64,000 nt of DNA from an uncultured Eubacteriales bacterium (GCA_934486755.1 CAKSQT010000001.1:2226-66225), one strand, 5' to 3'. Positions 1 to 64,000 are shown, counted from the first letter of the stretch. Notes: a model not told the origin generated them from the sequence alone. A program made the numbers and translations.

Positions 1-808
1 CAAGATCGTCTATATACACAGACCCGCTCATATGGGTGAAGCCTATTCTTGTCTGCGGTGAATCGGAAAGAGCGCATTCCTGATTGAAAAGCTGCATATA
101 TCCGTCTTCACTGACAAGGGTAATTTTCACCGTACCCTTTGAATATCTTGCGGATACCTGCACCCAGGTTTTAAAGGGAAGCGCCTTTGTTGAGTCCGAA
201 TTTACCGCCCTATATTCAAGTTGATTAAATCCGGGGGAATATGACGGGCTTGTGTATCCGTTCTGACCCGACGGTTTGCCGACAGGAACCGCCGTTATTT
301 TGCCTCTTATTGAACGCAACGCTATTCCGCGCCAATTTTCCTTATCCTTATAATCGTAAACAAACGTGGGATAACGGTAATTGTAGTTAGCGTCATCACA
401 TTCAAGCAGCACCTTGAAATTGACAGAATAGAGCGTCGCGTCACTCTGCAAAAAGTTTGATGACAGAAGATATATACCATTATTACCGTTTTTACCTGCC
501 TCGGAGGTGTTCTGTACCGTTATTTTCGCCGCTGTATCGCTGCTGTTAATCGTGTCTTTAAGCGGGTTTTTCACAGCCGACATTTCCGACTTTTTAACGT
601 TAGCATAATCATTGGCGAAGAACATTGACACGTTGCCGTCCTCGAAGTCGGTGCTTGTTTTGACTTCGCCGACAGGGTCAAACGGATCCGAGCCTGTATC
701 GTCCTTATCGTTATTGCTTTCGGCGTAAAGACTTACCGAGGAAACGGCAAGCATTATAACTGCCAACAAAAGTGCAAAAATTGACTTAAATGACTTTTTT
801 GTTTTCAT
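1..808 (-). CDS. secreted beta-sandwich (LamG/concanavalin-like) protein; only the 5' part of the gene is in the window
   Basis: Minus-strand ATG at 806-808 (RC of 'cat') opens a frame that runs off the left edge. The N-terminus MKTKKSFKSIFALLLAVIMLAVSSVSLYAE looks like a signal peptide. The ORF track omits it because no stop falls in the window. The visible portion resembles the first domain of the 821-2554 and 25736-27445 paralogs. Confidence 0.45.
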   Translation of the reverse strand, partial: MKTKKSFKSIFALLLAVIMLAVSSVSLYAESNNDKDDTGSDPFDPVGEVKTSTDFEDGNVSMFFANDYANVKKSEMSAVKNPLKDTINSSDTAAKITVQNTSEAGKNGNNGIYLLSSNFLQSDATLYSVNFKVLLECDDANYNYRYPTFVYDYKDKENWRGIALRSIRGKITAVPVGKPSGQNGYTSPSYSPGFNQLEYRAVNSDSTKALPFKTWVQVSARYSKGTVKITLVSEDGYMQLFNQECALSDSPQTRIGFTHMSGSVYIDDL

Positions 809-820
809 TGCCGTTCCTCC

Positions 821-2554
821 TTATTTAGTCTTTTTAGAGCCGAACTTATTATCGCCGTTTATACCGTTAAAATAATAAGAATATTTTTTATCGTTTGTCC
901 AATCCTTTACAGTATCGGGAATGGGGTCTTCCCAACCGCCGCCGACATAGTTATCGTAATCGCCGTTGATTTCATCGGGAGTCAATTCAACTATAATATT
1001 GTCTATATAACAGTCGGTCTCAAAGGTCTTTACTCCGACTCTGCCGAAGCCGATAATTTCTTCCCAGTTTCCCGCGTCTGAGGTAAGCTCACTCTTCATC
1101 GCCATACCGTCATCAGTAAATTCGATAACCTTTTCGCCGTCAAAATAGACGCATATAATATTATCGAAAACCGAGATAGCAAGGTTGTGCCACTTTCCGT
1201 CGCCTATAATATTATCAATCGGCACAGGGTCGCAAAGACGAGTACCCGTTATGTTCTTTTCCCATTTAACGGGACTGTTGACGTGTTTATAAAGCGACAC
1301 GGTCATTTGGTCGCTATTGCCGATACTCTCATTCTGCACGGTGGCGGCATAATCCGAATAGCCGTACCACTCTACTATTCGGCTTCGGGCGCTGAGTGCA
1401 ATAAAGTTATTGGCATTTTTAGACTTGGGGTCGCATTTTTCGGTGTATTGGAAATCCATACTTACCTTATAGTCCGACCAGCTTTCATCGCCTATAAAAT
1501 CAACCGAATCCTGCATAAGCTGTTTATAAAGGAAGCGGTTACCGTCCTGTACTATTTTGTCGGCATACTTGGGCGCCGCCTCATTGACAGTGCCTTCGCT
1601 TTTGGTATAATCATACTGTTTTTGCCCGCTGGTCCATTTATAGTTTTTATCGGCACCCGTGCCTGCGTCCTTGCCTATGGCGAGCTTTTTATCGTCGGAG
1701 AAGGTTTCGTATAAAACAATGTTTTCATTCCCCGAAAGGTCCAAATCGGGATCGACAGGTTCGGTAGGTTTATCCGAGCCCGATGAACTCGGCTCATCAT
1801 CACTGCCTGTATATGTGCCCTCGCCGTAAAACTTCAAATCGCTGAAATTTGTTTTAACGAACGTTGCCTCATCAACCGAGTGCAGACCGAGGCCCGCATA
1901 TATAGGGCCTGTATAGTCCATTGAAGCATATCCCGCAAGCCGCCAATTTGAATCTCCGCTGTTTTTATATCGGCACTCAACCGAATTTTTCTGAACAACA
2001 ACTTTCAATTGGAACGGGAATGAAACGTTTTTGGCAGAAGTAAACTTCCAGCTTCCTCCCGTCTTAGTACGGTAGACTATCATAAGACCCTCGGCTCTTA
2101 AATGAAGAAAAACACCCGAAGCGTCGTTTGACAGCGAGCTTCTTATCATAATTCCCGATGACGCGTTTATATTAACCGAATCGCCCGCGTTTTCAGGACC
2201 GAAGCTGTTCATAGTAGCCTCTATTGTCAGAGAATCGCTGTCCCTCGGCGCAACATTAAACTTTCTGTAAGCGAATGTTACGTCATCTGTGCTGCCCCAG
2301 TAGCAATATGCGTTTGAACGCATATCGTAACTGCCGCCGCTTTGCTTTATATCGCCTTGCGGAGTATATGCGCCCGCGCCGTTTTCAACTTCGACATTTC
2401 CGTCAATGTTTATCAGCTCCAAATCAGGATTGGTTTCATCAATTTTCTCGGCACGGGTCATAACCATATTGGAAAGCACTATTCCCACGGTCATTAACGC
2501 TACGAGCAGGATAACGGTTATATGTTTCGGTGATATTTTTACATTAGCTTTCAT
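821..2554 (-). CDS. membrane-anchored/secreted two-domain beta-sandwich protein (N-terminal concanavalin-like domain, Ser/Asp-rich linker, C-terminal LamG/DUF1080-like domain); last gene of cassette 1
   Basis: 577-aa ORF with an N-terminal signal anchor (ITVILLVALMTVGIVL). It has an SSSGSDKPTEPVDPD linker and a C-terminal 'DGKWHNLAISVFDNIICVYFDGEKV' LamG-like segment. It is paralogous to 25736-27445 (similar length and domain order). It overlaps the upstream cohesin gene by 11 nt. Confidence 0.5.
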   Translation of the reverse strand: MKANVKISPKHITVILLVALMTVGIVLSNMVMTRAEKIDETNPDLELINIDGNVEVENGAGAYTPQGDIKQSGGSYDMRSNAYCYWGSTDDVTFAYRKFNVAPRDSDSLTIEATMNSFGPENAGDSVNINASSGIMIRSSLSNDASGVFLHLRAEGLMIVYRTKTGGSWKFTSAKNVSFPFQLKVVVQKNSVECRYKNSGDSNWRLAGYASMDYTGPIYAGLGLHSVDEATFVKTNFSDLKFYGEGTYTGSDDEPSSSGSDKPTEPVDPDLDLSGNENIVLYETFSDDKKLAIGKDAGTGADKNYKWTSGQKQYDYTKSEGTVNEAAPKYADKIVQDGNRFLYKQLMQDSVDFIGDESWSDYKVSMDFQYTEKCDPKSKNANNFIALSARSRIVEWYGYSDYAATVQNESIGNSDQMTVSLYKHVNSPVKWEKNITGTRLCDPVPIDNIIGDGKWHNLAISVFDNIICVYFDGEKVIEFTDDGMAMKSELTSDAGNWEEIIGFGRVGVKTFETDCYIDNIIVELTPDEINGDYDNYVGGGWEDPIPDTVKDWTNDKKYSYYFNGINGDNKFGSKKTK

Positions 2555-4265
2555 CTATATCCGCCTCCTTATCAATGGGGTGCTTTAAAGCACGTCTGTA
2601 AAATCCGTAGCAGAAACCGAAGTTAATAAGCAACACGCCGATTACCGCAAGCATGACCCAAATTATATTGCTCATATTGCGTGTAACGAATTTTACCGTA
2701 TATTTTGCCGAATCCTTGATACGTTTTATTATTTCTTTTACGCCGCCCTCGGAATCGCCGCTGTTGTCGTTTTCGTCAATCTCAGCGGCTGTATCGCCGT
2801 CCGAATCTTCGTCCGAGTCGGTATCGTCCTGCGGCAGCTCGGCTATTGCGTCCATAAGCGAGGAAAGCAGTTGTCCCTCATTCTGCAAAAGAGCCTTTAC
2901 GCCGTCGTCAAGCATTTCGTAAGCGTAGTTTGCGATATTAACATCAATCTCATCGTCACGCGTAACCGTTTCGGGCGTTAACGACAAAACATAGGAAAAA
3001 TTATCCTTAAAAGCGTCTGCCGCTTTAATCTCGGCGGCTTTCTCAGGATTTTGAGATATTTTCAGTTCCTCGATCTTCTTTATGAGCTTTTCGAGCAGTT
3101 CCTTTTTATCTGCCAGCATTTCTACGGCATATTTATTTATCTCGTAATCGCCGAGCGCCGAAAGTGCGTTGCGCACACCCGTTTCATCACCTGTTTTGAC
3201 CGTTTCGGGCGTCAGGTCGAAAACCCATTTAAACGGCTGGGATAAATAATCGTTCACCGCTTCTTCGGCGGCGGCGCGCTGTTTCTTTTCAAGCTCCGCC
3301 CTTTCCTGTTCTTCAAGCTCGTCTTTAATCTGCGCTTTCAGGAAAGCAAGAACGCTTTTCAGCGTGTTTTTCTGCGGCATCAGTTTTGCCTGAGCCTGAA
3401 CCGACAGCTTTTCCATTTCGGTTATAGCGGTTTCGAGAGCAACAACGTCCTTAAAACTGCCGTCGGCATTTTTATCTGTCGTCACATTGAGCTTGGTGCG
3501 TGACAAAGCATAACTATGCTCCTGCTTATATTTTTCAACCTCAGCATTTACAGAGTCGTTTCCGCTTTGCTCGCGCAGGCGGTTATATTCTTTAATCGCA
3601 TTTGCAAGCGTGCTGTAATTGGTTACCAGCGGTTTTTCGGAGCCACTCAATGCCGTATACTTATTCCAAGCCGATATAATCCGTTCGTTGCAGGCATCTG
3701 TATAAACGACGGGATTATCTATTGCGTTTATCGCCGCTATTACCGCGTTAACATTATTGACGGCATTACCCGTTATGCTTCCGCCTGTCATAGTCCCTAC
3801 GGCAATATCCTTCATAGCGTTGCCTTCAAAAACATACAGCATTTCAACCGACGGTGTGATTACCGTATCCGAAAACGAGGATTTTGCGGCAAAGGTAAAT
3901 TGAAAAAGTTTACCCGACGTCAAGGTAACTTTATCAAGAGAATCCCAAATAAGCCTTACCTTACCGTTTTTATTGCTTATGGTACAGCCGTCCATATTCT
4001 TAACAAATATCTTTTCGCTGTTGCCCGAAAACGCCACTTTGCTTTCATCATACGCAATTACAAGGGAAATACCGCTGATTTGCACAGCGGCACTTCCTGT
4101 ATATTTTACGGATACCTGAAACGCGTCGTTTGCCTTTACTCCCCCGACGTCCTCAACAGACAGTGACACCGAAGTATCGGCAAACGAGGTTATGGCAACA
4201 ATCGGAAGGATAACTGTAAGCGTAAGAATAACGGCAAATATCTTTTTAAAAATACCAGTTCTCAC
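2544..4265 (-). CDS. type I membrane protein with N-terminal cohesin-like beta-sandwich domain, long helical repeat stalk, acidic tract and C-terminal TM anchor
   Basis: 573 aa with a signal peptide (MRTGIFKKIFAVILTLTVILPIVAITSFA). It is followed by about 140 aa with a cohesin-like pattern (VSLSVEDVGG..FQVSVKYTG..ISLVIAYDESKV..GKLFQFTFAA). Internal helical repeats (..LTPETVKTGDE.. / ..LTPETVTRDDE..) and a DTDSDEDSDGD acidic tract precede a single C-terminal TM (IIWVMLAVIGVLLINFGF) and a short basic tail. There is no LPXTG motif. Paralog of 27442-29154. Confidence 0.5.
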   Translation of the reverse strand: MRTGIFKKIFAVILTLTVILPIVAITSFADTSVSLSVEDVGGVKANDAFQVSVKYTGSAAVQISGISLVIAYDESKVAFSGNSEKIFVKNMDGCTISNKNGKVRLIWDSLDKVTLTSGKLFQFTFAAKSSFSDTVITPSVEMLYVFEGNAMKDIAVGTMTGGSITGNAVNNVNAVIAAINAIDNPVVYTDACNERIISAWNKYTALSGSEKPLVTNYSTLANAIKEYNRLREQSGNDSVNAEVEKYKQEHSYALSRTKLNVTTDKNADGSFKDVVALETAITEMEKLSVQAQAKLMPQKNTLKSVLAFLKAQIKDELEEQERAELEKKQRAAAEEAVNDYLSQPFKWVFDLTPETVKTGDETGVRNALSALGDYEINKYAVEMLADKKELLEKLIKKIEELKISQNPEKAAEIKAADAFKDNFSYVLSLTPETVTRDDEIDVNIANYAYEMLDDGVKALLQNEGQLLSSLMDAIAELPQDDTDSDEDSDGDTAAEIDENDNSGDSEGGVKEIIKRIKDSAKYTVKFVTRNMSNIIWVMLAVIGVLLINFGFCYGFYRRALKHPIDKEADIDES

Positions 4266-4298
4266 CTTGTACTCCTTTCTTAGTTGACAAAGGCTTGA

Positions 4299-5936
4299 TT
4301 ATTTTGCTTTGTACTCCTGCATTTGTTTGGATACCGTTGATTTTACATCGTCAAGCTTGGCATCCTTCATCTTCTTTATCATCTGATCGTAGGTCGCGGT
4401 ATATTTGCTTCCGTTAAGCCCTGAAAGGAGCTGATCGTTATACTCTTTAATTACGCTTGCAACATTTGAAACGTCTGTAAGCATTGACGAGAGGTCTGCT
4501 CTGAAACGGTAATAAGGCGTTTTGTGAAGCGTTGGTCTTACGTTCTTTTCAAATTCGAGCGCCCACTCGGACTGACCGTCAAGAACAACGGGCGTATGGT
4601 ATAACAGATATGCGTTTGTAACCGTCCAGAAGCACTTGCCGTATTTGCAGGAAGAACTCGGCTGCACCGTATAGTCAACGCCCTGCGCGCAGTCGCCTGT
4701 AAGAGTGTAGTGATAGGTGTTATACTCCTTAGCGTACTCGCTGTTCTTTTCAAATCCGTAACAGAGGAGGTTCGCAAGGTCGTTGCCTTCCGTACCCTTA
4801 GGCGAGCGCATAAGGTCAAGCAGTTTTATAGCTTCTTTGGGATACTTTGCGGTTATCGGAATAACCTGGTATGTCGCTTCGCTTCCCAAAATAGAAACCC
4901 CGTTAAACTGCTGCTCGGTCGTGTCGAGCAAAAGTCCGTAAGTACCTATTTCACCGTTGTTAAGTATGTATTTGACGCCTCTTGCCTCGCCTGTTTCGGG
5001 ATTGTCGGTTCCGTACCACATTCCCGAACCGTCTGCCCATATAACCGATGCCCTTGTTCCGCCGCCGTTTGAGGTAAGAACATCCTCAGGAACATAGCCC
5101 GCATTGTACCATTTGCCCGCATATTCAAGGTAAAGTTTATATGCGTCTGTTTCCATAAAGTTTACCAGCTGCGCGTTATCGTCAAATGCGTCGTAGCAAA
5201 GCGACGCGCCGTTCATTGATGTGGCGCCTACAAAGTCATATCCTCTTGTCGCAAGGATTTTACCTATTGTAATTACATCAATACCGTTACCTATCGTATC
5301 GGTATCATAGGCGTCGGCAGCCCAAACTTTTTCAAGGAACTTTGTAATCTCATCATACACCGCGCGGGTCGTTTTCGTAGAACTGTGCGCCGCATTTAAC
5401 AGTGCGTCAACGTCCATATACTGATAAAGTTCGGCGGGTATATCAATTTGTGCCGACTGCTGGAATATAGGCTGCTGAATAGGCAACATATAGAGCTTGT
5501 CGTTATATGTACCGCTGTAATAATCCTCGGCATAATCCTTCATTTCCTGATAAATGTTGGGAGTATCCTTTTCATTTATAAGGTCATCAAGCTCGGAATA
5601 AGCGCCCTTTGTAATTTCACTCTCAACATCGTAGAGGTAACCCGACCACGCAATGTCAACCTGATCTCCCGCGTTCATCCAGAGCGACCAGTTTTCATTT
5701 GTCTGGTCAATAAACTCAACCTGAACGCCAGGCATAAGTTCGTTCAGTTTTTTATTAAATTCCTTGTGTACTATTTCGTCATCTTTACAGCCGAGCGCGC
5801 CTGAAAAGCCCCATTTTAATACGACCTTGCCGCCTTTGCCGCCGCAGCCCGTAAAGAGTGCCGCAATCATACTTACCGAAAGTATTGCCGCAATTATTCT
5901 GCCAAACTGTTTTTTCATAAAAATGCTCCTTTTCAA
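4299..5936 (-). CDS. ABC transporter substrate-binding lipoprotein, CUT1/LplA-like (extracellular solute-binding protein family 1)
   Basis: 545 aa with a lipobox (ALFTGCGG). The size and composition are typical of LplA/YesO-type polysaccharide-binding SBPs. It lies directly downstream of two CUT1 permeases. Paralog of 29249-30814. Confidence 0.8.
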   Translation of the reverse strand: MKRSIFMKKQFGRIIAAILSVSMIAALFTGCGGKGGKVVLKWGFSGALGCKDDEIVHKEFNKKLNELMPGVQVEFIDQTNENWSLWMNAGDQVDIAWSGYLYDVESEITKGAYSELDDLINEKDTPNIYQEMKDYAEDYYSGTYNDKLYMLPIQQPIFQQSAQIDIPAELYQYMDVDALLNAAHSSTKTTRAVYDEITKFLEKVWAADAYDTDTIGNGIDVITIGKILATRGYDFVGATSMNGASLCYDAFDDNAQLVNFMETDAYKLYLEYAGKWYNAGYVPEDVLTSNGGGTRASVIWADGSGMWYGTDNPETGEARGVKYILNNGEIGTYGLLLDTTEQQFNGVSILGSEATYQVIPITAKYPKEAIKLLDLMRSPKGTEGNDLANLLCYGFEKNSEYAKEYNTYHYTLTGDCAQGVDYTVQPSSSCKYGKCFWTVTNAYLLYHTPVVLDGQSEWALEFEKNVRPTLHKTPYYRFRADLSSMLTDVSNVASVIKEYNDQLLSGLNGSKYTATYDQMIKKMKDAKLDDVKSTVSKQMQEYKAK

Positions 5937-6809
5937 TTATTCTTTTACCGAGCCGACGGCAATTCCCTTTGCAAAATACTTTTGCATATACGGGAAAAGC
6001 AGCAAAATCGGTATAGTGGCTATGATACACATAGCGTATTTCATAGTTTCAAGCGGTATTGCCGAGGTATCCCTTACCCCTGATTCTTTAAGCGCTTTAA
6101 CAAGAACGTCGGCGCTGTTAAGTATTTTTTGCATTAAAAACTGTATTGTCCAATACTCTTTTTTCGTTATATAGATTAGTGAGGTCTGCCAGTTATTCCA
6201 ACCTCCGACAACACCTGTGAAAAAGTTCATTCCGATTATCGGCTTTGACATCGGCATCACTATGCTCCACAGGGTTCTGAACTGACTTGCCCCGTCTATC
6301 TCCGCCGACTCAATAAGCGATTTCGGCACACCCTTAAAAAACGTTTTGTAAACTATAACGCCCCACGCACCGACAGCAGGCAACAAATACACCATCGGAT
6401 TGTCTTTCATATGATAAAGCTGTGTGTAAACCATATACGTCGGCATTAAACCGCCGCTTACAAACATTGTACCCAGCAGAATGACATTTACAGGCTTTTT
6501 TAAAATAAAGTCGTCCCTTGTAAGGGGATAGGCAAAGGCACAGTTGACAACTATATTTATCACAGTTGCGAGAAGTGCAACAATTATCGTAAATATAATT
6601 GCTCTGCCCATAACCGCTATGTTTTCAAACAGCATTTTATATGCCGCAACCGACCAGATCTTCGGTATAAATGAAAAGCCGTATGTGGAAAACTCCGCCT
6701 CGCCAGTGAACGAAATTATAAGTATCATCAGCACAGGAACTAAAAATATAAGGGTCATTATCGCGAAAAAAATATGTAAAACTATCGGATATACTTTTCC
6801 GTCCTTCAT
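5937..6809 (-). CDS. sugar ABC transporter permease, LplC/YtcP-like (MalG-type)
   Basis: 290 aa with multiple TM segments and the EAA-like loop 'ESAEIDGASQFRTLWSIVMPMSKP'. Adjacent to the SBP gene with a 0-nt gap. Paralog of 30857-31783. Confidence 0.8.
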   Translation of the reverse strand: MKDGKVYPIVLHIFFAIMTLIFLVPVLMILIISFTGEAEFSTYGFSFIPKIWSVAAYKMLFENIAVMGRAIIFTIIVALLATVINIVVNCAFAYPLTRDDFILKKPVNVILLGTMFVSGGLMPTYMVYTQLYHMKDNPMVYLLPAVGAWGVIVYKTFFKGVPKSLIESAEIDGASQFRTLWSIVMPMSKPIIGMNFFTGVVGGWNNWQTSLIYITKKEYWTIQFLMQKILNSADVLVKALKESGVRDTSAIPLETMKYAMCIIATIPILLLFPYMQKYFAKGIAVGSVKE

Positions 6810-6821
6810 AATAACCCTCCC

Positions 6822-7763
6822 CTAATAAACCGCGTTTTCAGGATTTGTCCGCTTGATTATTGTATTAGTAACAATAAGAAGGACCAAACCTACTGCCGAT
6901 TGAAAAATTCCGACCGCACTTGTAACGCCGACGGTGTATTTTCCCGCCAATCCGTGATAAAGATATGTTGCCAAGGTTTCGGTCGTTGAATACAAAGCGC
7001 CCGAATCAAGCGGCACCTGATAGAATATGTCCATTCCGCCTGCCAGCACCTGACCCATACGGAGTATCAGCACCATACTTGCCATCGGCATAAGCTCGGG
7101 GAAAGAAATGTAACGCATCTGCTTAAATTTACCCGCCCCGTCAAGCGCCGCGGCTTCATACAACGAAGTGTCTATTGAAAGCAACGCCGCGTAGTAATAC
7201 AGACTTGCCATACCAACATCTTTCCATATCTCAAAAAACGTCAGTATAAACGGCCAATATTTCGCCGATTCACGCGAGCTGTAAAAATTAATCGTGTCAA
7301 ACCCCATATTTTTAAGGGCAAGCACTATCACACCGTTTGTAGGACTAAGTAACACATATCCGATATAGGCTACTACGACCCACGAAAGAAAGTTCGGTAT
7401 CAGCATAGCCGTTTGATACAGCTTGTTTGCGTGTTTTGATTTAACATCATAAAGCAACAACGCGACCAACATACCAAGCGCAAGATTTACTATCAACATC
7501 CACGCAATGTTATAGCCTACTGTGTTTCTTATGACCCTGAGCATATCGCCAGAATCAAAAAAGTTCTTGAAATTTTTAAAACCTACCCACGGGCTTCCGA
7601 ATATTCCGTCGCGGTAGTTATACTCCTTAAACGCAAGCACCATACCGAAAACGGGGACGTAATGCAACAAAAGCATTGACAAAAGCCCAGGAAGTATGAA
7701 AAGCAGATAAACGGCATTGTTTTTATATTTAAGTTTTCTGGATCTACTGTTTTTTAAAGACAT
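6822..7763 (-). CDS. sugar ABC transporter permease, LplB-like (MalF-type)
   Basis: 313 aa with an N-terminal 'KYKNNAVYLLFILPGLL' motif typical of LplB-type permeases. It has the EAA loop 'EAAALDGAGKFKQMRYISFPEL'. Paralog of 31790-32749. Confidence 0.8.
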   Translation of the reverse strand: MSLKNSRSRKLKYKNNAVYLLFILPGLLSMLLLHYVPVFGMVLAFKEYNYRDGIFGSPWVGFKNFKNFFDSGDMLRVIRNTVGYNIAWMLIVNLALGMLVALLLYDVKSKHANKLYQTAMLIPNFLSWVVVAYIGYVLLSPTNGVIVLALKNMGFDTINFYSSRESAKYWPFILTFFEIWKDVGMASLYYYAALLSIDTSLYEAAALDGAGKFKQMRYISFPELMPMASMVLILRMGQVLAGGMDIFYQVPLDSGALYSTTETLATYLYHGLAGKYTVGVTSAVGIFQSAVGLVLLIVTNTIIKRTNPENAVY

Positions 7764-7778
7764 TTTATATCCCCGTTT

Positions 7779-9401
7779 CTAATTCGCGTCTTCAACCGTA
7801 TCGTCAAGTACGTCTGCGCGTGTACGTTTTAAAAGCAGATGCCACTTAACAATAACCAAAACGGTAAATGCGATAAGTACAACTATAATCACAGCCAATA
7901 CTATAAAAAGTATCTTTTCAGCAAGGCTTACCTTGGCGCCCTTATTTTCAACGACCGTTGACACGCCGCCCGACTCTGTATTTTCGGTGTTCTCAGCACC
8001 GTCCGTATCTGTATCGGTCTGACTGTCCGCTCCGCTTTCAGTCTGAGCGTCGCCCGCCTGAGCCTGCGAATTATCCGAACCGCTTGCCGTCCCCGCACCG
8101 CTTTCCGCAAGCGGAACATACGAATCGGGAGAAGTTATCGGATGAACGTCTTTAAGCTGAGGATACGCCCCGTCGCTTACCTTCCACGCCGATATGCTGC
8201 TAAACGCTGCGTTAATTTCAGCCATAGAGCCTGCCGCAAAACCTATTTCCAAGCCGCCTGGGGCGTCGCTTATCCAGTTGTTCTTTGTAAGCGTCTTATT
8301 AGTCTGTGATTTTGTTCTTCCCTCAATAACTGCGGTTGTGTAGCAGTTTTCACACGCTTCGGTGTTTTTCTTAATACCTGAGCCGTAAACATCGGTGGCG
8401 TAGAAACACCCCGAGGAGCTGGTCATTACTTTGCCGCCCGCCCAACAGTTTTTAACATACGAATCCCCTGTCATGGGTCCGCAGAACGCGCCCGCGCTGG
8501 TATAACCGCCTGTGAAGCTGCCCTGATAAAAACAATTTTCAATGTTGACCTTGCCGTTATATTTGCCCCAATATGTTTCATTGCCGCCGCAAAAACCGCC
8601 TGAATTCCAAACGCCTGTCGTGGTGACATTTGCATACGAATAACTGTTTTTGATACTTGCGGTTTTTCCTTTTTCGGCAGAAAGTGTTCCGACAAGACCG
8701 CCGACATTGTTTGAGGCGCTTGTTACCGTTCCCGAAGAACCGCAGCCTGTTATTTTTGTGTTGAGCGCCGTTCCGACAAGTATTCCCGTTGACTGTTCAA
8801 GCGACTGTCCCGGATTTGTTGACCAGTCGCTGTTCATTTGGGAGTTGCCTTCAACGGTACTCTTAACAGTTGCGTTAAGTATTACAATATTTTTGAGCGT
8901 TGCTCCCTTTGTCTGACCGAAAAATCCTGCTTCCCAGCCCATAGAACCGTCGCTTTTGAAACCGCTGTACTTTTCAGCAAGGGTAGAGCCTGTCGGTCTA
9001 TGGTCTATGCTGAGATTTTTAATTATGTATTTAGGAGTGCCGTCAGACGCCTTATCACAGGTGAAAGTGCCCGTAAACGGAGCGCTGAATTTTCCTATTG
9101 GGACAAAATTCGCAACCGACGACATATCAATATTATTCGCCAGTTTATAGTTTGCAGAAAGATTGTTTCTTATTTCGTCTACCTGCTGTGCATTTGTTAC
9201 AAGGTACGGACTTTTAACCGTGCCTTTGCCCTTTCCGCTGAACCCTGCCGCTTTCACCGAAAACTGTGAGATTCCGAAGACACAAACGCTCAAACACGTA
9301 ATCATCAAAATGCTCGTTACCTTAAATAGCGATTTCATTTTCATTTTTTTGATTGCCCCTTTCAAAAATTGCAAAAAAATTCCATTTTTCAAGATTGACA
9401 T
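7779..9401 (-). CDS. GLUG-motif beta-helix surface protein with signal peptide and C-terminal TM anchor; first gene of cassette 1 (start more likely at 9344)
   Basis: The N-terminal mature region 'KSPYLVTNAQQVDEIRNNLSANYKLANNIDMS...PIGKFSAPFTGTFTCDKASDG..IIKNLSID' matches the GLUG/IgA-protease-like N-terminal consensus. Gly/Ser-rich beta-helix-like repeats follow. The C-terminal helix ILFIVLAVIIVVLIAFTVLVIV is hydrophobic. An internal ATG at 9344 (MKMKSLF..) follows GAAAGGGG and gives a cleaner signal peptide. Paralog of 32709-34526. Confidence 0.5.
   Translation of the reverse strand: MSILKNGIFLQFLKGAIKKMKMKSLFKVTSILMITCLSVCVFGISQFSVKAAGFSGKGKGTVKSPYLVTNAQQVDEIRNNLSANYKLANNIDMSSVANFVPIGKFSAPFTGTFTCDKASDGTPKYIIKNLSIDHRPTGSTLAEKYSGFKSDGSMGWEAGFFGQTKGATLKNIVILNATVKSTVEGNSQMNSDWSTNPGQSLEQSTGILVGTALNTKITGCGSSGTVTSASNNVGGLVGTLSAEKGKTASIKNSYSYANVTTTGVWNSGGFCGGNETYWGKYNGKVNIENCFYQGSFTGGYTSAGAFCGPMTGDSYVKNCWAGGKVMTSSSGCFYATDVYGSGIKKNTEACENCYTTAVIEGRTKSQTNKTLTKNNWISDAPGGLEIGFAAGSMAEINAAFSSISAWKVSDGAYPQLKDVHPITSPDSYVPLAESGAGTASGSDNSQAQAGDAQTESGADSQTDTDTDGAENTENTESGGVSTVVENKGAKVSLAEKILFIVLAVIIVVLIAFTVLVIVKWHLLLKRTRADVLDDTVEDAN
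9364..9381. promoter_or_regulatory. single ATTGCAAAA box (aaaaattgcaaaaaaatt) just upstream of the RBS of the GLUG/Lpl operon
   Basis: Same TTGCAA-palindrome box as the paired sites at 9508-9545 and 11129-11166. It lies 20-35 nt upstream of the likely start at 9344. Confidence 0.35.
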
Positions 9402-9507
9402 TTAGAGGGATAATTTGTCATTTTGCACCTTAGATTGCACTCTGACAGAACAAAATTTCACCAATTTGTCACCTACTACACATATAATACAGCATTATAT
9501 ACCGAAA

Positions 9508-9545
9508 CACAATTGCAAAATAAGAAGTAAAACTTGCAAAAAGCG
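9508..9545. promoter_or_regulatory. paired ATTGCAAAA boxes (direct repeat, 21-bp spacing) - candidate operator of the adjacent AraC-family regulator
   Basis: cacaATTGCAAAAtaagaagtaaaacTTGCAAAAAgcg shares a nearly identical 38-bp arrangement with 11129-11166. It sits in the promoter region of cassette 1. Confidence 0.45.
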
Positions 9546-9567
9546 ATATCTTTCGCGTTTGTGCAAA

Positions 9568-9600
9568 TATAATAAAAAAGACCGGCTTAAAAGTCGGTCT
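9568..9600 (-). terminator. rho-independent terminator downstream of the GH gene
   Basis: Hairpin agaccggc-ttaaaa-gtcggtct (9579-9600). On the minus-strand RNA it is followed by CUUUUUUAU. Confidence 0.6.
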
Positions 9601-9613
9601 AAAATTAATTATA

Positions 9614-10987
9614 TTATACTTTAATTGTTATTTCGCTGTTTCCGTCTTTATTAAAATCAAGGATATGCTCCGATTTCCTTCCGTTTATTTCAATTGTGAT
9701 TTTATACTTGCCGAAAAATCCTTTGAAATCAAGCTCGCTGCCCTTTGCAAAATCCGAGGTGTGCCACTCATTATGTATAAGGTCGTACACTGCTTTGTAC
9801 GCAGGCTTTAATGTAAAATCGTTTCGCATAAATCCGCCGTAGTAAAAATTTTCGCCTTGGGTCATATCAAGTATCGGTCCCAAATACCCCTCAACTAAAT
9901 TCCAATAAACTATTGCTTCCATGTTGGGATGTGAAAACCAGATTTTATAGAGGTTTTTGATTATCTCTGCCTGTACTTCCTCATCATCCGCCTCATTTGA
10001 ATAAGACGGTATTGTTATTTCAGTTATTTGCATAGGTAAATTGAAATCGCTGTAAGTATCAAGAACCTCATAAATAAATTTTGGGTTGTAGAACTTCTCC
10101 GCCATTTTCATTTCATCCTCACGCTTATAGAAGAAATGATACTGCATTCCTATGGTGTCAATCGGTGTTCCATGTTCAAGCTCCTGTTTTATCTGCATAT
10201 AATAACTGCTTCTTGTATGAAGATAATGCTCCCATACAGTCTCGTGATTATCATTGATAATAAGCTCGTTGTTCGGGAAATACTTTCTTGCGGTCTTGAA
10301 CGACCAATTAACAAAATCGGGTTCAAAGAAGAATTTTGTCTGACCGAACGGATGCGGGTACAACACAAGGGTTTCGTTAGTAACTTCCCATTCTTTTATA
10401 TCTTTTGCAAAATATTCGGAACATTCCCTCATTCTGTCTTCAAGCGCTTGCTTTACCCCGTCAACGGTTTTTAATTCCTTTACCCATTGCGCGTCCCATC
10501 CGTCATAATTAAGACAGTGCGCTTTGGCTTTGATATCATTCTCCTTGCAGAATTTAATACACTCGCTTATGGGAGGACGCCTGTGGATATGCGGTTCATC
10601 CTTAAAATAACGTTTTTTCGCTTTTTCAGGCTCATTATCGCCCCAATAGAATGGTAAAACGGCGAGGTTAAATAAGTCCGAAAAATATTTCCTGTATAGT
10701 TCGTTTTTCTCCGCATAATCAGGCAAAATAGGAAGGTCGCCGTATTTTTGGGGGTCAATATTTGCCCAGTCGCCGAGCGTATCGAGCATAAATACGTTTG
10801 CGCCGAAATCGAAGGAGTGTTTTTTAAGTTCAACCGATATTTCGGCATCAACAGGATTACCGACATCATCGGTTACTTTGATTTTGAAATTCCCCTTGCG
10901 GTACTTTTCTATTCCCTCGTTTACACGTGCGTCCATATAATCCTTGTATTTTTCAAAATATTTTAATACTGCTTTGCGATTGCTCAT
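9614..10987 (-). CDS. cytoplasmic glycoside hydrolase, clan GH-A TIM-barrel (GH10-like motifs)
   Basis: 457 aa with no signal peptide. 'EWEVTNETL' resembles the GH-A acid/base NE(P) motif and 'MQITEITIPS' resembles the nucleophile TEL/ITE motif. The exact family is not certain from sequence alone. Confidence 0.5.
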   Translation of the reverse strand: MSNRKAVLKYFEKYKDYMDARVNEGIEKYRKGNFKIKVTDDVGNPVDAEISVELKKHSFDFGANVFMLDTLGDWANIDPQKYGDLPILPDYAEKNELYRKYFSDLFNLAVLPFYWGDNEPEKAKKRYFKDEPHIHRRPPISECIKFCKENDIKAKAHCLNYDGWDAQWVKELKTVDGVKQALEDRMRECSEYFAKDIKEWEVTNETLVLYPHPFGQTKFFFEPDFVNWSFKTARKYFPNNELIINDNHETVWEHYLHTRSSYYMQIKQELEHGTPIDTIGMQYHFFYKREDEMKMAEKFYNPKFIYEVLDTYSDFNLPMQITEITIPSYSNEADDEEVQAEIIKNLYKIWFSHPNMEAIVYWNLVEGYLGPILDMTQGENFYYGGFMRNDFTLKPAYKAVYDLIHNEWHTSDFAKGSELDFKGFFGKYKITIEINGRKSEHILDFNKDGNSEITIKV

Positions 10988-11007
10988 AATTCTTCCCCTC
11001 TTATACC

Positions 11008-11024
11008 AAAAATTGCAAAAATAG
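11008..11024. promoter_or_regulatory. single ATTGCAAAA box (aaaaattgcaaaaatag) immediately upstream of the GH gene RBS
   Basis: Located 21-37 nt upstream of the ATG at 10987, just 5' of the RBS AGAGGGGAAG on the minus-strand transcript. Confidence 0.35.
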
Positions 11025-11128
11025 TTTTAATTTTACAGCATATTTTAAAGGTAATTCTGCCGTTTTATACAGTAAAAATATAACAATATACCCTTATCGC
11101 TCATATATTATCCTATTATTATAAAAAA

Positions 11129-11166
11129 CACAATTGCAAAATGAGAAATAACTATTGCAAAAAGCG
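11129..11166. promoter_or_regulatory. paired ATTGCAAAA boxes (21-bp spacing) in the divergent araC-like/GH promoter region
   Basis: cacaATTGCAAAAtgagaaataactaTTGCAAAAAgcg lies 45-80 nt upstream of the probable TTG start (11212) of the AraC-family gene. Confidence 0.45.
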
Positions 11167-11976
11167 TCTTATTGTGTTAGTATACATTCGGAATTTATTC
11201 AAGGAGGGTTTGTTTTGCAGCAATATCTCGATCTTACAACGGTTCCAACCTATATGTTTGCGGGTTTCAGAAAGTTTTCGCCCTACGAGCGCCATATAAA
11301 CCGAGTCTCGTCTGAAAACGTGCTGTTGCTGATACTTAACGGCACATTGACATTTAAAGAGGACGGAAAAGAGGTTACATTAAATAAAGGCGAATATTAC
11401 ATACAAAAATCGGGCGGTTTGCAGGAGGGACACAAAGCAAGTCTTGAACCCTACTACTTTTTCATACATTTTACAGGCACAGTAAACGCAAATCCCGACG
11501 GCATACCGATACGCGGCACATTTTCAACAGGTGAATTTATGCCGCTGATAAACAGTTTAAATCAGTCGATTATTGACGCAAAGGGCAATAATTTCAAAAA
11601 GACATTTTTATTTATGCAAATTATTAATAATTTAATTCCGGTTAAGCACAGCACCTCTGACAAATTAGTTGACCTTATGAAAGAAATTATGGAAAAAAAT
11701 TATTCGCAAGACTTTCTTATAGAAAATCTTGCGAACCAACTTAATTATTCTAAGGATTACATAATTAAAAAATTCAAGAAAACGGCAGGTATAACCCCGC
11801 ACCAATACTTAACGCGGCTGAGAATATCAAAGGCTAAAAACCTATTGATCTCCTCCGAAAAAACACTTGAAGAAATTTGCTCGGAGTGCGGATTTACCGA
11901 CATTTCGACCTTTCACCGCAATTTTGCAAAGGAATCGGGAACCACACCCCACAAATTCAGGTCAAAAAATCTGTAA
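11155..11976 (+). CDS. AraC/XylS-family transcriptional regulator (probable start TTG at 11212 after AAGGAGGG)
   Basis: C-terminal dual HTH region 'DYIIKKFKKTAGITPHQYLTRLRISKAKNLL..TLEEICSECGFTDISTFHRNFAKESGTTPHKFR' is classical AraC-type. The N-terminal domain is consistent with a cupin-like effector domain. Confidence 0.85.
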   Translation: MQKASYCVSIHSEFIQGGFVLQQYLDLTTVPTYMFAGFRKFSPYERHINRVSSENVLLLILNGTLTFKEDGKEVTLNKGEYYIQKSGGLQEGHKASLEPYYFFIHFTGTVNANPDGIPIRGTFSTGEFMPLINSLNQSIIDAKGNNFKKTFLFMQIINNLIPVKHSTSDKLVDLMKEIMEKNYSQDFLIENLANQLNYSKDYIIKKFKKTAGITPHQYLTRLRISKAKNLLISSEKTLEEICSECGFTDISTFHRNFAKESGTTPHKFRSKNL

Positions 11977-12001
11977 CACTGCCGTTTTATCCGCGTCCTA
12001 A

Positions 12002-12190
12002 TCAACCTTTACCCCACGCGGCGTCGAAGGAGATGGCTATTTGCTTTTTGTCGGTTTCCACACAATATATCGGCAGCTTGCGGTCGTTGCCAGCAAACGT
12101 GACCGCCGAGCCGACGACCGTCGCCGTTATTGCCAATACGAGCGCCAGACACAGCATTATCTGCTTTTTAGTTATTATAAAAAATTTCAT
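12002..12190 (-). pseudogene. N-terminal remnant of a polysaccharide deacetylase (NodB-type) gene
   Basis: 62-aa ORF with signal peptide + 'KKQIAISFDAAWGKG' resembling the PdaA-type 'KkiALTFDDGWG' start of the NodB domain. It stops immediately (TGA at 12002-12004). No continuation exists in any frame because the convergent araC-like gene occupies the rest. Confidence 0.3.
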
Positions 12191-12352
12191 TGTTATACCA
12201 CCTTTCAGCCTATTTGAAGATATGTATAACGGCTTGTATATTATTCGTGATAAATTTAGGCTGACGAGGGTTGAACCCTCGTCAGCCTAAATTGTTTGTG
12301 ACTAATGCAGTTTTAGGCAAGTTTGGTGTCAACGCTTGCCGTAATAGTAAGG

Positions 12353-12769
12353 CTATTTTATAGTGGGACCGAAATTGTCGGGATTTGTGTCGATTATATT
12401 GCTTGACGATTCGGAGCTTGACGGCGCGGTTGACGGGGTTTTGGAGCTGTCCTCGCTCTTTTCGCCGCTGTTTCCGCTTGAAATTGTTTTGCTTTGGGAG
12501 TCGGCTGAGGTGTTGCCTGTTTTGCCGCTGTTTTGAGCCTTTGAACCGCTTTTTGAGGCGGTTTTGCCGTCCTTTTTATCATTATTTTTGCTGTCGCTTT
12601 CCGCTTTGCTTTCGTCTGCCGCGGTGCCGCTTTCCTGCGAGACAGAATCTGACGGTGCGGAGGACGAAGACGGTGCGGTTTTTGACGAATTATTATCGGC
12701 TTTTTTCTTACAGCCGACGAGCGCCGCAAGGGCTATGATACACAATAAAATCGCTGTTATTCTTTTCAT
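12353..12769 (-). CDS. Ser/Lys-rich low-complexity lipoprotein with conserved C-terminal 'IIDTNPDNFGPTIK' motif
   Basis: 138 aa with a lipobox (LAALVGCKKK). The body is disordered and S/K/D-rich. Its last 14 residues are almost identical to the C-terminus of the 43-aa small ORF at 16346-16477. Confidence 0.6.
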   Translation of the reverse strand: MKRITAILLCIIALAALVGCKKKADNNSSKTAPSSSSAPSDSVSQESGTAADESKAESDSKNNDKKDGKTASKSGSKAQNSGKTGNTSADSQSKTISSGNSGEKSEDSSKTPSTAPSSSESSSNIIDTNPDNFGPTIK

Positions 12770-12807
12770 TTTAGCACCTCTATGTAGGGAAAATATTATT
12801 GCCGTTT

Positions 12808-12835
12808 CAGCTCCCCTCTTAAAAGAGGAGAGCTG
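12808..12835. other. stem-loop (10/11 bp) between small ORF and lipoprotein gene; possible attenuator/weak terminator
   Basis: cagctcccctc-ttaaaa-gaggagagctg. No clear U-tract follows on the minus-strand transcript. Confidence 0.3.
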
Positions 12836-12869
12836 ACGGTATTGTTATATTTTGATGTTGTATTGGTTT

Positions 12870-13001
12870 TTAATCATCAAAGTCATAATCTTCCCGATTG
12901 GTTGAACTGTTGTAAATCTCATCAACTCCGACTTCGAGAGAAATATTTTCTTTCTGCCTTATCGCTTCAAATTCCAAAACGGGTGTTGTATATTTCTTCA
13001 T
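12870..13001 (-). CDS. small ORF, 43 aa (MKKYTTPVLEFEAIRQKENISLEVGVDEIYNSSTNREDYDFDD), translationally coupled to the 3' end of the 1103-aa gene
   Basis: ATG at 12999-13001 is preceded by AAGGAGG 7 nt upstream. This RBS overlaps the TAA stop of the upstream gene (13014-13016). It shares an N-terminal 'PV(L/I)EF' motif and identical length with the small ORF at 16346-16477. It is absent from the ORF track because it is under 60 aa. Confidence 0.45.
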   Translation of the reverse strand: MKKYTTPVLEFEAIRQKENISLEVGVDEIYNSSTNREDYDFDD

Positions 13002-13013
13002 AACAGTTCCTCC

Positions 13014-16000
13014 TTACTCGGTTATTCCAAGACAGGTGTAAACATCATTTTTGATGGTTGTAATATCTGTCTTTGTTGAGTCAAGCGCGTTCTCGGCGGT
13101 GTAAGCCGTTATCTGTCCTTGGGTTACATAGTAAGCCGCGGTCTTGCGGAGCGCCTTGTTGCGTGACATTGTGATTTCGTTCGATTCTACCGTATAACCG
13201 CCGAGCTTAACATAGAGCTTGGTGTGTACGGAAATCCTTGACGCGTCAAGGGTCGGGTCAACATTTGTTCCCGATATAACCACGCCGAAGGTTGAGGCGT
13301 TCTCAGCGGCGTTTACCGTCTTTATATCGGCGGCAGTAGGAACCTTTTTCGCCCAAACCTGTGCGCCTATCTCGATTATCGGGAGGAGCGCGTCAATCTT
13401 GTTGGCGGCTATATTTATATCCTCGTTGTTTATTAAAACCGATTTGCCGAGATTGGCGGCATAATTTTCGGTTGTGATGGCTTTATACGCGATAGAATCT
13501 TTAACCGCAACCGAGCCCGAGAACGAGAGCGCGCCCTTGGCGGTATCGCCGAGATAGATATTTGCGCCTTCGTCTGCAAATACGGTGTTCTTTGCAAGCT
13601 GTCCTTCGGTATAATACTTAAAGTCGGCTATTTTGAGTGTTCCGTTGTTTGCATAGAAGTACGGACGGAAATCGCTCATATCGCCTACTGAGTAGGTGCG
13701 TTTTACCGAGGAGAATACTACGCGGTCAGAATTATCGTTGCTGTAAATGTAAATATCCATTGTAACGGCAACCTTACCTGCAACTGAATAGTCAAACTTC
13801 ATATCAAGTGTCGTCCAATAGGTGTTATTGTACGCGTTTGATTTAAGCGCTTTGTTCATAGTGCCGTTTTCGTTGTATGCCTGACCCGATCCGATAAAGA
13901 ATTCATTGCCCTGTACGGCAAAAGCGCCGTTGTTAAGAGTCGCTGTTTTATGTGCAACCCCTTCAAGGAACAAACCGAAGCCGCCCTTTTCGGCAACAGT
14001 CTTATCGCCTGCGAACATTATATACTGATTGGTACCAATACCGCTGTAAGTAACGGACATATAGGCGGGTTTTGTGCCCTTAGGCCATACAGCCTCTGTA
14101 AGAGTTGCTTCATCGCCCGAATTTAGTAAAAGTGTATTTTTCTTGGAAAGGCTGGTCAGATTTTTGTCGAACGACGGGGTTACAACGCCGCCTATCCAAT
14201 TTTTCTCGGACTTTGAAGCGTCGCTGAAATCGTCAGACACAAAGGTTGCAGACGTTGCAGCCGAAAGAACGTTCTTAATTTCGGCAGATACACGCTCCGC
14301 CGCCTTAGTATCGAGCTTTTCAAGTTCCGCCTTAGCGGTTACAAAATCAGCGCTGTCGGCAGTTATAGCGGAATATTTAAGGTTAAATTCATCAGCAGCC
14401 GCCTGTGCGGTTTGAACACCCATTGCTTTTATGTTTATTGTGCTGTTTGACGCCAGCGTGAACGCAACATTCGCGGGTTCGTCATCGGTCAGTTTATAGG
14501 TCTTGTATACGGTTGACTTATAAGTATCGTCGGTTTTATCATAAACACTGCCTTCAACCACACCCGCCGAATAAAGAACGTTTTTACCGCTGAATGTAGC
14601 AGTTGTTTTAACCGTCAGTTTTTTAGAAGCCGAATACTGTGACCAGTCATAATCAAACTCAAACTTGACCCAACCGTTTTGAGGTGTTTTGGTTGCGGAA
14701 ATATTCCACAGACCCATACGGTTATCGGCACCTCTGCCTTTCAAATTGTTTCCGTATTCGCACGCAAAGGTTTTGGCGTTGCCTTCATATTCAGCAACCC
14801 AGCAGAGATACCCAGACTCATAAGCGCCGGTATCACCCTTTGCGGTCAGGCAGGTAGAATTACCTCTTACGGGATAAAATTTAACAGTTGTAGCACCTGC
14901 GGGATACTGCCAGGTTACTTCCGAATGAGTAATGGGTGTACCGTCGGTTGAAGCAAACTCGGCGTTGCCCGTATATGTAACAAACGTATCAGCGTCGGTA
15001 ACAGTAGCCGCGGTACTTGCAAAATAGTTATCACGTATCCACTTGCTTTGCGAGAAATCAACCGAACGCGAGGTTTTGATATTTGCCAAAACGTCAGCGG
15101 ATTTTGCATCTATCAATGCTTTAAGGGCGGTTATTTCGCTGTCAGATTGTACTAACGGGGTGAACGCGTTATAGGCGTCTACCGCCTTTGCGAAGGTAAT
15201 TAAATCGTCCTCTGTCATAGAGTCAACAGACTTGTTAAGTACCGCCGCATAAGCGTTTTTATACGCCGCAACCTTTTCGGGAACCGAAAGGGACTCTATT
15301 TTCGCGTCTACCGCGTTAAGGAAAGCCAATACGTCGGCGCCGTTATCGGCGTTAAGAACCGCCTTAACATCATTACTAAGGGTTGCATAGGCTTCGCGCG
15401 CGGCAACCGAATTATCGGTATCGTCAGCGGTTACATCTTCGCTGTTTTTGGTGAACAACTCGTTTAAATCAAGATATTTGAGCGCTTCATCAGCATAGGA
15501 AGTAACGTTAAAGTTGTCAACATAAATCTTACCCGTAACCGCTACACCACTATTACCAGCTGTGGCAAACATAGGGGTCAGGGTTTCAACATCGAGATTA
15601 TAATCGCTAAGTTTATATGATATAGTAGCGTTAGCCTCGGCATCGCCTGTGGCGGTATACGTTGAGCCGCCGACACTAACCTCTGTACCAACTGTATATA
15701 ATGCCGTTCCCTTTGTAGTTACGGTTATTGTAACCGCGGTATCGGTATATTTAAAGTTGAAATCATAATGAACATTTTTGCTCGGGTCAATTTCAGCATA
15801 GTTTGAGTCTGTACTGTTAAGATACCCAAATCCGCAGTATTTTTCGTTAGTGTTTCCGACAGTTCCGTTTACAAGCGATATCTTTTTAACAAGCAACGCC
15901 CCGTCCTGATAGTTCATCTGGGTGCCGATAGCGTTACCGTTTTTGTCTTTAAGGAAGAAATATCCGAAGTTATACCCTGCTAAGGCTCCACCTGTCATAT

Positions 16001-16325
16001 CAAAAGCGGCGGTTATGGGTTTGTTCCCTGTCGGCCACTGTTTAACCGTTGCCGTAGCCAATTTACCCCTCAGATCATCGGACAAACAGAGAGCATAATC
16101 ATCTGCATTTTCAGAAGCGGGGCTTTGAATCATTGTATGACTGCCAACGTCGTTATAATCAAAAACGGCGTTTGCTTCATCAATACCGTCAAGCGTTGTA
16201 CTCTTGAATACATTAAATTTCGCGACGGAAACGCCCGCGTTATCGGCGAAAACAACCGACGACACGCAGGTTAAGACCATTGCGAGTGCCAGAAATAGTG
16301 AAAGTAGTTTTTTCTTTGTACGCAT
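13014..16325 (-). CDS. large secreted multidomain protein (signal peptide; about three copies of a novel 'W-x-x-G-N/T-K-P' beta-rich domain; helical linker regions); no dockerin, no obvious anchor
   Basis: 1103 aa with N-terminal MRTKKKLLSLFLALAMVLTCVSSVVFA and a strong RBS AGGAGG. N-terminal module 'KQWPTGNKP..GYFFLKDKNGNAIG..TLTPMFATAGNSG' is homologous to the N-terminal module of the 1825-aa dockerin protein (KWWCGGNKP..GYFFLTDKNGNAVG..TLVPMFRSTGS). A further copy sits near aa 740 (WPKGTKP...). Confidence 0.7.
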   Translation of the reverse strand: MRTKKKLLSLFLALAMVLTCVSSVVFADNAGVSVAKFNVFKSTTLDGIDEANAVFDYNDVGSHTMIQSPASENADDYALCLSDDLRGKLATATVKQWPTGNKPITAAFDMTGGALAGYNFGYFFLKDKNGNAIGTQMNYQDGALLVKKISLVNGTVGNTNEKYCGFGYLNSTDSNYAEIDPSKNVHYDFNFKYTDTAVTITVTTKGTALYTVGTEVSVGGSTYTATGDAEANATISYKLSDYNLDVETLTPMFATAGNSGVAVTGKIYVDNFNVTSYADEALKYLDLNELFTKNSEDVTADDTDNSVAAREAYATLSNDVKAVLNADNGADVLAFLNAVDAKIESLSVPEKVAAYKNAYAAVLNKSVDSMTEDDLITFAKAVDAYNAFTPLVQSDSEITALKALIDAKSADVLANIKTSRSVDFSQSKWIRDNYFASTAATVTDADTFVTYTGNAEFASTDGTPITHSEVTWQYPAGATTVKFYPVRGNSTCLTAKGDTGAYESGYLCWVAEYEGNAKTFACEYGNNLKGRGADNRMGLWNISATKTPQNGWVKFEFDYDWSQYSASKKLTVKTTATFSGKNVLYSAGVVEGSVYDKTDDTYKSTVYKTYKLTDDEPANVAFTLASNSTINIKAMGVQTAQAAADEFNLKYSAITADSADFVTAKAELEKLDTKAAERVSAEIKNVLSAATSATFVSDDFSDASKSEKNWIGGVVTPSFDKNLTSLSKKNTLLLNSGDEATLTEAVWPKGTKPAYMSVTYSGIGTNQYIMFAGDKTVAEKGGFGLFLEGVAHKTATLNNGAFAVQGNEFFIGSGQAYNENGTMNKALKSNAYNNTYWTTLDMKFDYSVAGKVAVTMDIYIYSNDNSDRVVFSSVKRTYSVGDMSDFRPYFYANNGTLKIADFKYYTEGQLAKNTVFADEGANIYLGDTAKGALSFSGSVAVKDSIAYKAITTENYAANLGKSVLINNEDINIAANKIDALLPIIEIGAQVWAKKVPTAADIKTVNAAENASTFGVVISGTNVDPTLDASRISVHTKLYVKLGGYTVESNEITMSRNKALRKTAAYYVTQGQITAYTAENALDSTKTDITTIKNDVYTCLGITE

Positions 16326-16345
16326 TTATAAACCTCCTAAAAATT

Positions 16346-16477
16346 TTACTTGATAACGGGACCGAAATTATCGGGATCAGTGTCAATAAAACCGTTATCC
16401 GTCTGCGAAGTCAGATCTGCCAAAGTATCGTTAGGGCAACGTTCCGTAAATTCAATGACAGGTTTCATATACCGCAT
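16346..16477 (-). CDS. small ORF, 43 aa (MRYMKPVIEFTERCPNDTLADLTSQTDNGFIDTDPDNFGPVIK) immediately upstream of the 1103-aa gene
   Basis: Minus-strand frame with ATG at 16475-16477 (or 16466-16468) and TAA at 16346-16348. AAAGGCGG lies 7 nt upstream. The C-terminal 'IDTDPDNFGPVIK' is near-identical to the lipoprotein 12353-12769 C-terminus (the DNA is also about 80% identical over 45 nt). The N-terminal 'KPVIEFTE' resembles 'TPVLEFEA' of the 12870-13001 ORF. Confidence 0.45.
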   Translation of the reverse strand: MRYMKPVIEFTERCPNDTLADLTSQTDNGFIDTDPDNFGPVIK

Positions 16478-16600
16478 TTTTCAGCCGCCTTTCAAGATTT
16501 TTTTGAAAGATTATACCAACCTTTCTACAAATAAATTATAAGATATGCACATAGTCTGCAAAAGTATAAAAAAATTGATAATCATATATTTTTTTGACAA

Positions 16601-17005
16601 ATTAGATTTTAGATAGTAGATATTAGATATTAGACGCCGGTGTGCTTCGCACCCGTAATAATTCGCAATGCGTAATGCGTAATTCGCAATTCGTAATTAA
16701 TATAATCCATTTAACGGGATAAAAAATTAGTGTTTAGCGAAAAAATAAGATTGATATACCTGCCTCCCTCTGACGAGGGAGGTGGATTTTTGCGCAAGCA
16801 AAAAGACGGAGGGAGAGACAAATTCCGCATAAAAACACGGTTTTTTCTCTCCCTCAGTCAACTTCGTTGACAGCTCCCTCGTCAGAGGGCGCCAACAAAT
16901 TTTTCAATTTTATCTTCGCTAAACTCTAATTTATATCCGCGCGGAGCGCACATTTGTCTAATATCTAACGTCTAAAATCTAACATCTAATTTCTAATGTC
17001 TGATA
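16601..17005. repeat. MITE-like structured repeat element, copy 1 (core about 16724-16934 with 15-bp TIR AATTAGTGTTTAGC/GCTAAACTCTAATT; flanked by inverted 7-bp tandem arrays and GC clamps)
   Basis: The core is about 93% identical to 55253-55444. It contains five hairpins. H1 is 16763-16782 (CCTCCCTC-TGAC-GAGGGAGG). H2 is 16787-16804 (TTTTTGC-GCAA-GCAAAAA, a GNRA loop). H3 is 16805-16859 (13-bp stem). H4 is 16857-16871 (GTCAAC-TTC-GTTGAC). H5 is 16873-16892, the inverse of H1. Heptamer arrays TTAGAYA x5 (16601-16635) and AATKCGY x5 (16656-16700) lie on the left. An inverted TCTAAYR x7 array (16957-17005) on the right overlaps the last 5 codons and stop of the HK gene. Confidence 0.6.
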
Positions 17006-18675
17006 TCCAATTCAACCTTAGGCATTACGGCGGAGCAGATAGTTCCTACGCCCACTTCGCTTTGAATTTTCAAGCCGTAATTATCGCCGTAAAGCAGCCG
17101 CAGGCGCCAATTAACATTACGCAGTCCCACGTGTTTCCACTCGCTTGACAGCGGAGCGTTGATATATTCGATAAGCTCGGCGAGTTTTTCCTCGGTCATA
17201 CCGACGCCGTTATCCTTTACCGAAACGGTAATATCGTTTTCGGTTTCGGTTATATTCAGGGTTATGCGCGGGTTTTGCACGTCCTCGTTTGCAAAGCCGT
17301 GATAAACGGCGTTTTCGATTATCGGTTGCAGGCAGTTTTTAAGCAAAACCGTATCGCCCAATTCGCCCGAAATATCGGGAATTTCAAAATTGATATTTAA
17401 GCCGAACCTTATTTGCAGAACCTCAAAACAGCTTTTGCAAACCTCTATTTCGCTTTTGACGTTTGAGAACATACTCGTAACGTCAATACCGCTTCTCAGC
17501 ATTTTAACGGTGCGCTGAATACAGTAGGATATTTTATTATCCGCGCCGAGCTCGTCAAGCGCTATCCAATTTATTGCATCAAGCGTGTTATACATAAAAT
17601 GCGGCGAGAGCTGTAATTGCAGGGATATTATCTGCTGCTGTCTTAACGCCGCAACCTGCCTGTCCACCGAGGCGTTGGCAGTTGCGTATTTATTGGCGAG
17701 CTGTTTTACCGAATTTCGGACGTAGGATACCTCGTCAATGCTTTCAAACGGCGACAGCGGAAAATAATCGTCAAGCGAGAAAAGCAGCTGCTTTATCGGT
17801 CTGTAAGTTGCAACCGAGATAAAATAAGCCGTGCCGACAACAACGACAAACACCAGAATAAAATACATAAACTGCCGCAGATAAAGGGAATTATAATTCG
17901 CCCTATAATAATTCTTAAAGCAGATAGAAACTATATTGAGGTCGGTGTTATCGAGCTTGCGGGAATAGACCTTGCAGGCTTTGCCCTGAGCATAATCAAC
18001 ATTTTTTGAGAGATCTATTTTGCTTTCGCAGAAGTCCGCAATGTTTTTATCAAGCGTATCGGTGCGCACCGATACGGCGATATTGCCGCTTTCGTCGCAT
18101 ACGAAGCCGTTACGGTCGCCCATATCGTCGCTGCCGAGGATTTGTTTGCCGAAAAACATTGTGTTTACAATTATATATACCTTATTCTGATATGAGTAGG
18201 CGTTATTTTTCAAAACAAAGGTCATATAACCGTTATTTGATTTATACATTTCAAGGTTTTTATATTCGCCGAGCTTTTCCGACATATAGGGCTCCGTATT
18301 TCCGACGGTTACGCTGTCGTTATCCGAGGAAATGCGCACGCCGCTTATGTAATCTATCATATACATACCCGTAGAAAGCTGTTTTTCTATATTTTGTATT
18401 CTTGTATGATAGTCGCTTTCGCTCTTATCGGGGATCTTGATAGTGGCATAGGTCGCCGCCGCCGAGGAAATACGGGCTATTGAAACAACGGCGTTATCGT
18501 TCATTCGGGTAAGCCGTTCGGTCTCGGCTATATACATCTGTTTATCAAGCGACTTTTTATTCCCGACAAAAATGAACGCAAAAAGGGTAAGCGCTATCGC
18601 CGATACCGCAAAAGTTATGATAAAAAGAGTTCTTTTGAAATTTTTGTAACGAACGGTTCCTCTGAAATGAAACAA
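16993..18675 (-). CDS. sensor histidine kinase, YesM/LytS-like (two N-terminal TMs, extracellular sensor domain, HisKA_3-type H-box, HATPase_c)
   Basis: 560 aa, TTG start after AGGTGA. 'SPHFMYNTLDAINWIA' is a YesM-type His-kinase motif. 'ENAVYHGF..DNGVGMTEEKL..GVGT' is the ATPase domain. Confidence 0.8.
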   Translation of the reverse strand: MFHFRGTVRYKNFKRTLFIITFAVSAIALTLFAFIFVGNKKSLDKQMYIAETERLTRMNDNAVVSIARISSAAATYATIKIPDKSESDYHTRIQNIEKQLSTGMYMIDYISGVRISSDNDSVTVGNTEPYMSEKLGEYKNLEMYKSNNGYMTFVLKNNAYSYQNKVYIIVNTMFFGKQILGSDDMGDRNGFVCDESGNIAVSVRTDTLDKNIADFCESKIDLSKNVDYAQGKACKVYSRKLDNTDLNIVSICFKNYYRANYNSLYLRQFMYFILVFVVVVGTAYFISVATYRPIKQLLFSLDDYFPLSPFESIDEVSYVRNSVKQLANKYATANASVDRQVAALRQQQIISLQLQLSPHFMYNTLDAINWIALDELGADNKISYCIQRTVKMLRSGIDVTSMFSNVKSEIEVCKSCFEVLQIRFGLNINFEIPDISGELGDTVLLKNCLQPIIENAVYHGFANEDVQNPRITLNITETENDITVSVKDNGVGMTEEKLAELIEYINAPLSSEWKHVGLRNVNWRLRLLYGDNYGLKIQSEVGVGTICSAVMPKVELDIRH

Positions 18676-18680
18676 TTAAT

Positions 18681-20126
18681 TCACCTATCCGACTGCGATT
18701 TTACGGAGTATTCGTGCGGAGTCATTCCGACGTTTCTTTTAAACACCTGCCCGAAGTAGAGGGGATTTTGAAATCCGACCTTGTAGGACACCTCTTTGAC
18801 GGAATATCTGCCCTTCGCAAAAAGCTCTTTTGCCTTGTTTATACGAAAATCCGTCACATAATCCTTGAAATTTTTGCCTGTGTCACGCTTGAAAATACGG
18901 CTGAAATGCGCCGTGCTTATGCACAGATGGTCGCTTAGCGTATTGAGTGAAATTTCGCTGCCGTAGTTATTATTTATATATTCAATAGCCTTTGTGATAA
19001 CCGCGGAATCGCCGTTGGTGCGTTCAAACCGCAGGGAACGCATTTCCTTGAATATATCCTTAAAATCGTCCCTTATTCTCGCCGATTCAAGGCTGTGTTT
19101 TATTTTTTGCACCTTATCGCGGTCCTCGTTTACGGCAGACTTCAAAATTTCATCCGCCACGGAGCGTATTCTGTTAAAGGAAAGCGAATACATCATTATT
19201 TTTTCGGCGTCCTTCACGCCTTCGCCGTTCTTGGCAAGGGCTCGGTCCAGATAAAGCTCGGTGAAATACCTATCGTTCTGAACGTATATATCGCACACAT
19301 TGTCAAGCGGTATGCAGTTATAGGAAAATTCCGCCCGGCAGGCAATTTTAACGTTCTTTTTAAGTTCGTTTAAATAGTCGGTCATTTTGCGGTAGGAAAC
19401 GCTGTCCATTCGTGAAAAAACTATCACCAGCACCGCGTTTTTACTGTTTCCGACCACCGTAAACGCCTTGAAAAATTCATTTTCCATATCCGCGAAATCG
19501 TCCCAAATTCTATAAGGGTCATCGCTTTTAATCTCGCCCGACGCCGCGCTGAAATGCACAAGCTCGGCATTTTTTTCAAGTATTTCGGGGTCTTGATTTT
19601 CAATAGCCTTTCTGAACGCTTGAAGGCTCATTTCGCCGTAATAGTAGTTTCGGATATTTTCCTTAACGCTGTTATGGAGCATTACCATTCGGTTTGAAGT
19701 GCTGATAGCAAAGTTCGTGGTCTTTTCCATTTCGTCCATACAGGCTTTAACAAGCCTTTTAAGCTCCTCAAAGTCGATAGGCTTTGAAACAAAGCCCGAC
19801 GCTTTCAGGTTAATGGCTTTCTGCGCGTATTCAAACATTTGATAACCCGTTATGAAAATGAATTTTGTGCGCGGCGATTTTTCGGCGATATATTCCGCCA
19901 CCGCTATACCGTCAACCTTTTTCATACGTATATCGGTTATGATTATATCGACGCTGCTTGTTTTAAGCAGCTCGATAACCTCCTCGCCGTCGCTGAGAGA
20001 CGCGACAACTTCGGCATTTTCAAAGGATTCGCCTATAAACTTGCTTATACCGTTTCTTATTAACTTTTCGTCGTCACAGACGGCTATACGGTATTTATAC
20101 AAGAACAACACTCCTTTGCAAAGCAA
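18681..20126 (-). CDS. response regulator, YesN-like (N-terminal REC domain + C-terminal AraC-type HTH); likely start TTG at 20102
   Basis: 'RIAVCDDEKLIRNG...DIIITDIRMKKVDG' is the REC domain. C-terminal 'LSDHLCISTAHFSRIFKRDTGKNFKDYVTDFRINKAKELF...VGFQNPLYFGQVFKRNVGMTPHEY' is the AraC HTH. AAAGGAG lies 8 nt before the internal TTG. Confidence 0.85.
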   Translation of the reverse strand: MLCKGVLFLYKYRIAVCDDEKLIRNGISKFIGESFENAEVVASLSDGEEVIELLKTSSVDIIITDIRMKKVDGIAVAEYIAEKSPRTKFIFITGYQMFEYAQKAINLKASGFVSKPIDFEELKRLVKACMDEMEKTTNFAISTSNRMVMLHNSVKENIRNYYYGEMSLQAFRKAIENQDPEILEKNAELVHFSAASGEIKSDDPYRIWDDFADMENEFFKAFTVVGNSKNAVLVIVFSRMDSVSYRKMTDYLNELKKNVKIACRAEFSYNCIPLDNVCDIYVQNDRYFTELYLDRALAKNGEGVKDAEKIMMYSLSFNRIRSVADEILKSAVNEDRDKVQKIKHSLESARIRDDFKDIFKEMRSLRFERTNGDSAVITKAIEYINNNYGSEISLNTLSDHLCISTAHFSRIFKRDTGKNFKDYVTDFRINKAKELFAKGRYSVKEVSYKVGFQNPLYFGQVFKRNVGMTPHEYSVKSQSDR

Positions 20127-20192
20127 TTATCAATTCTATTATACAACTAAAAATGAATTTTGGGTGATGTAATTTTTGGATTTTATCACATA

Positions 20193-20218
20193 CCTCCCCT
20201 TTTTAAATAAAGGGGAGG
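20193..20218. terminator. strong 10-bp stem-loop (CCTCCCCTTT-ttaaat-AAAGGGGAGG) between the dockerin-protein gene and the response regulator gene; possible terminator/RNA-stability hairpin
   Basis: Perfect inverted repeat. A T-run follows on the plus strand (20233-20239), but the U-tract is poor on the minus-strand transcript that would terminate the 1825-aa gene. Confidence 0.35.
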
Positions 20219-20242
20219 CTTTGAGGATATTTTTTTACCGAA

Positions 20243-23200
20243 TTACAGTCCCAATATTTTTTTACGAAGCAGGTTTGCGTCGTTAGTGGTTATCTCGCCG
20301 TCGCCGTCCATATCGGCACGGGCAATCTGCCTGTCGGTAAGCTCTACCTTGCCGAGAATGCAGTAGCGGATAAGAGTAACGTCCTTAACGGTAATTCTGC
20401 CGTCGCCGTTTACGTCGCCCATATCGGTGCCGCCTGTGCGTTTATAGTCCTCCTCTGACATATAACGGAAATTATTTACAACGTTTACATACTGCTCGGA
20501 GGAAATTCGGTTCACAAGACTTGTGTTGTAGCACTCGTCGCTGTCGTAAGTGTTGCCGCGCAGGTACACGCCGTCGCTGCCGTCGGCATTTCCGAATTCT
20601 ATGCCGTATTTCGCGTCGGCGCCGAAGTAGTTGTTTTCTATAACGAAATCGCGGCAGTAGTTCTGGTTGCCCATAACACTCATATAAGAACCGTCGTTCA
20701 ATGTGTTACCCTTAAAGAGGAACGCCATTGAGGAAAGCGGGCGCAATCCGTGCATCAGCATAAACTGCCAATGACCCCAATCGGTCTGACCCTGCGCGGT
20801 ATTGCCTAAGCCCTGACCGTGCATATAAAACGGGTCGTCAAGCGTTGCGTTTACAATACTTGTGTACCAGTTTACGCCCTCATGGGTGTTAAATATCTGA
20901 CCGCCGAATTCCTTATAGGTATTGCCGTCAAACACGGTGTTGATGATAGAACCGTAGGTTCCTGCGGCGCCGCCGCTCTCATAGGAGTTATCTATGAAAT
21001 ATCCGTTAGAACGTGCTTTTTGAATGGCTATAAGGGAGTTGCGGTTCGGACGTACGGCAAAAGGTTTATCCACCTTAATGTCGGAGCCTTTGTTTTCGAC
21101 TATACGTCTTGTCTGACCGACGCCCTGACCGGATATAACATAAACGTCATATCCTACAAGTTGACCCGACTGATAGTTCTTATCTTTCAGGCGGTAGGTG
21201 ACCTCGTCAACATTGGCGGAGCCCATTATTGCGGCGTTATCGCCTATGAACTGCATTACGCCGCCGTCAAGCAGGTGGGTACCGTCGGTCGTGGTAACCT
21301 CGTGGTTATTTCTGCTCGATCCCTTAAATGCGACATTTTTAACGTATATCTCGCCGCTGAGCGCAAGTCCGCCGCCGTTTTCGGGATTGCGGCAATTTTC
21401 AACTATAAGCGCCTGCGTTGAAGCGCAGGGGCACCAGGAATAGAAATCACTGCCTTCAAAACGTGAAAATCTCCAATCTCCGTTTACGCCCTGAATACAA
21501 CCTATATCCATCCACAGTGTAAAATCGGAAAGTTGACCGTTTTCTACCCTGCCCATATCAAGATAGGCGGTGTTTCTGCCGTTTACTTTTCTGGTTTCGG
21601 CTTGTATGTCGTTAGCCATTTCAACCGTAGTGTAGCCCGAGTTCTTTATCGGGGTACCGTCACCGGAGGTGGTGGCGCCCGTTAATTCCTGCAAGTGCAG
21701 GTAAACATCCTTGATGTAAACGTTTTCGGACATCTTCTGCAAACCGCTGAACGTTTTATTTGCAAAACCGCGGAATATTGATTTATGCCTTACCCCATAG
21801 AAAGCAATTCCTTCTATCGAAACGTTGCTTGTATACTGTACGTAAGCGTCAGGCGCGTCGCCCATCATCCAAGCAGTCGGGGTATACATTATTTTGGTTC
21901 GGTTTATACCCTCGCCCTTAAACACAACGTTTTCGGGGATTGTGAGGGTGTTGGTAACACGGTAAATACCTCTCGGCAGATATACAACCCCGCCGCCGTT
22001 TTCAGCCGCGTCTATCAAAGCCGATATTATCGACGCGGTGTCGTTCGTGGTACTGTCGCCTTTGGCGCCGTATTTTTCATCCTGAACGTTAAACACGGTC
22101 TTGCTCCAAGAATCGCGCGGAGAGGCGCCCACCGTGACCTCAAACGGTTCGGACCACGCGGTATTGTCGCCGTAGCCGTTATAAACAATGAGGTTATATT
22201 TACCGTAGGGAACGTCATTCGGAACGGCGATTTTAACGGAATACTCGTCATCATAAAGCTCGGTTATTCCGAGGGTGCGTTTATACGTTCCGTTTGTTAT
22301 TACCGCAGAGAGCTTTGTTACGTCCTGAACAAGCGCCAAGTTACTGCCCTGCGCCCTTATCCAGCCGCCCTGAGTTGCGGTTTTGCCCTCATCGGAAACG
22401 GTGAATTGGATATGAGGGTTATTGATGTAGATAATAACATCGTCAACGGTAAGCCCCGTCATATTGGATATCTGACCCTTATTTACGGCTTTGAGCTTGA
22501 CCGCGTAAACGCCCTTTTGGAAGTTCTCGGGTATTATGAATTTAACCGAAGTCGCGGTCTTTTGCTTGATTTCAAGGGTCTGAGCCTGTGCGTCGTTCCA
22601 AGTCGGCTGTGCGCCGCCCTCCGCCGCCTTCGACTGGAAGGACTGCTCGCCGATATAGGAGGCGTTAGCAGGTTCAAGCGTATTGCCAATCTGCATAATC
22701 TCAACGCCGCTTACGGTCTTGCCGATGTTCTCGCCCGTAACGGTCACCATATCGCCGGGGTTCATTTCGGTATTACCCGAATAGAAGACCTGAATATCGT
22801 TAGGTGCTACGTTTACGTCATAGTCGCCCTTTTTGAAGGCTACGTCAACGTCGTCAACGTAATAGTCATAGGATTTCCAAGTGCTGGGCGTTCCGAAACC
22901 GAAAGCAAGTCTGCCGTATTCCAAAGGCATTCCGAAAATAGCGGAGAGCTTATTTTCGTGTTCGTCGGTAAACGATATTGAACCGCTTATTCCGTTATAG
23001 TTTATTGTAACGGTTATCCAATCGGACGCTGTAAGCGCTTCGTGGTCAAGGCTTCCCATCCAGCCTGAACCGCCGTTATTCGCGCCGTCCTGAATTGTGC
23101 TTGCCGCAACCATTGTGCCTGTCGCGTTATATCCAATACTTGTATAATTATTAACGTCAAGGAAAGAAGGCATAAAGCTCGTTCTGTTAAACGCGTTGCC

Positions 23201-25720
23201 TTCAAGGGTAGACGATGTAACTTTCATTCGGAAAGACACATTCGTCATAACGCCGCCGTTTGCCCACAGCTCGTCGCGTATGGTTATAAATCCGCCGTTG
23301 GCGCTTACCTTCATAACCTTATTCGTCGGATCGGTCGGGTCGGTTACAACCTCAAAGTTCTCGGTTCCCGTTATCTTATTTGTATCTTTGGTGAATTTTG
23401 CCCACTGCTTTAAGGAACCAGATGAAAAATCGTCGGTAAAATGGGTGGTATAATCACCTTCCTTACGGGGTTCAAAATAGTTATTAATTGCTTCTTTGAG
23501 TTCAAGTATATGCTCATAAAATCCCGAAAGTATCAGGCGGGACATATCGTCAAGTCCGTTATACTCCGCAACAGCTTGTTCCACAAGAGCGCTGTGGGAC
23601 GGACGCGCGTCGGCGGCGTCAAGCGCTTCAAGAGCCGCATATTTCTGCTTAAACGCCGCAGTTTCGGCATTATCGCTCAGGAAAACCGACAGTTTAGCAG
23701 CAAATCCGTTATTCAAAAGATAATCCTTTGCTTTTGAGTCTAACTTATTCCAATCGTCAAGCGCGCTTTCAAGAAGCAGTTTATCCGCGTCGGTCAGTTC
23801 TTCGGTTGTCTTGCCGATTAAAGAGGAATACTTAGCCTCAAACAGTCTTCCCATATCCTGCGAATCGTTAAAGGTTCCGCTGACGGTTATATTGTCAACG
23901 TCAACACCTGCGTTCTGGGATATTATTTTCGGAGAGAGGGTAAGACCCGTACCCTCTGGGAAAGTGTAGGTTATCTTTTTAGCGGGCAGAGTTATCTGCT
24001 TTATCTCGGTATCCTCGGACAGCTCTTTATATCCGCTCTCGGCAGTATAATGCTGATAACCGTAGAGAGTCAATATATAGCTTACCGCAACCTCGCGCTT
24101 GCTTTCCCAATTTGTGTAATCAAAGGTTGCGTCAACCTTTGTCCACATATTTCTCTGCCAATTACCGAGACGGTAAGACTCATTGGCTACCCAAGCAGGG
24201 TCCTTTACCACCGTAGCGAGTTTTGAATCGTTATCTTTCGGTGTAAATGTTATTGTCTTATCAGTCGAGACGGCTTTTACAAAATATCCGCCGTCCTGCG
24301 AACGGAAGCAGATACCCGCGCCTATGCCATTCTCCTCGTCATAAAGGAAATACAGGTTTCCCGTTCCCTTTTCAAACCTGAACGAAGCGGAAGCGTTAGC
24401 GGGCTTGTTGCCCTTAGTCCAATACTTCTGATTAACGCCGACTGCGGACTCCTTGCCGAGAGTTACATAGTTATTAACGCCGTCCTCGGTATCCTCAAAG
24501 ACATAATCCGCCGTACCCTCGGTTTTTACATATTTTTCGGTAAACCACGAATCTTCAAAATCCACGGGAGTGAATTTCGCCATATTGGTGATTACGAAAT
24601 CGCCCTTTGCGTCTATCAGCGCTTTTTCGGCGGCAAGGTTCTGTTTTGCGTATTCGCTTAACTTCTCGTAGACCGACATAGCCTCGCCGAAAAGCGCTAT
24701 ATCTTCATCGGTCATTTTTGAGGTTTCAATTTTTAACACCTCGCCGTATTTCTGCTTATAAGCGTCTGCGTCTATCTTGGCGTTTAATTTATCGACCGCG
24801 TCCTTTTGAGCGGAAACGACCTTGCTTACATTCGCTTTTTCAAGAACGGTTTTAACATTGCTGTCAAACTTATTGTAATCGTTGTAAGCCGCTGTAACAG
24901 CTTCGGTATCGGCAAGAGTAAGACTGTCAACCGCCTTATTAAGCACGGTGTTTTCGGCTATAAACTGCTTTGCGGTTACCGCATAGGACTCAATTTTAAG
25001 GTTGTCGAGCTTCATTGAGCCTGTTGACCTGAACATCGGCACAAGCGTAGTAATATCGGTTAAATTATCAAAACTTCTTGTTGCCTCGGCGGTATCGTCG
25101 CCCAAGGCAATTTGCGTTGAGGTTGACGACAGTTTCATAATATCGCCGCTTTGATATTTAAGCACGCCGTTTATTTTGAGCTTTATTGTGACCTTGGTTC
25201 CGTTATATGAAAACTCATATTCATAATGAGCCTTTTTAAACGGTTCAAGCTCGGCGTAAACGCTGTTGTCCTGCGGTACCCAGAAGCAGCCGCAGAATTT
25301 ATTTGCCCAGTCGCCGCCTATTTCCTTAACGGTGCCGTCGGTCATCGTCGCCTTTGTGGCGAACAGTCCGCCGTCGTTATTTCTGACGGTGTTGCCGACC
25401 GCGTTGCCGTTTTTATCGGTCAAGAAAAAATATCCCGTACCCGACACATTGGTGAGGTCGAACGAAATTTTGGTCGGCTTGTTGCCGCCACACCACCATT
25501 TATCAGCTACCTGAACGTCTTTATCCTTTTCAACGGTGAGTGCGCCGTCGGTTATGTTTGAAGCGTTGGTCAGCTTATCGGTCGCCGCCGAAAAGTCTTC
25601 GCTTTCTATAACGTTTATCTGCTTAAAGGTCACCGTTTCGGCGGTGGCAAACAGCGGCAGATACGTAAGGCAGAGAGCTAACGCAACAAGACACGCTGTA
25701 ATTTTATATGTTCTTTTCAT
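20243..25720 (-). CDS. 1825-aa secreted cellulosomal-type protein: novel N-terminal WxxGNKP modules (x2), helical linkers, pectate-lyase-superfamily right-handed beta-helix domain, C-terminal type I dockerin
   Basis: Signal peptide MKRTYKITACLVALALCLTYLPLFATA. 'KYGAKGDSTTNDTASIISALIDAAENGGGVVYLPRGIYRVTNTLTIP' is the hallmark start of Pectate_lyase_3/GH55/GH28-like beta-helices. The C-terminal 'DVNGDGRITVKDVTLIRYCILG...ADMDGDGEITTNDANLLRKKILGL' is a canonical duplicated Ca-binding dockerin. Only 15 nt separate it from the upstream cassette-2 gene. Confidence 0.8.
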   Translation of the reverse strand: MKRTYKITACLVALALCLTYLPLFATAETVTFKQINVIESEDFSAATDKLTNASNITDGALTVEKDKDVQVADKWWCGGNKPTKISFDLTNVSGTGYFFLTDKNGNAVGNTVRNNDGGLFATKATMTDGTVKEIGGDWANKFCGCFWVPQDNSVYAELEPFKKAHYEYEFSYNGTKVTIKLKINGVLKYQSGDIMKLSSTSTQIALGDDTAEATRSFDNLTDITTLVPMFRSTGSMKLDNLKIESYAVTAKQFIAENTVLNKAVDSLTLADTEAVTAAYNDYNKFDSNVKTVLEKANVSKVVSAQKDAVDKLNAKIDADAYKQKYGEVLKIETSKMTDEDIALFGEAMSVYEKLSEYAKQNLAAEKALIDAKGDFVITNMAKFTPVDFEDSWFTEKYVKTEGTADYVFEDTEDGVNNYVTLGKESAVGVNQKYWTKGNKPANASASFRFEKGTGNLYFLYDEENGIGAGICFRSQDGGYFVKAVSTDKTITFTPKDNDSKLATVVKDPAWVANESYRLGNWQRNMWTKVDATFDYTNWESKREVAVSYILTLYGYQHYTAESGYKELSEDTEIKQITLPAKKITYTFPEGTGLTLSPKIISQNAGVDVDNITVSGTFNDSQDMGRLFEAKYSSLIGKTTEELTDADKLLLESALDDWNKLDSKAKDYLLNNGFAAKLSVFLSDNAETAAFKQKYAALEALDAADARPSHSALVEQAVAEYNGLDDMSRLILSGFYEHILELKEAINNYFEPRKEGDYTTHFTDDFSSGSLKQWAKFTKDTNKITGTENFEVVTDPTDPTNKVMKVSANGGFITIRDELWANGGVMTNVSFRMKVTSSTLEGNAFNRTSFMPSFLDVNNYTSIGYNATGTMVAASTIQDGANNGGSGWMGSLDHEALTASDWITVTINYNGISGSISFTDEHENKLSAIFGMPLEYGRLAFGFGTPSTWKSYDYYVDDVDVAFKKGDYDVNVAPNDIQVFYSGNTEMNPGDMVTVTGENIGKTVSGVEIMQIGNTLEPANASYIGEQSFQSKAAEGGAQPTWNDAQAQTLEIKQKTATSVKFIIPENFQKGVYAVKLKAVNKGQISNMTGLTVDDVIIYINNPHIQFTVSDEGKTATQGGWIRAQGSNLALVQDVTKLSAVITNGTYKRTLGITELYDDEYSVKIAVPNDVPYGKYNLIVYNGYGDNTAWSEPFEVTVGASPRDSWSKTVFNVQDEKYGAKGDSTTNDTASIISALIDAAENGGGVVYLPRGIYRVTNTLTIPENVVFKGEGINRTKIMYTPTAWMMGDAPDAYVQYTSNVSIEGIAFYGVRHKSIFRGFANKTFSGLQKMSENVYIKDVYLHLQELTGATTSGDGTPIKNSGYTTVEMANDIQAETRKVNGRNTAYLDMGRVENGQLSDFTLWMDIGCIQGVNGDWRFSRFEGSDFYSWCPCASTQALIVENCRNPENGGGLALSGEIYVKNVAFKGSSRNNHEVTTTDGTHLLDGGVMQFIGDNAAIMGSANVDEVTYRLKDKNYQSGQLVGYDVYVISGQGVGQTRRIVENKGSDIKVDKPFAVRPNRNSLIAIQKARSNGYFIDNSYESGGAAGTYGSIINTVFDGNTYKEFGGQIFNTHEGVNWYTSIVNATLDDPFYMHGQGLGNTAQGQTDWGHWQFMLMHGLRPLSSMAFLFKGNTLNDGSYMSVMGNQNYCRDFVIENNYFGADAKYGIEFGNADGSDGVYLRGNTYDSDECYNTSLVNRISSEQYVNVVNNFRYMSEEDYKRTGGTDMGDVNGDGRITVKDVTLIRYCILGKVELTDRQIARADMDGDGEITTNDANLLRKKILGL

Positions 25721-25735
25721 TGCATTATCCCTCCG

Positions 25736-27445
25736 TTAATAGAATGAAATCTTGTTATCAATATAATATTGATAAAGTTCCTTGCTTATCGGCTCGTTCC
25801 AACGTCCGCCGATGAAGTTGTCAAAATCTCCGCCGAGCGGGTCTTCGAGCTTGCGAACCGTTATATTATCCACATTAACGGTAACATTTGAGCCGTATAA
25901 GCCGATATTGCCGTATGCGGGTATTTCAATGCGGTTTGCGTTGGTATTCTCGCTTAAATCGTCAACATAGGAAATTACTTCCTCGTCATTCCAATAAATC
26001 TTTATTGTGTTGTCAAGCAGATCCATACGCAGATTGTTCTTCTTGCCCGAAAGTATAAGGTCGTATGCCTCGGGATCCTCGGCGTCAAGATAGTTGAGCG
26101 TTACGGTTTTAAGCGCCGTCTGATAAGCCTTTGATTTATCGGTCATCATATTAGCGTAACCGAGGGTGAGCGTTTGGATTATCTTGGTGTGCTTGACCTG
26201 CGTTCCGTCAACCTCTTCGACAACGGTTTGGGTTTTGCTTGAAAGAACCGCCGAATAGGACGATATGCCGTGCATTTTGTTGTATTTAAGTCTGCCGATA
26301 AGTCCGAATGTGTTGGTGTTTGTAAGCGAAATATCGCTTGGGAAGGTAATATCGCACGAAACGGAATAATCGGTCCAGTCGGTACTGCCCGCAAACCAAA
26401 GCCCGTCGCTCACTGGGGTTATAGCAAGATAGCGGTTGGTCTTATCCTTGTTAAGCTCTACCGTTGTTTCGGAAGCGGTGGTCTGCCATATCGGGTTTTC
26501 AACGCTTTCCTCGCCGTCGAACATTGAACCGTCGGTAAAGGTCTCTCTTAACAGAATATCCTCTGTCGGCGGAAGGTCTGGCGGCAGGGTTATCTCGCTT
26601 GACGAGGAGGACGAAGAAGACGATGACGGATTATCGGGGTCTTCGTCAAGCTGATAGCCTTCATAAGCCGTTACCTCAACGCTGAAATCGCTGAAAACGG
26701 CGGTTGCAAGGTCGCTCCTGTCGGTCGAAGAAGCGCCCAAGCCTATGTAAATATCCTTATCGAACTTCACAAACACACCCGACTGTATGGTGACCCATGA
26801 CTTAGGATTGGACGGGGTGAAGTTATATTCGGATTTAACCTTTCCTACGCCCTTGCCCGTTGTAACAAAGGTCATACGGAGCCTTATTCCGTTATCGTAT
26901 CTCGGCGGCTCCTTATAGCTAAGGTTGGAGTTACAAACCTTGCCTGTTTCGGTTCTTGAAACCATAAGCATAGCCTCGGGACGTGCGTGCGCAAGCGCCA
27001 TTGAGGCTCTGCCGTTAAGGCTTGAACGCAGGAGTATGCCTGCCGAGGCGGTTGTGGCAAACGCCGACCAGGAATTAAGCGTTACCTCCGCCGTAACGGT
27101 CGCCTCGTCGTCAACACGGTAGTTGAAGGGTATTTTAAGGTATGCGTAGTCAACCTGATCGCCGTCATACCAGCAGGCAAAGCTGTTGGTTTTTATTGTG
27201 TAGCGGCGGCTTGATTCGTCGCCCGATTCCTCATAGCTTCCGTCGGAGTCATCGAACACCCTTTTTGCGCCGTCGATTGTGGCATAATCCGCCTTTACCT
27301 TGGCAAATTCAAGCTGCGGGTTTACGGATTTTGATACCGTAACCATATCCGCTTTTACATTCATAGAGATGATAAGCGCCGACGCGCAGAGTATAGCCGC
27401 TAACGCAACGCAGATTATCTTTTTTGTTCTTGAAACGTTTGTCAC
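25736..27445 (-). CDS. two-domain beta-sandwich protein with Ser-rich linker (LamG/DUF1080-like C-terminal domain); paralog of 821-2554
   Basis: 569 aa with an N-terminal signal/anchor (IICVALAAILCASALIISMNV) and an SSSSSSSSSSE linker. The C-terminus 'GGRWNEPISKELYQYYIDN' parallels 'GGGWEDPIPDTVKDWTND' of the paralog. Confidence 0.5.
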   Translation of the reverse strand: MTNVSRTKKIICVALAAILCASALIISMNVKADMVTVSKSVNPQLEFAKVKADYATIDGAKRVFDDSDGSYEESGDESSRRYTIKTNSFACWYDGDQVDYAYLKIPFNYRVDDEATVTAEVTLNSWSAFATTASAGILLRSSLNGRASMALAHARPEAMLMVSRTETGKVCNSNLSYKEPPRYDNGIRLRMTFVTTGKGVGKVKSEYNFTPSNPKSWVTIQSGVFVKFDKDIYIGLGASSTDRSDLATAVFSDFSVEVTAYEGYQLDEDPDNPSSSSSSSSSSEITLPPDLPPTEDILLRETFTDGSMFDGEESVENPIWQTTASETTVELNKDKTNRYLAITPVSDGLWFAGSTDWTDYSVSCDITFPSDISLTNTNTFGLIGRLKYNKMHGISSYSAVLSSKTQTVVEEVDGTQVKHTKIIQTLTLGYANMMTDKSKAYQTALKTVTLNYLDAEDPEAYDLILSGKKNNLRMDLLDNTIKIYWNDEEVISYVDDLSENTNANRIEIPAYGNIGLYGSNVTVNVDNITVRKLEDPLGGDFDNFIGGRWNEPISKELYQYYIDNKISFY

Positions 27446-29154
27446 AGTACCTCACCTCCGATTTGCTCGTATTTTTTCTGTTTTAAGTACTGCCACGCGA
27501 GAACCGCGGGGAACGCCAGCATAAGCACCGAAGCCGCAAGAATAATGCACAGAATGAGAATTATCTGCGGAACCTCGCTTATAACGGTTTTGGTCACCGT
27601 TTTTGCGCTGTCGCTGTTTGTATCGTTCTTGACCGCCGTATTTGCGGTCGATGAGCCGCTGTTATTATTACTGCCCGAAGACGCCGACGACGATGTTGCC
27701 TGCGACGGCTTAGTTACGGTTGAAGAATTGCCTTTTGAGTCGCCCGACGGGACGGTAAGAGTTGCTATTTTATCAAGCAGTTTTTCAAGCAGGCTCCTTC
27801 GCATTGCGAGCTTTTCACGCAGTGCCTCGGGCTGGGCGTCAATATCCGCAATGGCAAGCTCAATAGCGGTCTTGTCATAAACGGTTACGGTACGCTGGGT
27901 TATGGCAAGCACCTTTGCGTGCTTTTTAAGAAACTCCTGCTGCTGTTCAAGCAGAGCCTGCTCTGCCTCATCCTCGGCGGTGTATTTATTGACATAACCC
28001 ATAAGCTCGCTCAAATGCTCGCGCTCGCTTTTGCCCAATTCCTGCGCTATGTCGGACATAAGGTCAAACGAGGTTATGGCTTCAACCACCATTGAGCCGT
28101 ATTCCTTGTAGTTGCCCGCTATATCGTTTTCGGTGGCTTCAAGCACCGTTTTGAAGTTCTCCTTAAACTCCTCGTATTCCTGAACCGCCTTTGAATACTT
28201 GCGCGCGTCGGCTTCAAGCTGTTTTATTTCAGCCTTTAACGAGTTTATCTTTTCTTTAACCGAGCTGTCCATACGGGCAAGCGCGGCGTCGCTCATCAAA
28301 CCGAGTTCGTCTGACGCGGCGGTAACCTCGGTCTTGTCGTTAAGCGTTACCTGACCCTCGGGAATTGCGAGTATGCGTTTATATTTTTCAACAAACGCGG
28401 CAATCGCCTTGTCTATTTCGGCGTAACCCGCGTTTTCCTGCGCCTTGTAATACCTTGTAGGCGCGGTGCGGTAGTATTCGTACAAATCGGGATAGGAATT
28501 AAAGAACGCCTTTATCTTTTCGTTTGTATACTTAGTGAATATCGCCTTTGCGGCGTCAATATCCGCCTTGGAGTCGGGATATTTTATTGTTTCGAGCTTT
28601 CTGTAAGCCGCAAGCTCATCTTCGGTAAACGTTATAGCGTTAATTACCACATTCACACCTGCCGCCGATATATCGCTTGTTATCTTTTTATTCTCGCTAT
28701 CATACATAACAGCCGAAGTAATCTTAAACGCGCCGTTTATGTTGCTTTTGACCGTTTCGGCGGTGAAAAGCATATTGAATATATTGCCGTTTAAAACGGT
28801 GTTTTGCGCGGTGGTATCCCATATCACCGTCACGGTTCCGCTTTTCGTATTGCAGGCGGACTGCGCAACGCCGTCCCTGTCCGCAATCAGACAGTCAACG
28901 CTGTTTTCCGCAAACGTGAATAAATCAGGGTCATAGCTTAGTTTAAGCTGTAAAGAGCTTATGGCTTTGCTGTTCTGCACCGAAACCGAAACAGTCAGCT
29001 TTTCGCCGGGAGAAACGCTTGACACGGCGGAACTTCCCTTGAAAGCGCCCACCGAAAGCACGGCGTCCGACGCGGCGTTTACGCCGACGGTGCCGAGCAA
29101 TACGGAGGATACGAGAAATACCGTCAGAATCAGCGAAATAATCCTGTTTTTCAT
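27442..29154 (-). CDS. type I membrane protein with N-terminal cohesin-like domain, helical stalk and C-terminal TM anchor; paralog of 2544-4265
   Basis: 570 aa with a signal peptide. 'GEKLTVSVSVQNSKAISSLQLKLSYDPDLFTF...GNIFNMLFTAETV' is cohesin-like. A long Glu/Lys-rich helical region and an S/N-rich tract precede the C-terminal TM (IILILCIILAASVLMLAFPAVLAW). It overlaps the downstream gene by 4 nt. Confidence 0.5.
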   Translation of the reverse strand: MKNRIISLILTVFLVSSVLLGTVGVNAASDAVLSVGAFKGSSAVSSVSPGEKLTVSVSVQNSKAISSLQLKLSYDPDLFTFAENSVDCLIADRDGVAQSACNTKSGTVTVIWDTTAQNTVLNGNIFNMLFTAETVKSNINGAFKITSAVMYDSENKKITSDISAAGVNVVINAITFTEDELAAYRKLETIKYPDSKADIDAAKAIFTKYTNEKIKAFFNSYPDLYEYYRTAPTRYYKAQENAGYAEIDKAIAAFVEKYKRILAIPEGQVTLNDKTEVTAASDELGLMSDAALARMDSSVKEKINSLKAEIKQLEADARKYSKAVQEYEEFKENFKTVLEATENDIAGNYKEYGSMVVEAITSFDLMSDIAQELGKSEREHLSELMGYVNKYTAEDEAEQALLEQQQEFLKKHAKVLAITQRTVTVYDKTAIELAIADIDAQPEALREKLAMRRSLLEKLLDKIATLTVPSGDSKGNSSTVTKPSQATSSSASSGSNNNSGSSTANTAVKNDTNSDSAKTVTKTVISEVPQIILILCIILAASVLMLAFPAVLAWQYLKQKKYEQIGGEVL

Positions 29155-29209
29155 ACCCTTTTCCTTTCTTCGGACCGACAGAGGATTTCCGTCGGCCTAA
29201 ATTTGCCTA

Positions 29210-29234
29210 CCGATGGCGGCTTTGCCGCCATCGG
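29210..29234. other. perfect 10-bp GC-rich stem-loop (CCGATGGCGG-cttt g-CCGCCATCGG) in the 94-nt gap downstream of the SBP gene
   Basis: Intra-operon hairpin without a U-tract. This is typical of SBP-gene 3' stabilisers/partial terminators in ABC-transporter operons. Confidence 0.4.
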
Positions 29235-29248
29235 TAACTGTGTTTATA

Positions 29249-30814
29249 CTATTTCTTGGACTTGATATATTCGTCCGCCTGTTTCTGGAATTCCTTGATT
29301 ACGTCGTCAATTCCTGCCGACTTGATTTTAGAATTCATTTCGTCGTAGGTGCTTTGATAATCCTTTATAACACCTGTGGTAAGCTGAGCTTCAAGCTCTT
29401 TATTTGTTGAGATGATGTTGCTCATTTTAATATCAACGGGGGTCTGGTCGAAGCAGTAACCGTACATTACGCCCTTCTTAACCTTGGGCAGCTTGTTTTC
29501 AAAATAATCCTTACCGTAATCAATGGTTGTCTGGTCATACGGATAAACCGCCGAGAACTTGAACATATTTCCTACCTGCCAGTTGGGTATGCCGTATTTT
29601 GAAGAAGAAGTTCCCTGACCTACATAGTCGAACGCCTTAACAACGTTATCCGATGTTCTCTCATAATGGGTGCCCTCAATGCCGTATGCCAGCATATCGA
29701 GAATTTCTTTGCCCTCGTCGGTGCGGCAAAGTTCTATAAACTTCATCGCTCTTGCGGGGTTTTCGGCGGTTGAAGGAATTGTAAGATAGGTCATAAGCGA
29801 GCCTACGTTGTGGCTTGAAAGCATATCGTTTTCGGGGTTGTCAAGAACTACAACATACGGGTCGGATGTGCCTGCCATAGGAGCAATAACCCAATTTTCG
29901 TCCGCTCCCTTGCGTGAGCCGCGAAGACCGGCTATCTGTCCGGCATAATCAGATGTTCCGAAAGAGGTTCCCGTAAGAACGTCTTTGCTTATGTATCCGT
30001 CCTGGTACCATTTGTTCATCCACTTTATCCAGAGTTTAAATTCTTCGGTCTCGTGGAAGTCGATTATCTTTACCTTGTCGGAGGTCTGGTCAAAACAGAT
30101 ATTGGAGTTTTCGCCGCCGATAAAGGTGTATCCTCTTTTTGCGATGTTGTTTGAATAAAGCTCATCTGTGTTAAGCTGAATGAGCTTGCCCGCCGCCTTT
30201 GCCGCGCTCAAACCTTGGTCAAGCACCTTATAGAAGCTTTCATCGGTATGCGGATTTGCGTGCGTCGCCGCAACGATAGCCGCGGTATCAAAATAGCTGA
30301 ATACAGCCTGTGATATTTTAAGCGAGGTGGTTTCCTTTATATGATACTGGATATTCGGTATGCCGTAGAGCTTGCCGTTGTATTCGCCTGTATAATACTG
30401 GTCGGCGTAAATTCCCTCGCGTTCCTCCTTTACGGTAGGAGCGTATGTATCAATAAGGTCGTCAAGCTCAATGAATGAGTTTTTGGTTATCTCTTCAAGC
30501 AGGGAAAGGTTTAAGCCAAGGCTCGCTATATCAAAGCTGGTGTCGCCCGCCATCCAAAGCTGCCACTTATCGCTCAAACTGTCACATATAATTTCGAGCT
30601 TGGTGTTGGGGAGCTTCTTTTCCACGAGTTTATTAAGCTCGTCGTTCACCATGCTGAGGTCTTTTTGCGGAGAGAAGTCGAAAACGAAGCGCAGAGTGAC
30701 CTCCTTGCTTTCATCATCGGTGAATTTTCCGCCAGATTTACTGCCGCAGCCCGCAAAGCAGGAAACAAGCAGCGCGATCGCCATTAAGATGCTTAATAAT
30801 CTGAATTTTTTCAT
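29249..30814 (-). CDS. ABC transporter substrate-binding lipoprotein, LplA/CUT1-like (cassette 2)
   Basis: 521 aa with a lipobox (LVSCFAGCGS). Paralog of 4299-5936. Confidence 0.8.
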   Translation of the reverse strand: MKKFRLLSILMAIALLVSCFAGCGSKSGGKFTDDESKEVTLRFVFDFSPQKDLSMVNDELNKLVEKKLPNTKLEIICDSLSDKWQLWMAGDTSFDIASLGLNLSLLEEITKNSFIELDDLIDTYAPTVKEEREGIYADQYYTGEYNGKLYGIPNIQYHIKETTSLKISQAVFSYFDTAAIVAATHANPHTDESFYKVLDQGLSAAKAAGKLIQLNTDELYSNNIAKRGYTFIGGENSNICFDQTSDKVKIIDFHETEEFKLWIKWMNKWYQDGYISKDVLTGTSFGTSDYAGQIAGLRGSRKGADENWVIAPMAGTSDPYVVVLDNPENDMLSSHNVGSLMTYLTIPSTAENPARAMKFIELCRTDEGKEILDMLAYGIEGTHYERTSDNVVKAFDYVGQGTSSSKYGIPNWQVGNMFKFSAVYPYDQTTIDYGKDYFENKLPKVKKGVMYGYCFDQTPVDIKMSNIISTNKELEAQLTTGVIKDYQSTYDEMNSKIKSAGIDDVIKEFQKQADEYIKSKK

Positions 30815-30856
30815 TGTAATACTCCAATCTGCCGAAAACGGCGGTTTTATAATTTT

Positions 30857-31783
30857 TTATCCCTTTACGGAACCTATCATCATTCCCTTTGAGTAATACT
30901 TCTGGAAGAACGGGAACGCAATCATCATCGGAAGCGCCGCGAGAACGCATATCGCAAATTTAAGCGTTTCATTCGGCAGGGTTTTTATCATATCGAGGTA
31001 GCCTGGTATATTCTGCATTGTCTGCTTTATCATATCCGACTCTTGCAGAACCTTTTGAAGCATATACTGCAAGGTGTAAAGGTCCTTGTTGGTGATATAG
31101 TAAAGACTTGTTTCGTAATCGTTCCAACGTCCGAGCAGTCCAAAGAGATAATAGGTTGCCAAAATCGGTTTTGAAAGCGGAATTACTATTTTAACAAGTA
31201 TCTGGAATTCGCTTGCACCGTCGAGCGACGCCGACTCTATAAGCGATGTCGGAAGTTGCTTAAAGAAGGTTCTGAAAATGAAAATCGTGTATGCGCCTAT
31301 CGTCCAGTTGAAGAAATATACCCACATATTATCCTGCAAGCCGAGATATTGTGTGCGGACTATGTATCCTGGAACAAGTCCGCCGCTGAAAAACATTGTA
31401 ACTATCAAATAGGTGTTTACAAACTTCTTATAAGCAAATCCCTCGCGCGCGAGTGCGTATCCGCACATTGCCATAACAAAAACGCTTATGAGCGTAACGC
31501 CGAAGGCGTAAATCAATGTTACCTTGTACGCGTTTATCATAGTCATAGGAGAAGCGAAGACAAATTCAAACGCCGTTAAAACAAATTTTTTCGGTATAAA
31601 CCTGAATCCGTATTCAAGCACGTCTGCCTCAGACGAGAAGGCTACCGAAAACAAGAGCAGCATCGGCACTATAAATATCACCGACAAAAGTATGAAGAAG
31701 GCGTAAATAAAAACTTTATAGTTTAAAATCTTTTTACGCAGGGGACTTTTTTTGCGAATGGTTTTATCAGACATTTTCGGCAC
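30857..31783 (-). CDS. sugar ABC transporter permease, LplC-like (cassette 2)
   Basis: 308 aa with the EAA loop 'ESASLDGASEFQILVKIVIPLSKP'. Paralog of 5937-6809. Confidence 0.8.
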   Translation of the reverse strand: MPKMSDKTIRKKSPLRKKILNYKVFIYAFFILLSVIFIVPMLLLFSVAFSSEADVLEYGFRFIPKKFVLTAFEFVFASPMTMINAYKVTLIYAFGVTLISVFVMAMCGYALAREGFAYKKFVNTYLIVTMFFSGGLVPGYIVRTQYLGLQDNMWVYFFNWTIGAYTIFIFRTFFKQLPTSLIESASLDGASEFQILVKIVIPLSKPILATYYLFGLLGRWNDYETSLYYITNKDLYTLQYMLQKVLQESDMIKQTMQNIPGYLDMIKTLPNETLKFAICVLAALPMMIAFPFFQKYYSKGMMIGSVKG

Positions 31784-31789
31784 CTCCTT

Positions 31790-32749
31790 TTAAAGTAATG
31801 CGCTTTCTTCGTCCAGTTTTTTGACGAAGAAGTTTGAAAGCATAAGGCAGATAAATCCTACAACCGACTGGAACAGACCTACCGCCGCCGTTACGCCCAT
31901 TTTGCCCGATTTAAGACCTCTGAGCAAATAGGTCGGGAGTATATCGGTAACGCTGTAAAGCGCCGCGGAGTCCATCGGAACCTGATAGAAAAGGCCGAGG
32001 TTGCCGCCGAGTATGCCCGCCATTGAGGTTATTATCATAAACGCGATTATCGGCTTGATAGAGGGCAGAGAAATATGTATCACCTGCTTGAAGTGCGACG
32101 CGCCGTCAAGCTCCGCCGCCTCGAAAAGCTGGTGGTCTATTCCCATTAAAGAAGCATAATACAAAAGACAACCCATACCGATAGTCTGCCATTCCTGCGT
32201 TACAAGGAGTATAAGCGGCCAGTATTTAGGCTCGTTATACCACGCTATCGCCTCGCCGCCGAGATTTGTTATTACCGAATTTAAAATTCCGCTTTTATAG
32301 TTAAGGAACGCATAAACGATATACGCCATAATAACCCACGAAATATTACTCGGCATAGCCATTGTCGTCTGGAAGAATTTAAGCGCGCCCCTGCTGTTTA
32401 TCTCATACATAAGGAGGGCGATTATTATTCCGAGCAGCATAGAAACCAACTGGAAAAGTATGTGGTATCCTATTGTGTTGCGGATGACCCTGAACGCGTC
32501 GGACGATTTAAAGAAGTATTCAAAATTTTCAAAACCGACAAACGGGGAAGCAAATTTATCCCTGTAATTGAAGTTTTGGAAAGCCACGACCACGCCGAAA
32601 ATAGGCAGATAGTGGAACACAAGCAGCCATAACAACGCAGGAAGCGCCAACAAAAGCAAGGGCAGGCTTGTTATGTACTTGTTAGGTTTTTTCTGTAACG
32701 GTGATTTTTCACCCATTTTGCTCATCCCCCGTATTTTCCTCGTCCCCAT
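31790..32749 (-). CDS. sugar ABC transporter permease, LplB-like (cassette 2); true start probably 32725 or 32716
   Basis: 319-aa ORF-track model whose first 8-11 codons overlap the GLUG gene stop (32709-32711). Internal ATGs at 32725 (MSKMGEK) and 32716 (MGEKSPL) each have an RBS. Paralog of 6822-7763. Confidence 0.8.
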   Translation of the reverse strand: MGTRKIRGMSKMGEKSPLQKKPNKYITSLPLLLLALPALLWLLVFHYLPIFGVVVAFQNFNYRDKFASPFVGFENFEYFFKSSDAFRVIRNTIGYHILFQLVSMLLGIIIALLMYEINSRGALKFFQTTMAMPSNISWVIMAYIVYAFLNYKSGILNSVITNLGGEAIAWYNEPKYWPLILLVTQEWQTIGMGCLLYYASLMGIDHQLFEAAELDGASHFKQVIHISLPSIKPIIAFMIITSMAGILGGNLGLFYQVPMDSAALYSVTDILPTYLLRGLKSGKMGVTAAVGLFQSVVGFICLMLSNFFVKKLDEESALL

Positions 32750-34526
32750 CTGTTATATCCACTCCTGTAAGAGCCCTTTTCTTTCTGAAAAAGTAGATAC
32801 ACAGCAGGACATTCATTGCAAGTATTACCGCTATAAGCGCAATAAGTATTATTACTATGACTTTTTCCGATGTTGTAAGCGCGCGGCTGCTCACACTCTG
32901 GTCAGCCATATCCTTTACCGCCTCGTAAGCCTCTTTGAGCTTGGAGACGATCTTGGAAGAAATAAACGTGTTGTGCGCCTCGTCAAGGAATGTGTAATCG
33001 TCGTATATTTCAAGAACATTGTCCCTGTCCGCCGCTTTCAGCTTGCCGACGTCAGGGAGCGCCTTTACCCTTTTTACAATGTCGGGTATTATGAGCAGAC
33101 ACATTGAGTCGTAGCACTTTGTCATCTTAGCGACCAGCTCGGCGGGTATCTCGTTGTATTCCGCGTCGGTTAGCTTATCAAAGGCACGTTTTACCTTCTT
33201 TACCTCGTCCTTGTCTTTAAGGGTGAGTTTTTCCGCCTCGGGAAGTTTTTCTATTTCGGCAACCAGTTCGCTTACGCTTATTACCGTTTCTTCGGAGGAA
33301 TCAGAGCTTCCCTGTTCCTGTGAAGTTCCGTCCGTACCTGTGCTTTCGCTCGGTACGACCTCGGAAACAGCGCCGGGCGTATAAGCCGCGCCGTCGGTAA
33401 TATAGGCAAAGTTTGCCTTGACCGATTCTGCCGCCGCCGTTACCTGCGCCGCGGAAACCTTTGCAAACTTAGGCTGGTTTCCGTTGCCCGCAAAGCCGCA
33501 GTCGTTTGCTGTATACATAGCCGACGCGTCGCCGATTTCGGAAGCGCTTTTAATTTGAACGTTTGAATAACACTTTGTTAGCGTTACCGAAGCGTCCTTA
33601 CAGCTGTTTGTAAAAGGCGCCAAGTCGGAAGTGCCGATACAAACGGCGTTTTCAATTTCCGCGCCTTCTCCTATGCTGCCCGTAAATCCGCCGCAGGAGC
33701 TGAGGTCGGAAGTATACGTAAATACGTACGAACCCTCGGCAAGAACGTTTTTAACGCTGCCGCCTGATATACTGCCGATAAACAGACCCTGATTCCAGAA
33801 GCCTGCTCCCTTTATTTCAACATTTGAATAGCAGTTCTCAACGATACAGTTGCTGACGCGCCCCACAAGTCCGCCCGTGTTATTTGCGCGGGAAGTAACG
33901 CTGCCCGTAACGCCGCAACCTGAAATATAAGTATCCTCGGCATAGGTTACCAAAACGGCTGTACCCATTTCATCTCCCTGACCGGGATTTAACGAATGGT
34001 CGGGGTTCATTTGGTGCTGACCCAAAACGTTGCTTGTTATCTTCGCGCCCAAAACATAAATATTTTCAAGTGACGCGCTTGTTGTAGCACCGAACAGAGC
34101 CGCCTCCCACTTGTTATTATTCTTAACATAGTTAGCGTAACCGCTGTTGTTCTTAACCTGATGGGCGGCACCGTTATTGTTGTCAATTTTCAAGTTTTTA
34201 ATTATGTATTTCGGCGTTCCGTCGCTGTTAAGTTCGCAGGTGAAACTGCCCGTAAACGGCTTTGCCATAGTTCCTATCGGCTGAAACGCCGAGGAAAACG
34301 ACGACATATCCACCGTGTTTGACAGCTTGTAGTGAGCGGAAAGATTGTTTCTCATTCCGTCAAGCTGTTCGGGTGTTTCCACCAAATACGGCGACTCTTT
34401 TGTACCGTTGCCGTTATACGCCACAGCCGCGCTTGCCGAAAACGACGCCGTGAAAATGCTTAAAACAATGCAGATGCACAACGCCAAGGAAAGTGAACTG
34501 ACTGTCGCTTTTTGTTTATAATGCAT
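32709..34526 (-). CDS. GLUG-motif beta-helix surface protein with signal peptide and C-terminal TM anchor (cassette 2)
   Basis: 605 aa. 'ESPYLVETPEQLDGMRNNLSAHYKLSNTVDMS..PIGTMAKPFTGSFTCELNSDG..IIKNLKID' parallels the 7779-9401 protein. A C-terminal coiled region is followed by the TM VIVIILIALIAVILAMNVLLCIYFF and an acidic tail. Confidence 0.5.
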   Translation of the reverse strand: MHYKQKATVSSLSLALCICIVLSIFTASFSASAAVAYNGNGTKESPYLVETPEQLDGMRNNLSAHYKLSNTVDMSSFSSAFQPIGTMAKPFTGSFTCELNSDGTPKYIIKNLKIDNNNGAAHQVKNNSGYANYVKNNNKWEAALFGATTSASLENIYVLGAKITSNVLGQHQMNPDHSLNPGQGDEMGTAVLVTYAEDTYISGCGVTGSVTSRANNTGGLVGRVSNCIVENCYSNVEIKGAGFWNQGLFIGSISGGSVKNVLAEGSYVFTYTSDLSSCGGFTGSIGEGAEIENAVCIGTSDLAPFTNSCKDASVTLTKCYSNVQIKSASEIGDASAMYTANDCGFAGNGNQPKFAKVSAAQVTAAAESVKANFAYITDGAAYTPGAVSEVVPSESTGTDGTSQEQGSSDSSEETVISVSELVAEIEKLPEAEKLTLKDKDEVKKVKRAFDKLTDAEYNEIPAELVAKMTKCYDSMCLLIIPDIVKRVKALPDVGKLKAADRDNVLEIYDDYTFLDEAHNTFISSKIVSKLKEAYEAVKDMADQSVSSRALTTSEKVIVIILIALIAVILAMNVLLCIYFFRKKRALTGVDITDGDEENTGDEQNG

Positions 34527-34594
34527 AACTATACCCCTTTCATTATTTACATTTTAATTATAAAATCAGCAATTCTTACCCGCAACCTATAAGA

Positions 34595-34623
34595 ATTTGA
34601 TACATATCAAATAATTTGATACC
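34595..34623. promoter_or_regulatory. TTTGATAC direct repeat (19-bp spacing) containing palindrome TTTGATACATATCAAA in the divergent cassette-2/copA intergenic region
   Basis: aaTTTGATACatatcaaataaTTTGATACc lies about 70-100 bp upstream of the cassette-2 start codon (34526). It is a candidate response-regulator (YesN-like) or other operator. Confidence 0.25.
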
Positions 34624-34679
34624 GTTGCAATTAGTATATTATTCTTAAATAATTTCAATAATAAATTTGTAAAAAGGAC

Positions 34680-34708
34680 TTGAAAAATACCCCAAGGGGG
34701 TATATAAT
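34680..34708 (+). promoter_or_regulatory. sigma-A promoter (TTGAAA-17-TATAAT) with embedded CsoR operator palindrome ATACCCCAAGGGGGTAT
   Basis: -35 box at 34680-34685, -10 box at 34703-34708. The GC palindrome TACCCC-AAG-GGGGTA (34687-34703) matches CsoR-box architecture. It lies 23 nt upstream of the likely copA TTG start. Confidence 0.65.
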
Positions 34709-36947
34709 AACCGTGAAAGGAGCGCTTACATTGAAAAATGAAACATATATAATAAGCGGTATGTCGTGTGCCGCGTGTTCAAGTTCGGTTCAACGTGTAG
34801 TTTCGCGGCTTGACGGAGTCAGCGAATGTGACGTAAACTTAATAACCCAAAAAATGACGGTTACGTATGACGAACAAAAAACGGGACCCGACGACTTTGT
34901 ACGGGTTGTTGAGAAGGCAGGCTTCGGAATATCGGCTGAAAATAAAAAAGCCGAGAAACCGAAATCGCCAGACAAAAAGAAGGACGGTATGCTCGCGTCT
35001 ATAATAACCGCGTCGGTTTTGAGCGCCGTTCTGCTCTATATTTCTATGGGGCAAATGCTGTTTGACGGGCTTCCTATCCCGAAAATTATCAGTATGAGCG
35101 GCAACCCGTATAATTTTGCCATAACACAGCTTTTGCTGACCTTGCCCGTAATGTTCATCGGCAGGCGTTTCTTCACAAAGGGCTTTTCCCTGCTGTTTCG
35201 CGGCAGACCGAATATGGACTCGCTCGTTGCGGTGGGTTCGGGCGCGTCGTTTATTTACAGCCTTGTTATGACCTATCTTATAGGGTCTAACCACCACGCG
35301 GTTCACAGTCTTTATTACGAATCAGTTGCGGTGGTTATAACGCTTGTTATGCTCGGCAGATATTTTGAGGAGCTGAGCAAGAAAAAGACGGCAGGAGCGA
35401 TAGAAAAACTTATAAAGCTATCCCCCGATACCGCAACGGTAATAAAAGACGGCAAAGAATTTGAAATGCCGCTTGAAAGCATATCGGCAGGCGATCTGCT
35501 TTTGGTAAAGCCCGGCGCTAAGATACCGCTTGACGGACAGGTTGAAAAGGGCGAAAGCAGCGCCGACGAATCAATGCTGACAGGCGAGAGCCTGCCCGTT
35601 GAGAAAAGCGAGGGCAGCTTTGTTACAGGCGGCAGTCTTAACCTTAACGGCGTGCTTTATGTAAGAGTGACAAGAACGGGCGACGACACCACGCTTGCCA
35701 AAATAATCAAGTTCGTGGAGGACGCGCAGAATAAAAAAGCGCCTATTTCAAAGACCGCCGATAAGGTTGCGGGATTTTTCGTACCTGCCGTTATGGCTAT
35801 TGCGGTAATCGCGGCGGCGGTATGGCTTATATCGGGTCAAAATCTTGCGTTTGCGCTTAAAGTATTCACGGGTGTGCTGGTAATCGCCTGCCCGTGCGCT
35901 CTGGGACTTGCCACACCGACCGCAATTATGGTGGGAACGGGGCTGGGAGCCTCAAACGGTATACTGATAAGAAACGGCGAGGCGCTTGAAACCACCCACA
36001 AGACCAAGGTTGCGGTTTTTGACAAAACGGGTACCGTTACCGAGGGCAAGCCTTCGGTTACCGATATAATTTCAGAGAACAAAGAAACGTTGCTTAAAAC
36101 CGCGGCGGCGGTAGAGGCGGCGTCCGACCACCCGCTCGCAAACGCCGTTACCGATTACGCAAAGGCAGAAGGGCTGTCCTCCGACGAAAGACCAGAAGAA
36201 TTTGAAAATATACCAGGCCGAGGAATATCCGCAAAACTTAACGGCGAAAAAGTTCTCTTAGGTAATATACAGCTTCTAAGCGACAACGGTGTATCAGCCG
36301 ACTCAGCCGCCGCGGACAAGCTCTCGGCAGAGGGAAAATCGGTAATATTTGTTGCGAAAAACGGCGAATTGCTCGGAATAATAGGAATTGCGGACAGGGT
36401 AAAACCGACCTCCGCCGCCGCTTTTGAACGTCTTAAAAAACTCGGCGTTAAAACCGTTATACTTTCAGGCGACAACAAAATTTGCGCCGAATATACGGCG
36501 GGGCTTGTCGGCGCAGACGAGGTCTATGCAGGCGTGCTGCCAGAGCAGAAGGCTCAAAAGGTAGCCGAGCTTAAACAAAAATACGGCGAAGTAATGATGA
36601 TAGGCGACGGAATTAACGACGCGCCTGCCCTTGCCGCCGCCGACATCGGCTGTGCTATCGGTTCGGGCAGCGATATTGCCATTGAATCCGCCGACATAGT
36701 GCTTATGAAAAACGACCCGACCGACGTAGCAAGGGCGATACGCCTGAGCCGCCTTACGATAACCAATATAAAGGAAAATCTTTTCTGGGCGTTTTGCTAC
36801 AACACCGTGTGCATACCCGTTGCGGCGGGCGTGCTTTACGCCTTCGGCGGACCGCTTTTAAGTCCGATGATTGCGGGTCTTGCAATGTCTTTGAGTTCGG
36901 TATGCGTTGTGTGCAACGCTTTAAGACTGAGGGGTAAAAAGCTATGA
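34680..36947 (+). CDS. copA: copper-translocating P1B-type ATPase CopA (probable start TTG at 34731 after AAAGGAG)
   Basis: N-terminal HMA domain '[14 protein letters not shown]', CPC motif '[13 protein letters not shown]', phosphorylation site 'DKTGTVT', and '[12 protein letters not shown]'. Confidence 0.9.
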
Positions 36948-37243
36948 GCGAATGTAACTGCTGCGCCAAGAAAAAGCACCGAAACGAGGAGGAGTACCGC
37001 ACCCTTATAAACCGCCTTAACCGAATTGAGGGTCAGGTCAGGGGAATTAAAGGAATGGTTGAGAACGACGCTTACTGCACCGATATACTTACTCAGGTAT
37101 CGGCAATCCAAGCGGCTCTCAACGCATTCAACAAACAGCTACTTTCAAACCACATACACACCTGTGTGTTTGAGGGAATAAAAAACGGCGATAGCGAGGT
37201 CGTTGACGAACTCGTGACCGCCATACAAAAATTGATGAAATGA
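36944..37243 (+). CDS. csoR: copper-sensing transcriptional repressor CsoR (DUF156/RcnR-CsoR family)
   Basis: 99 aa. '[37 protein letters not shown]' with the conserved C..H..C metal-ligand pattern (YCTD, H, C). Its start overlaps the copA stop by 4 nt. Confidence 0.8.
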
Positions 37244-37253
37244 GGAAACAAAA

Positions 37254-37460
37254 ATGATAACAAAAATCAACGTACCCGACATACACTGCGACGCCTGTGT
37301 AAACAGGATAACCGCCGCGCTTACACGCGCCGAGCTTAAATTCGCGGTATCAAAGGAAGACAAAACCGTAACAGTAGACGGCTGTGAGCATTGCGTGAAA
37401 ACCGCAATGGAAACGCTTGAAGACCTCGGATTTACACCGAGCATTGCAAATCAGGCTTAA
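37254..37460 (+). CDS. copZ: copper chaperone CopZ (HMA domain)
   Basis: 68 aa with the 'HCDACVNRI' metal-binding motif. Confidence 0.8.
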   Translation: MITKINVPDIHCDACVNRITAALTRAELKFAVSKEDKTVTVDGCEHCVKTAMETLEDLGFTPSIANQA

Positions 37461-37531
37461 TTTTACGGTAGATTTTTTTACAATAATGTTATATAATAAG
37501 TGCAACACAACATTTAACAGGAGCCGAGACT

Positions 37532-38962
37532 ATGGAAAAATCTCAAAAAAAGCAAATTCCGCTTATAGACCGAATATTCAGGATTGTTTGCGGTGTGATT
37601 GCGATAGGCGTTGTGGTTGCACTTATTCTTTACATATCCCTTAATTCCATTGCGGACAAGGGTTACTTTTTAAGGAAGCACAGCACCGTAACATCGCAGA
37701 ACTATGAAATAAACAACTCAATGATGTCCTACTTCTTCTATGAGGAATACCGAAACTTTGTCAACAAGAATTATGACAGTATTAACGATATGGGGCTTTC
37801 ATCGGCAAAGTCGCTTAAAAAGCAAAAAAGCTATTACGGCGACGGCACGTGGTACGACCATTTTATGACCGCGGCAACCGATAAGGTCAAGCAAAAGGTT
37901 GCGCTTGCGGAAGCGGCAAAATCGGCGGGATTGTCCCTTGATGACGAGGAAAACGCCGAAATAGACCGCACAATTGAAAGAAAGCAGAACGCCGCCGACG
38001 GCAGAAGCGAGTCATTGCGCGAATACCTTGCGTTTATGTACGGCAGGGGCGTTACCGAAAAGGACGTGCGCGACTGCCTTAAACTCAATATGCTTGCGGA
38101 CAAATATTATCAGAGCGTTTATGACAGCACCGTTATGACCGATGATGAAATAAACGCAAAATACGAGCAAGAACCGCAAAAATATATGTCGGCCACCTGC
38201 AAAAAATACGTATTCAAATATGCCGAGAACGGCAAAAAAGCCAAATCGGCAAAGAGCTTTGACGAATACATAAACGCCGTGCTTGAAGACATAACTAAGG
38301 ACTACAAGGAGTCATACAGCGTTGACCTTGAACGCTCTATGGCTGAGGTCACCTATTATCAGTTGGGAGCGTCAAGCTATGACTACGGCGAAAACAAAAC
38401 GGTTGACAAGCTGGCGTTTTCAGATACAGCGGCTGTAAGCGATACCGCCGTTACCGAAAAGGACGGCGAATATACAGGCTACTGCGTTGTATCGCTCCCC
38501 GCAAGAGCCGAATACGCCACAAAAAACATAAGACTTATAAAGTTCAACTTTAAAACCTACGGTTCGGAGCAATATGCCCTGCGCGCCGCAAATTCGGTAC
38601 TTGAATCGTGGAACGACAGCACCAAAACACAGGTCTATTTCAAAGGCCTTGTAGCTGAAAACAGCGAGGACACCGACAGTTATGACAACGGCGGTCTTTA
38701 CCGCAACTTGAAGACGGGCGTTCTTGAAAGCGCGGTTGAAGAATGGGCGTTTTCCGATGAACGCAAGGAAAACGACTGCACCGTTATCACGGGCGAAGAA
38801 GCCTACTATGTCGTTCTGTTTGAGGGTAACGGAGTTCCTGCGTGGCAAGCCGATATTATCGCCGAAAATTTTGACGGCGTAATAAAAGAACAGACCGACA
38901 AGTTCGTAAACGACTATTCCGTTAAGGTCACAAAGAAATATTGGAAAAAAATAGGCGTATAA
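37532..38962 (+). CDS. membrane-anchored extracytoplasmic protein of unknown function (N-terminal TM, chaperone/SurA_N-like composition?)
   Basis: 476 aa with a single N-terminal TM (IFRIVCGVIAIGVVVALILYISL). The remainder is hydrophilic. No confident family assignment. Confidence 0.4.
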   Translation: MEKSQKKQIPLIDRIFRIVCGVIAIGVVVALILYISLNSIADKGYFLRKHSTVTSQNYEINNSMMSYFFYEEYRNFVNKNYDSINDMGLSSAKSLKKQKSYYGDGTWYDHFMTAATDKVKQKVALAEAAKSAGLSLDDEENAEIDRTIERKQNAADGRSESLREYLAFMYGRGVTEKDVRDCLKLNMLADKYYQSVYDSTVMTDDEINAKYEQEPQKYMSATCKKYVFKYAENGKKAKSAKSFDEYINAVLEDITKDYKESYSVDLERSMAEVTYYQLGASSYDYGENKTVDKLAFSDTAAVSDTAVTEKDGEYTGYCVVSLPARAEYATKNIRLIKFNFKTYGSEQYALRAANSVLESWNDSTKTQVYFKGLVAENSEDTDSYDNGGLYRNLKTGVLESAVEEWAFSDERKENDCTVITGEEAYYVVLFEGNGVPAWQADIIAENFDGVIKEQTDKFVNDYSVKVTKKYWKKIGV

Positions 38963-38970
38963 ATGAAAAA

Positions 38971-39002
38971 AGAGTGCTGACATACGGTCAGCGCTCTTTT
39001 CT
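38971..39002. terminator. bidirectional rho-independent terminator between convergent genes
   Basis: agagtgctgac-atacg-gtcagcgctct (one G.U) is followed by TTTTCTT on the plus strand and by UUUUUUCAUUU on the minus strand. It overlaps the stop codon of the minus-strand acyltransferase gene. Confidence 0.55.
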
Positions 39003-39824
39003 TATATCCTTTAACGCATTATTCATTTCGTTATAAACTATCTCGCCAAGCCCGTTGGTGTGAAGCCCCTCAAACTGTTCGGGGTTTATCACGTCAAGCA
39101 CGCGGAATTCTATCTCGGTCTTTTTTATTATAACTCTGTGCGGAATTGCGCGGGTATTATTTATTACGCATACCGCTATCGGTGCGTGCGCCTTATAGGC
39201 TATTTTAAAAGCTCCGTTTCTGAGCGGTAAAAGCTCGCAGGTCTTGCTTGTGTATCCCTCGGGGAAAAGCCCTACCGACGCCTTATCCTCCTTCAAAAGC
39301 CGCGAAGCGGATATTATTGTCTTTGCCGCCTCTCTATTGTTCTCCCTGTCTATCGGCAGGCAGTACAGCTTGTGCATTATTTTTGCGATAAACGGCATTG
39401 TTTTATAGATTTCCTTTTTGCCGATAAACCCAAGCTCTGCGTTCGGCAGTACGGACATTATCATTATGGGGTCAAAATCGTGCTGATGATTGCAGACGAG
39501 CAAGAACCTTTTGTTCTCAGGCAGTTTTTCAACACCGCTCGCGTTGACCTTTACTCTGCACAGCTTTAAAAGCAGAGGAATGGTTATATTAACGGCAAAG
39601 CGGTAATATTTTGCGCCGCGCTCGGCAGGCGAATTGACATTAACAAAGGCGACCGAAAGCGCAAAAATTGCAAGATGAAGAATAACAAGACCTATAAAAA
39701 AGCCGACAAACAACAGCGGAACCAGCCACCACGAATAACTCTCACGCAGAACGTCAAAGAATATATCCGAAACAGGTATAAGCACCGCGCTCAACACAAG
39801 ATAAACATAAAACACACAAATCAC
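38988..39824 (-). CDS. 1-acyl-sn-glycerol-3-phosphate acyltransferase family protein (PlsC/LPLAT)
   Basis: 'LLVCNHQHDFDPIM' (HX4D motif), 'FIGKKE', and 'VGLFPEGYTSK' (FPEGTR-like motif). Two N-terminal TMs. Confidence 0.7.
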   Translation of the reverse strand: MICVFYVYLVLSAVLIPVSDIFFDVLRESYSWWLVPLLFVGFFIGLVILHLAIFALSVAFVNVNSPAERGAKYYRFAVNITIPLLLKLCRVKVNASGVEKLPENKRFLLVCNHQHDFDPIMIMSVLPNAELGFIGKKEIYKTMPFIAKIMHKLYCLPIDRENNREAAKTIISASRLLKEDKASVGLFPEGYTSKTCELLPLRNGAFKIAYKAHAPIAVCVINNTRAIPHRVIIKKTEIEFRVLDVINPEQFEGLHTNGLGEIVYNEMNNALKDIRKER

Positions 39825-39830
39825 CTGTTC

Positions 39831-40010
39831 TTAGTTTTGTTTTCTTACTATACCGTACTCGTCATAAAGGTTAAAATAGGGGCAGTCAAAGGTCTGCGAG
39901 GACAAAAATCTGCGCATTTCGTCCTCGTCAAGCTCCATATCGCAGTACCAGTATTCGCTTTCGTCGTCATAACAGTAGTTAGCACAGCTTTCACAGTTAG
40001 TCGCCGCCAT
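39831..40010 (-). CDS. small cysteine-rich acidic ORF, 59 aa (MAATNCESCANYCYDDESEYWYCDMELDEDEMRRFLSSQTFDCPYFNLYDEYGIVRKQN)
   Basis: ATG at 40008-40010 overlaps the 3' end of the upstream membrane-protein gene by 14 nt. AAGGA lies about 11 nt upstream. Five Cys fall in CxxC-like spacing (C6,C9,C13,C23). It is just under the ORF-track length cutoff. Confidence 0.35.
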   Translation of the reverse strand: MAATNCESCANYCYDDESEYWYCDMELDEDEMRRFLSSQTFDCPYFNLYDEYGIVRKQN

Positions 40011-40836
40011 TTTGCTTTCCGTCCTTATCCGTTTTTTTGAGTACCGCTATACGCTCAAACAGATTTTTATATCTGCCGTTTTTAAGCCGCGGAAAAGCCT
40101 TAAATATACGTTTATGTACTATGTTTTCGCTCATAATCCGTTTATATTCGGCGGCTTTGGCGTCATACTCCGCTTTAAGCTCGTCGAGCTTCGGCTTTTT
40201 GCCGTCAACAAATTCCTCGCCTTTTTCACGCGCAGTTATTGCCTTATCGCTCACATTCTCGCCTATTTTATCGGAAAGAGAGTTGAGCATTTTTTCAACT
40301 TCCAGCATAGCGTTGAGTTTTTTCGGAAGTTTAAGCAGTTCTATAAGCGTTATCACGAAATCCGCAACAAATATAACCGAAAAAACCGCAAGCAAAACAC
40401 TTCCGAGGACTATGGGCGTTTTGCTTATAATAAGGTATATGAACGGGTGGACACCGCCTATTATAAAGGCGGCGGCAAGACCCCACAAAATACTGAATTT
40501 AAGGCAAACGTATCCCTTTATGTTAAAGGGCATATTGCTGTAATCCCACCATTTGTCGTGGAAGAATTTTTCAAGCACAAGACCCGTTACAAACTCCAAA
40601 GCGGTTGTAAGCACAGCCGCGCCTAAAAACAACAGCAGCACGTTTTTTCTGAGCGGCCACAGCACAACGACTACGGCGAGCATACCGAAGCCGTATATCG
40701 GGCAAACGGGACCGTTTAAAAAACCGCGGTTTACGAATTTTCCCTGATTAACGGCGGCAAAAGCGACCTCGCTTACCCAACCGAGAAAAGCGTATATAAG
40801 AAATATCCAAACCGCCTCATATAAATTTACAGGCAT
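39997..40836 (-). CDS. DUF1113/CmpB-like putative transporter membrane protein with C-terminal coiled-coil extension
   Basis: N-terminal 'LYEAVWIFLIYAFLGWVSEVAFAAVNQGKFVNRGFLNGPVCPIYGFGMLAVVV' matches the PF06541-type signature (GW..E....G....RGF..GP.PIYG). Confidence 0.55.
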   Translation of the reverse strand: MPVNLYEAVWIFLIYAFLGWVSEVAFAAVNQGKFVNRGFLNGPVCPIYGFGMLAVVVVLWPLRKNVLLLFLGAAVLTTALEFVTGLVLEKFFHDKWWDYSNMPFNIKGYVCLKFSILWGLAAAFIIGGVHPFIYLIISKTPIVLGSVLLAVFSVIFVADFVITLIELLKLPKKLNAMLEVEKMLNSLSDKIGENVSDKAITAREKGEEFVDGKKPKLDELKAEYDAKAAEYKRIMSENIVHKRIFKAFPRLKNGRYKNLFERIAVLKKTDKDGKQNGGD

Positions 40837-40855
40837 TTTTTCTACCTCCTGTTTC

Positions 40856-42379
40856 CTATTCCTCGGTGCCGTCGGGAATATCGGTCGAAGTATTGTCCGA
40901 CGAGGTATCGGCTGAGGAATTGTCCTCCGACGAGGTGCTCGGCTCGCTGCTTGACGAGCTTGAAGACGGCGCCTCGCTGCTTGGGGAACTGCTCGGCTCG
41001 CTTGACGAAACCGACGGCGTTATATCCGAGCTTGATGACGACGGTGCGGTTGAAGACGGCGTTACCGACTGCGAACTGCTTTGAACCGAAGAAGACGTGC
41101 TTCCGCCGCTTGAACCGCGTTTTGCGTACCAATCGTTCTTTTCAACACCGTTTTGCTCAATATAATCCTCAGGCTTTATATCGTCATAAATAAAAGCGTG
41201 GATAATTTTTGAAGCGTAATCAAGGTCGTAGTATATGCAGGAGCCGTAGCCGCTTACGGTCTTGGACGGCATCTGATACTTGTCAAGCGGAACGCGGGTC
41301 TGCTCGAATTTGGGTGATTTTAAAAGCACATTTGTGGCTAGTCCCATTATTTCGGTGTAGGAAAGCGAGGTTTCACTGCACGGAATGAGCGCCTTAGCGA
41401 GTTTAACATATTTCTTTGCCGAAAGCGTCGTTGCCTTATTGAAAAGCTGTTCCATAACGTAACGCTGTCTGTCGGTACGGCCCTGATCGTTGTTGGTACC
41501 CTCAACATTTGCGGCGTGGCGTATACGCGCATAGGCAACAGCCTGCACGCCGTTAAGGTGATGCTCGCCTGCGCTTGAAATGAAATACGGCGTCGGGTCG
41601 ATACCCATATATCCGCACTGCTCCATTATCATACCGTTTATACCGAAGTTTACGCTTTTGCCGTTTTCCCTGCCCATAACGTTAATTTCACCGTCGGCAA
41701 GGGTCACGTCAATGCCGCCGACAGCATCTATAATATCGGTCATACCGTAAAAATTGACTGTGGCGTATTCCGATATATCAAGACCGAATATTGTGTTAAG
41801 GGTCTTAATAGCAAGCTCGGGTCCGCCTTTTGAATAGGCGCTGTTTATCTTGCCGTAGACGGTTTTGCCGTCCTTGGTTATCGGCACAAGCGAATCGCGC
41901 ATAACCGAAATAACCTTTATCACCTTGGTTTCAGTGTTGATACTCAGTATCATTATACTGTCGGACAGACCCTTAAACGACTTGGGGTCGCGCGAGTCTA
42001 TACCGAACAGCGCGACATTGACTATCTTGCTGTCTATCACGTTTTTAAAACCGAGGTCGTCGGGGTCCTTGGTAATATCGTTATAGTTATAGTTGAATAT
42101 TATTCGGAAAGCGCCGAAAGCGACAGCAATGACAAGCAAAACCGAAGCTACTGAGATTATAGTTCTTTTCTGCCATCTTTTGCGCGCGTTCCACCAATCG
42201 CCGATTTTCTGGAAAAATCCCGAAATTCCGTGCTTTTTCTTGCGGTAACGCTTGGTTCCGCCGCCGTAATAATGGCTGTCGCTCATTATATCCTCAAAAC
42301 CGTCGTCCTCAAAGCTGAATCCTTCGTTATTTATTTCGTTTTCTTTATTATAGAATTTATCGTCCATATTCACACCCAA
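40856..42379 (-). CDS. LytR-CpsA-Psr (LCP) family cell-envelope phosphotransferase with long Ser-rich C-terminal tail
   Basis: N-terminal TM (TIISVASVLLVIAVAFGAFRII) and LCP core 'NVALFGIDSRD..SDSIMILSINTETKVIKVISVMRDS'. The C-terminal about 90 aa are poly-Ser/Thr/Pro/Glu. Confidence 0.75.
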   Translation of the reverse strand: MGVNMDDKFYNKENEINNEGFSFEDDGFEDIMSDSHYYGGGTKRYRKKKHGISGFFQKIGDWWNARKRWQKRTIISVASVLLVIAVAFGAFRIIFNYNYNDITKDPDDLGFKNVIDSKIVNVALFGIDSRDPKSFKGLSDSIMILSINTETKVIKVISVMRDSLVPITKDGKTVYGKINSAYSKGGPELAIKTLNTIFGLDISEYATVNFYGMTDIIDAVGGIDVTLADGEINVMGRENGKSVNFGINGMIMEQCGYMGIDPTPYFISSAGEHHLNGVQAVAYARIRHAANVEGTNNDQGRTDRQRYVMEQLFNKATTLSAKKYVKLAKALIPCSETSLSYTEIMGLATNVLLKSPKFEQTRVPLDKYQMPSKTVSGYGSCIYYDLDYASKIIHAFIYDDIKPEDYIEQNGVEKNDWYAKRGSSGGSTSSSVQSSSQSVTPSSTAPSSSSSDITPSVSSSEPSSSPSSEAPSSSSSSSEPSTSSEDNSSADTSSDNTSTDIPDGTEE

Positions 42380-42389
42380 ATCGAATAGA

Positions 42390-43217
42390 TTATCCCCTGA
42401 TTAATTCCTTGTATATATCGCTCTTTTTTATTCCGCTTTGCGCCGCCGCCTCACGCGCCGCCGCAGACACCGAATCTCCGCCCGCCGCAAGCTCCTTTGC
42501 AAGCGCCACGGCGTCTTCAAGCGTATATTCTTCGTTTTCCTCTCCGTCAAATCCCGAAACTATTATAACATATTCGCCGCGCGGAGTGTTTTCCCCGTAA
42601 AACTCCGCCGCCGCAGAAAGAGTCGTTCTTTCCACCGTTTCGTGCAGCTTGGTAAGCTCCTTTACAAGCGCTATATCCCTGTCGCCGAAAAAACTGAGCA
42701 TATCTTTCAGTGTTGCGGGCAGTTTATGCGGCGCTTCATAAAATATCATCGTTCGTTTTTCTTTTACAAGCTCTTTTAAATGCTCCCGCCTTGACGGTTT
42801 GTTCATCGACAAAAAGCCCTCGAAGCAAAACCGTCCGCTAGGCATACCCGAAATTGCAAGCGCCGTTACAAGAGCGCTGGGTCCCGGCACCGACTCAACG
42901 GGAATACCGTTTTCGTATGCGAGCCTTACAAGGTCCTCGCCAGGGTCGGATATTGCGGGCATACCCGCGTCGGACACAACGGCGCAGTTCTCACCGCGCA
43001 AAATACGTTCGATTATCGCCCCGCCGCGGTCATTCTTATTATGCTCATAATATGACAGCATTTCTTTCTTAATTCCGAAATGATTAAGAAGTTTTACCGT
43101 AACCCGAGTATCCTCGGCGGCTATAAAGTCAACCTTTTCAAGCGTTTCGGCGGCTCTCGGACTGAAATCCGAAAGGTTGCCTATCGGCGTACCCACAACG
43201 TAAAGCTTTCCCGACAT
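42390..43217 (-). CDS. rsmI: 16S rRNA (cytidine1402-2'-O)-methyltransferase RsmI
   Basis: 'LYVVGTPIGNLSDFSPRAAETLEKVDFIAAEDTRVT' is the hallmark RsmI N-terminus. Confidence 0.85.
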   Translation of the reverse strand: MSGKLYVVGTPIGNLSDFSPRAAETLEKVDFIAAEDTRVTVKLLNHFGIKKEMLSYYEHNKNDRGGAIIERILRGENCAVVSDAGMPAISDPGEDLVRLAYENGIPVESVPGPSALVTALAISGMPSGRFCFEGFLSMNKPSRREHLKELVKEKRTMIFYEAPHKLPATLKDMLSFFGDRDIALVKELTKLHETVERTTLSAAAEFYGENTPRGEYVIIVSGFDGEENEEYTLEDAVALAKELAAGGDSVSAAAREAAAQSGIKKSDIYKELIRG

Positions 43218-43951
43218 TATAAATACGCCTCCTTATACGCTCCGTAAATATTTTTCATTTCCTCTGAAAGTTCGCCGTTTTGCTCAATATAAAGCGTCGG
43301 CTGTATTCTAAGACCTTTTTTCGCGCACTTCTTGCCCTCAACCAACACAAGCCACGGCTCCTCGCCTATCCGCTGGCAGACAAGCCTTAATCTTTTCGGC
43401 TCGCAGCCATACTGCGACATAAGCGACATAAGCTCGCAGAGCCTTTCGGGGCGGTGGCACATACAAAGTCTGCCCGATGTCTGCAAAAGTTTTGCCGACA
43501 CACTTACTATATCTTCAAGCGTGCAGGCGACCTCGTGCCTTGCGACAGCGTGAACACTGTTGGGATTTTTAAGACCCGCATGGGGTGCCTTGTAAGGCGG
43601 ATTGCAGGTAACAAGCGTGTGGCAGCCGAATTCCAGCTTGCCTTTAAGGTCGTTTAAATCGCTTTCGATAAGCACGAAATTATCAATTTTAAGCTCACAG
43701 CTTGTCCTTTCGGCAAGCGATACAGCTTCGCCGCTTATATCAACGCCGACAGCCGACGAAAGCAGTCCGTCCCTCAGCATAATAAGCGGTATAATACCGC
43801 AGCCCGTGCCGAGATCGACCATTCGGTCTTTTTTCCGTGCCGAAGCGAAATTGCTTAAAACTACCGCGTCGGTTCCGAAGGTGTGATTATCGGAAACGTT
43901 AATATGAAACCCTTTGCCGAGCGGTTCGCGCCTTATCAGCTTCGGCTCCAT
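43217..43951 (-). CDS. tRNA (adenine37-N6)-methyltransferase-like SAM-dependent methyltransferase (TrmN6/YfiC family)
   Basis: 'DLGTGCGIIPL' (SAM motif I) and 'VTCNPPYKAPHAG' (NPPY N6-adenine motif). Genomic neighbour of rsmI, as for B. subtilis yabB. Confidence 0.6.
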   Translation of the reverse strand: MEPKLIRREPLGKGFHINVSDNHTFGTDAVVLSNFASARKKDRMVDLGTGCGIIPLIMLRDGLLSSAVGVDISGEAVSLAERTSCELKIDNFVLIESDLNDLKGKLEFGCHTLVTCNPPYKAPHAGLKNPNSVHAVARHEVACTLEDIVSVSAKLLQTSGRLCMCHRPERLCELMSLMSQYGCEPKRLRLVCQRIGEEPWLVLVEGKKCAKKGLRIQPTLYIEQNGELSEEMKNIYGAYKEAYL

Positions 43952-45315
43952 TTTACACCCTGCGGGGTATCTTCAAGCGTGATACCCATTTCTTTGAGTT
44001 TGTCGCGTATTGCGTCCGCCGTTTTAAAGTCCTTAGCTTTTCTTGCGGCTGTGCGCTCCTCTATCAGCTTTTCAACCTCGCTGTCAAGGGTTTTTGAACC
44101 GCGGTTATACACAAGTCCCAAAACGTAAGCCAAAGTATCAAATTCCTCGGCGCAGGCTTCAATAGCCGCTTTTTCGTTATTGGAGGCTATAAATGTATTT
44201 ATATCTCTTACAAGATTGAACAGTGCCGCCATCGCGTCGGCGGTGTTGAGGTCGTCCTCCATAGCGGCGATAAATTCTTCCTCGCGCTTTTTAAGGAACT
44301 CGGGAGCCTTGCCGCCTTCCGCTGCGTTCTGCAACGCAAAATCTATATTATCGCGGCAGGTATAGAGCCTTTCAAGCGCATTCTTCGCCTGTTCGATAAT
44401 ATCGGTTGAATAGTTTATCGGACTTCTGTACTGCGACGAAATCATCAAATAACGTATTGGCTCATAGCCGTAAGTATTTGCTACATCGCGGACGGTAAAG
44501 AAGTTATTAAGCGATTTTGACATCTTATGATTGTCAACATTGATAAATCCGTTGTGCATCCAATAATGCGCAAATTCACAGCCGTTGGCGCACTCGCTCT
44601 GCGCTATTTCGTTTTCGTGGTGCGGAAAGATAAGGTCAAGACCGCCGCAGTGTATATCAATGGTCTTGCCGAGGTATCTTCCAGCCATAGCGGAACATTC
44701 TATATGCCAGCCAGGTCTTCCGTCGCCCCAAGGGGACTGCCAGTAAGGCTCGCCCGGTTTCGCGCCCTTCCAAAGGCAGAAATCCATCGGGTCTTCCTTT
44801 ATTTCGGCAACGCCTATTCTTGCGCCCGCTTCAAGCTCTTCAAGCGGCTGGTGCGAGAGCTTGCCGTATTCATTGAACTTTTTGGCGCGGAAATAAACGT
44901 CTCCGCCCGATTCATAAGCATAGCCCTTTTCCACAAGTACGGATATAATGCGCTGAATTTCATCAATATTCTCGGTGGCGCGCGGATGAACCGTAGCTTC
45001 TCTTATATTAAGCCCGTGAGCGTCGGTCCAAAATTCCTTTATATATCTTTCGGCAACCTCGGGAACGGTTATGCCCTCCTCGTTTGCCTTTTTTATCAGT
45101 TTATCGTCTATATCGGTAAAGTTCTGAACAAACTCTACCTTATATCCGCGCCATTCAAGATAACGGCGAAGCACATCGAAAACGCAGAGCGGTCTTGCGT
45201 TTCCGATGTGAATATAATTGTATACCGTAGGACCGCAGGCATAAATTTTTACGACCCCGTCGTTTATCGGTTTAAATTCGTCCTTTTGTCTTGTAAGAGT
45301 ATTAAAAATCCTCAT
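43936..45315 (-). CDS. cysS: cysteine--tRNA ligase
   Basis: '[11 protein letters not shown]' (HIGH-type motif), 'KMSKSLNNF', zinc-binding Cys residues. Confidence 0.9.
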
Positions 45316-45971
45316 TCTGACTCTCCTTTGAAATTGCTTATTAACTGTTCAAGCTCGTTCACCCTACTTTCAAGGCAGTCGATTTTCTGCTGAACGGGGT
45401 CGGGAATGTGTATCTGGTCAAGCGGAGGACAAACCTTTTTACCGTCCTGCCTTACCACCCTTGCGGGAACGCCGACAACGGTTGAGTTCGGCGGAACCTC
45501 CTCCAAAACGACCGCACCCGCGGCAATACGCGAATTGTCGCCTATTTTAAACGGCCCTAAAACCTTTGCGCCCGCGCTTATCATAACATTGTTACCGACA
45601 GTCGGGTGGCGCTTGCCGACGTCCTTTCCCGTACCGCCGAGCGTTACGCCCTGATATATCAGCACATCGTCGCCTATTTCGGCGGTCTCGCCTATAACGA
45701 TACCCGTGCCGTGATCTATTACAAGACGTCTGCCGATAGTGGCTCCTGGGTGAATTTCAATTCCCGTTTTTCTCACCGCGCGCTGTGAAACAAAGCGAGC
45801 GAGAAAATGCATACCGTGCGTGTGATAAAAATGCGCCCTACGGTACATTCTTATCGCCTTTACGCCTGGATAAAGCAAAAATACCTCTATAAAACTGCGT
45901 GCGGCAGGGTCCCTGTCGCGCACCGCGTTGACGTCCTCGCGAAGTCTGTCAAACACTTCGATAACCCCCAT
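45312..45971 (-). CDS. cysE: serine O-acetyltransferase
   Basis: Left-handed beta-helix hexapeptide repeats 'GATIGRRLVIDHGTGIVIGETAEIGDDVLIYQGVTLGG' after the N-terminal SAT helical domain. Confidence 0.8.
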   Translation of the reverse strand: MGVIEVFDRLREDVNAVRDRDPAARSFIEVFLLYPGVKAIRMYRRAHFYHTHGMHFLARFVSQRAVRKTGIEIHPGATIGRRLVIDHGTGIVIGETAEIGDDVLIYQGVTLGGTGKDVGKRHPTVGNNVMISAGAKVLGPFKIGDNSRIAAGAVVLEEVPPNSTVVGVPARVVRQDGKKVCPPLDQIHIPDPVQQKIDCLESRVNELEQLISNFKGESE

Positions 45972-45988
45972 TTTCCGAATTAAACATA

Positions 45989-46570
45989 TTATTTTGTAGG
46001 ATCGATATACTCCTTACAGGCGAGGAAATAAATAACGCCCGATATAATACATAATACGGCGGAGATCCAGAAAAGTACACTTATTATTATATCACACAAG
46101 CTGACAAAGGACGCCGCGTTTATTCCGAGATCGTCAATAAGTATGTGCGCAAACAGCGCAATACAAATTCCGACCATCTGTGTAACAGTTTTCAGCTTGC
46201 CCCACATATTAGCGGCTATTACCTTGCCGCCGCTCGAAACAACGACAAGTCTTAAAGAAGATACCATAAATTCCCTGAAAAGAACTATGAACAATATCCA
46301 GGTTACCTGCCAGCCTATTCCGAGCTTTATAAACCCGAGAAAAGCGGCGGTCGTGAGCATTTTATCGGCAAGCGGATCCAAGAATTTGCCGAAATCGGTT
46401 ATCATATTGTATTTGCGGGCCATTTTTCCGTCTATCATATCGGTTAATGACGCCGCCGCAAACAATATCAGCGACACGGCGTAGTGATACGGAAAATCAA
46501 TCATAAGCGCCGCCATAAATATCGGCGTTGCTATTATTCTTGCAATTGTAAGTTTATTCGGTGTATTCAT
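45989..46570 (-). CDS. pgsA: CDP-diacylglycerol--glycerol-3-phosphate 3-phosphatidyltransferase
   Basis: CDP-alcohol phosphatidyltransferase motif 'TDMIDGKMARK...FGKFLDPLADK'. Multiple TMs. Confidence 0.8.
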   Translation of the reverse strand: MNTPNKLTIARIIATPIFMAALMIDFPYHYAVSLILFAAASLTDMIDGKMARKYNMITDFGKFLDPLADKMLTTAAFLGFIKLGIGWQVTWILFIVLFREFMVSSLRLVVVSSGGKVIAANMWGKLKTVTQMVGICIALFAHILIDDLGINAASFVSLCDIIISVLFWISAVLCIISGVIYFLACKEYIDPTK

Positions 46571-47892
46571 CAGACCAACTCTCCCAACAAATCGTAATCT
46601 ATGCAGTCGTTTACTTCAACCTTTACAAAATCGCCTATTTTAAGCTGGCGCGGCGACATAAAGAATATCTTTCCGTCAACCTCGGGCGCGTCAGCAGGGG
46701 TTCTGCCGAAATAGCATTTAATATAATCGTCCCAGCCCTCTATAAGCACCTCGGTGACGGTTCCCTTGCGTTCCTCGTTCTTCTCGGCGGCTATGGTAAG
46801 CTGGCTCTCCATTATGTTTTCCATTCGGTCAACCTTTACCTGCTCGTCTATCTGGTCGGGGAACTCGGCGGCAGCCGTGCCCTCCTCGGCGGAGTAGGTG
46901 AAGCAACCGAGCCTGTCAAACCGTTTTTCCTTTACAAATCTTGCAAGCTCGCTAAACTGTTCCTCGGTTTCGCCGGGGAAACCCGTTATAAGCGTGGTTC
47001 TGAGCGTAATATCGGGTATTTTCGCCCTTATTCTGTCAATCAGCCCTGAAAGCGTTTCGTAACTGCCCTGTCGGTTCATTCTTTTAAGAATATCGGCGTT
47101 TACGTGCTGAATAGGTATGTCAAGATATTTTACAAGTTTGGGTTCGCTTGAAATCGTTTCAAGCAACTCGTCGCTTATGCGCTCGGGGTATGTGTAAAGC
47201 GTGCGTATCCAATGCAGTCCCTCTATTTTGCAAAGCTCCCTTAAAAGCTCGGGAAGCATAGGCTTGCCGTAAATATCCTCGCCGTAGGCGGTGGTGTCCT
47301 GCGCCACGACAACAAGCTCTTTCACGCCCCTAAAAGCGAGCTTGCGCGCTTCTTCAACGCAGTCTTCAATTTTTCGGCTGCGCATACGTCCTCTTATCTT
47401 CGGTATGGCGCAGTAGGTACAGCAATTATCGCACCCGTCGCCTATTTTAAGATACGTGCTGAACGGATAGCCGCCTAAAATGCGGTCGCAGTTCAAATCA
47501 AGCGCGTATTTATCGCCATAGGTGTTCTGGCGCTTGCCCTCAATAGCGGAAAGGACAATATCGGCAATTTTGCCGTTGGATCCGATACCTACGCAGACAT
47601 CGACCTCGGGTATTTCCTCGGTAACGTCGTCCTTATAGCGCTCTGCAAGGCAGCCCGTTACAATAAGCGCCTTGCACTTGCCGTTTTTCTTATACTGCGC
47701 CGCTTCGAGAATGTTTTCAATAGCCTCTTTTTTAGCGTCCTCAATAAAGCCGCAGGTGTTTATTATAATTGCGTCAGCCTCGGCTTCCTCGGTGGATATT
47801 TCAAAACCGTTCTGCTTTAACGAGGCAAGCATCATTTCGGCGTCCACCTGATTTTTCGGACAGCCGAGCGATACCATACTTATCTTATACAT
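46570..47892 (-). CDS. rimO: ribosomal protein S12 methylthiotransferase RimO (radical SAM MTTase with TRAM domain)
   Basis: 'MVSLGCPKNQVDAEMM' N-terminal MTTase domain, radical-SAM CxxxCxxC 'GCDNCCTYCAIP', C-terminal TRAM. Position upstream of pgsA-recA is typical for rimO in Firmicutes. Confidence 0.7.
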   Translation of the reverse strand: MYKISMVSLGCPKNQVDAEMMLASLKQNGFEISTEEAEADAIIINTCGFIEDAKKEAIENILEAAQYKKNGKCKALIVTGCLAERYKDDVTEEIPEVDVCVGIGSNGKIADIVLSAIEGKRQNTYGDKYALDLNCDRILGGYPFSTYLKIGDGCDNCCTYCAIPKIRGRMRSRKIEDCVEEARKLAFRGVKELVVVAQDTTAYGEDIYGKPMLPELLRELCKIEGLHWIRTLYTYPERISDELLETISSEPKLVKYLDIPIQHVNADILKRMNRQGSYETLSGLIDRIRAKIPDITLRTTLITGFPGETEEQFSELARFVKEKRFDRLGCFTYSAEEGTAAAEFPDQIDEQVKVDRMENIMESQLTIAAEKNEERKGTVTEVLIEGWDDYIKCYFGRTPADAPEVDGKIFFMSPRQLKIGDFVKVEVNDCIDYDLLGELV

Positions 47893-47894
47893 TA

Positions 47895-48527
47895 TTATTC
47901 CAAATCCTCACCGTATAATAATTCTTCGCTGTATTTTTTTAGTGCGTCCCTTACTTTTCCGTAGGAAAAGCCTTTTCGTATGAGAGCGGCGTATACCTTT
48001 TGAACGCCGTTTTCACTCGCTATTTTAGTGCGGTATTTTTTCGCTATCAGCGCGGCTATCTGTTCGCTCTCGTCTGCGTCTTCATTGTCAAGCGCCTCGG
48101 AAGCGATTTCCTTAGGCACGCCTTTGAGCATCATTTTATAAGCCGCCTCGCGCCTTGAAACGTTACATTCGGCACAGCGCGCCGCAAAGTTTTCCGCAAA
48201 CCTGCGGTCGTCTACAACGCCAAGCTCCGTCAGTCTTGCTATTACCGCCGCCGATGCTTTGCGTTCAAAACCTGCTTTTGTGAGTTTATCGTACAGCGCC
48301 TTGGCGGTATGGTCGTTTCGGTCAAGATACCACAGCGCGCGTGATTTTGCACGCTCATAATCCGACTCGTATTCAAGATTTTCAATATCCTCGGCGCTAA
48401 GCTCCGAACCTACGCCGAGCGCGTTGTTTAAAAACACGTCGGTATCAATCTTGATTTCCGAGCCGTTGTCAAAGGCAATAAGCATTAAATGCTTTTTTTC
48501 TTTGCTTACAGAAACTACCGTCATCAA
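47895..48527 (-). CDS. recX: recombination regulator RecX
   Basis: 210 aa helical-repeat protein immediately downstream of recA with a 4-nt overlap. '[24 protein letters not shown]' is RecX-like. Confidence 0.75.
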
Positions 48528-49678
48528 TCGTCTACCGCTATATCTATATCAATTTTTTTATGCGGTCTTTTTATTTCCTCGGCGGGAGTAGGTTCTACCG
48601 AAGACGTTTCCTCCGCCTTTTCCGCTTTCTTATTCTTAGCGTCGTCTACCGCTTTATATATCTTTTCTTCTATTTCCTTTGCAAGCTCGGGATTGTCAAT
48701 AAGCAGCTGCTTAACATTGTCCCTGCCCTGACCGAGGCGTGTATCGCCGTAGTAGAACCACGCTCCCGAACGGCTGAGTATTCCCGTCATAACGCCGACG
48801 TCAACAATTTCGCCCTCGTGCGAAATGCCCTTGCCGTACATAATGTCAAATTCCGCCTCTTTAAACGGGGGAGCAACCTTGTTTTTAACGACCTTTGCGC
48901 GTGTGTGCGAGCCGATAACCTCGGTGCCGTTCTTAATAGCCTCCGACCTGCGGACATCTATGCGCACGCTTGAATAGAACTTCAAGGCTCTGCCGCCCGT
49001 GGTGGTCTCGCTGCTTCCGTATATAACGCCTATTTTATCGCGTAACTGGTTAATAAATATTGCGGCGCAGCCTGTTTTTGATAGGGCCGCCGTAAGCTTT
49101 CTCAAAGCCTGCGACATAAGCCTTGCAAGCTGACCCACGTGCGAATCGCCCATATCGCCCTCAATTTCCGCCTTTGTTACAAGCGCGGCGACCGAGTCGA
49201 TTACTATAATATCAACCGCACCTGAACGCACAAGCGCCTCGGCTATTTCAAGCGCCTGTTCGCCAGAATCGGGCTGGGAGACCAAAAGGCTGTCAATATC
49301 AACGCCGAGGTTTGCGGCGTATACGGGGTCGAGCGCATGCTCAACGTCTATAAAAGCGGCGGTTCCGCCCGCTTTTTGAGCCTCCGCAACGCAGTGCAGG
49401 GCAACCGTTGTTTTACCCGAGGATTCGGGGCCGTATATTTCCACAATTCTGCCCCTCGGAATACCGCCTATGCCGAGAGCTAAGTCCAGCGTAAGCGAGC
49501 CTGTATGAATATGCTCGACCGACATTGAAGCGTTTTCGCCGAGACGCATTACCGCGCCCTTTCCGTAGAGCTTTTCAATCTGCGCCATTGCGGTTTGGAG
49601 GGCTTTTTCCTTTCCTTCCTCCGTTGTTTCCTTGACCGCGGGTTTTACTGTTGTTTTATTTGCTGCCATATAGGGCAC
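48524..49678 (-). CDS. recA: recombinase RecA
   Basis: '[16 protein letters not shown]' Walker A, '[12 protein letters not shown]', L2 loop '[19 protein letters not shown]'. Confidence 0.95.
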
Positions 49679-49699
49679 CTCCGTTTTCTTTGATATTTC

Positions 49700-50551
49700 T
49701 TATTTTATATTATTCGCTGTCCCAAAAACTACCCTCTTGATACCGTTCAGGTCACAGACCGTTCCGATATTTTCAAATCCGTTTTCGGACATTATCTTTT
49801 CGACCGAATTGCTTTCGCCCATTCCCACCTCAAAGGCGAGCATTCCGCCGTCTTTAAGGCTTTTTTTATAATCGGCGGTTATCGCTCGGTAGAACATCAT
49901 GCCGTCCTCCCCGCCGAAAAGCGCGTTTTCAGGCTCAAAATGGGTTTCAGGCGAAATTGTTTCCATCTCGTCGGACGGTATATACGGCGGATTGCTAACT
50001 ATTATATCATACCTGCCGTCAGCGGCATCGCCGTTAAAAATATCGCCCTTGACCGCCGTAACGTTTTCAGCCTTGTTGAGCGTTATGTTCTTTTCAAGGT
50101 AGCGCATCGCTTCGTCGTATTTTTCGAGCAATACAACGTCGGCGTCGGGCAGCTGCTTGGCAATGGCTATACCCACACAGCCGCTTCCCGAACATAGATC
50201 AAGCGCCTTTGCGTTTTCTCTTTCTTTAAGAAATTCTACCGCTTTTTCAACAAGCGTTTCGGTATCCGCCCTCGGCACAAGAACGCCAGGTCCGACCTTA
50301 AAGGTGCAACCGTAAAAATCCCACTCGCCGAATATATACTGCAAGGGATACCTTACGATACGCTGTTTTATAAGCGCGGTCAGATTGTTCTGCTGATACT
50401 GCGTAAGGTGTGACGCGTAGTGCATAAGCACCTCTTGATTGCTGTATCCCGTAATATGCTTGATTATCTGCTTCGCTTCAAAAACATAATCGTCTATTCC
50501 TGCCGCAAAAAGTTCTTTTTTTGTATTGTTATACGCTTCAAATACCGTCAT
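49700..50551 (-). CDS. prmC: release factor glutamine methyltransferase PrmC (HemK)
   Basis: 'LDLCSGSGCVGIAIA' SAM motif and 'IVSNPPYIPS' NPPY motif. Confidence 0.8.
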   Translation of the reverse strand: MTVFEAYNNTKKELFAAGIDDYVFEAKQIIKHITGYSNQEVLMHYASHLTQYQQNNLTALIKQRIVRYPLQYIFGEWDFYGCTFKVGPGVLVPRADTETLVEKAVEFLKERENAKALDLCSGSGCVGIAIAKQLPDADVVLLEKYDEAMRYLEKNITLNKAENVTAVKGDIFNGDAADGRYDIIVSNPPYIPSDEMETISPETHFEPENALFGGEDGMMFYRAITADYKKSLKDGGMLAFEVGMGESNSVEKIMSENGFENIGTVCDLNGIKRVVFGTANNIK

Positions 50552-51536
50552 TTTCAGAGTCTTCCGTTTTATCTTCTTCTATTTTATCAACACTGCGGTC
50601 AACATCGGGATTTTCGGGTTCGCAGGCGCGCAGGGCGGCTATTGCGACCTCTATCATACCGTCGTCAGGCTCGCGCGTTGTTATTCTTTGCATCCAAAGA
50701 CCGGGGGCGGATATTATCCGAGTCAGTACATTGTCGTATCTGCCGCAAATTCGCAAAATTTCAAATCCAAAGCCGCAAACCACGGGTATAAGCAGTATCT
50801 TAACGACGACCCACAGCCAATATATGTTGTAAACGCCGGGAAATATCATCTGCACAACGGTTGAAAACACAATGCTTATCACTATCATCAATATCATAAA
50901 CGACGTGCCGCACCTGGGGTGAAATCTTTTTTGCTTTCTTACGTTCTCAACGGTGAGCGGAAGACCCTTTTCATAGCAGAATATCGTCTTATGCTCGGCG
51001 CCGTGATACATAAACACGCGGCGTATATCCTTCATAAACGAAACAAGCCAGATGTAAGCTATGAACACGCACAGCTTTAAAAGCTGTTCTATGCTTGAAC
51101 GCATAACCGCGGAAAACTGCGAGCCTGTCAGTTTTTGAAGACCTGCTACAAACAATCTCGGCAGCAGCATAAAGAGTATTACCGCCAGCGCCACGCCCAA
51201 GACCGTGCCAAGCACCATAACGGCGCTTATAAGGGCGTTTTTCTTCTTTTCGCTTAATTTTTTCTCGTTTTCTTCCTCAATATCGGTGTATCCCGATTTG
51301 TCAGCCGAAATCATCATTGCCTTATAGCCTTGAATCATCGACTCGGCAAAGCCGACAACACCTCTTAAAATCGGAAGGCTAAGCAGCTTGTGCCGTTCTC
51401 TCAATCCCTTGCCTGAAAGGTATGTAATGTCAATATCCTTGTCAGGCGTGCGCACGGCTATTGCCGTCTTTTCGGGACTTTTCATCAAAATTCCCTCTAT
51501 CAGCGCCTGACCGCCGATTGCAGTATATTTTGCCAT
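50538..51536 (-). CDS. DUF1385 (YqhQ-like) membrane protein
   Basis: 'MAKYTAIGGQALIEGILMKSPEKTAIAVR' is the conserved DUF1385 N-terminus. TMs in the middle and C-terminal regions. Confidence 0.7.
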   Translation of the reverse strand: MAKYTAIGGQALIEGILMKSPEKTAIAVRTPDKDIDITYLSGKGLRERHKLLSLPILRGVVGFAESMIQGYKAMMISADKSGYTDIEEENEKKLSEKKKNALISAVMVLGTVLGVALAVILFMLLPRLFVAGLQKLTGSQFSAVMRSSIEQLLKLCVFIAYIWLVSFMKDIRRVFMYHGAEHKTIFCYEKGLPLTVENVRKQKRFHPRCGTSFMILMIVISIVFSTVVQMIFPGVYNIYWLWVVVKILLIPVVCGFGFEILRICGRYDNVLTRIISAPGLWMQRITTREPDDGMIEVAIAALRACEPENPDVDRSVDKIEEDKTEDSENDGI

Positions 51537-51547
51537 TGGTATCTCCT

Positions 51548-53002
51548 TTATTCTTCGGCCGACGGGGGAATTATATCCTCTGCGGGTGGCTCTTTGGGCG
51601 GTTCGTATAACGGCAGAACTATCGTTACCGTTGTTCCGACGCCCTCGGTGCTTTCAATAAACAAAAGACCGTTGTGCTGTTTTATTATTTCGTCCGCAAC
51701 CGCAAGTCCTATTCCCGAACCCCTGACTGTCTTGTTGGCTTTATAAAACTTTTCCTTTACGCGGTCTATATCCTGCGCAGGTATTCCGAGACCCGTATCC
51801 TTGACCGCAATACGCACACAGCCGTCCTCCAATATCTGTTCCACGAGGACCTGACCGCCCTTTTCGGTGTATTTAACGGCATTGTCGATTATATTTATGA
51901 AAACCTGTTTCAGCCTGTTCGGGTCGCCCGACACCGTAACTTCCTCCGACGGGCGGGTAAATATCATATCAATTCCCTGCTGACGCGCAAGCTCGGTATA
52001 CATATCCGCCGCCTCCGCCAACAGTTTTGAAACATTCAGCGGTTGGGAAACAACCGAAAGTCTGCCCGTTTCCATACGCGAGAAGTCAAGCAGCTCCTCA
52101 ACAAGCCCCGAAAGACGGTCAGCCTCGCTAAGAACAACGTCAAGTCCGCGGTTTACAAGCGCTTCGTCCGTTCCGACGGACATTTTAGCTGTTTCACCCC
52201 AACCTCTTATTGCGGTCAGCGGGGTTCTCAACTCGTGGGAAACGGAAGATATAAAATCGTTTTTAACGTTTTCCGCTTGACTCAACTCCGCCGCCATATA
52301 GTTTATGGTATCGCAAAGCTCGCCTATTTCGTCGTTGCGCTCTATGTCTATCCTCGTTTCAAAATCGCCCATTGCGATTTTCCGCGCCACATTGCTGACG
52401 TTGCGTATAGGACGGACTATTGAGCTTATAAAAAACAGCCCCGACAGTCCCGAAAACACCAAAATGCCCGCGCAAGCGAGAAGCACTATCAGAACAAACG
52501 CGGTAACCTTGCGGTTTACGGCTTTAAGGGAGATTATCCAGCGGTATGCGCCTATCACCTTACCGCGTTGATCCCTTATGACGGTAGTTTCGGCAAGTAT
52601 GCGTTCGCCCGAGGAGTTCTTGCCCTTGTAGGAGGCGGTGTCCTTATCCTTGCTGATAGCCTCGTTATAATCGGGCATTTTTTCATCGTCGGGTCTGAAA
52701 CCCGTGGTGCTTACAAGAATGTCCCCGTCCTTATCAATCACCTGAACCTCGACCTTGTTTTTGTATTGGAACGAGGACGCTATATCTATTGCCTTGTTGC
52801 TGAAATTAGATGTAGGCGAGACCGAAAGCGCGGAAAATTCGGAGGTATAGTTCTCGGCAAGCGTTTTGACGCGCTCGGTATAAAGAGAACTGTACGCCGC
52901 GGAAAAAATGATTGCGACAAGACAAACTACCACCGCAACGATAAGAAAAACGTTTAAAAACCACCGCACGGCGATACTTTTAAACTTTATTTCTATCTGC
53001 AT
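51548..53002 (-). CDS. sensor histidine kinase (two TMs flanking a periplasmic domain, HAMP, HisKA, HATPase_c)
   Basis: H-box 'SVSHELRTPLTAIRGW', N-box 'QVFINIIDNAVKYT', G-boxes 'DTGLGIP', 'GSGIGLAVA'. Confidence 0.85.
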   Translation of the reverse strand: MQIEIKFKSIAVRWFLNVFLIVAVVVCLVAIIFSAAYSSLYTERVKTLAENYTSEFSALSVSPTSNFSNKAIDIASSFQYKNKVEVQVIDKDGDILVSTTGFRPDDEKMPDYNEAISKDKDTASYKGKNSSGERILAETTVIRDQRGKVIGAYRWIISLKAVNRKVTAFVLIVLLACAGILVFSGLSGLFFISSIVRPIRNVSNVARKIAMGDFETRIDIERNDEIGELCDTINYMAAELSQAENVKNDFISSVSHELRTPLTAIRGWGETAKMSVGTDEALVNRGLDVVLSEADRLSGLVEELLDFSRMETGRLSVVSQPLNVSKLLAEAADMYTELARQQGIDMIFTRPSEEVTVSGDPNRLKQVFINIIDNAVKYTEKGGQVLVEQILEDGCVRIAVKDTGLGIPAQDIDRVKEKFYKANKTVRGSGIGLAVADEIIKQHNGLLFIESTEGVGTTVTIVLPLYEPPKEPPAEDIIPPSAEE

Positions 53003-53034
53003 TTCTTCCGCCTCCTTTCAGCCGAGATATTTTT

Positions 53035-53760
53035 CTATTTTGTATTCCACTTATAACCCATTCCCCAAACGGTAACGAGATACCTCGGTTCCGACGGGTT
53101 ATCCTCTATCTTCATACGAAGACGTCTTACATTAACGTCAACAATCTTTTCTTCGCCGAAATAGTTACTCCCCCATACCTTTTCCAAAATATCCGCCCTG
53201 TCAAGCGCGGTATCGGGGTTGTTGAAAAAGTATTCAACCATTTGGAACTCAACCTGAGTGAGTTCGATATTAAGACCCTTTTTCGTAAGAGTGCGCCTGC
53301 GTAGATTAAGCGTAAACTCGCCGAGAGTAATATCGTCGGACGAGCCTGCCGCAGGCGTTGGGGTGTGCATTTCAACACGGCGGTAAAGCGAATCCACCCT
53401 TGCAAGCAGTTCAGACGGACTGAAAGGCTTTGTTATGTAATCGTCCGCACCGAGCATAAGACCGCTTATTTTATCCATTTCCTGCGTTCTTGCCGTGAGC
53501 ATTATTATGCCGAGCGTAGCGCTGCGTTTTCTCAATTCCTTGCAGAGCGTAAACCCGTCCATTCCAGGCATTGAAATATCAAGCAGGGCTATATCGAAAC
53601 CGCCCGCGCCGCCGTCGTATATTTCGAGAGCCTCCTCGCCTGAGCCTGCTTCAACGACCTCGTAACCCGCGCGGCGCAGATTTATTGCCTCAAACTCTCT
53701 TATTGCCGCCTCGTCTTCAACTATCATCAGTCTTTTCATAGCTGCCTCCACATCTGACAA
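53035..53760 (-). CDS. OmpR-family response regulator
   Basis: 'RLMIVEDEAAIRE..DIALLDISMPGMDG' is the REC domain. The C-terminal winged-helix is 'RRLRMKIEDNPSEPRYLVTVWGMGYKW'. Confidence 0.85.
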   Translation of the reverse strand: MSDVEAAMKRLMIVEDEAAIREFEAINLRRAGYEVVEAGSGEEALEIYDGGAGGFDIALLDISMPGMDGFTLCKELRKRSATLGIIMLTARTQEMDKISGLMLGADDYITKPFSPSELLARVDSLYRRVEMHTPTPAAGSSDDITLGEFTLNLRRRTLTKKGLNIELTQVEFQMVEYFFNNPDTALDRADILEKVWGSNYFGEEKIVDVNVRRLRMKIEDNPSEPRYLVTVWGMGYKWNTK

Positions 53761-53761
53761 A

Positions 53762-55066
53762 TCACTCGTATATTCTGAAATTCTGCTTTATTTCTTCAAC
53801 CTTAATGGCTTCGGGATCCGCCACAAAGCAGGCATAGACCATACCGTTTATGTGCGTTATTTCGGTTAAGCCGAATTTTTTATATTCGCCGTTCTCCCAA
53901 TCCTTTAAATCGAAGGTCTGGATATATGCCATTTGCTCCCCAACCGTCTGTGTTTCGGGGTCATAGCTGTAAATCCCTCTCAAACGGTTGTCAATATCCT
54001 TTGAAAACGCCAATTTCCCGACCCACTTTGTCGGTATTATCATATAGTACCCGTCGTTGTAATTAAGCACGGTGCTTTGCTGTTTTGTAAGCGTTTCGCC
54101 GTTAAATGAGCACCAATTTGTGTAGTAAAGACTGTCGGTAGTGCCGCCGGCCGCAGGCAGAAACTCCTGAATCGGTATTTCGATAATATTGTCGCCGTTT
54201 ATATCACGGCAAGATATTGAAGACGCCCTTAAAGTAACAAGATTTTCCCTTGTTTCGGGATTCAAAAGAGGATTTACAAGAACGCCCTTTTCCATAAAGA
54301 CGACCTCGGTGATAGCGCCCGCACCCTTGACCTCGTCAATATACACCGCTCGTCTTCCGTTAGACAGCGTGGAAAGTATCGGCTCGTTCACGGACTTTAC
54401 CGTGCCGTCAAGCTGACAGCCCGCAACCTCGTTTACTCCGTCGCCGTTCAGCTTATAAAGCCCTGCGTAGTTGGTTGATTCAGACGAATTATAGTTTATT
54501 AAAAGTATTTCTTCCTTTGAGTCCTCATCTAAATCACAGCACAGGAAGTATGTATACCTTTGCAGCATTCGCTGTGCCAATTCGCCCTTTGAATAGGAAT
54601 ACACGGCGAGCTGCATTTCGCTTGTGCCGTATATCTCCCAACCGACGAGTATCTCCTCGACCCCGTCGCCGTCAAGGTCGCAAAAATCAACACGGTCTAC
54701 CCCGCCTGCCGTTATCTTCTGTTCGGCAGTCGATTTCCACTTGCCGTCCTCATTGGTTATCATATTTATATGCAATGTAACGGTATCGCCGCTCTGCGTG
54801 CTGTAAAAACAGAACGCTTCAAGAATACCGTCGCCGTTAATGTCGTTCCTTATAAACGCCGAACGGAAACTGCCGTTTGTGGGATATTTCAGCGTGTAAT
54901 CCCCGCTGACGCTCTTTTTAAGAGCGTTTTCAATCGGTTTAAGCGCACCGCTTAATTCAGGCGGATTTAAAAGCTCGTCCGTGTCCGCGGTAAAAATACT
55001 GCAACCGCACAAAACGACCGCCGTACACAACAGCAATGCGGCGCATTTCAGTATTCTTGAAAGCAT
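53762..55066 (-). CDS. FG-GAP/VCBS-like repeat lipoprotein, first gene of the lipoprotein-RR-HK operon
   Basis: Lipobox VVLCGC. It carries four Ca-binding-like repeats 'DINGDGILE', 'DLDGDGVEEIL', 'DLDEDSKEEILL', 'DINGDNIIEI'. Confidence 0.6.
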   Translation of the reverse strand: MLSRILKCAALLLCTAVVLCGCSIFTADTDELLNPPELSGALKPIENALKKSVSGDYTLKYPTNGSFRSAFIRNDINGDGILEAFCFYSTQSGDTVTLHINMITNEDGKWKSTAEQKITAGGVDRVDFCDLDGDGVEEILVGWEIYGTSEMQLAVYSYSKGELAQRMLQRYTYFLCCDLDEDSKEEILLINYNSSESTNYAGLYKLNGDGVNEVAGCQLDGTVKSVNEPILSTLSNGRRAVYIDEVKGAGAITEVVFMEKGVLVNPLLNPETRENLVTLRASSISCRDINGDNIIEIPIQEFLPAAGGTTDSLYYTNWCSFNGETLTKQQSTVLNYNDGYYMIIPTKWVGKLAFSKDIDNRLRGIYSYDPETQTVGEQMAYIQTFDLKDWENGEYKKFGLTEITHINGMVYACFVADPEAIKVEEIKQNFRIYE

Positions 55067-55164
55067 TTAACCCACCTCCCGACAGTCATAAATATACATC
55101 ATAAATTATATCACAACACGCATTAAAAATAAAGGCTTTTTTATGAACAAAAAGCGCAACGCTT

Positions 55165-55444
55165 AAATTAGAGTTTAGATTTTAGATGTTAGACATTAGA
55201 CGAATGTGCGCTCCGCGCGAAATATTAAAAATAAATTAGAGCTAAGCGAGATAAAATAAGATTGATACCCCTGCCTCCATCTGACGAGGGAGGTGGATTT
55301 TTGCGTAAGCAAAAAGACGGAGGGAGAGAAATTTTCGCATAAAAAGGCGGTTTTTTCTCTCCCTCAGTCAACTTCGTTGACAGCTCCCTCGTCAGAGGGA
55401 GCCAACGGCATTTTCAATTTTATTATTGCTAAACTCTAATTTAT
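55165..55444. repeat. MITE-like structured repeat element, copy 2 (perfect 15-bp TIR TAAATTAGAGTTTAG at 55165-55179 / CTAAACTCTAATTTA at 55429-55443)
   Basis: Core 55253-55444 is about 93% identical to 16742-16934 in the same orientation. The TTAGAYN heptamer array (55171-55201) and GC clamp gaatgtgcgctccgcgcg (55202-55219) lie inside the TIRs here. That clamp is identical to the inverted right clamp of copy 1. The right TIR contains the stop codon of the upstream dockerin gene. Confidence 0.6.
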
Positions 55445-58400
55445 GCTCCAATAAGCATTTTCTTTAAGGCAACAAGGTCGTCTTGGTCAAGTGCGCCGTC
55501 GCCGTTCACGTCGGCAGGGTCCTTGCCCATTATTGTATTGCCCTTTGCCAGAGATTTTTTCAGCATTATAAGGTCGCGTATGTCGATTATGCCGTCATAG
55601 TTAAGGTCGCCCGCAATTACTTCCTTTGACCTTTCCTGCGCTATCATATAAAGGCTGAAATGCTCGGTATAGAAGCAGAGCTTTCCGTCAACAAATTCCG
55701 CATTCATATCGGTAAGAGTTCCGTCCTCCTCAACACGGAATATACGGCAGTTTTTGCCGTTCATTCCCTCGGGAACGTCTATGCTTACCTTGACCGTGGC
55801 GTTAGGCTGTGCCGTTTCACCGTTTTCCTTTACCAGCTTAATGTCAAACGCGGCGGTTGAATTTATGCCTAAGTTTTTAAGCTGTTCTTTAATAACGGCA
55901 GTACCGACCTGCGCATCATTCGCCTTTGATACCGAGAGCTTAACGCCCTCCTCCGCAAGACTTTCATTACTGCCCGATACCTCTACGTTAGCAGGCGCGT
56001 TCGCCTCGCTTTCTACCGATTTACGGGTGAGCAATTCTACTTTTATGCCCTTGTTTTTTGCAAATTTGTAGATTGCGGAATCCTCATAACACTTTATAGT
56101 GATATTAGAATAATTAGAACCGAATGCGCTGTCGGAAATATAGGGTATATCGCCCGATATAACAAAAGTTGTGTTGTCGGAGAAATTGGTAAAAGCGCCG
56201 TATCCCAACGACAAAAGACTTTCAGGGAGATAAATCGTTTTAAGGTCTGAATTCCAATTTCGATTTATTCCGTTGTTTTCGATAACAGCCACTCCATCAG
56301 GCACAACTAAGGTTTCTTTGCAATATCTTATGGAACTATCGCCTATAACCTTAATACCCTTACCCGAAGGAATTACGCCATTCGGACTTATAATTAACCT
56401 ACCGCTGTTTCTTTCTATAATACAGTTTTCGGTGCTGACGAAATATTTATTGGCGGGATCCACTTCAATTGTACCGCTGCAAGGATGATTGTTAAAAGCA
56501 CGGTAGTCTATATATGTCACCGATGCGGGTATTCTTATATTTAATTTTACAAAATGATTTTTAAATGCGCCCTCTCCTATCTGTTTGATACTTAAATCAT
56601 TTGGAATTTCGTTTTTGCTGTTTGACAGGACAAATGTACCTGTTTCCTTTTGAATAATACAATTGTCAACGCTCTTATAATAGGGATTATTTTGGTCAAT
56701 TGTAAGTTTTTCCAAAAGGCTCCAAGCGGTGGTAGTATCTATATATTTTACACTTTTCGGCAGAGTTAGGGTTTTTGCACTATACGGAACAGCATTACCT
56801 AGTACTTCGGTTATCTTTTTGCCTTCAAATTCCTCGGGAATTATTATATTGTCTCCGCCTTTTACTCTACCGTAAACCGTCCAGCCTTCGCCGTTGGTGA
56901 ATAATTCAAATCCGTCCTCGGTTTCGACATATTTTAGTTCAAAGCTGATAGGTTGAGATGCCGCGGAGCCTTTGCTGTATCTGAACTCATAAGTGCCCAC
57001 ATTCATCAAGCGGCCTCCGCTGAGCTTTTGCCAATTCTCACCGCTCTGTTGTTTGTATTCAAGGGTAAGACCGTTTAATTGATCCTTTGAATCAATATAA
57101 AACAACGGATTGCTCCCACCGTTGTATGAAATCTTTAAAATCGGTGTGGGAAGCTCATCTTTATATGCGCATATTTTATATGTTTCTACTTTTTCGCCGT
57201 TAAGGAAGATGTTAATAGCCGTTCTGCCCGTTTTTCCCGTGAATTCAGCATTTATTGAGTAAGAAAATTTACCCTGATATTCTTTAACCAACGATGCCGT
57301 AACAATATCGGTATCATCGCTTTCGCAGGTTAAAACAGCGTCTTCCGCTGTCAAAGGATAGGTGTTTACATAGCCTATTGTTAACGACGTGTAATCGTTC
57401 AAATTATATAAATTCGTTAAGGGATTTTTATTAAAATCGGGAGCAGTTCTGTTTTGATCTGTAAAGGTGACATCATAGCCCTTTTTCCTTAAATTGCAAA
57501 TGGTCTTTACTACCTTTTTATTTCCGAGATCAAGTTGATTATAGTTAAGATTTATTTTGCAGCCGTCGGCAAACTTTATTTTGTCAAGCTCTGTTATATC
57601 CTCTATGTAGTTATCTATTGCATAAAAATTCTTTACCTTGCTTAAATCAAGCAACGACAGACCTTTAAGGCTGTGTACGCCAATGTCGTTAAAATTAAAC
57701 CATTCGTCTTCCCATACATCACCCTCATACATTGACCTATCATAAAAATATGTTTGTATAAAATTAAGCAGTTCTTTATCAGGCATTTGCTTTTCGGTGA
57801 TTTTTACACTCAGGTCATTTATTTCAAGGCGGCACTCTTTTTTATAGGTTCCGTCGTCTCTTTTTTCTCTGAACAAATATACTCCGTTTTCGGTTATTCC
57901 CTTTTCGGGGTCATAGACCTTCCACTCGCTGTCGGTTACTAAGCGGTATTCACAATAATCGTCGGTAGTGACAAGCCAAGCCGTTGACGGGTCATTGTAA
58001 CGCTTGGAATAAACTACCACCGTTTCATCTTCTAAAAGTTCATTGTTGACTATTCTAAAATTGCGTTCATAAATGACCATGCCGTTATGCCAAACCTTAA
58101 CCGTCGCATATCCGCAGGAAACAAGATCAAGTGCAACACTAAGTTGACCTGCACTGTCAATAACCTTTGTTTTTAATACGCTTTCGTCTGACGATGTGGC
58201 GGTTATCTCCTTTGCCCTTTCGGCAGGCTCAACATTAAAAATAATTTCAGGCGCAAAATAATCATCATCCATATTAATAACATCAAACGATGGTTGATAT
58301 CCTAAATTTATACTTATTTCATCCTGCTCTGATGAAAGCGCAGCGGGGCTGTCGGCTGTGACATTCTGCACCGCAACGTTTTCAGCCGCGGCAATGCTTT

Positions 58401-58536
58401 CACTTTCCGTACTCTGATTATAGGCGGACGTATCGGCAGCCGCCGCGTCCTTCGGTGCGACAGCGGTTGCACTGCCTGTAAACATACAGCACGCGGCAAG
58501 TGCCGCCGTCATAATAATTGAAAAAAATCTCCTCAT
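55441..58536 (-). CDS. secreted dockerin-bearing protein with BspA-type leucine-rich repeats and Ig-like domains (non-catalytic cellulosomal cargo/adhesin)
   Basis: 1031 aa with a signal peptide (MRRFFSIIMTAALAACCMFTGSATA). BspA-like LRR units occur ('LTLPKSVKYIDTTTAWSLLEKLTIDQNNPYYKSVDNCIIQK', 'IPASVTYIDYRAFNN', 'IYLPESLLSLGYGAFTN'). The C-terminal dockerin is 'GDLNYDGIIDIRDLIMLKKSL...ADVNGDGALDQDDLVALKKMLIGA'. The gene looks AT-richer than its neighbours by eye. Confidence 0.75.
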   Translation of the reverse strand: MRRFFSIIMTAALAACCMFTGSATAVAPKDAAAADTSAYNQSTESESIAAAENVAVQNVTADSPAALSSEQDEISINLGYQPSFDVINMDDDYFAPEIIFNVEPAERAKEITATSSDESVLKTKVIDSAGQLSVALDLVSCGYATVKVWHNGMVIYERNFRIVNNELLEDETVVVYSKRYNDPSTAWLVTTDDYCEYRLVTDSEWKVYDPEKGITENGVYLFREKRDDGTYKKECRLEINDLSVKITEKQMPDKELLNFIQTYFYDRSMYEGDVWEDEWFNFNDIGVHSLKGLSLLDLSKVKNFYAIDNYIEDITELDKIKFADGCKINLNYNQLDLGNKKVVKTICNLRKKGYDVTFTDQNRTAPDFNKNPLTNLYNLNDYTSLTIGYVNTYPLTAEDAVLTCESDDTDIVTASLVKEYQGKFSYSINAEFTGKTGRTAINIFLNGEKVETYKICAYKDELPTPILKISYNGGSNPLFYIDSKDQLNGLTLEYKQQSGENWQKLSGGRLMNVGTYEFRYSKGSAASQPISFELKYVETEDGFELFTNGEGWTVYGRVKGGDNIIIPEEFEGKKITEVLGNAVPYSAKTLTLPKSVKYIDTTTAWSLLEKLTIDQNNPYYKSVDNCIIQKETGTFVLSNSKNEIPNDLSIKQIGEGAFKNHFVKLNIRIPASVTYIDYRAFNNHPCSGTIEVDPANKYFVSTENCIIERNSGRLIISPNGVIPSGKGIKVIGDSSIRYCKETLVVPDGVAVIENNGINRNWNSDLKTIYLPESLLSLGYGAFTNFSDNTTFVISGDIPYISDSAFGSNYSNITIKCYEDSAIYKFAKNKGIKVELLTRKSVESEANAPANVEVSGSNESLAEEGVKLSVSKANDAQVGTAVIKEQLKNLGINSTAAFDIKLVKENGETAQPNATVKVSIDVPEGMNGKNCRIFRVEEDGTLTDMNAEFVDGKLCFYTEHFSLYMIAQERSKEVIAGDLNYDGIIDIRDLIMLKKSLAKGNTIMGKDPADVNGDGALDQDDLVALKKMLIGA

Positions 58537-58627
58537 TTTTGCATATCACCTTTTTTTCAAAAATATTAATATTTCAAAAAGATATATTTAATTATACTAC
58601 AACTTATATATTAAGTAAAGTTTTTTC

Positions 58628-58659
58628 CAAAAAAATCCGCCGAGAAAAATCTCAGCGGA
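58628..58659 (-). terminator. rho-independent terminator of the rplK-rplA operon
   Basis: Minus-strand RNA: UCCGCUGAGA-UUUUUC-UCGGCGGA followed by UUUUUUUGG, 20-50 nt downstream of the rplA stop. Confidence 0.7.
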
Positions 58660-58679
58660 CGAAAAATCATATTTTTTAA

Positions 58680-59375
58680 TTAAGCGCCGAACTTAGCAAC
58701 ATTGAGCTTTATTCCAGGGCCCATTGTTGTTGCGATAACGCAGGACTTGATATACTGTCCCTTAGTTGCGGCAGGCTTAGCCTTAATTATTGCGCCCATA
58801 AGAGCGTCAAAGTTTTCCTGCAACTTTTCAGCGCCGAAAGAAACCTTGCCTATGGGGCAGTGAATGATGTTTGTCTTGTCAAGTCGGTATTCAATCTTAC
58901 CAGCCTTAGCTTCGGTAACAGCCTTAGCAACGTCGGGGGTTACTGTGCCTGCCTTAGGAGTAGGCATAAGTCCGCGGGGTCCTAAGAATTTACCGAGACG
59001 TCCTACAACACCCATCATATCAGGTGTTGCGATAACAACATCAAAATCGAGCCAGTTTTCGTTCTGAATCTTAGCAACAAGCTCCTCAGCGCCTACAAAA
59101 TCAGCGCCTGCTTCTTTTGCAGCGTCAGCCTTGTCGCCCTTTGCGAAAACGAGGGTCTTAACAGTTTTACCTGTTCCGTTCGGAAGAACAACGGCGCCTC
59201 TTACCTGCTGGTCAGCGTGTCTTGAGTCAACGCCGAGACGTACGTGAATTTCTACCGTTTCATCAAATTTGGCAGTTCCTGTCTTAACAGCGACAGCAAC
59301 GGCTTCCTCAGCGTCATAGAGCTTACCTGTTTCGATGAGCTTTGCGCTGTCATTATACTTTTTACCGTGTTTCAT
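58680..59375 (-). CDS. rplA: 50S ribosomal protein L1
   Basis: '[20 protein letters not shown]' and overall L1 family match. 231 aa. Confidence 0.95.
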
Positions 59376-59428
59376 TGTTTACCTCCCAATATGTGGTTAA
59401 ATCGGAATTTTCCTCCCACGAGAGAGAA

Positions 59429-59854
59429 TTAATCGACTACTTCAACGCCCATACTGCGCGCAGTGCCCGCTATCATACTCATAGCAGACTCAATGCTCGC
59501 GGCATTAAGGTCAGGCATTTTTGTTTCAGCGATCTTTTTAACCTGCTCTCTGGTGATTTTGGCAACCTTAGTTTTATTAGGTGTGCCTGATGCACTTTCA
59601 ATACCGCAAGCCTTTTTAATAAGAACCGCTGCGGGCGGAGTCTTAGTAATAAAGCTGAAAGAGCGGTCTGCATAAACAGTAATAACAACCGGAATTATAA
59701 GACCGGCATCGTTCTTGGTTCTTTCGTTGAACTCCTTAGTGAACGCCATAATGTTTACGCCGTGCTGACCGAGGGCGGGACCTACCGGGGGAGCCGGTGT
59801 CGCCTTGCCTGCGGGAATTTGCAGTTTAATGTAGCCTGTGATTTTCTGAGCCAT
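59429..59854 (-). CDS. rplK: 50S ribosomal protein L11
   Basis: '[38 protein letters not shown]' is the canonical L11 N-terminus. Confidence 0.95.
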
Positions 59855-60010
59855 TTATTTGCACCTCCATTATTCGTGGTAACAGCGTAGTAATACGCCT
59901 GGCGGAACGGTCATATTCCGTCCCTCCCACCGTGACACCTTAAACCTGTGTCGGGGCATAGGAACGCACAAAAGCGCGCCTTTTAATAAGCATTTCTGCA
60001 TATTAACAAA

Positions 60011-60538
60011 TTATTTGTCAAGGGATATCTGGTCGAGTTCAAGCTCAACAGGGGTTTCCCTTCCGAACATTGAGAGAACAACGCAGACGTTGTTATTCTC
60101 GGTGTCCACCTCTTTAACGATACCACTGTAACCTTCAAGCGGTCCGCTGATGATCTTTACATTATCTCCTGCCGCATAACCGACCTCAACGCTGTGCTTT
60201 TCAACGCCGAGAGCCGCCACTTCATCATCTGTAAGCGGCACGGGCTTAGACGCAGGACCGACAAATCCCGTACATCCTCTGATATTTCTGACAACGTACC
60301 AGCTGTCGTCCGTAACGATCATTTTAATAAGAACATATCCGGGGAAAATCTTGCGTTCGACTTCGCGCTTCTTGTCGTCCTTGATCTCGGTAACCGTTTC
60401 GGTAGGAATTCTGATTTCCTGTATCAGATCCTGCATTCCGCGGCTCTCAACCATAGTGGCAAGATCGCTTGCGACCTTATTTTCGTATCCCGAATAGGTA
60501 TGAACAACATACCATCTTGCTTCGTTGTTTTCAGCCAT
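60011..60538 (-). CDS. nusG: transcription termination/antitermination factor NusG
   Basis: 'WYVVHTYSGYENKV' NGN domain and C-terminal KOW 'GDNVKIISGPLEGYSGIVKEVD'. Confidence 0.9.
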   Translation of the reverse strand: MAENNEARWYVVHTYSGYENKVASDLATMVESRGMQDLIQEIRIPTETVTEIKDDKKREVERKIFPGYVLIKMIVTDDSWYVVRNIRGCTGFVGPASKPVPLTDDEVAALGVEKHSVEVGYAAGDNVKIISGPLEGYSGIVKEVDTENNNVCVVLSMFGRETPVELELDQISLDK

Positions 60539-60557
60539 TTATACCTGCTCCTTCGAC

Positions 60558-61241
60558 TTATGCGCCCAAGATGAGGGTAAGAAGTTGACCGAGACCGTAA
60601 TCTACAAGCCAAATAAACGCGCCGACGATAATGCACATAACCAGAACTATGCCTGTGTTTTTAAGCACTTCTTTGAAGCCGGGCCATACTATCTTTTTGA
60701 TCTCACTCTTATAGTCACGGAAGAAACGGACTATGCGCTTCGGTATGGTAAGTTTTCCGCTTGCCTTAGCTTCAATATGATCGTCTATCAAAAGATAAGC
60801 TATGGCGAGAACGGCAAAAACAAGGATCGCAACAGCCGTCAAAAGTACAAAAGACGAGTACTTCACGGAGGTTACGTCGGGCAACGGACGGGTATCAACA
60901 AACTTCCAAGGATTTGAAAGGGCGATAACCAGCATATATATGCCCGATACCAAGCCGACAGCAGGAGCCGCATAGCGAAGTCCCTTTGCTTTAAAGGAAA
61001 ACGCGCTCATTAACGTGGCGATAACGGTAAGCCAGAAGCAGAACAGAATGTCCGAAGACCTTGCCATATCAACCTCTGCGCCCGCAACCTTGATCTTACT
61101 GCCGAACGCCAACTGCGCGCCGACAAGGTTCACCGTGTTCTCGCCGCTTACTATTGCGGCAAAGCGTGTGAAGAAAAGCACAAGCGCGCCCACGCCGAAA
61201 ACGATAGCGGCAAAGCGGCAAATTTTATTAACAACTTTCAT
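60558..61241 (-). CDS. secE: preprotein translocase subunit SecE, unusually long form (about 160-aa multi-TM N-terminal extension + canonical C-terminal SecE domain)
   Basis: C-terminal 'FFRDYKSEIKKIVWPGFKEVLKNTGIVLVMCIIVGAFIWLVDYGLG' matches the SecE consensus. The ATG at 61239-61241 has GGAGG 8 nt upstream, overlapping the rpmG stop. This supports the full 227-aa reading. Confidence 0.7.
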   Translation of the reverse strand: MKVVNKICRFAAIVFGVGALVLFFTRFAAIVSGENTVNLVGAQLAFGSKIKVAGAEVDMARSSDILFCFWLTVIATLMSAFSFKAKGLRYAAPAVGLVSGIYMLVIALSNPWKFVDTRPLPDVTSVKYSSFVLLTAVAILVFAVLAIAYLLIDDHIEAKASGKLTIPKRIVRFFRDYKSEIKKIVWPGFKEVLKNTGIVLVMCIIVGAFIWLVDYGLGQLLTLILGA

Positions 61242-61252
61242 CGCGCTGCCTC

Positions 61253-61402
61253 CTACTTCGTTTCCTTGTGTAGGGTGTGCTTTTTGCAGAACCTACAGTA
61301 CTTGTTCATTTCAAGTCTATCAGGATCGTTCTTCTTGTTTTTCATTGTGTTGTAGTTGCGTTGTTTGCACTCTGTGCAAGCAAGTGTGATTTTAACTCTC
61401 AT
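61253..61402 (-). CDS. rpmG: 50S ribosomal protein L33
   Basis: 49 aa '[49 protein letters not shown]' with two CxxC pairs. The ORF-track model 61253-61567 is N-terminally over-extended. Confidence 0.9.
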
Positions 61403-61730
61403 AACGGCACCTCCCGCTTTACGGAAATATTTTTTGCTTTTACCTTGGCGGAGCGTTGCCCCGTCGGAAAAGTAAACGCCTCCCTCGGTCCGATCACGCC
61501 GAATGTACCGATACGCAACATATAGTCCGCACCGAAAAGCACCGTACAATATAAGCGATGACCGCAAAAACCGGCTCTTTGCAAAAAAAAAGAACCTTTC
61601 AGAGGTAAAGCCATTATACCATAACCACCCCTAAAAGGTCAAGTGTTTTTTCAGGCAAATTGCATTTTAATTAACTGTGGAAATTAATCGGTCGGTATGG
61701 TAGAATATAAATGAAAAAGGAGGTTTTTAT

Positions 61731-62372
61731 ATGAAAAAGATAATTACTGCCTTAATCGCGGTTATTTTCATCGGCGTTATCGGAACGGCAGGTATAATAG
61801 CCAAAAATCACACTACCGCCGATGAGGATAAATTTTTCACCTCAGCCAAAAAATACAAGAGAGACAAGACGGTGGTTGCCGTCGTTGACAACGAGAAGAT
61901 ATATAAATATCAGGTAGACTTTATGCAGTCGTCACAGCGGCTGTCAAAAGAGAATGCTGAAAAGAACGGTTATGACACTTCCGAAATAACGGTAGACAGC
62001 ACGGACAAAATTCTCAAAAACATTATTAGAGAGACCGTCGCCCTGAACGAAGCAAAACGGCTGAAACTGACCGCAAAATACAGTGACGCCAAAAAATATA
62101 TAACCGAAAATTACAACGCAATGATGTCGGAAGACAGCGAGAATTCGCGTTTTATGAAGCAGTATCTTAGCGAAATGAATTTCAGCGAAAAGGAGTATAT
62201 AAAACAGGCGTCAGAAGCATATCAGGATACCCTTACGCGCACAAACCTGTATAATTATTTTATAAAAGACCGCGAGGGCAGCGAAGAGGAACTGAAATCA
62301 CAATACGAGCAATACCTCGACGAACTCACAGACAAAGCGGATATAGTATACACGAATGTAGAAATCAAATAA
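61731..62372 (+). CDS. membrane-anchored SurA N-terminal-domain-like protein (putative extracytoplasmic chaperone), hypothetical
   Basis: 213 aa with an N-terminal TM (IITALIAVIFIGVIGTAGII). Helical, K/E-rich ectodomain. RBS AAAGGAGG. Confidence 0.35.
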   Translation: MKKIITALIAVIFIGVIGTAGIIAKNHTTADEDKFFTSAKKYKRDKTVVAVVDNEKIYKYQVDFMQSSQRLSKENAEKNGYDTSEITVDSTDKILKNIIRETVALNEAKRLKLTAKYSDAKKYITENYNAMMSEDSENSRFMKQYLSEMNFSEKEYIKQASEAYQDTLTRTNLYNYFIKDREGSEEELKSQYEQYLDELTDKADIVYTNVEIK

Positions 62373-62388
62373 ATTGCAACAAGCACTA

Positions 62389-62426
62389 AGCCGAGGCTCT
62401 TAAAAGAACCTCGGCTGAATTTTTAT
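62389..62426 (+). terminator. rho-independent terminator after 61731-62372
   Basis: AGCCGAGG-ctcttaaaagaa-CCTCGGCT followed by gaatttttat. Confidence 0.55.
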
Positions 62427-63292
62427 ACCAATTTTACGGTTTCTCCCGATTTTACGCACTTAACAACGCTGTCAACGCTTATCCAAACATCAATAAGGGT
62501 CGGGTTATATACGGTGGCTCCGTCGGCGCTGTAAACAAGTCGGTCATACGCCGTTACATAATCGTATATTTCGATATTGGTCGCGTACCAAACGTCTTCC
62601 TTGCCCGACAGCCGCTCGCATATTTTTTCAAGCAGTTCCCAATTGCCGTTATTCTCATACTCAAAGCTGTGACCCCACAGATAGAACAGCTTGGGAGTAA
62701 GCGAAGCCCCGTAGCCTTTATCCTCAATGGCGTTAAACTTTTCTATGTAATCCAAAACGTTCGGATTAACGTGGTGGGCGGTCGGAACCCATGCAAGCCA
62801 ATCGGTCGGCAGTTCAAAGCCGTCGTTATCGGCGCCCAAAGTACGAGAATAGGCAATATCAAGGTCTTTTAGATAGCGCTTTATATTTTCATAATCAGCA
62901 CCGTTTGCGAACGCGGTTATGCCGCTGTCGGGATACGCCATACCTCTTATTATCGTTCCGAACCTCTTTTCAAGTCCGAGACGGCAGTTAAGCACGTCGC
63001 TTATGCCGTCAATAGCGCGCAGTTTTCCCGACGCGCGGTGTTCCTCGCCGTGAACCGCTATTTCGTGACCCGCATTAATAATATTCTCGCGGATTTCCTG
63101 CTCAGTGAGGTGCCATTCGCCGTCCTTTTCGGGTATGAAGCCGTTATTTATGTTGAATGTGCATTTAATGCCGTATTTGTTTAACGTATTCACAAGACGA
63201 ATATCACTGCGGCAACCGTCGTCATAACTGAAAGTGACCGCCTTGCGCAAGCCATTCGGAAATCTCAAAAACTTATACCTCATAAAAATCAC
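62423..63292 (-). CDS. polysaccharide deacetylase family protein (NodB homology domain), cytoplasmic
   Basis: 'KAVTFSYDDGCRSD' (TFDDG-like motif 1) and 'HEIAVHGEEH' (H-x-x-x-H motif 2). No signal peptide. Confidence 0.6.
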   Translation of the reverse strand: MIFMRYKFLRFPNGLRKAVTFSYDDGCRSDIRLVNTLNKYGIKCTFNINNGFIPEKDGEWHLTEQEIRENIINAGHEIAVHGEEHRASGKLRAIDGISDVLNCRLGLEKRFGTIIRGMAYPDSGITAFANGADYENIKRYLKDLDIAYSRTLGADNDGFELPTDWLAWVPTAHHVNPNVLDYIEKFNAIEDKGYGASLTPKLFYLWGHSFEYENNGNWELLEKICERLSGKEDVWYATNIEIYDYVTAYDRLVYSADGATVYNPTLIDVWISVDSVVKCVKSGETVKLV

Positions 63293-63300
63293 CTTTTTAA

Positions 63301-63780
63301 TTATTTATGATAAGCGGAGCCTTCATTGATTTTAAAGCCCCGATATATCTGTTCAAGCAGCATTATTCTAAAAAGCTGGTGCGGAAATGTCATATCCGAC
63401 ACGGACAGGCGTATATCCGCCCTTTTCTTCACCGAATCGGCAAGCCCGTAAGAACTGCCGATTATGAACGTCATACCGCCCGAAGAAAACTGTGCCGACG
63501 ACAGCGTTTTTGCAAAGTTCTCGCTTGACAGCTTTTTACCCTCTATACACATAGCCGCAACGTAGGAGGACTCGGGTATCCTTTTAAAGACAGCCTGTGC
63601 CTCCTTTTCAAGCGCGGAATTTATTTCGTTTTGAGAGGGGTTATCGTTAAGCCGTTCAGGCTCGATTTCAACCACCTGCAACTTGCAATAGCGCGACAGC
63701 CGCTTTAAATATTCGTCCGACGCGTCCTTCAAATATTTTTCTTTTAGCTTTGAAAGGGCTATTATAGTAACCTTTATCAT
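63301..63780 (-). CDS. rlmH: 23S rRNA (pseudouridine1915-N3)-methyltransferase RlmH (SPOUT)
   Basis: 'MIKVTIIALSKLKEKYLKDASDEYLKRLSRYCKLQVVEI' and C-terminal 'SDMTFPHQLFRIMLLEQIYRGFKI' are typical of RlmH. 159 aa. Confidence 0.85.
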   Translation of the reverse strand: MIKVTIIALSKLKEKYLKDASDEYLKRLSRYCKLQVVEIEPERLNDNPSQNEINSALEKEAQAVFKRIPESSYVAAMCIEGKKLSSENFAKTLSSAQFSSGGMTFIIGSSYGLADSVKKRADIRLSVSDMTFPHQLFRIMLLEQIYRGFKINEGSAYHK

Positions 63781-64000
63781 ATAACCGACACCCTGTTCCC
63801 CTCGGGCGACGCAACCGACAGAATATAGTCCCGTCCGTTCTCGGCGCCTATGTCCATAAGCGCCGCCTCAGCCGTTTTCTTCGCCAGCATAGGCACATTG
63901 TTTTTAAGGCTCAAATGGGCAAGTATAAAACGGGTCGTTCCGCTTTTGAGGAGGCTGGGCAATTCACAGGCGCAGGCGTTGTTTGAAATATGTCCCCTTT
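63777..64000 (-). CDS. MBL-fold metallo-hydrolase (YycJ/WalJ-like), 3' end only; gene starts beyond the window
   Basis: C-terminal 'RFILAHLSLKNNVPMLAKKTAEAAL' resembles the conserved 'LVLTHLSKENNxPxLA' end of YycJ-type beta-lactamase-fold proteins. It overlaps the rlmH start by 4 nt. Confidence 0.4.
   Translation of the reverse strand, partial: RGHISNNACACELPSLLKSGTTRFILAHLSLKNNVPMLAKKTAEAALMDIGAENGRDYILSVASPEGNRVSVI

Follow-up and report, generated by a model that had tools for sequence, protein, structure and literature searches.

The window, i.e. the whole analysed stretch of 64,000 nt from an uncultured Eubacteriales bacterium (GCA_934486755.1 CAKSQT010000001.1:2226-66225), carries seven consecutive genes on the minus strand from position 34526 down to 20243. 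The original prediction had described an uninterrupted minus-strand block at this location with gaps of 94 nt or less, and this was confirmed by an ORF check and by the contig's gene calls. The ORFs span 32709-34526, 31790-32749, 30857-31783, 29249-30814, 27442-29154, 25736-27445 and 20243-25720. In the gene calls, on which all spacings within the block were measured, the two permease genes are assigned to 31790..32716 and 30857..31774. The features are listed below with the evidence in parentheses; the block is designated cassette 2 and its paralog cassette 1.

32709..34526, minus strand: gene 1, GLUG-motif surface protein, 605 aa, signal peptide and C-terminal transmembrane (TM) anchor (Glug, hydrophobic segments)
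31790..32716, minus strand: gene 2, ABC permease, LplB/MalF-like, CUT1 type (BPD_transp_1; contig gene call)
30857..31774, minus strand: gene 3, ABC permease, LplC/MalG-like (BPD_transp_1)
29249..30814, minus strand: gene 4, large lipoprotein solute-binding protein, LplA-like, DUF3502 C-terminus (DUF3502, lipobox)
29155..29248, minus strand: intergenic region with two stem-loops (folding energy)
27442..29154, minus strand: gene 5, cohesin-stalk-anchor protein, 570 aa (Pfam Cohesin, AF2, Foldseek, family profile)
25736..27445, minus strand: gene 6, 569 aa, secreted or signal-anchored, two DUF1080/LamG-like jelly-roll halves (sub-cut-off PF06439, paralog identity)
20243..25720, minus strand: gene 7, secreted "giant", 1825 aa (PF12708, Dockerin_1)
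20192..20219, minus strand: stem-loop 3' of the giant's stop codon (folding energy)
18681..20102, minus strand: YesN-type response regulator, REC and AraC HTH (Pfam)
16993..18675, minus strand: YesM-type histidine kinase (PF06580 His_kinase and HATPase_c)
821..9401, minus strand: cassette 1, paralog of genes 1-6 (Pfam; colinear pairwise identity)
7779-9401, minus strand: cassette 1 GLUG gene (Pfam)
6822-7763 and 5937-6809, minus strand: cassette 1 permease genes (Pfam)
4299-5918, minus strand: cassette 1 binding-protein gene (Pfam)
2544-4265, minus strand: cassette 1 cohesin-anchor gene (Pfam)
821-2554, minus strand: cassette 1 LamG-like gene (Pfam)
1..808, minus strand: N-terminus of the cassette 1 giant (its gene 7), running off the window (translation)

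Within the block, the GLUG gene overlaps the first permease gene by 8 nt, while 15 nt, 42 nt and 94 nt separate the two permease genes, the second permease and binding-protein genes, and the binding-protein and cohesin genes, respectively. A 4-nt overlap links the cohesin gene to the LamG-like gene. The 15 nt between the LamG-like and giant genes contain a GGAGG ribosome-binding site 8 nt 5' of the ATG, and no secondary structure was predicted in this gap. The predicted gene order held by Pfam for the GLUG, permease, binding-protein, cohesin and dockerin genes. For gene 6, PF06439 (3keto-disac_hyd/DUF1080) scored 20.4 bits, i.e. below the cut-off of 26.8, and the label "LamG-like" is therefore to be read as a weak assignment. 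The gene 6 protein has an N-terminal hydrophobic segment and a Ser-rich linker joining its two jelly-roll halves, is 28% identical over its full length to its cassette 1 paralog, and retrieved no match among PDB sequences.

Genes 2 to 4 encode a CUT1/Lpl-type importer, comprising two permeases that match BPD_transp_1 in Pfam and an extracellular lipoprotein binding protein. NCBIfam matches of the permeases to GlcT/UgpA/MalF (gene 2) and GlcU/MalG/UgpE (gene 3) were all below cut-off. The binding protein matches DUF3502 in Pfam (64.6 bits), has a lipobox-like N-terminus (...VSCFAGCGSK) and hits the solute-binding proteins 5suo, 5swa and 5mlt in a sequence search of the PDB (E ~1e-16). An ABC ATPase gene was not found by Pfam in cassette 1 or cassette 2, and the unit, which had been called self-contained, is therefore not fully so. 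Firmicutes often use a shared MsmX-type ATPase encoded elsewhere. The GLUG protein matches Pfam Glug marginally (21.1 bits, cut-off 20.5), possesses two hydrophobic segments (aa 7-25 and aa 556-574), and shares 36-39% identity with its counterparts at the head of the four other modules described below.

The product of gene 5 matches Pfam Cohesin (PF00963) at aa 44-169 with 40.1 bits (cut-off 24.1), and its cassette 1 paralog does so with 39.5 bits. Its signal peptide is followed by the cohesin domain (aa 28-175; nt 28630-29073), a helical stalk (aa 176-466; nt 27757-28629), a Ser/Asn-rich linker and a TM helix (aa 530-564; nt 27463-27567). In the AF2 model, aa 32-152 consist entirely of beta strands arranged as a beta-sandwich with pLDDT values of 60-83, i.e. 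moderate confidence for the cohesin domain, and the stalk reaches ~90. When this model was compared with the PDB by Foldseek, the best 50 matches were all cohesins (probability 1.0, target TM-scores 0.3-0.73), to which gene 5 is 9-19% identical; a single-sequence search of the PDB with the gene 5 cohesin gave no match. At this moderate model confidence, a cohesin fold (flattened beta-sandwich/jelly-roll) is supported for the N-terminal domain. A profile built for the family matched type I cohesins best (E 2e-12 to 2e-6) and type II cohesins more weakly (3e-5 to 5e-3), whereas Foldseek on the single gene 5 model ranked a type II cohesin first. The single-cohesin anchors OlpA (3ul4) and OlpC (4dh2) were among the profile and fold matches.

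The profile search retrieved 138 cohesin-stalk-anchor representatives at E<=1e-30, and clustering at 50% identity divides the family into 85 clusters or more; 56 of the 85 full-length representatives scanned match Pfam Cohesin individually. Judged from these sequences, proteins of cohesin-stalk-anchor architecture form a genuine family. Gene 5 and its relatives carry one cohesin per protein, with no CBM or other Pfam domain detected; SLH was not found by Pfam, the anchor of gene 5 being the C-terminal TM helix. This differs from a classical cellulosome, in which the scaffoldin has multiple cohesins plus a cellulose-binding CBM and attachment to the wall is by SLH repeats or sortase.

For the giant, a C-terminal type I dockerin had been proposed, and this was borne out by the motifs DVNGDGRIT and DMDGDGEIT, by a Dockerin_1 score of 47 bits (cut-off 22.9; aa 1768-1823, nt 20252-20419) and by the best PDB match, the type I dockerin of C. 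thermocellum Xyn10B (1ohz_B, E 9e-8). The dockerin comprises two segments of ~22 residues with calcium loops (DxNxDGxxxxxD) of the types DVNGDGRITVKD and DMDGDGEITTND, each followed by a helix-like segment. LamG-like and helical modules and an Ig-like region make up the N-terminal part, and a right-handed beta-helix occupies aa ~1195-1765 (nt 20426-22138). The PF12708 match of the latter is above cut-off (49.8 bits) and covers only aa 1210-1283 (74 aa); the homolog in module L009 matches the entire profile. The AF2 model of the beta-helix is poor (pLDDT 52.6), and its PDB matches are all beta-helix glycan enzymes, with TM-scores of only 0.2-0.4. Of the "pectin/glucan-active" beta-helix proposed originally, these models support the fold class; the substrate class was not established, no catalytic family could be assigned, and the glycan-cleaving role is putative. 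The giant has no TM helix, no LPXTG and no SLH anchor of its own. Among the three regions of the giant compared between the 82% orthologs, the dockerin is the most conserved (85% identity, against 73% for the beta-helix and 69% for the N-terminal region).

Conservation was assessed in five divergent modules (W2, W1, L003, L008 and L009), cassette 1 of the window being counted among them. All seven genes are present in the same order in 5/5 modules, with congruent per-component identities of 25-51%; the cohesin-anchor, LamG-like and giant proteins are 25-33% identical across the five. The gap between the LamG-like and giant genes measures 12-15 nt in every module, and four modules show an overlap of 4-11 nt between the cohesin gene and its LamG-like neighbour; in L003 the ORFs overlap by 4 nt, but the contig gene call begins 17 nt later. 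Topology is conserved as well: the cohesin and GLUG proteins possess a signal peptide and a C-terminal TM helix, the binding protein a lipobox, and the giant a signal peptide only and no LPXTG. The length of the giants (1262 to 2013 aa) and their N-terminal modules vary, yet the beta-helix and the dockerin are kept in all of them, and each module has one cohesin and one dockerin. Gene order, domains, topology and conservation as a module are established for the block. Since the five modules share one ancestor, what they show is that the arrangement was retained, and they do not count as separate origins of it.

Cassette 1 is colinear with cassette 2 at pairwise identities of 22-48%. The original prediction implied that cassette 2 alone is linked to a dockerin protein, which proved incorrect: 12 nt beyond the LamG-like gene of cassette 1, at ~808, begins the gene for a homologous dockerin giant, which is cut off by the left edge of the window. 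This giant is complete on contig L013 (1501 aa, Dockerin_1 38 bits, weak PF12708 match), where 1008 of 1011 residues are identical to the window's cut copy. The window holds two modules within 35 kb. In the cases examined, different glycoside hydrolase genes flank the modules within one genome.

Downstream of the giant gene lie a REC+AraC response regulator gene and a gene for a PF06580 histidine kinase with HATPase_c, i.e. a YesM/YesN-type system by Pfam. Its predicted position immediately downstream was confirmed, while its link to the module holds in close orthologs only: the response regulator adjoins the module in the 82% ortholog too. In L008, a histidine-kinase ORF lies upstream of the module. 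The stem-loop at 20192..20219 (minimum free energy -21.2 kcal/mol, z-score -3.95) has no clean U-tract and is a possible, weak terminator candidate. A promoter scan detected a promoter-like site 5' of the response regulator gene (20207-20180; TTTAAA-16-TAAAAT with an upstream TG).

The gap between the binding-protein and cohesin genes (29155..29248) contains two strong stem-loops (minimum free energy -42.4 kcal/mol, z-score -6.5). The first, a perfect hairpin of 13-14 bp (29208-29236), is kept in the 95% and 82% orthologs, in which the loop changes from AAA to TTT and the stem is preserved. Such a conserved hairpin 3' of the binding-protein gene may attenuate, terminate or split the transcript and thus lower downstream expression. 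Stem-loops after binding-protein genes commonly increase the ratio of binding protein to permease. The locus could hence consist of two expression units and not of one 14-kb operon, the hairpin acting as terminator, attenuator or processing site; the GLUG, permease and binding-protein genes would then be expressed strongly, and the cohesin, LamG-like and giant genes weakly or from their own promoter. We regard this as rather unlikely, since neither stem-loop is followed by a U-tract, merely 9-33 nt separate the binding-protein and cohesin genes in the other modules, and the promoter scan of the gap found no strong promoter-like site on the minus strand. Moreover, two units would alter expression levels while leaving the functional link intact.

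It is fairly likely that uncultured gut Clostridia share a conserved glycan-utilization module of seven genes, of which the block is one copy, and that this module is a Gram-positive PUL equipped with a dock of its own for the enzyme. By sequence, the dockerin giant is probably tethered beside its own transporter via the membrane cohesin of the operon. The original prediction of a candidate cognate cohesin-dockerin pair that shares an operon with an Lpl-type importer gains support from the 12-15 nt spacing in all five modules, from the lack of a membrane, sortase or SLH anchor in the giant, and from the cohesin family profile and the dockerin both being nearest to type I. The evidence for calcium-dependent cohesin-dockerin binding here is the genetic linkage in these modules. 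Joint transcription, docking of the dockerin onto the cohesin and its selectivity, the catalytic activity of the giant and the functions assigned to the accessory proteins are inferences, which we combine as follows. Upon induction, probably by the adjacent YesM/YesN-type system, the seven genes would be transcribed from a promoter upstream of 34526. The cohesin protein would be exported and held in the membrane by its C-terminal helix, with the ~290-aa helical stalk and the Ser-rich linker raising the N-terminal cohesin off the membrane. The 1825-aa giant would be secreted without an anchor and plug its C-terminal type I dockerin into the operon's cohesin in a calcium-dependent manner, which would keep the putative beta-helix glycan-cleaving domain and the LamG-like/Ig-like modules at the cell surface. 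Freed oligosaccharides would be captured by the DUF3502 lipoprotein and imported through the two permeases, powered by a shared ATPase encoded elsewhere. The GLUG-anchor and double DUF1080-like proteins would be accessory surface components, probably glycan binders.

The membrane cohesins might instead be shared, promiscuous docking posts for many dockerin proteins of the cell, among them both giants and an LRR-dockerin protein, in which case the neighbouring dockerin gene would reflect co-regulation and not a private pair. The window contains two cohesins and a third dockerin protein (55441-58536) that has no cohesin nearby, and pairing is therefore not fixed by sequence. All five module dockerins also have a similar first segment, GDVNxDGxxxxKDxTLxR, so that cross-binding between modules is conceivable, and Sca2 of R. 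bromii, a single-cohesin surface protein, binds several amylase and non-amylase dockerins (PMC4611034). However, the one-cohesin/one-dockerin stoichiometry held in every module across deep divergence, the two cohesins of this genome are merely 22-25% identical, the dockerins of the two cassettes differ at several helix positions, and the dockerin of the LRR protein lacks the module motif; promiscuous docking is thus unlikely. Linkage of cohesin and dockerin genes in 5/5 modules, matches of the family profile to dockerin-binding type I cohesins (E 1e-12 to 1e-6) and the absence of any other way for the giant to remain cell-bound also make it very improbable that the cohesin-like domain is no receptor at all, but a structural head or a binder of glycans or other proteins. 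In that case, the partner of the giant's dockerin would be a scaffoldin from another locus, or the dockerin would act independently of cohesins. What speaks for this reading is the strong divergence of the domain, as reflected by the single-sequence PDB search, the low identity to solved cohesins and the moderate model confidence, together with the 29 of 85 family representatives that fail to reach Pfam Cohesin at E<=0.01. Cohesin-like and dockerin-like modules are reportedly widespread outside cellulosomes, often with no known partner.

The proposed cognate tether combines elements of several known systems. LplABC of Bacillus subtilis likewise comprises two CUT1 permeases and a large DUF3502 lipoprotein binding protein with no ATPase gene, and YesM/YesN of this species is similarly composed of a PF06580 kinase and a REC/AraC HTH regulator. 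Genes for cohesin, dockerin, GLUG or DUF1080 proteins are, to our knowledge, absent from these loci. Glycoside hydrolase pairs of Clostridium perfringens (e.g. the GH84 NagJ cohesin) exemplify non-cellulosomal cohesin-dockerin use by a gut Firmicute on complex glycans, and the cohesins 2jh2, 2o4e, 2w1n and 2ozn of this species are among the structural/profile matches of gene 5. In C. perfringens, however, the cohesin is carried by a secreted enzyme and connects enzymes with one another, whereas here it is part of a membrane anchor in a transporter operon. OlpA and OlpC of Clostridium thermocellum, ScaE of Ruminococcus flavefaciens and Sca2 of Ruminococcus bromii (a 534-aa single-cohesin anchor; PMC4611034) resemble gene 5 in that a cell-bound single cohesin captures the dockerin of a secreted enzyme. 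These anchors are attached to the wall by SLH or sortase and not by a C-terminal TM helix under a long helical stalk, and unlike gene 5 they are neither located inside sugar ABC-transporter operons nor adjoined by a single dedicated cargo gene.

By minimum definition, a gpPUL combines at one locus a regulator with a transporter, mostly of the ABC type, and an enzyme for degradation (PMC5320581), as is the case in Roseburia and Eubacterium rectale (PMC5320581). The block provides transporter and regulator; its enzyme is counted as putative because the beta-helix fold class is supported, with no activity or CAZy family assigned. Enzymes of gpPULs as described are not tethered by cohesin and dockerin, dockerin being mentioned once (PMC5320581), and the GLUG-anchor, cohesin-anchor and double DUF1080 genes of the block are absent from described gpPULs. 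Sus-like PULs of Bacteroidota follow a similar logic, i.e. surface enzyme, glycan binders, importer and sensor are co-encoded and the enzyme is kept beside the transporter. However, they share no homologous component with the block, which lacks SusC/SusD and an outer membrane, and they tether by lipidation, in contrast to the protein-protein plug proposed here.

In the searchable literature, we found no description of an importer operon with a built-in cohesin-dockerin tether. It is conceivable, if not quite probable, that uncultured Clostridia of gut and rumen harbor widespread, undescribed transporter operons, each with its own orthogonal cohesin-dockerin pair, in which a stalked membrane cohesin is dedicated to the enzyme of the same operon. 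If so, a cell would possess several modules, each serving a different glycan as a private station for degradation, binding and import. Made from cellulosome parts, these would be to Gram-positive bacteria what the surface complexes are to Bacteroides.

The seven minus-strand genes of cassette 2 run from 34526 down to 20243 exactly as given in the original prediction. Their spacings follow the gene calls of the source contig and are listed here in the direction of transcription, together with the genes that follow:

GLUG gene to permease 1 gene (-): 8-nt overlap
permease 1 gene to permease 2 gene (-): 15 nt
permease 2 gene to binding-protein gene (-): 42 nt
binding-protein gene to cohesin gene (-): 94 nt
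cohesin gene to LamG-like gene (-): 4-nt overlap
LamG-like gene to the gene of the 1825-aa giant, i.e. the secreted dockerin protein that closes the module (-): 15 nt
giant gene to response regulator gene: about 140 nt
18681-20126 and 16993-18675: the next two genes beyond the giant

The 15-nt gap ahead of the giant reads CGGAGGGATAATGCA and lacks predicted structure; it contains a strong ribosome-binding site, with the ATG 8 nt further on. Most of the predicted domains were borne out by Pfam. The Cohesin family matched the 570-aa cohesin protein (27442-29154, minus strand) with 40.1 bits, and Dockerin_1 matched the extreme C-terminus of the giant with 47 bits, where both calcium-loop motifs cited in the prediction are present in the protein. 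The PF12708 match in the giant reached 49.8 bits, spanning only 74 residues. Pfam further identified two permeases, a DUF3502 binding protein, a regulator with REC and AraC domains and a PF06580 kinase in this block. Two labels are weak: GLUG, albeit over cut-off (21.1 vs 20.5 bits), and 'LamG-like', which rests on a DUF1080 match under cut-off in a protein with two such domains.

The idea that cassette 2 alone precedes a dockerin giant had to be abandoned. The paralogous cassette 1 (821-9401) shares the other six genes in identical order and with 22–48% identity, and likewise ends 12 nt before a large minus-strand gene, which starts at about 808 and exits the window. On the window's own contig this giant is cut at 1011 aa; with 31% identity, the cut protein matches the Ig-like region and the beginning of the beta-helix of the 1825-aa giant. 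Exact matching of the cassette 1 sequences for the LamG-like and binding proteins returned the cut contig only, while the look-up with a permease was successful. The complete giant is carried by another contig of the same species (L013) and comprises 1501 aa, 1008 of 1011 residues being identical to the cut copy; it has a Dockerin_1 match of 38 bits and a weak PF12708 match. Three further modules, on contigs L003, L008 and L009, possess all seven genes in the identical order. Their cohesin proteins are 27–33% identical to that of cassette 2, and their giants (1262, 1928 and 2013 aa) each carry PF12708 and Dockerin_1. The gap preceding the giant measures 12–15 nt in all five modules, and in four the cohesin gene overlaps with the LamG-like gene; for L003 the overlap is 4 nt by the ORF list, but the gene call on the contig begins 17 nt later. 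The N-terminal parts of the giants are highly divergent, the beta-helix and the dockerin being kept throughout. Identity between lineages amounts to 25–51% for every component with congruent divergence. As the modules have a common ancestor, their recurrence is evidence of long retention under selection rather than of repeated independent assembly. The synteny count covers these five modules, as two scans of metagenome contigs returned no relatives, and no module surrounds a beta-helix-dockerin relative (P0033) on its short contig. The L008 and L009 modules, from goat and roe deer, additionally contain an ORF of 225–241 aa between the GLUG gene and the first permease gene (L008:5700-6425; L009:4757-5434), which is missing from both cassettes of the window and has no Pfam match in the L008 copy.

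Predicted topologies agree across the five modules. The GLUG and cohesin proteins start with a signal peptide and have just one transmembrane helix, which is C-terminal; the N-terminus of the binding protein is of lipoprotein type, and the LamG-like protein has one hydrophobic segment, located N-terminally. The giants possess a signal peptide only. Since they exhibit neither an LPXTG motif nor an SLH domain detectable by Pfam nor a transmembrane helix, the dockerin bearer is the sole anchorless protein of the module, and the sole cohesin resides on a membrane-anchored protein.

An AlphaFold2 model of the cohesin protein, built from seven sequences, shows an all-beta domain (aa 32–152, pLDDT 60–83), a helical region (aa 178–465, pLDDT about 90), a disordered Ser/Asn-rich segment (aa 471–529) and the transmembrane helix (aa 530–564). 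A search of the PDB with the single sequence found no relative; the top 50 Foldseek matches of the model in the PDB were all cohesins, with 9–19% identity and type II ranking first. With a limit of E<=1e-3, an exhaustive profile search yielded 1173 representatives, of which 138 reached E<=1e-30, and about 100 of the best 150 matches were colinear over the full length and 540–600 aa long. When scanned singly, 56 of 85 such proteins had a Pfam Cohesin match, and no second family recurred. Compared with solved cohesins, the profile of the 85 proteins matched type I best (Clostridium acetobutylicum CipA, 2e-12; C. cellulolyticum CipC, 8e-12) and type II cohesins more weakly; the single-cohesin anchors OlpC and OlpA of C. 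thermocellum scored 2e-7 and 2e-6. The stalk (27757-28629, minus strand) is composed of a helical repeat of about 65 aa, for which there is no Pfam model. This repeat is also found, by profile only, in the L008 and L009 giants, and it occurs in up to 24 copies in very large proteins (e.g. P0054 with 2661 aa, also P0064 and P0170). BLASTP of the giant against the cohesin and LamG-like proteins gave nothing significant.

Among solved structures, the giant's dockerin is most closely related to the type I dockerin of C. thermocellum Xyn10B. A first segment, GDVNxDGxxxxKDxTLxR, is common to the five module dockerins, and several helix positions differ. Cassette 2 and its 82% identical ortholog compare as follows:

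dockerin: 85% identity
cohesin: 82% identity
stalk: 88% identity
beta-helix: 73% identity
N-terminal region of the giant: 69% identity

On these figures, both docking modules are under constraint. We consider it fairly probable that the module is a Gram-positive polysaccharide utilization locus (PUL), in which a cohesin and a dockerin from one operon pair up to keep the secreted enzyme at the cell. It is unlikely that the cohesin serves instead as a shared anchor for many dockerins, and very unlikely that the cohesin-like domain, whose profile is closest to type I cohesins, has a different partner. The giant of cassette 2 is the only one that ends with its dockerin; in the other four the dockerin is followed by a tail of 60–90 aa, Ser/Gly-rich or Asn-rich, in cassette 1 by a short Ala/Glu/Lys-rich, possibly helical segment:

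L003:9909-13697, giant with tail
L008:13279-19065, giant with tail
L009:12266-18307, giant with tail
L013:11234-15739, giant with tail (cassette 1)

The window encodes a third dockerin protein (55441-58536, minus strand, 1031 aa) with BspA-type leucine-rich repeats and Dockerin_1. It has no cohesin nearby, its dockerin lacks the first-segment pattern of the modules, and it adjoins an FG-GAP repeat protein and an OmpR/HisKA two-component system (53762-55066 and 51548-53760).

Another alternative is a split of the operon at the hairpin after the binding-protein gene. The 94-nt gap (29155-29248, minus strand) folds into two stem-loops (-42.4 kcal/mol, z-score -6.5). Neither is followed by a U-tract, and only 9–33 nt separate the two genes in the other modules, so that we regard a split as doubtful. 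The first stem-loop, a perfect hairpin of 13–14 bp, is kept in the 95% and 82% identical orthologs with the loop changed from AAA to TTT, while the second is specific to this strain. In our reading, the hairpin is an RNA element particular to this lineage, acting to stabilise or attenuate the transcript, and no proof of separate operons. Upstream of 34526 the module diverges from a copper-ATPase operon, with only weak promoter-like matches in between. That operon (34680-37500, plus strand) encodes CopA with an HMA domain, a CsoR-type repressor and a small HMA protein. GH2 and chromate-transporter genes take its place in the 82% ortholog, which places the left boundary of the module at about 34527. 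At the other end, a moderate hairpin follows the giant's stop codon, and a promoter-like site whose -10 element is extended precedes the regulator gene; the two-component system is therefore probably a transcription unit of its own.

The beta-helix had been proposed to be a lyase or hydrolase acting on pectin or glucan. The fold class is supported, while activity and substrate are not. Homolog searches with this region gave few relatives, mostly matches to a short N-terminal motif, and the model based on a 14-sequence alignment was poor (pLDDT 52.6, pTM 0.57), so that no CAZy-like family can be assigned. Its significant PDB matches were all right-handed beta-helix glycan enzymes with TM-scores of only 0.2–0.4, among them GH110 alpha-galactosidases, alginate epimerases, the RbmB lyase, GH28 and GH87 enzymes and phage tailspikes. 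The permeases are ordinary CUT1 sugar permeases, the binding protein (29249-30814) resembles solved solute-binding proteins in its C-terminal half only, and no ATPase gene is present in the module. Glycoside hydrolase genes flank several modules:

cassette 1: GH10 upstream (9614-10987, minus strand); GH125 downstream (L013:15803-16105)
L008 and L009: GH29 fucosidase downstream (L008:19386-20129; L009:18560-19552)
L003: GH94 upstream (L003:62-1348)

As these neighbours differ, they suggest that the modules are specialised for different glycans. A secreted 1103-aa protein without Pfam or NCBIfam match is encoded at 13014-16325 (minus strand), with a 43-aa ORF on either side according to the contig gene calls. 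Over its first ~434 aa this protein shares 32% identity (E 2e-46) with the initial ~397 aa of the 1825-aa giant; it is paralogous to the N-terminal part of the giant and devoid of beta-helix and dockerin.

The window derives from a gut metagenome assembly (ENA scaffold_543, 77 kb) and is chromosomal; it also carries recA, cysS and the gene for ribosomal protein L1. A word-index homolog search returned 31 proteins, the set being identical for alignment and single-sequence queries. The 95% identical locus belongs to a metagenome-assembled genome (MAG) named 'uncultured Eubacteriales bacterium' from a Hadza gut sample, and more distant relatives come from rectal MAGs of goat and roe deer labelled 'Clostridia bacterium'. 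Every source names these proteins 'hypothetical protein' only.

A classical cellulosome was rejected as a reading, because the module has only one cohesin and lacks a CBM as well as an SLH or sortase anchor. As a same-operon docking system, the module would work like the single-cohesin anchors OlpA, OlpC, ScaE and Sca2, and it fits the logic of Gram-positive and Bacteroides PULs. All its parts belong to known kinds; what appears to be new is the combination of a membrane helix and stalk as anchor, the one-to-one pairing within a transporter operon, and the recurrence as a family. The full-text literature, covered incompletely, yielded no description of a cohesin inside an ABC-transporter operon or of this gene set and no paper combining cohesin, dockerin and GLUG, which is therefore absence of evidence only.

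How extracellular glycan breakdown is coupled to uptake is far less clear in Gram-positive gut bacteria than in Bacteroides. The cohesin-dockerin hypothesis can be tested with two small recombinant modules per cassette, which may also provide orthogonal pairs for protein engineering. Three unstudied surface protein families are brought to attention, namely the GLUG-anchor, the double DUF1080 protein and the stalk repeat, together with a beta-helix enzyme family, as yet unassigned, of gut bacteria from humans and ruminants. If importer, membrane cohesin and one dockerin enzyme indeed form a conserved operon, plugs of the cellulosome type would have been reused as one-to-one tethers beside transporters, outside cellulose degradation.
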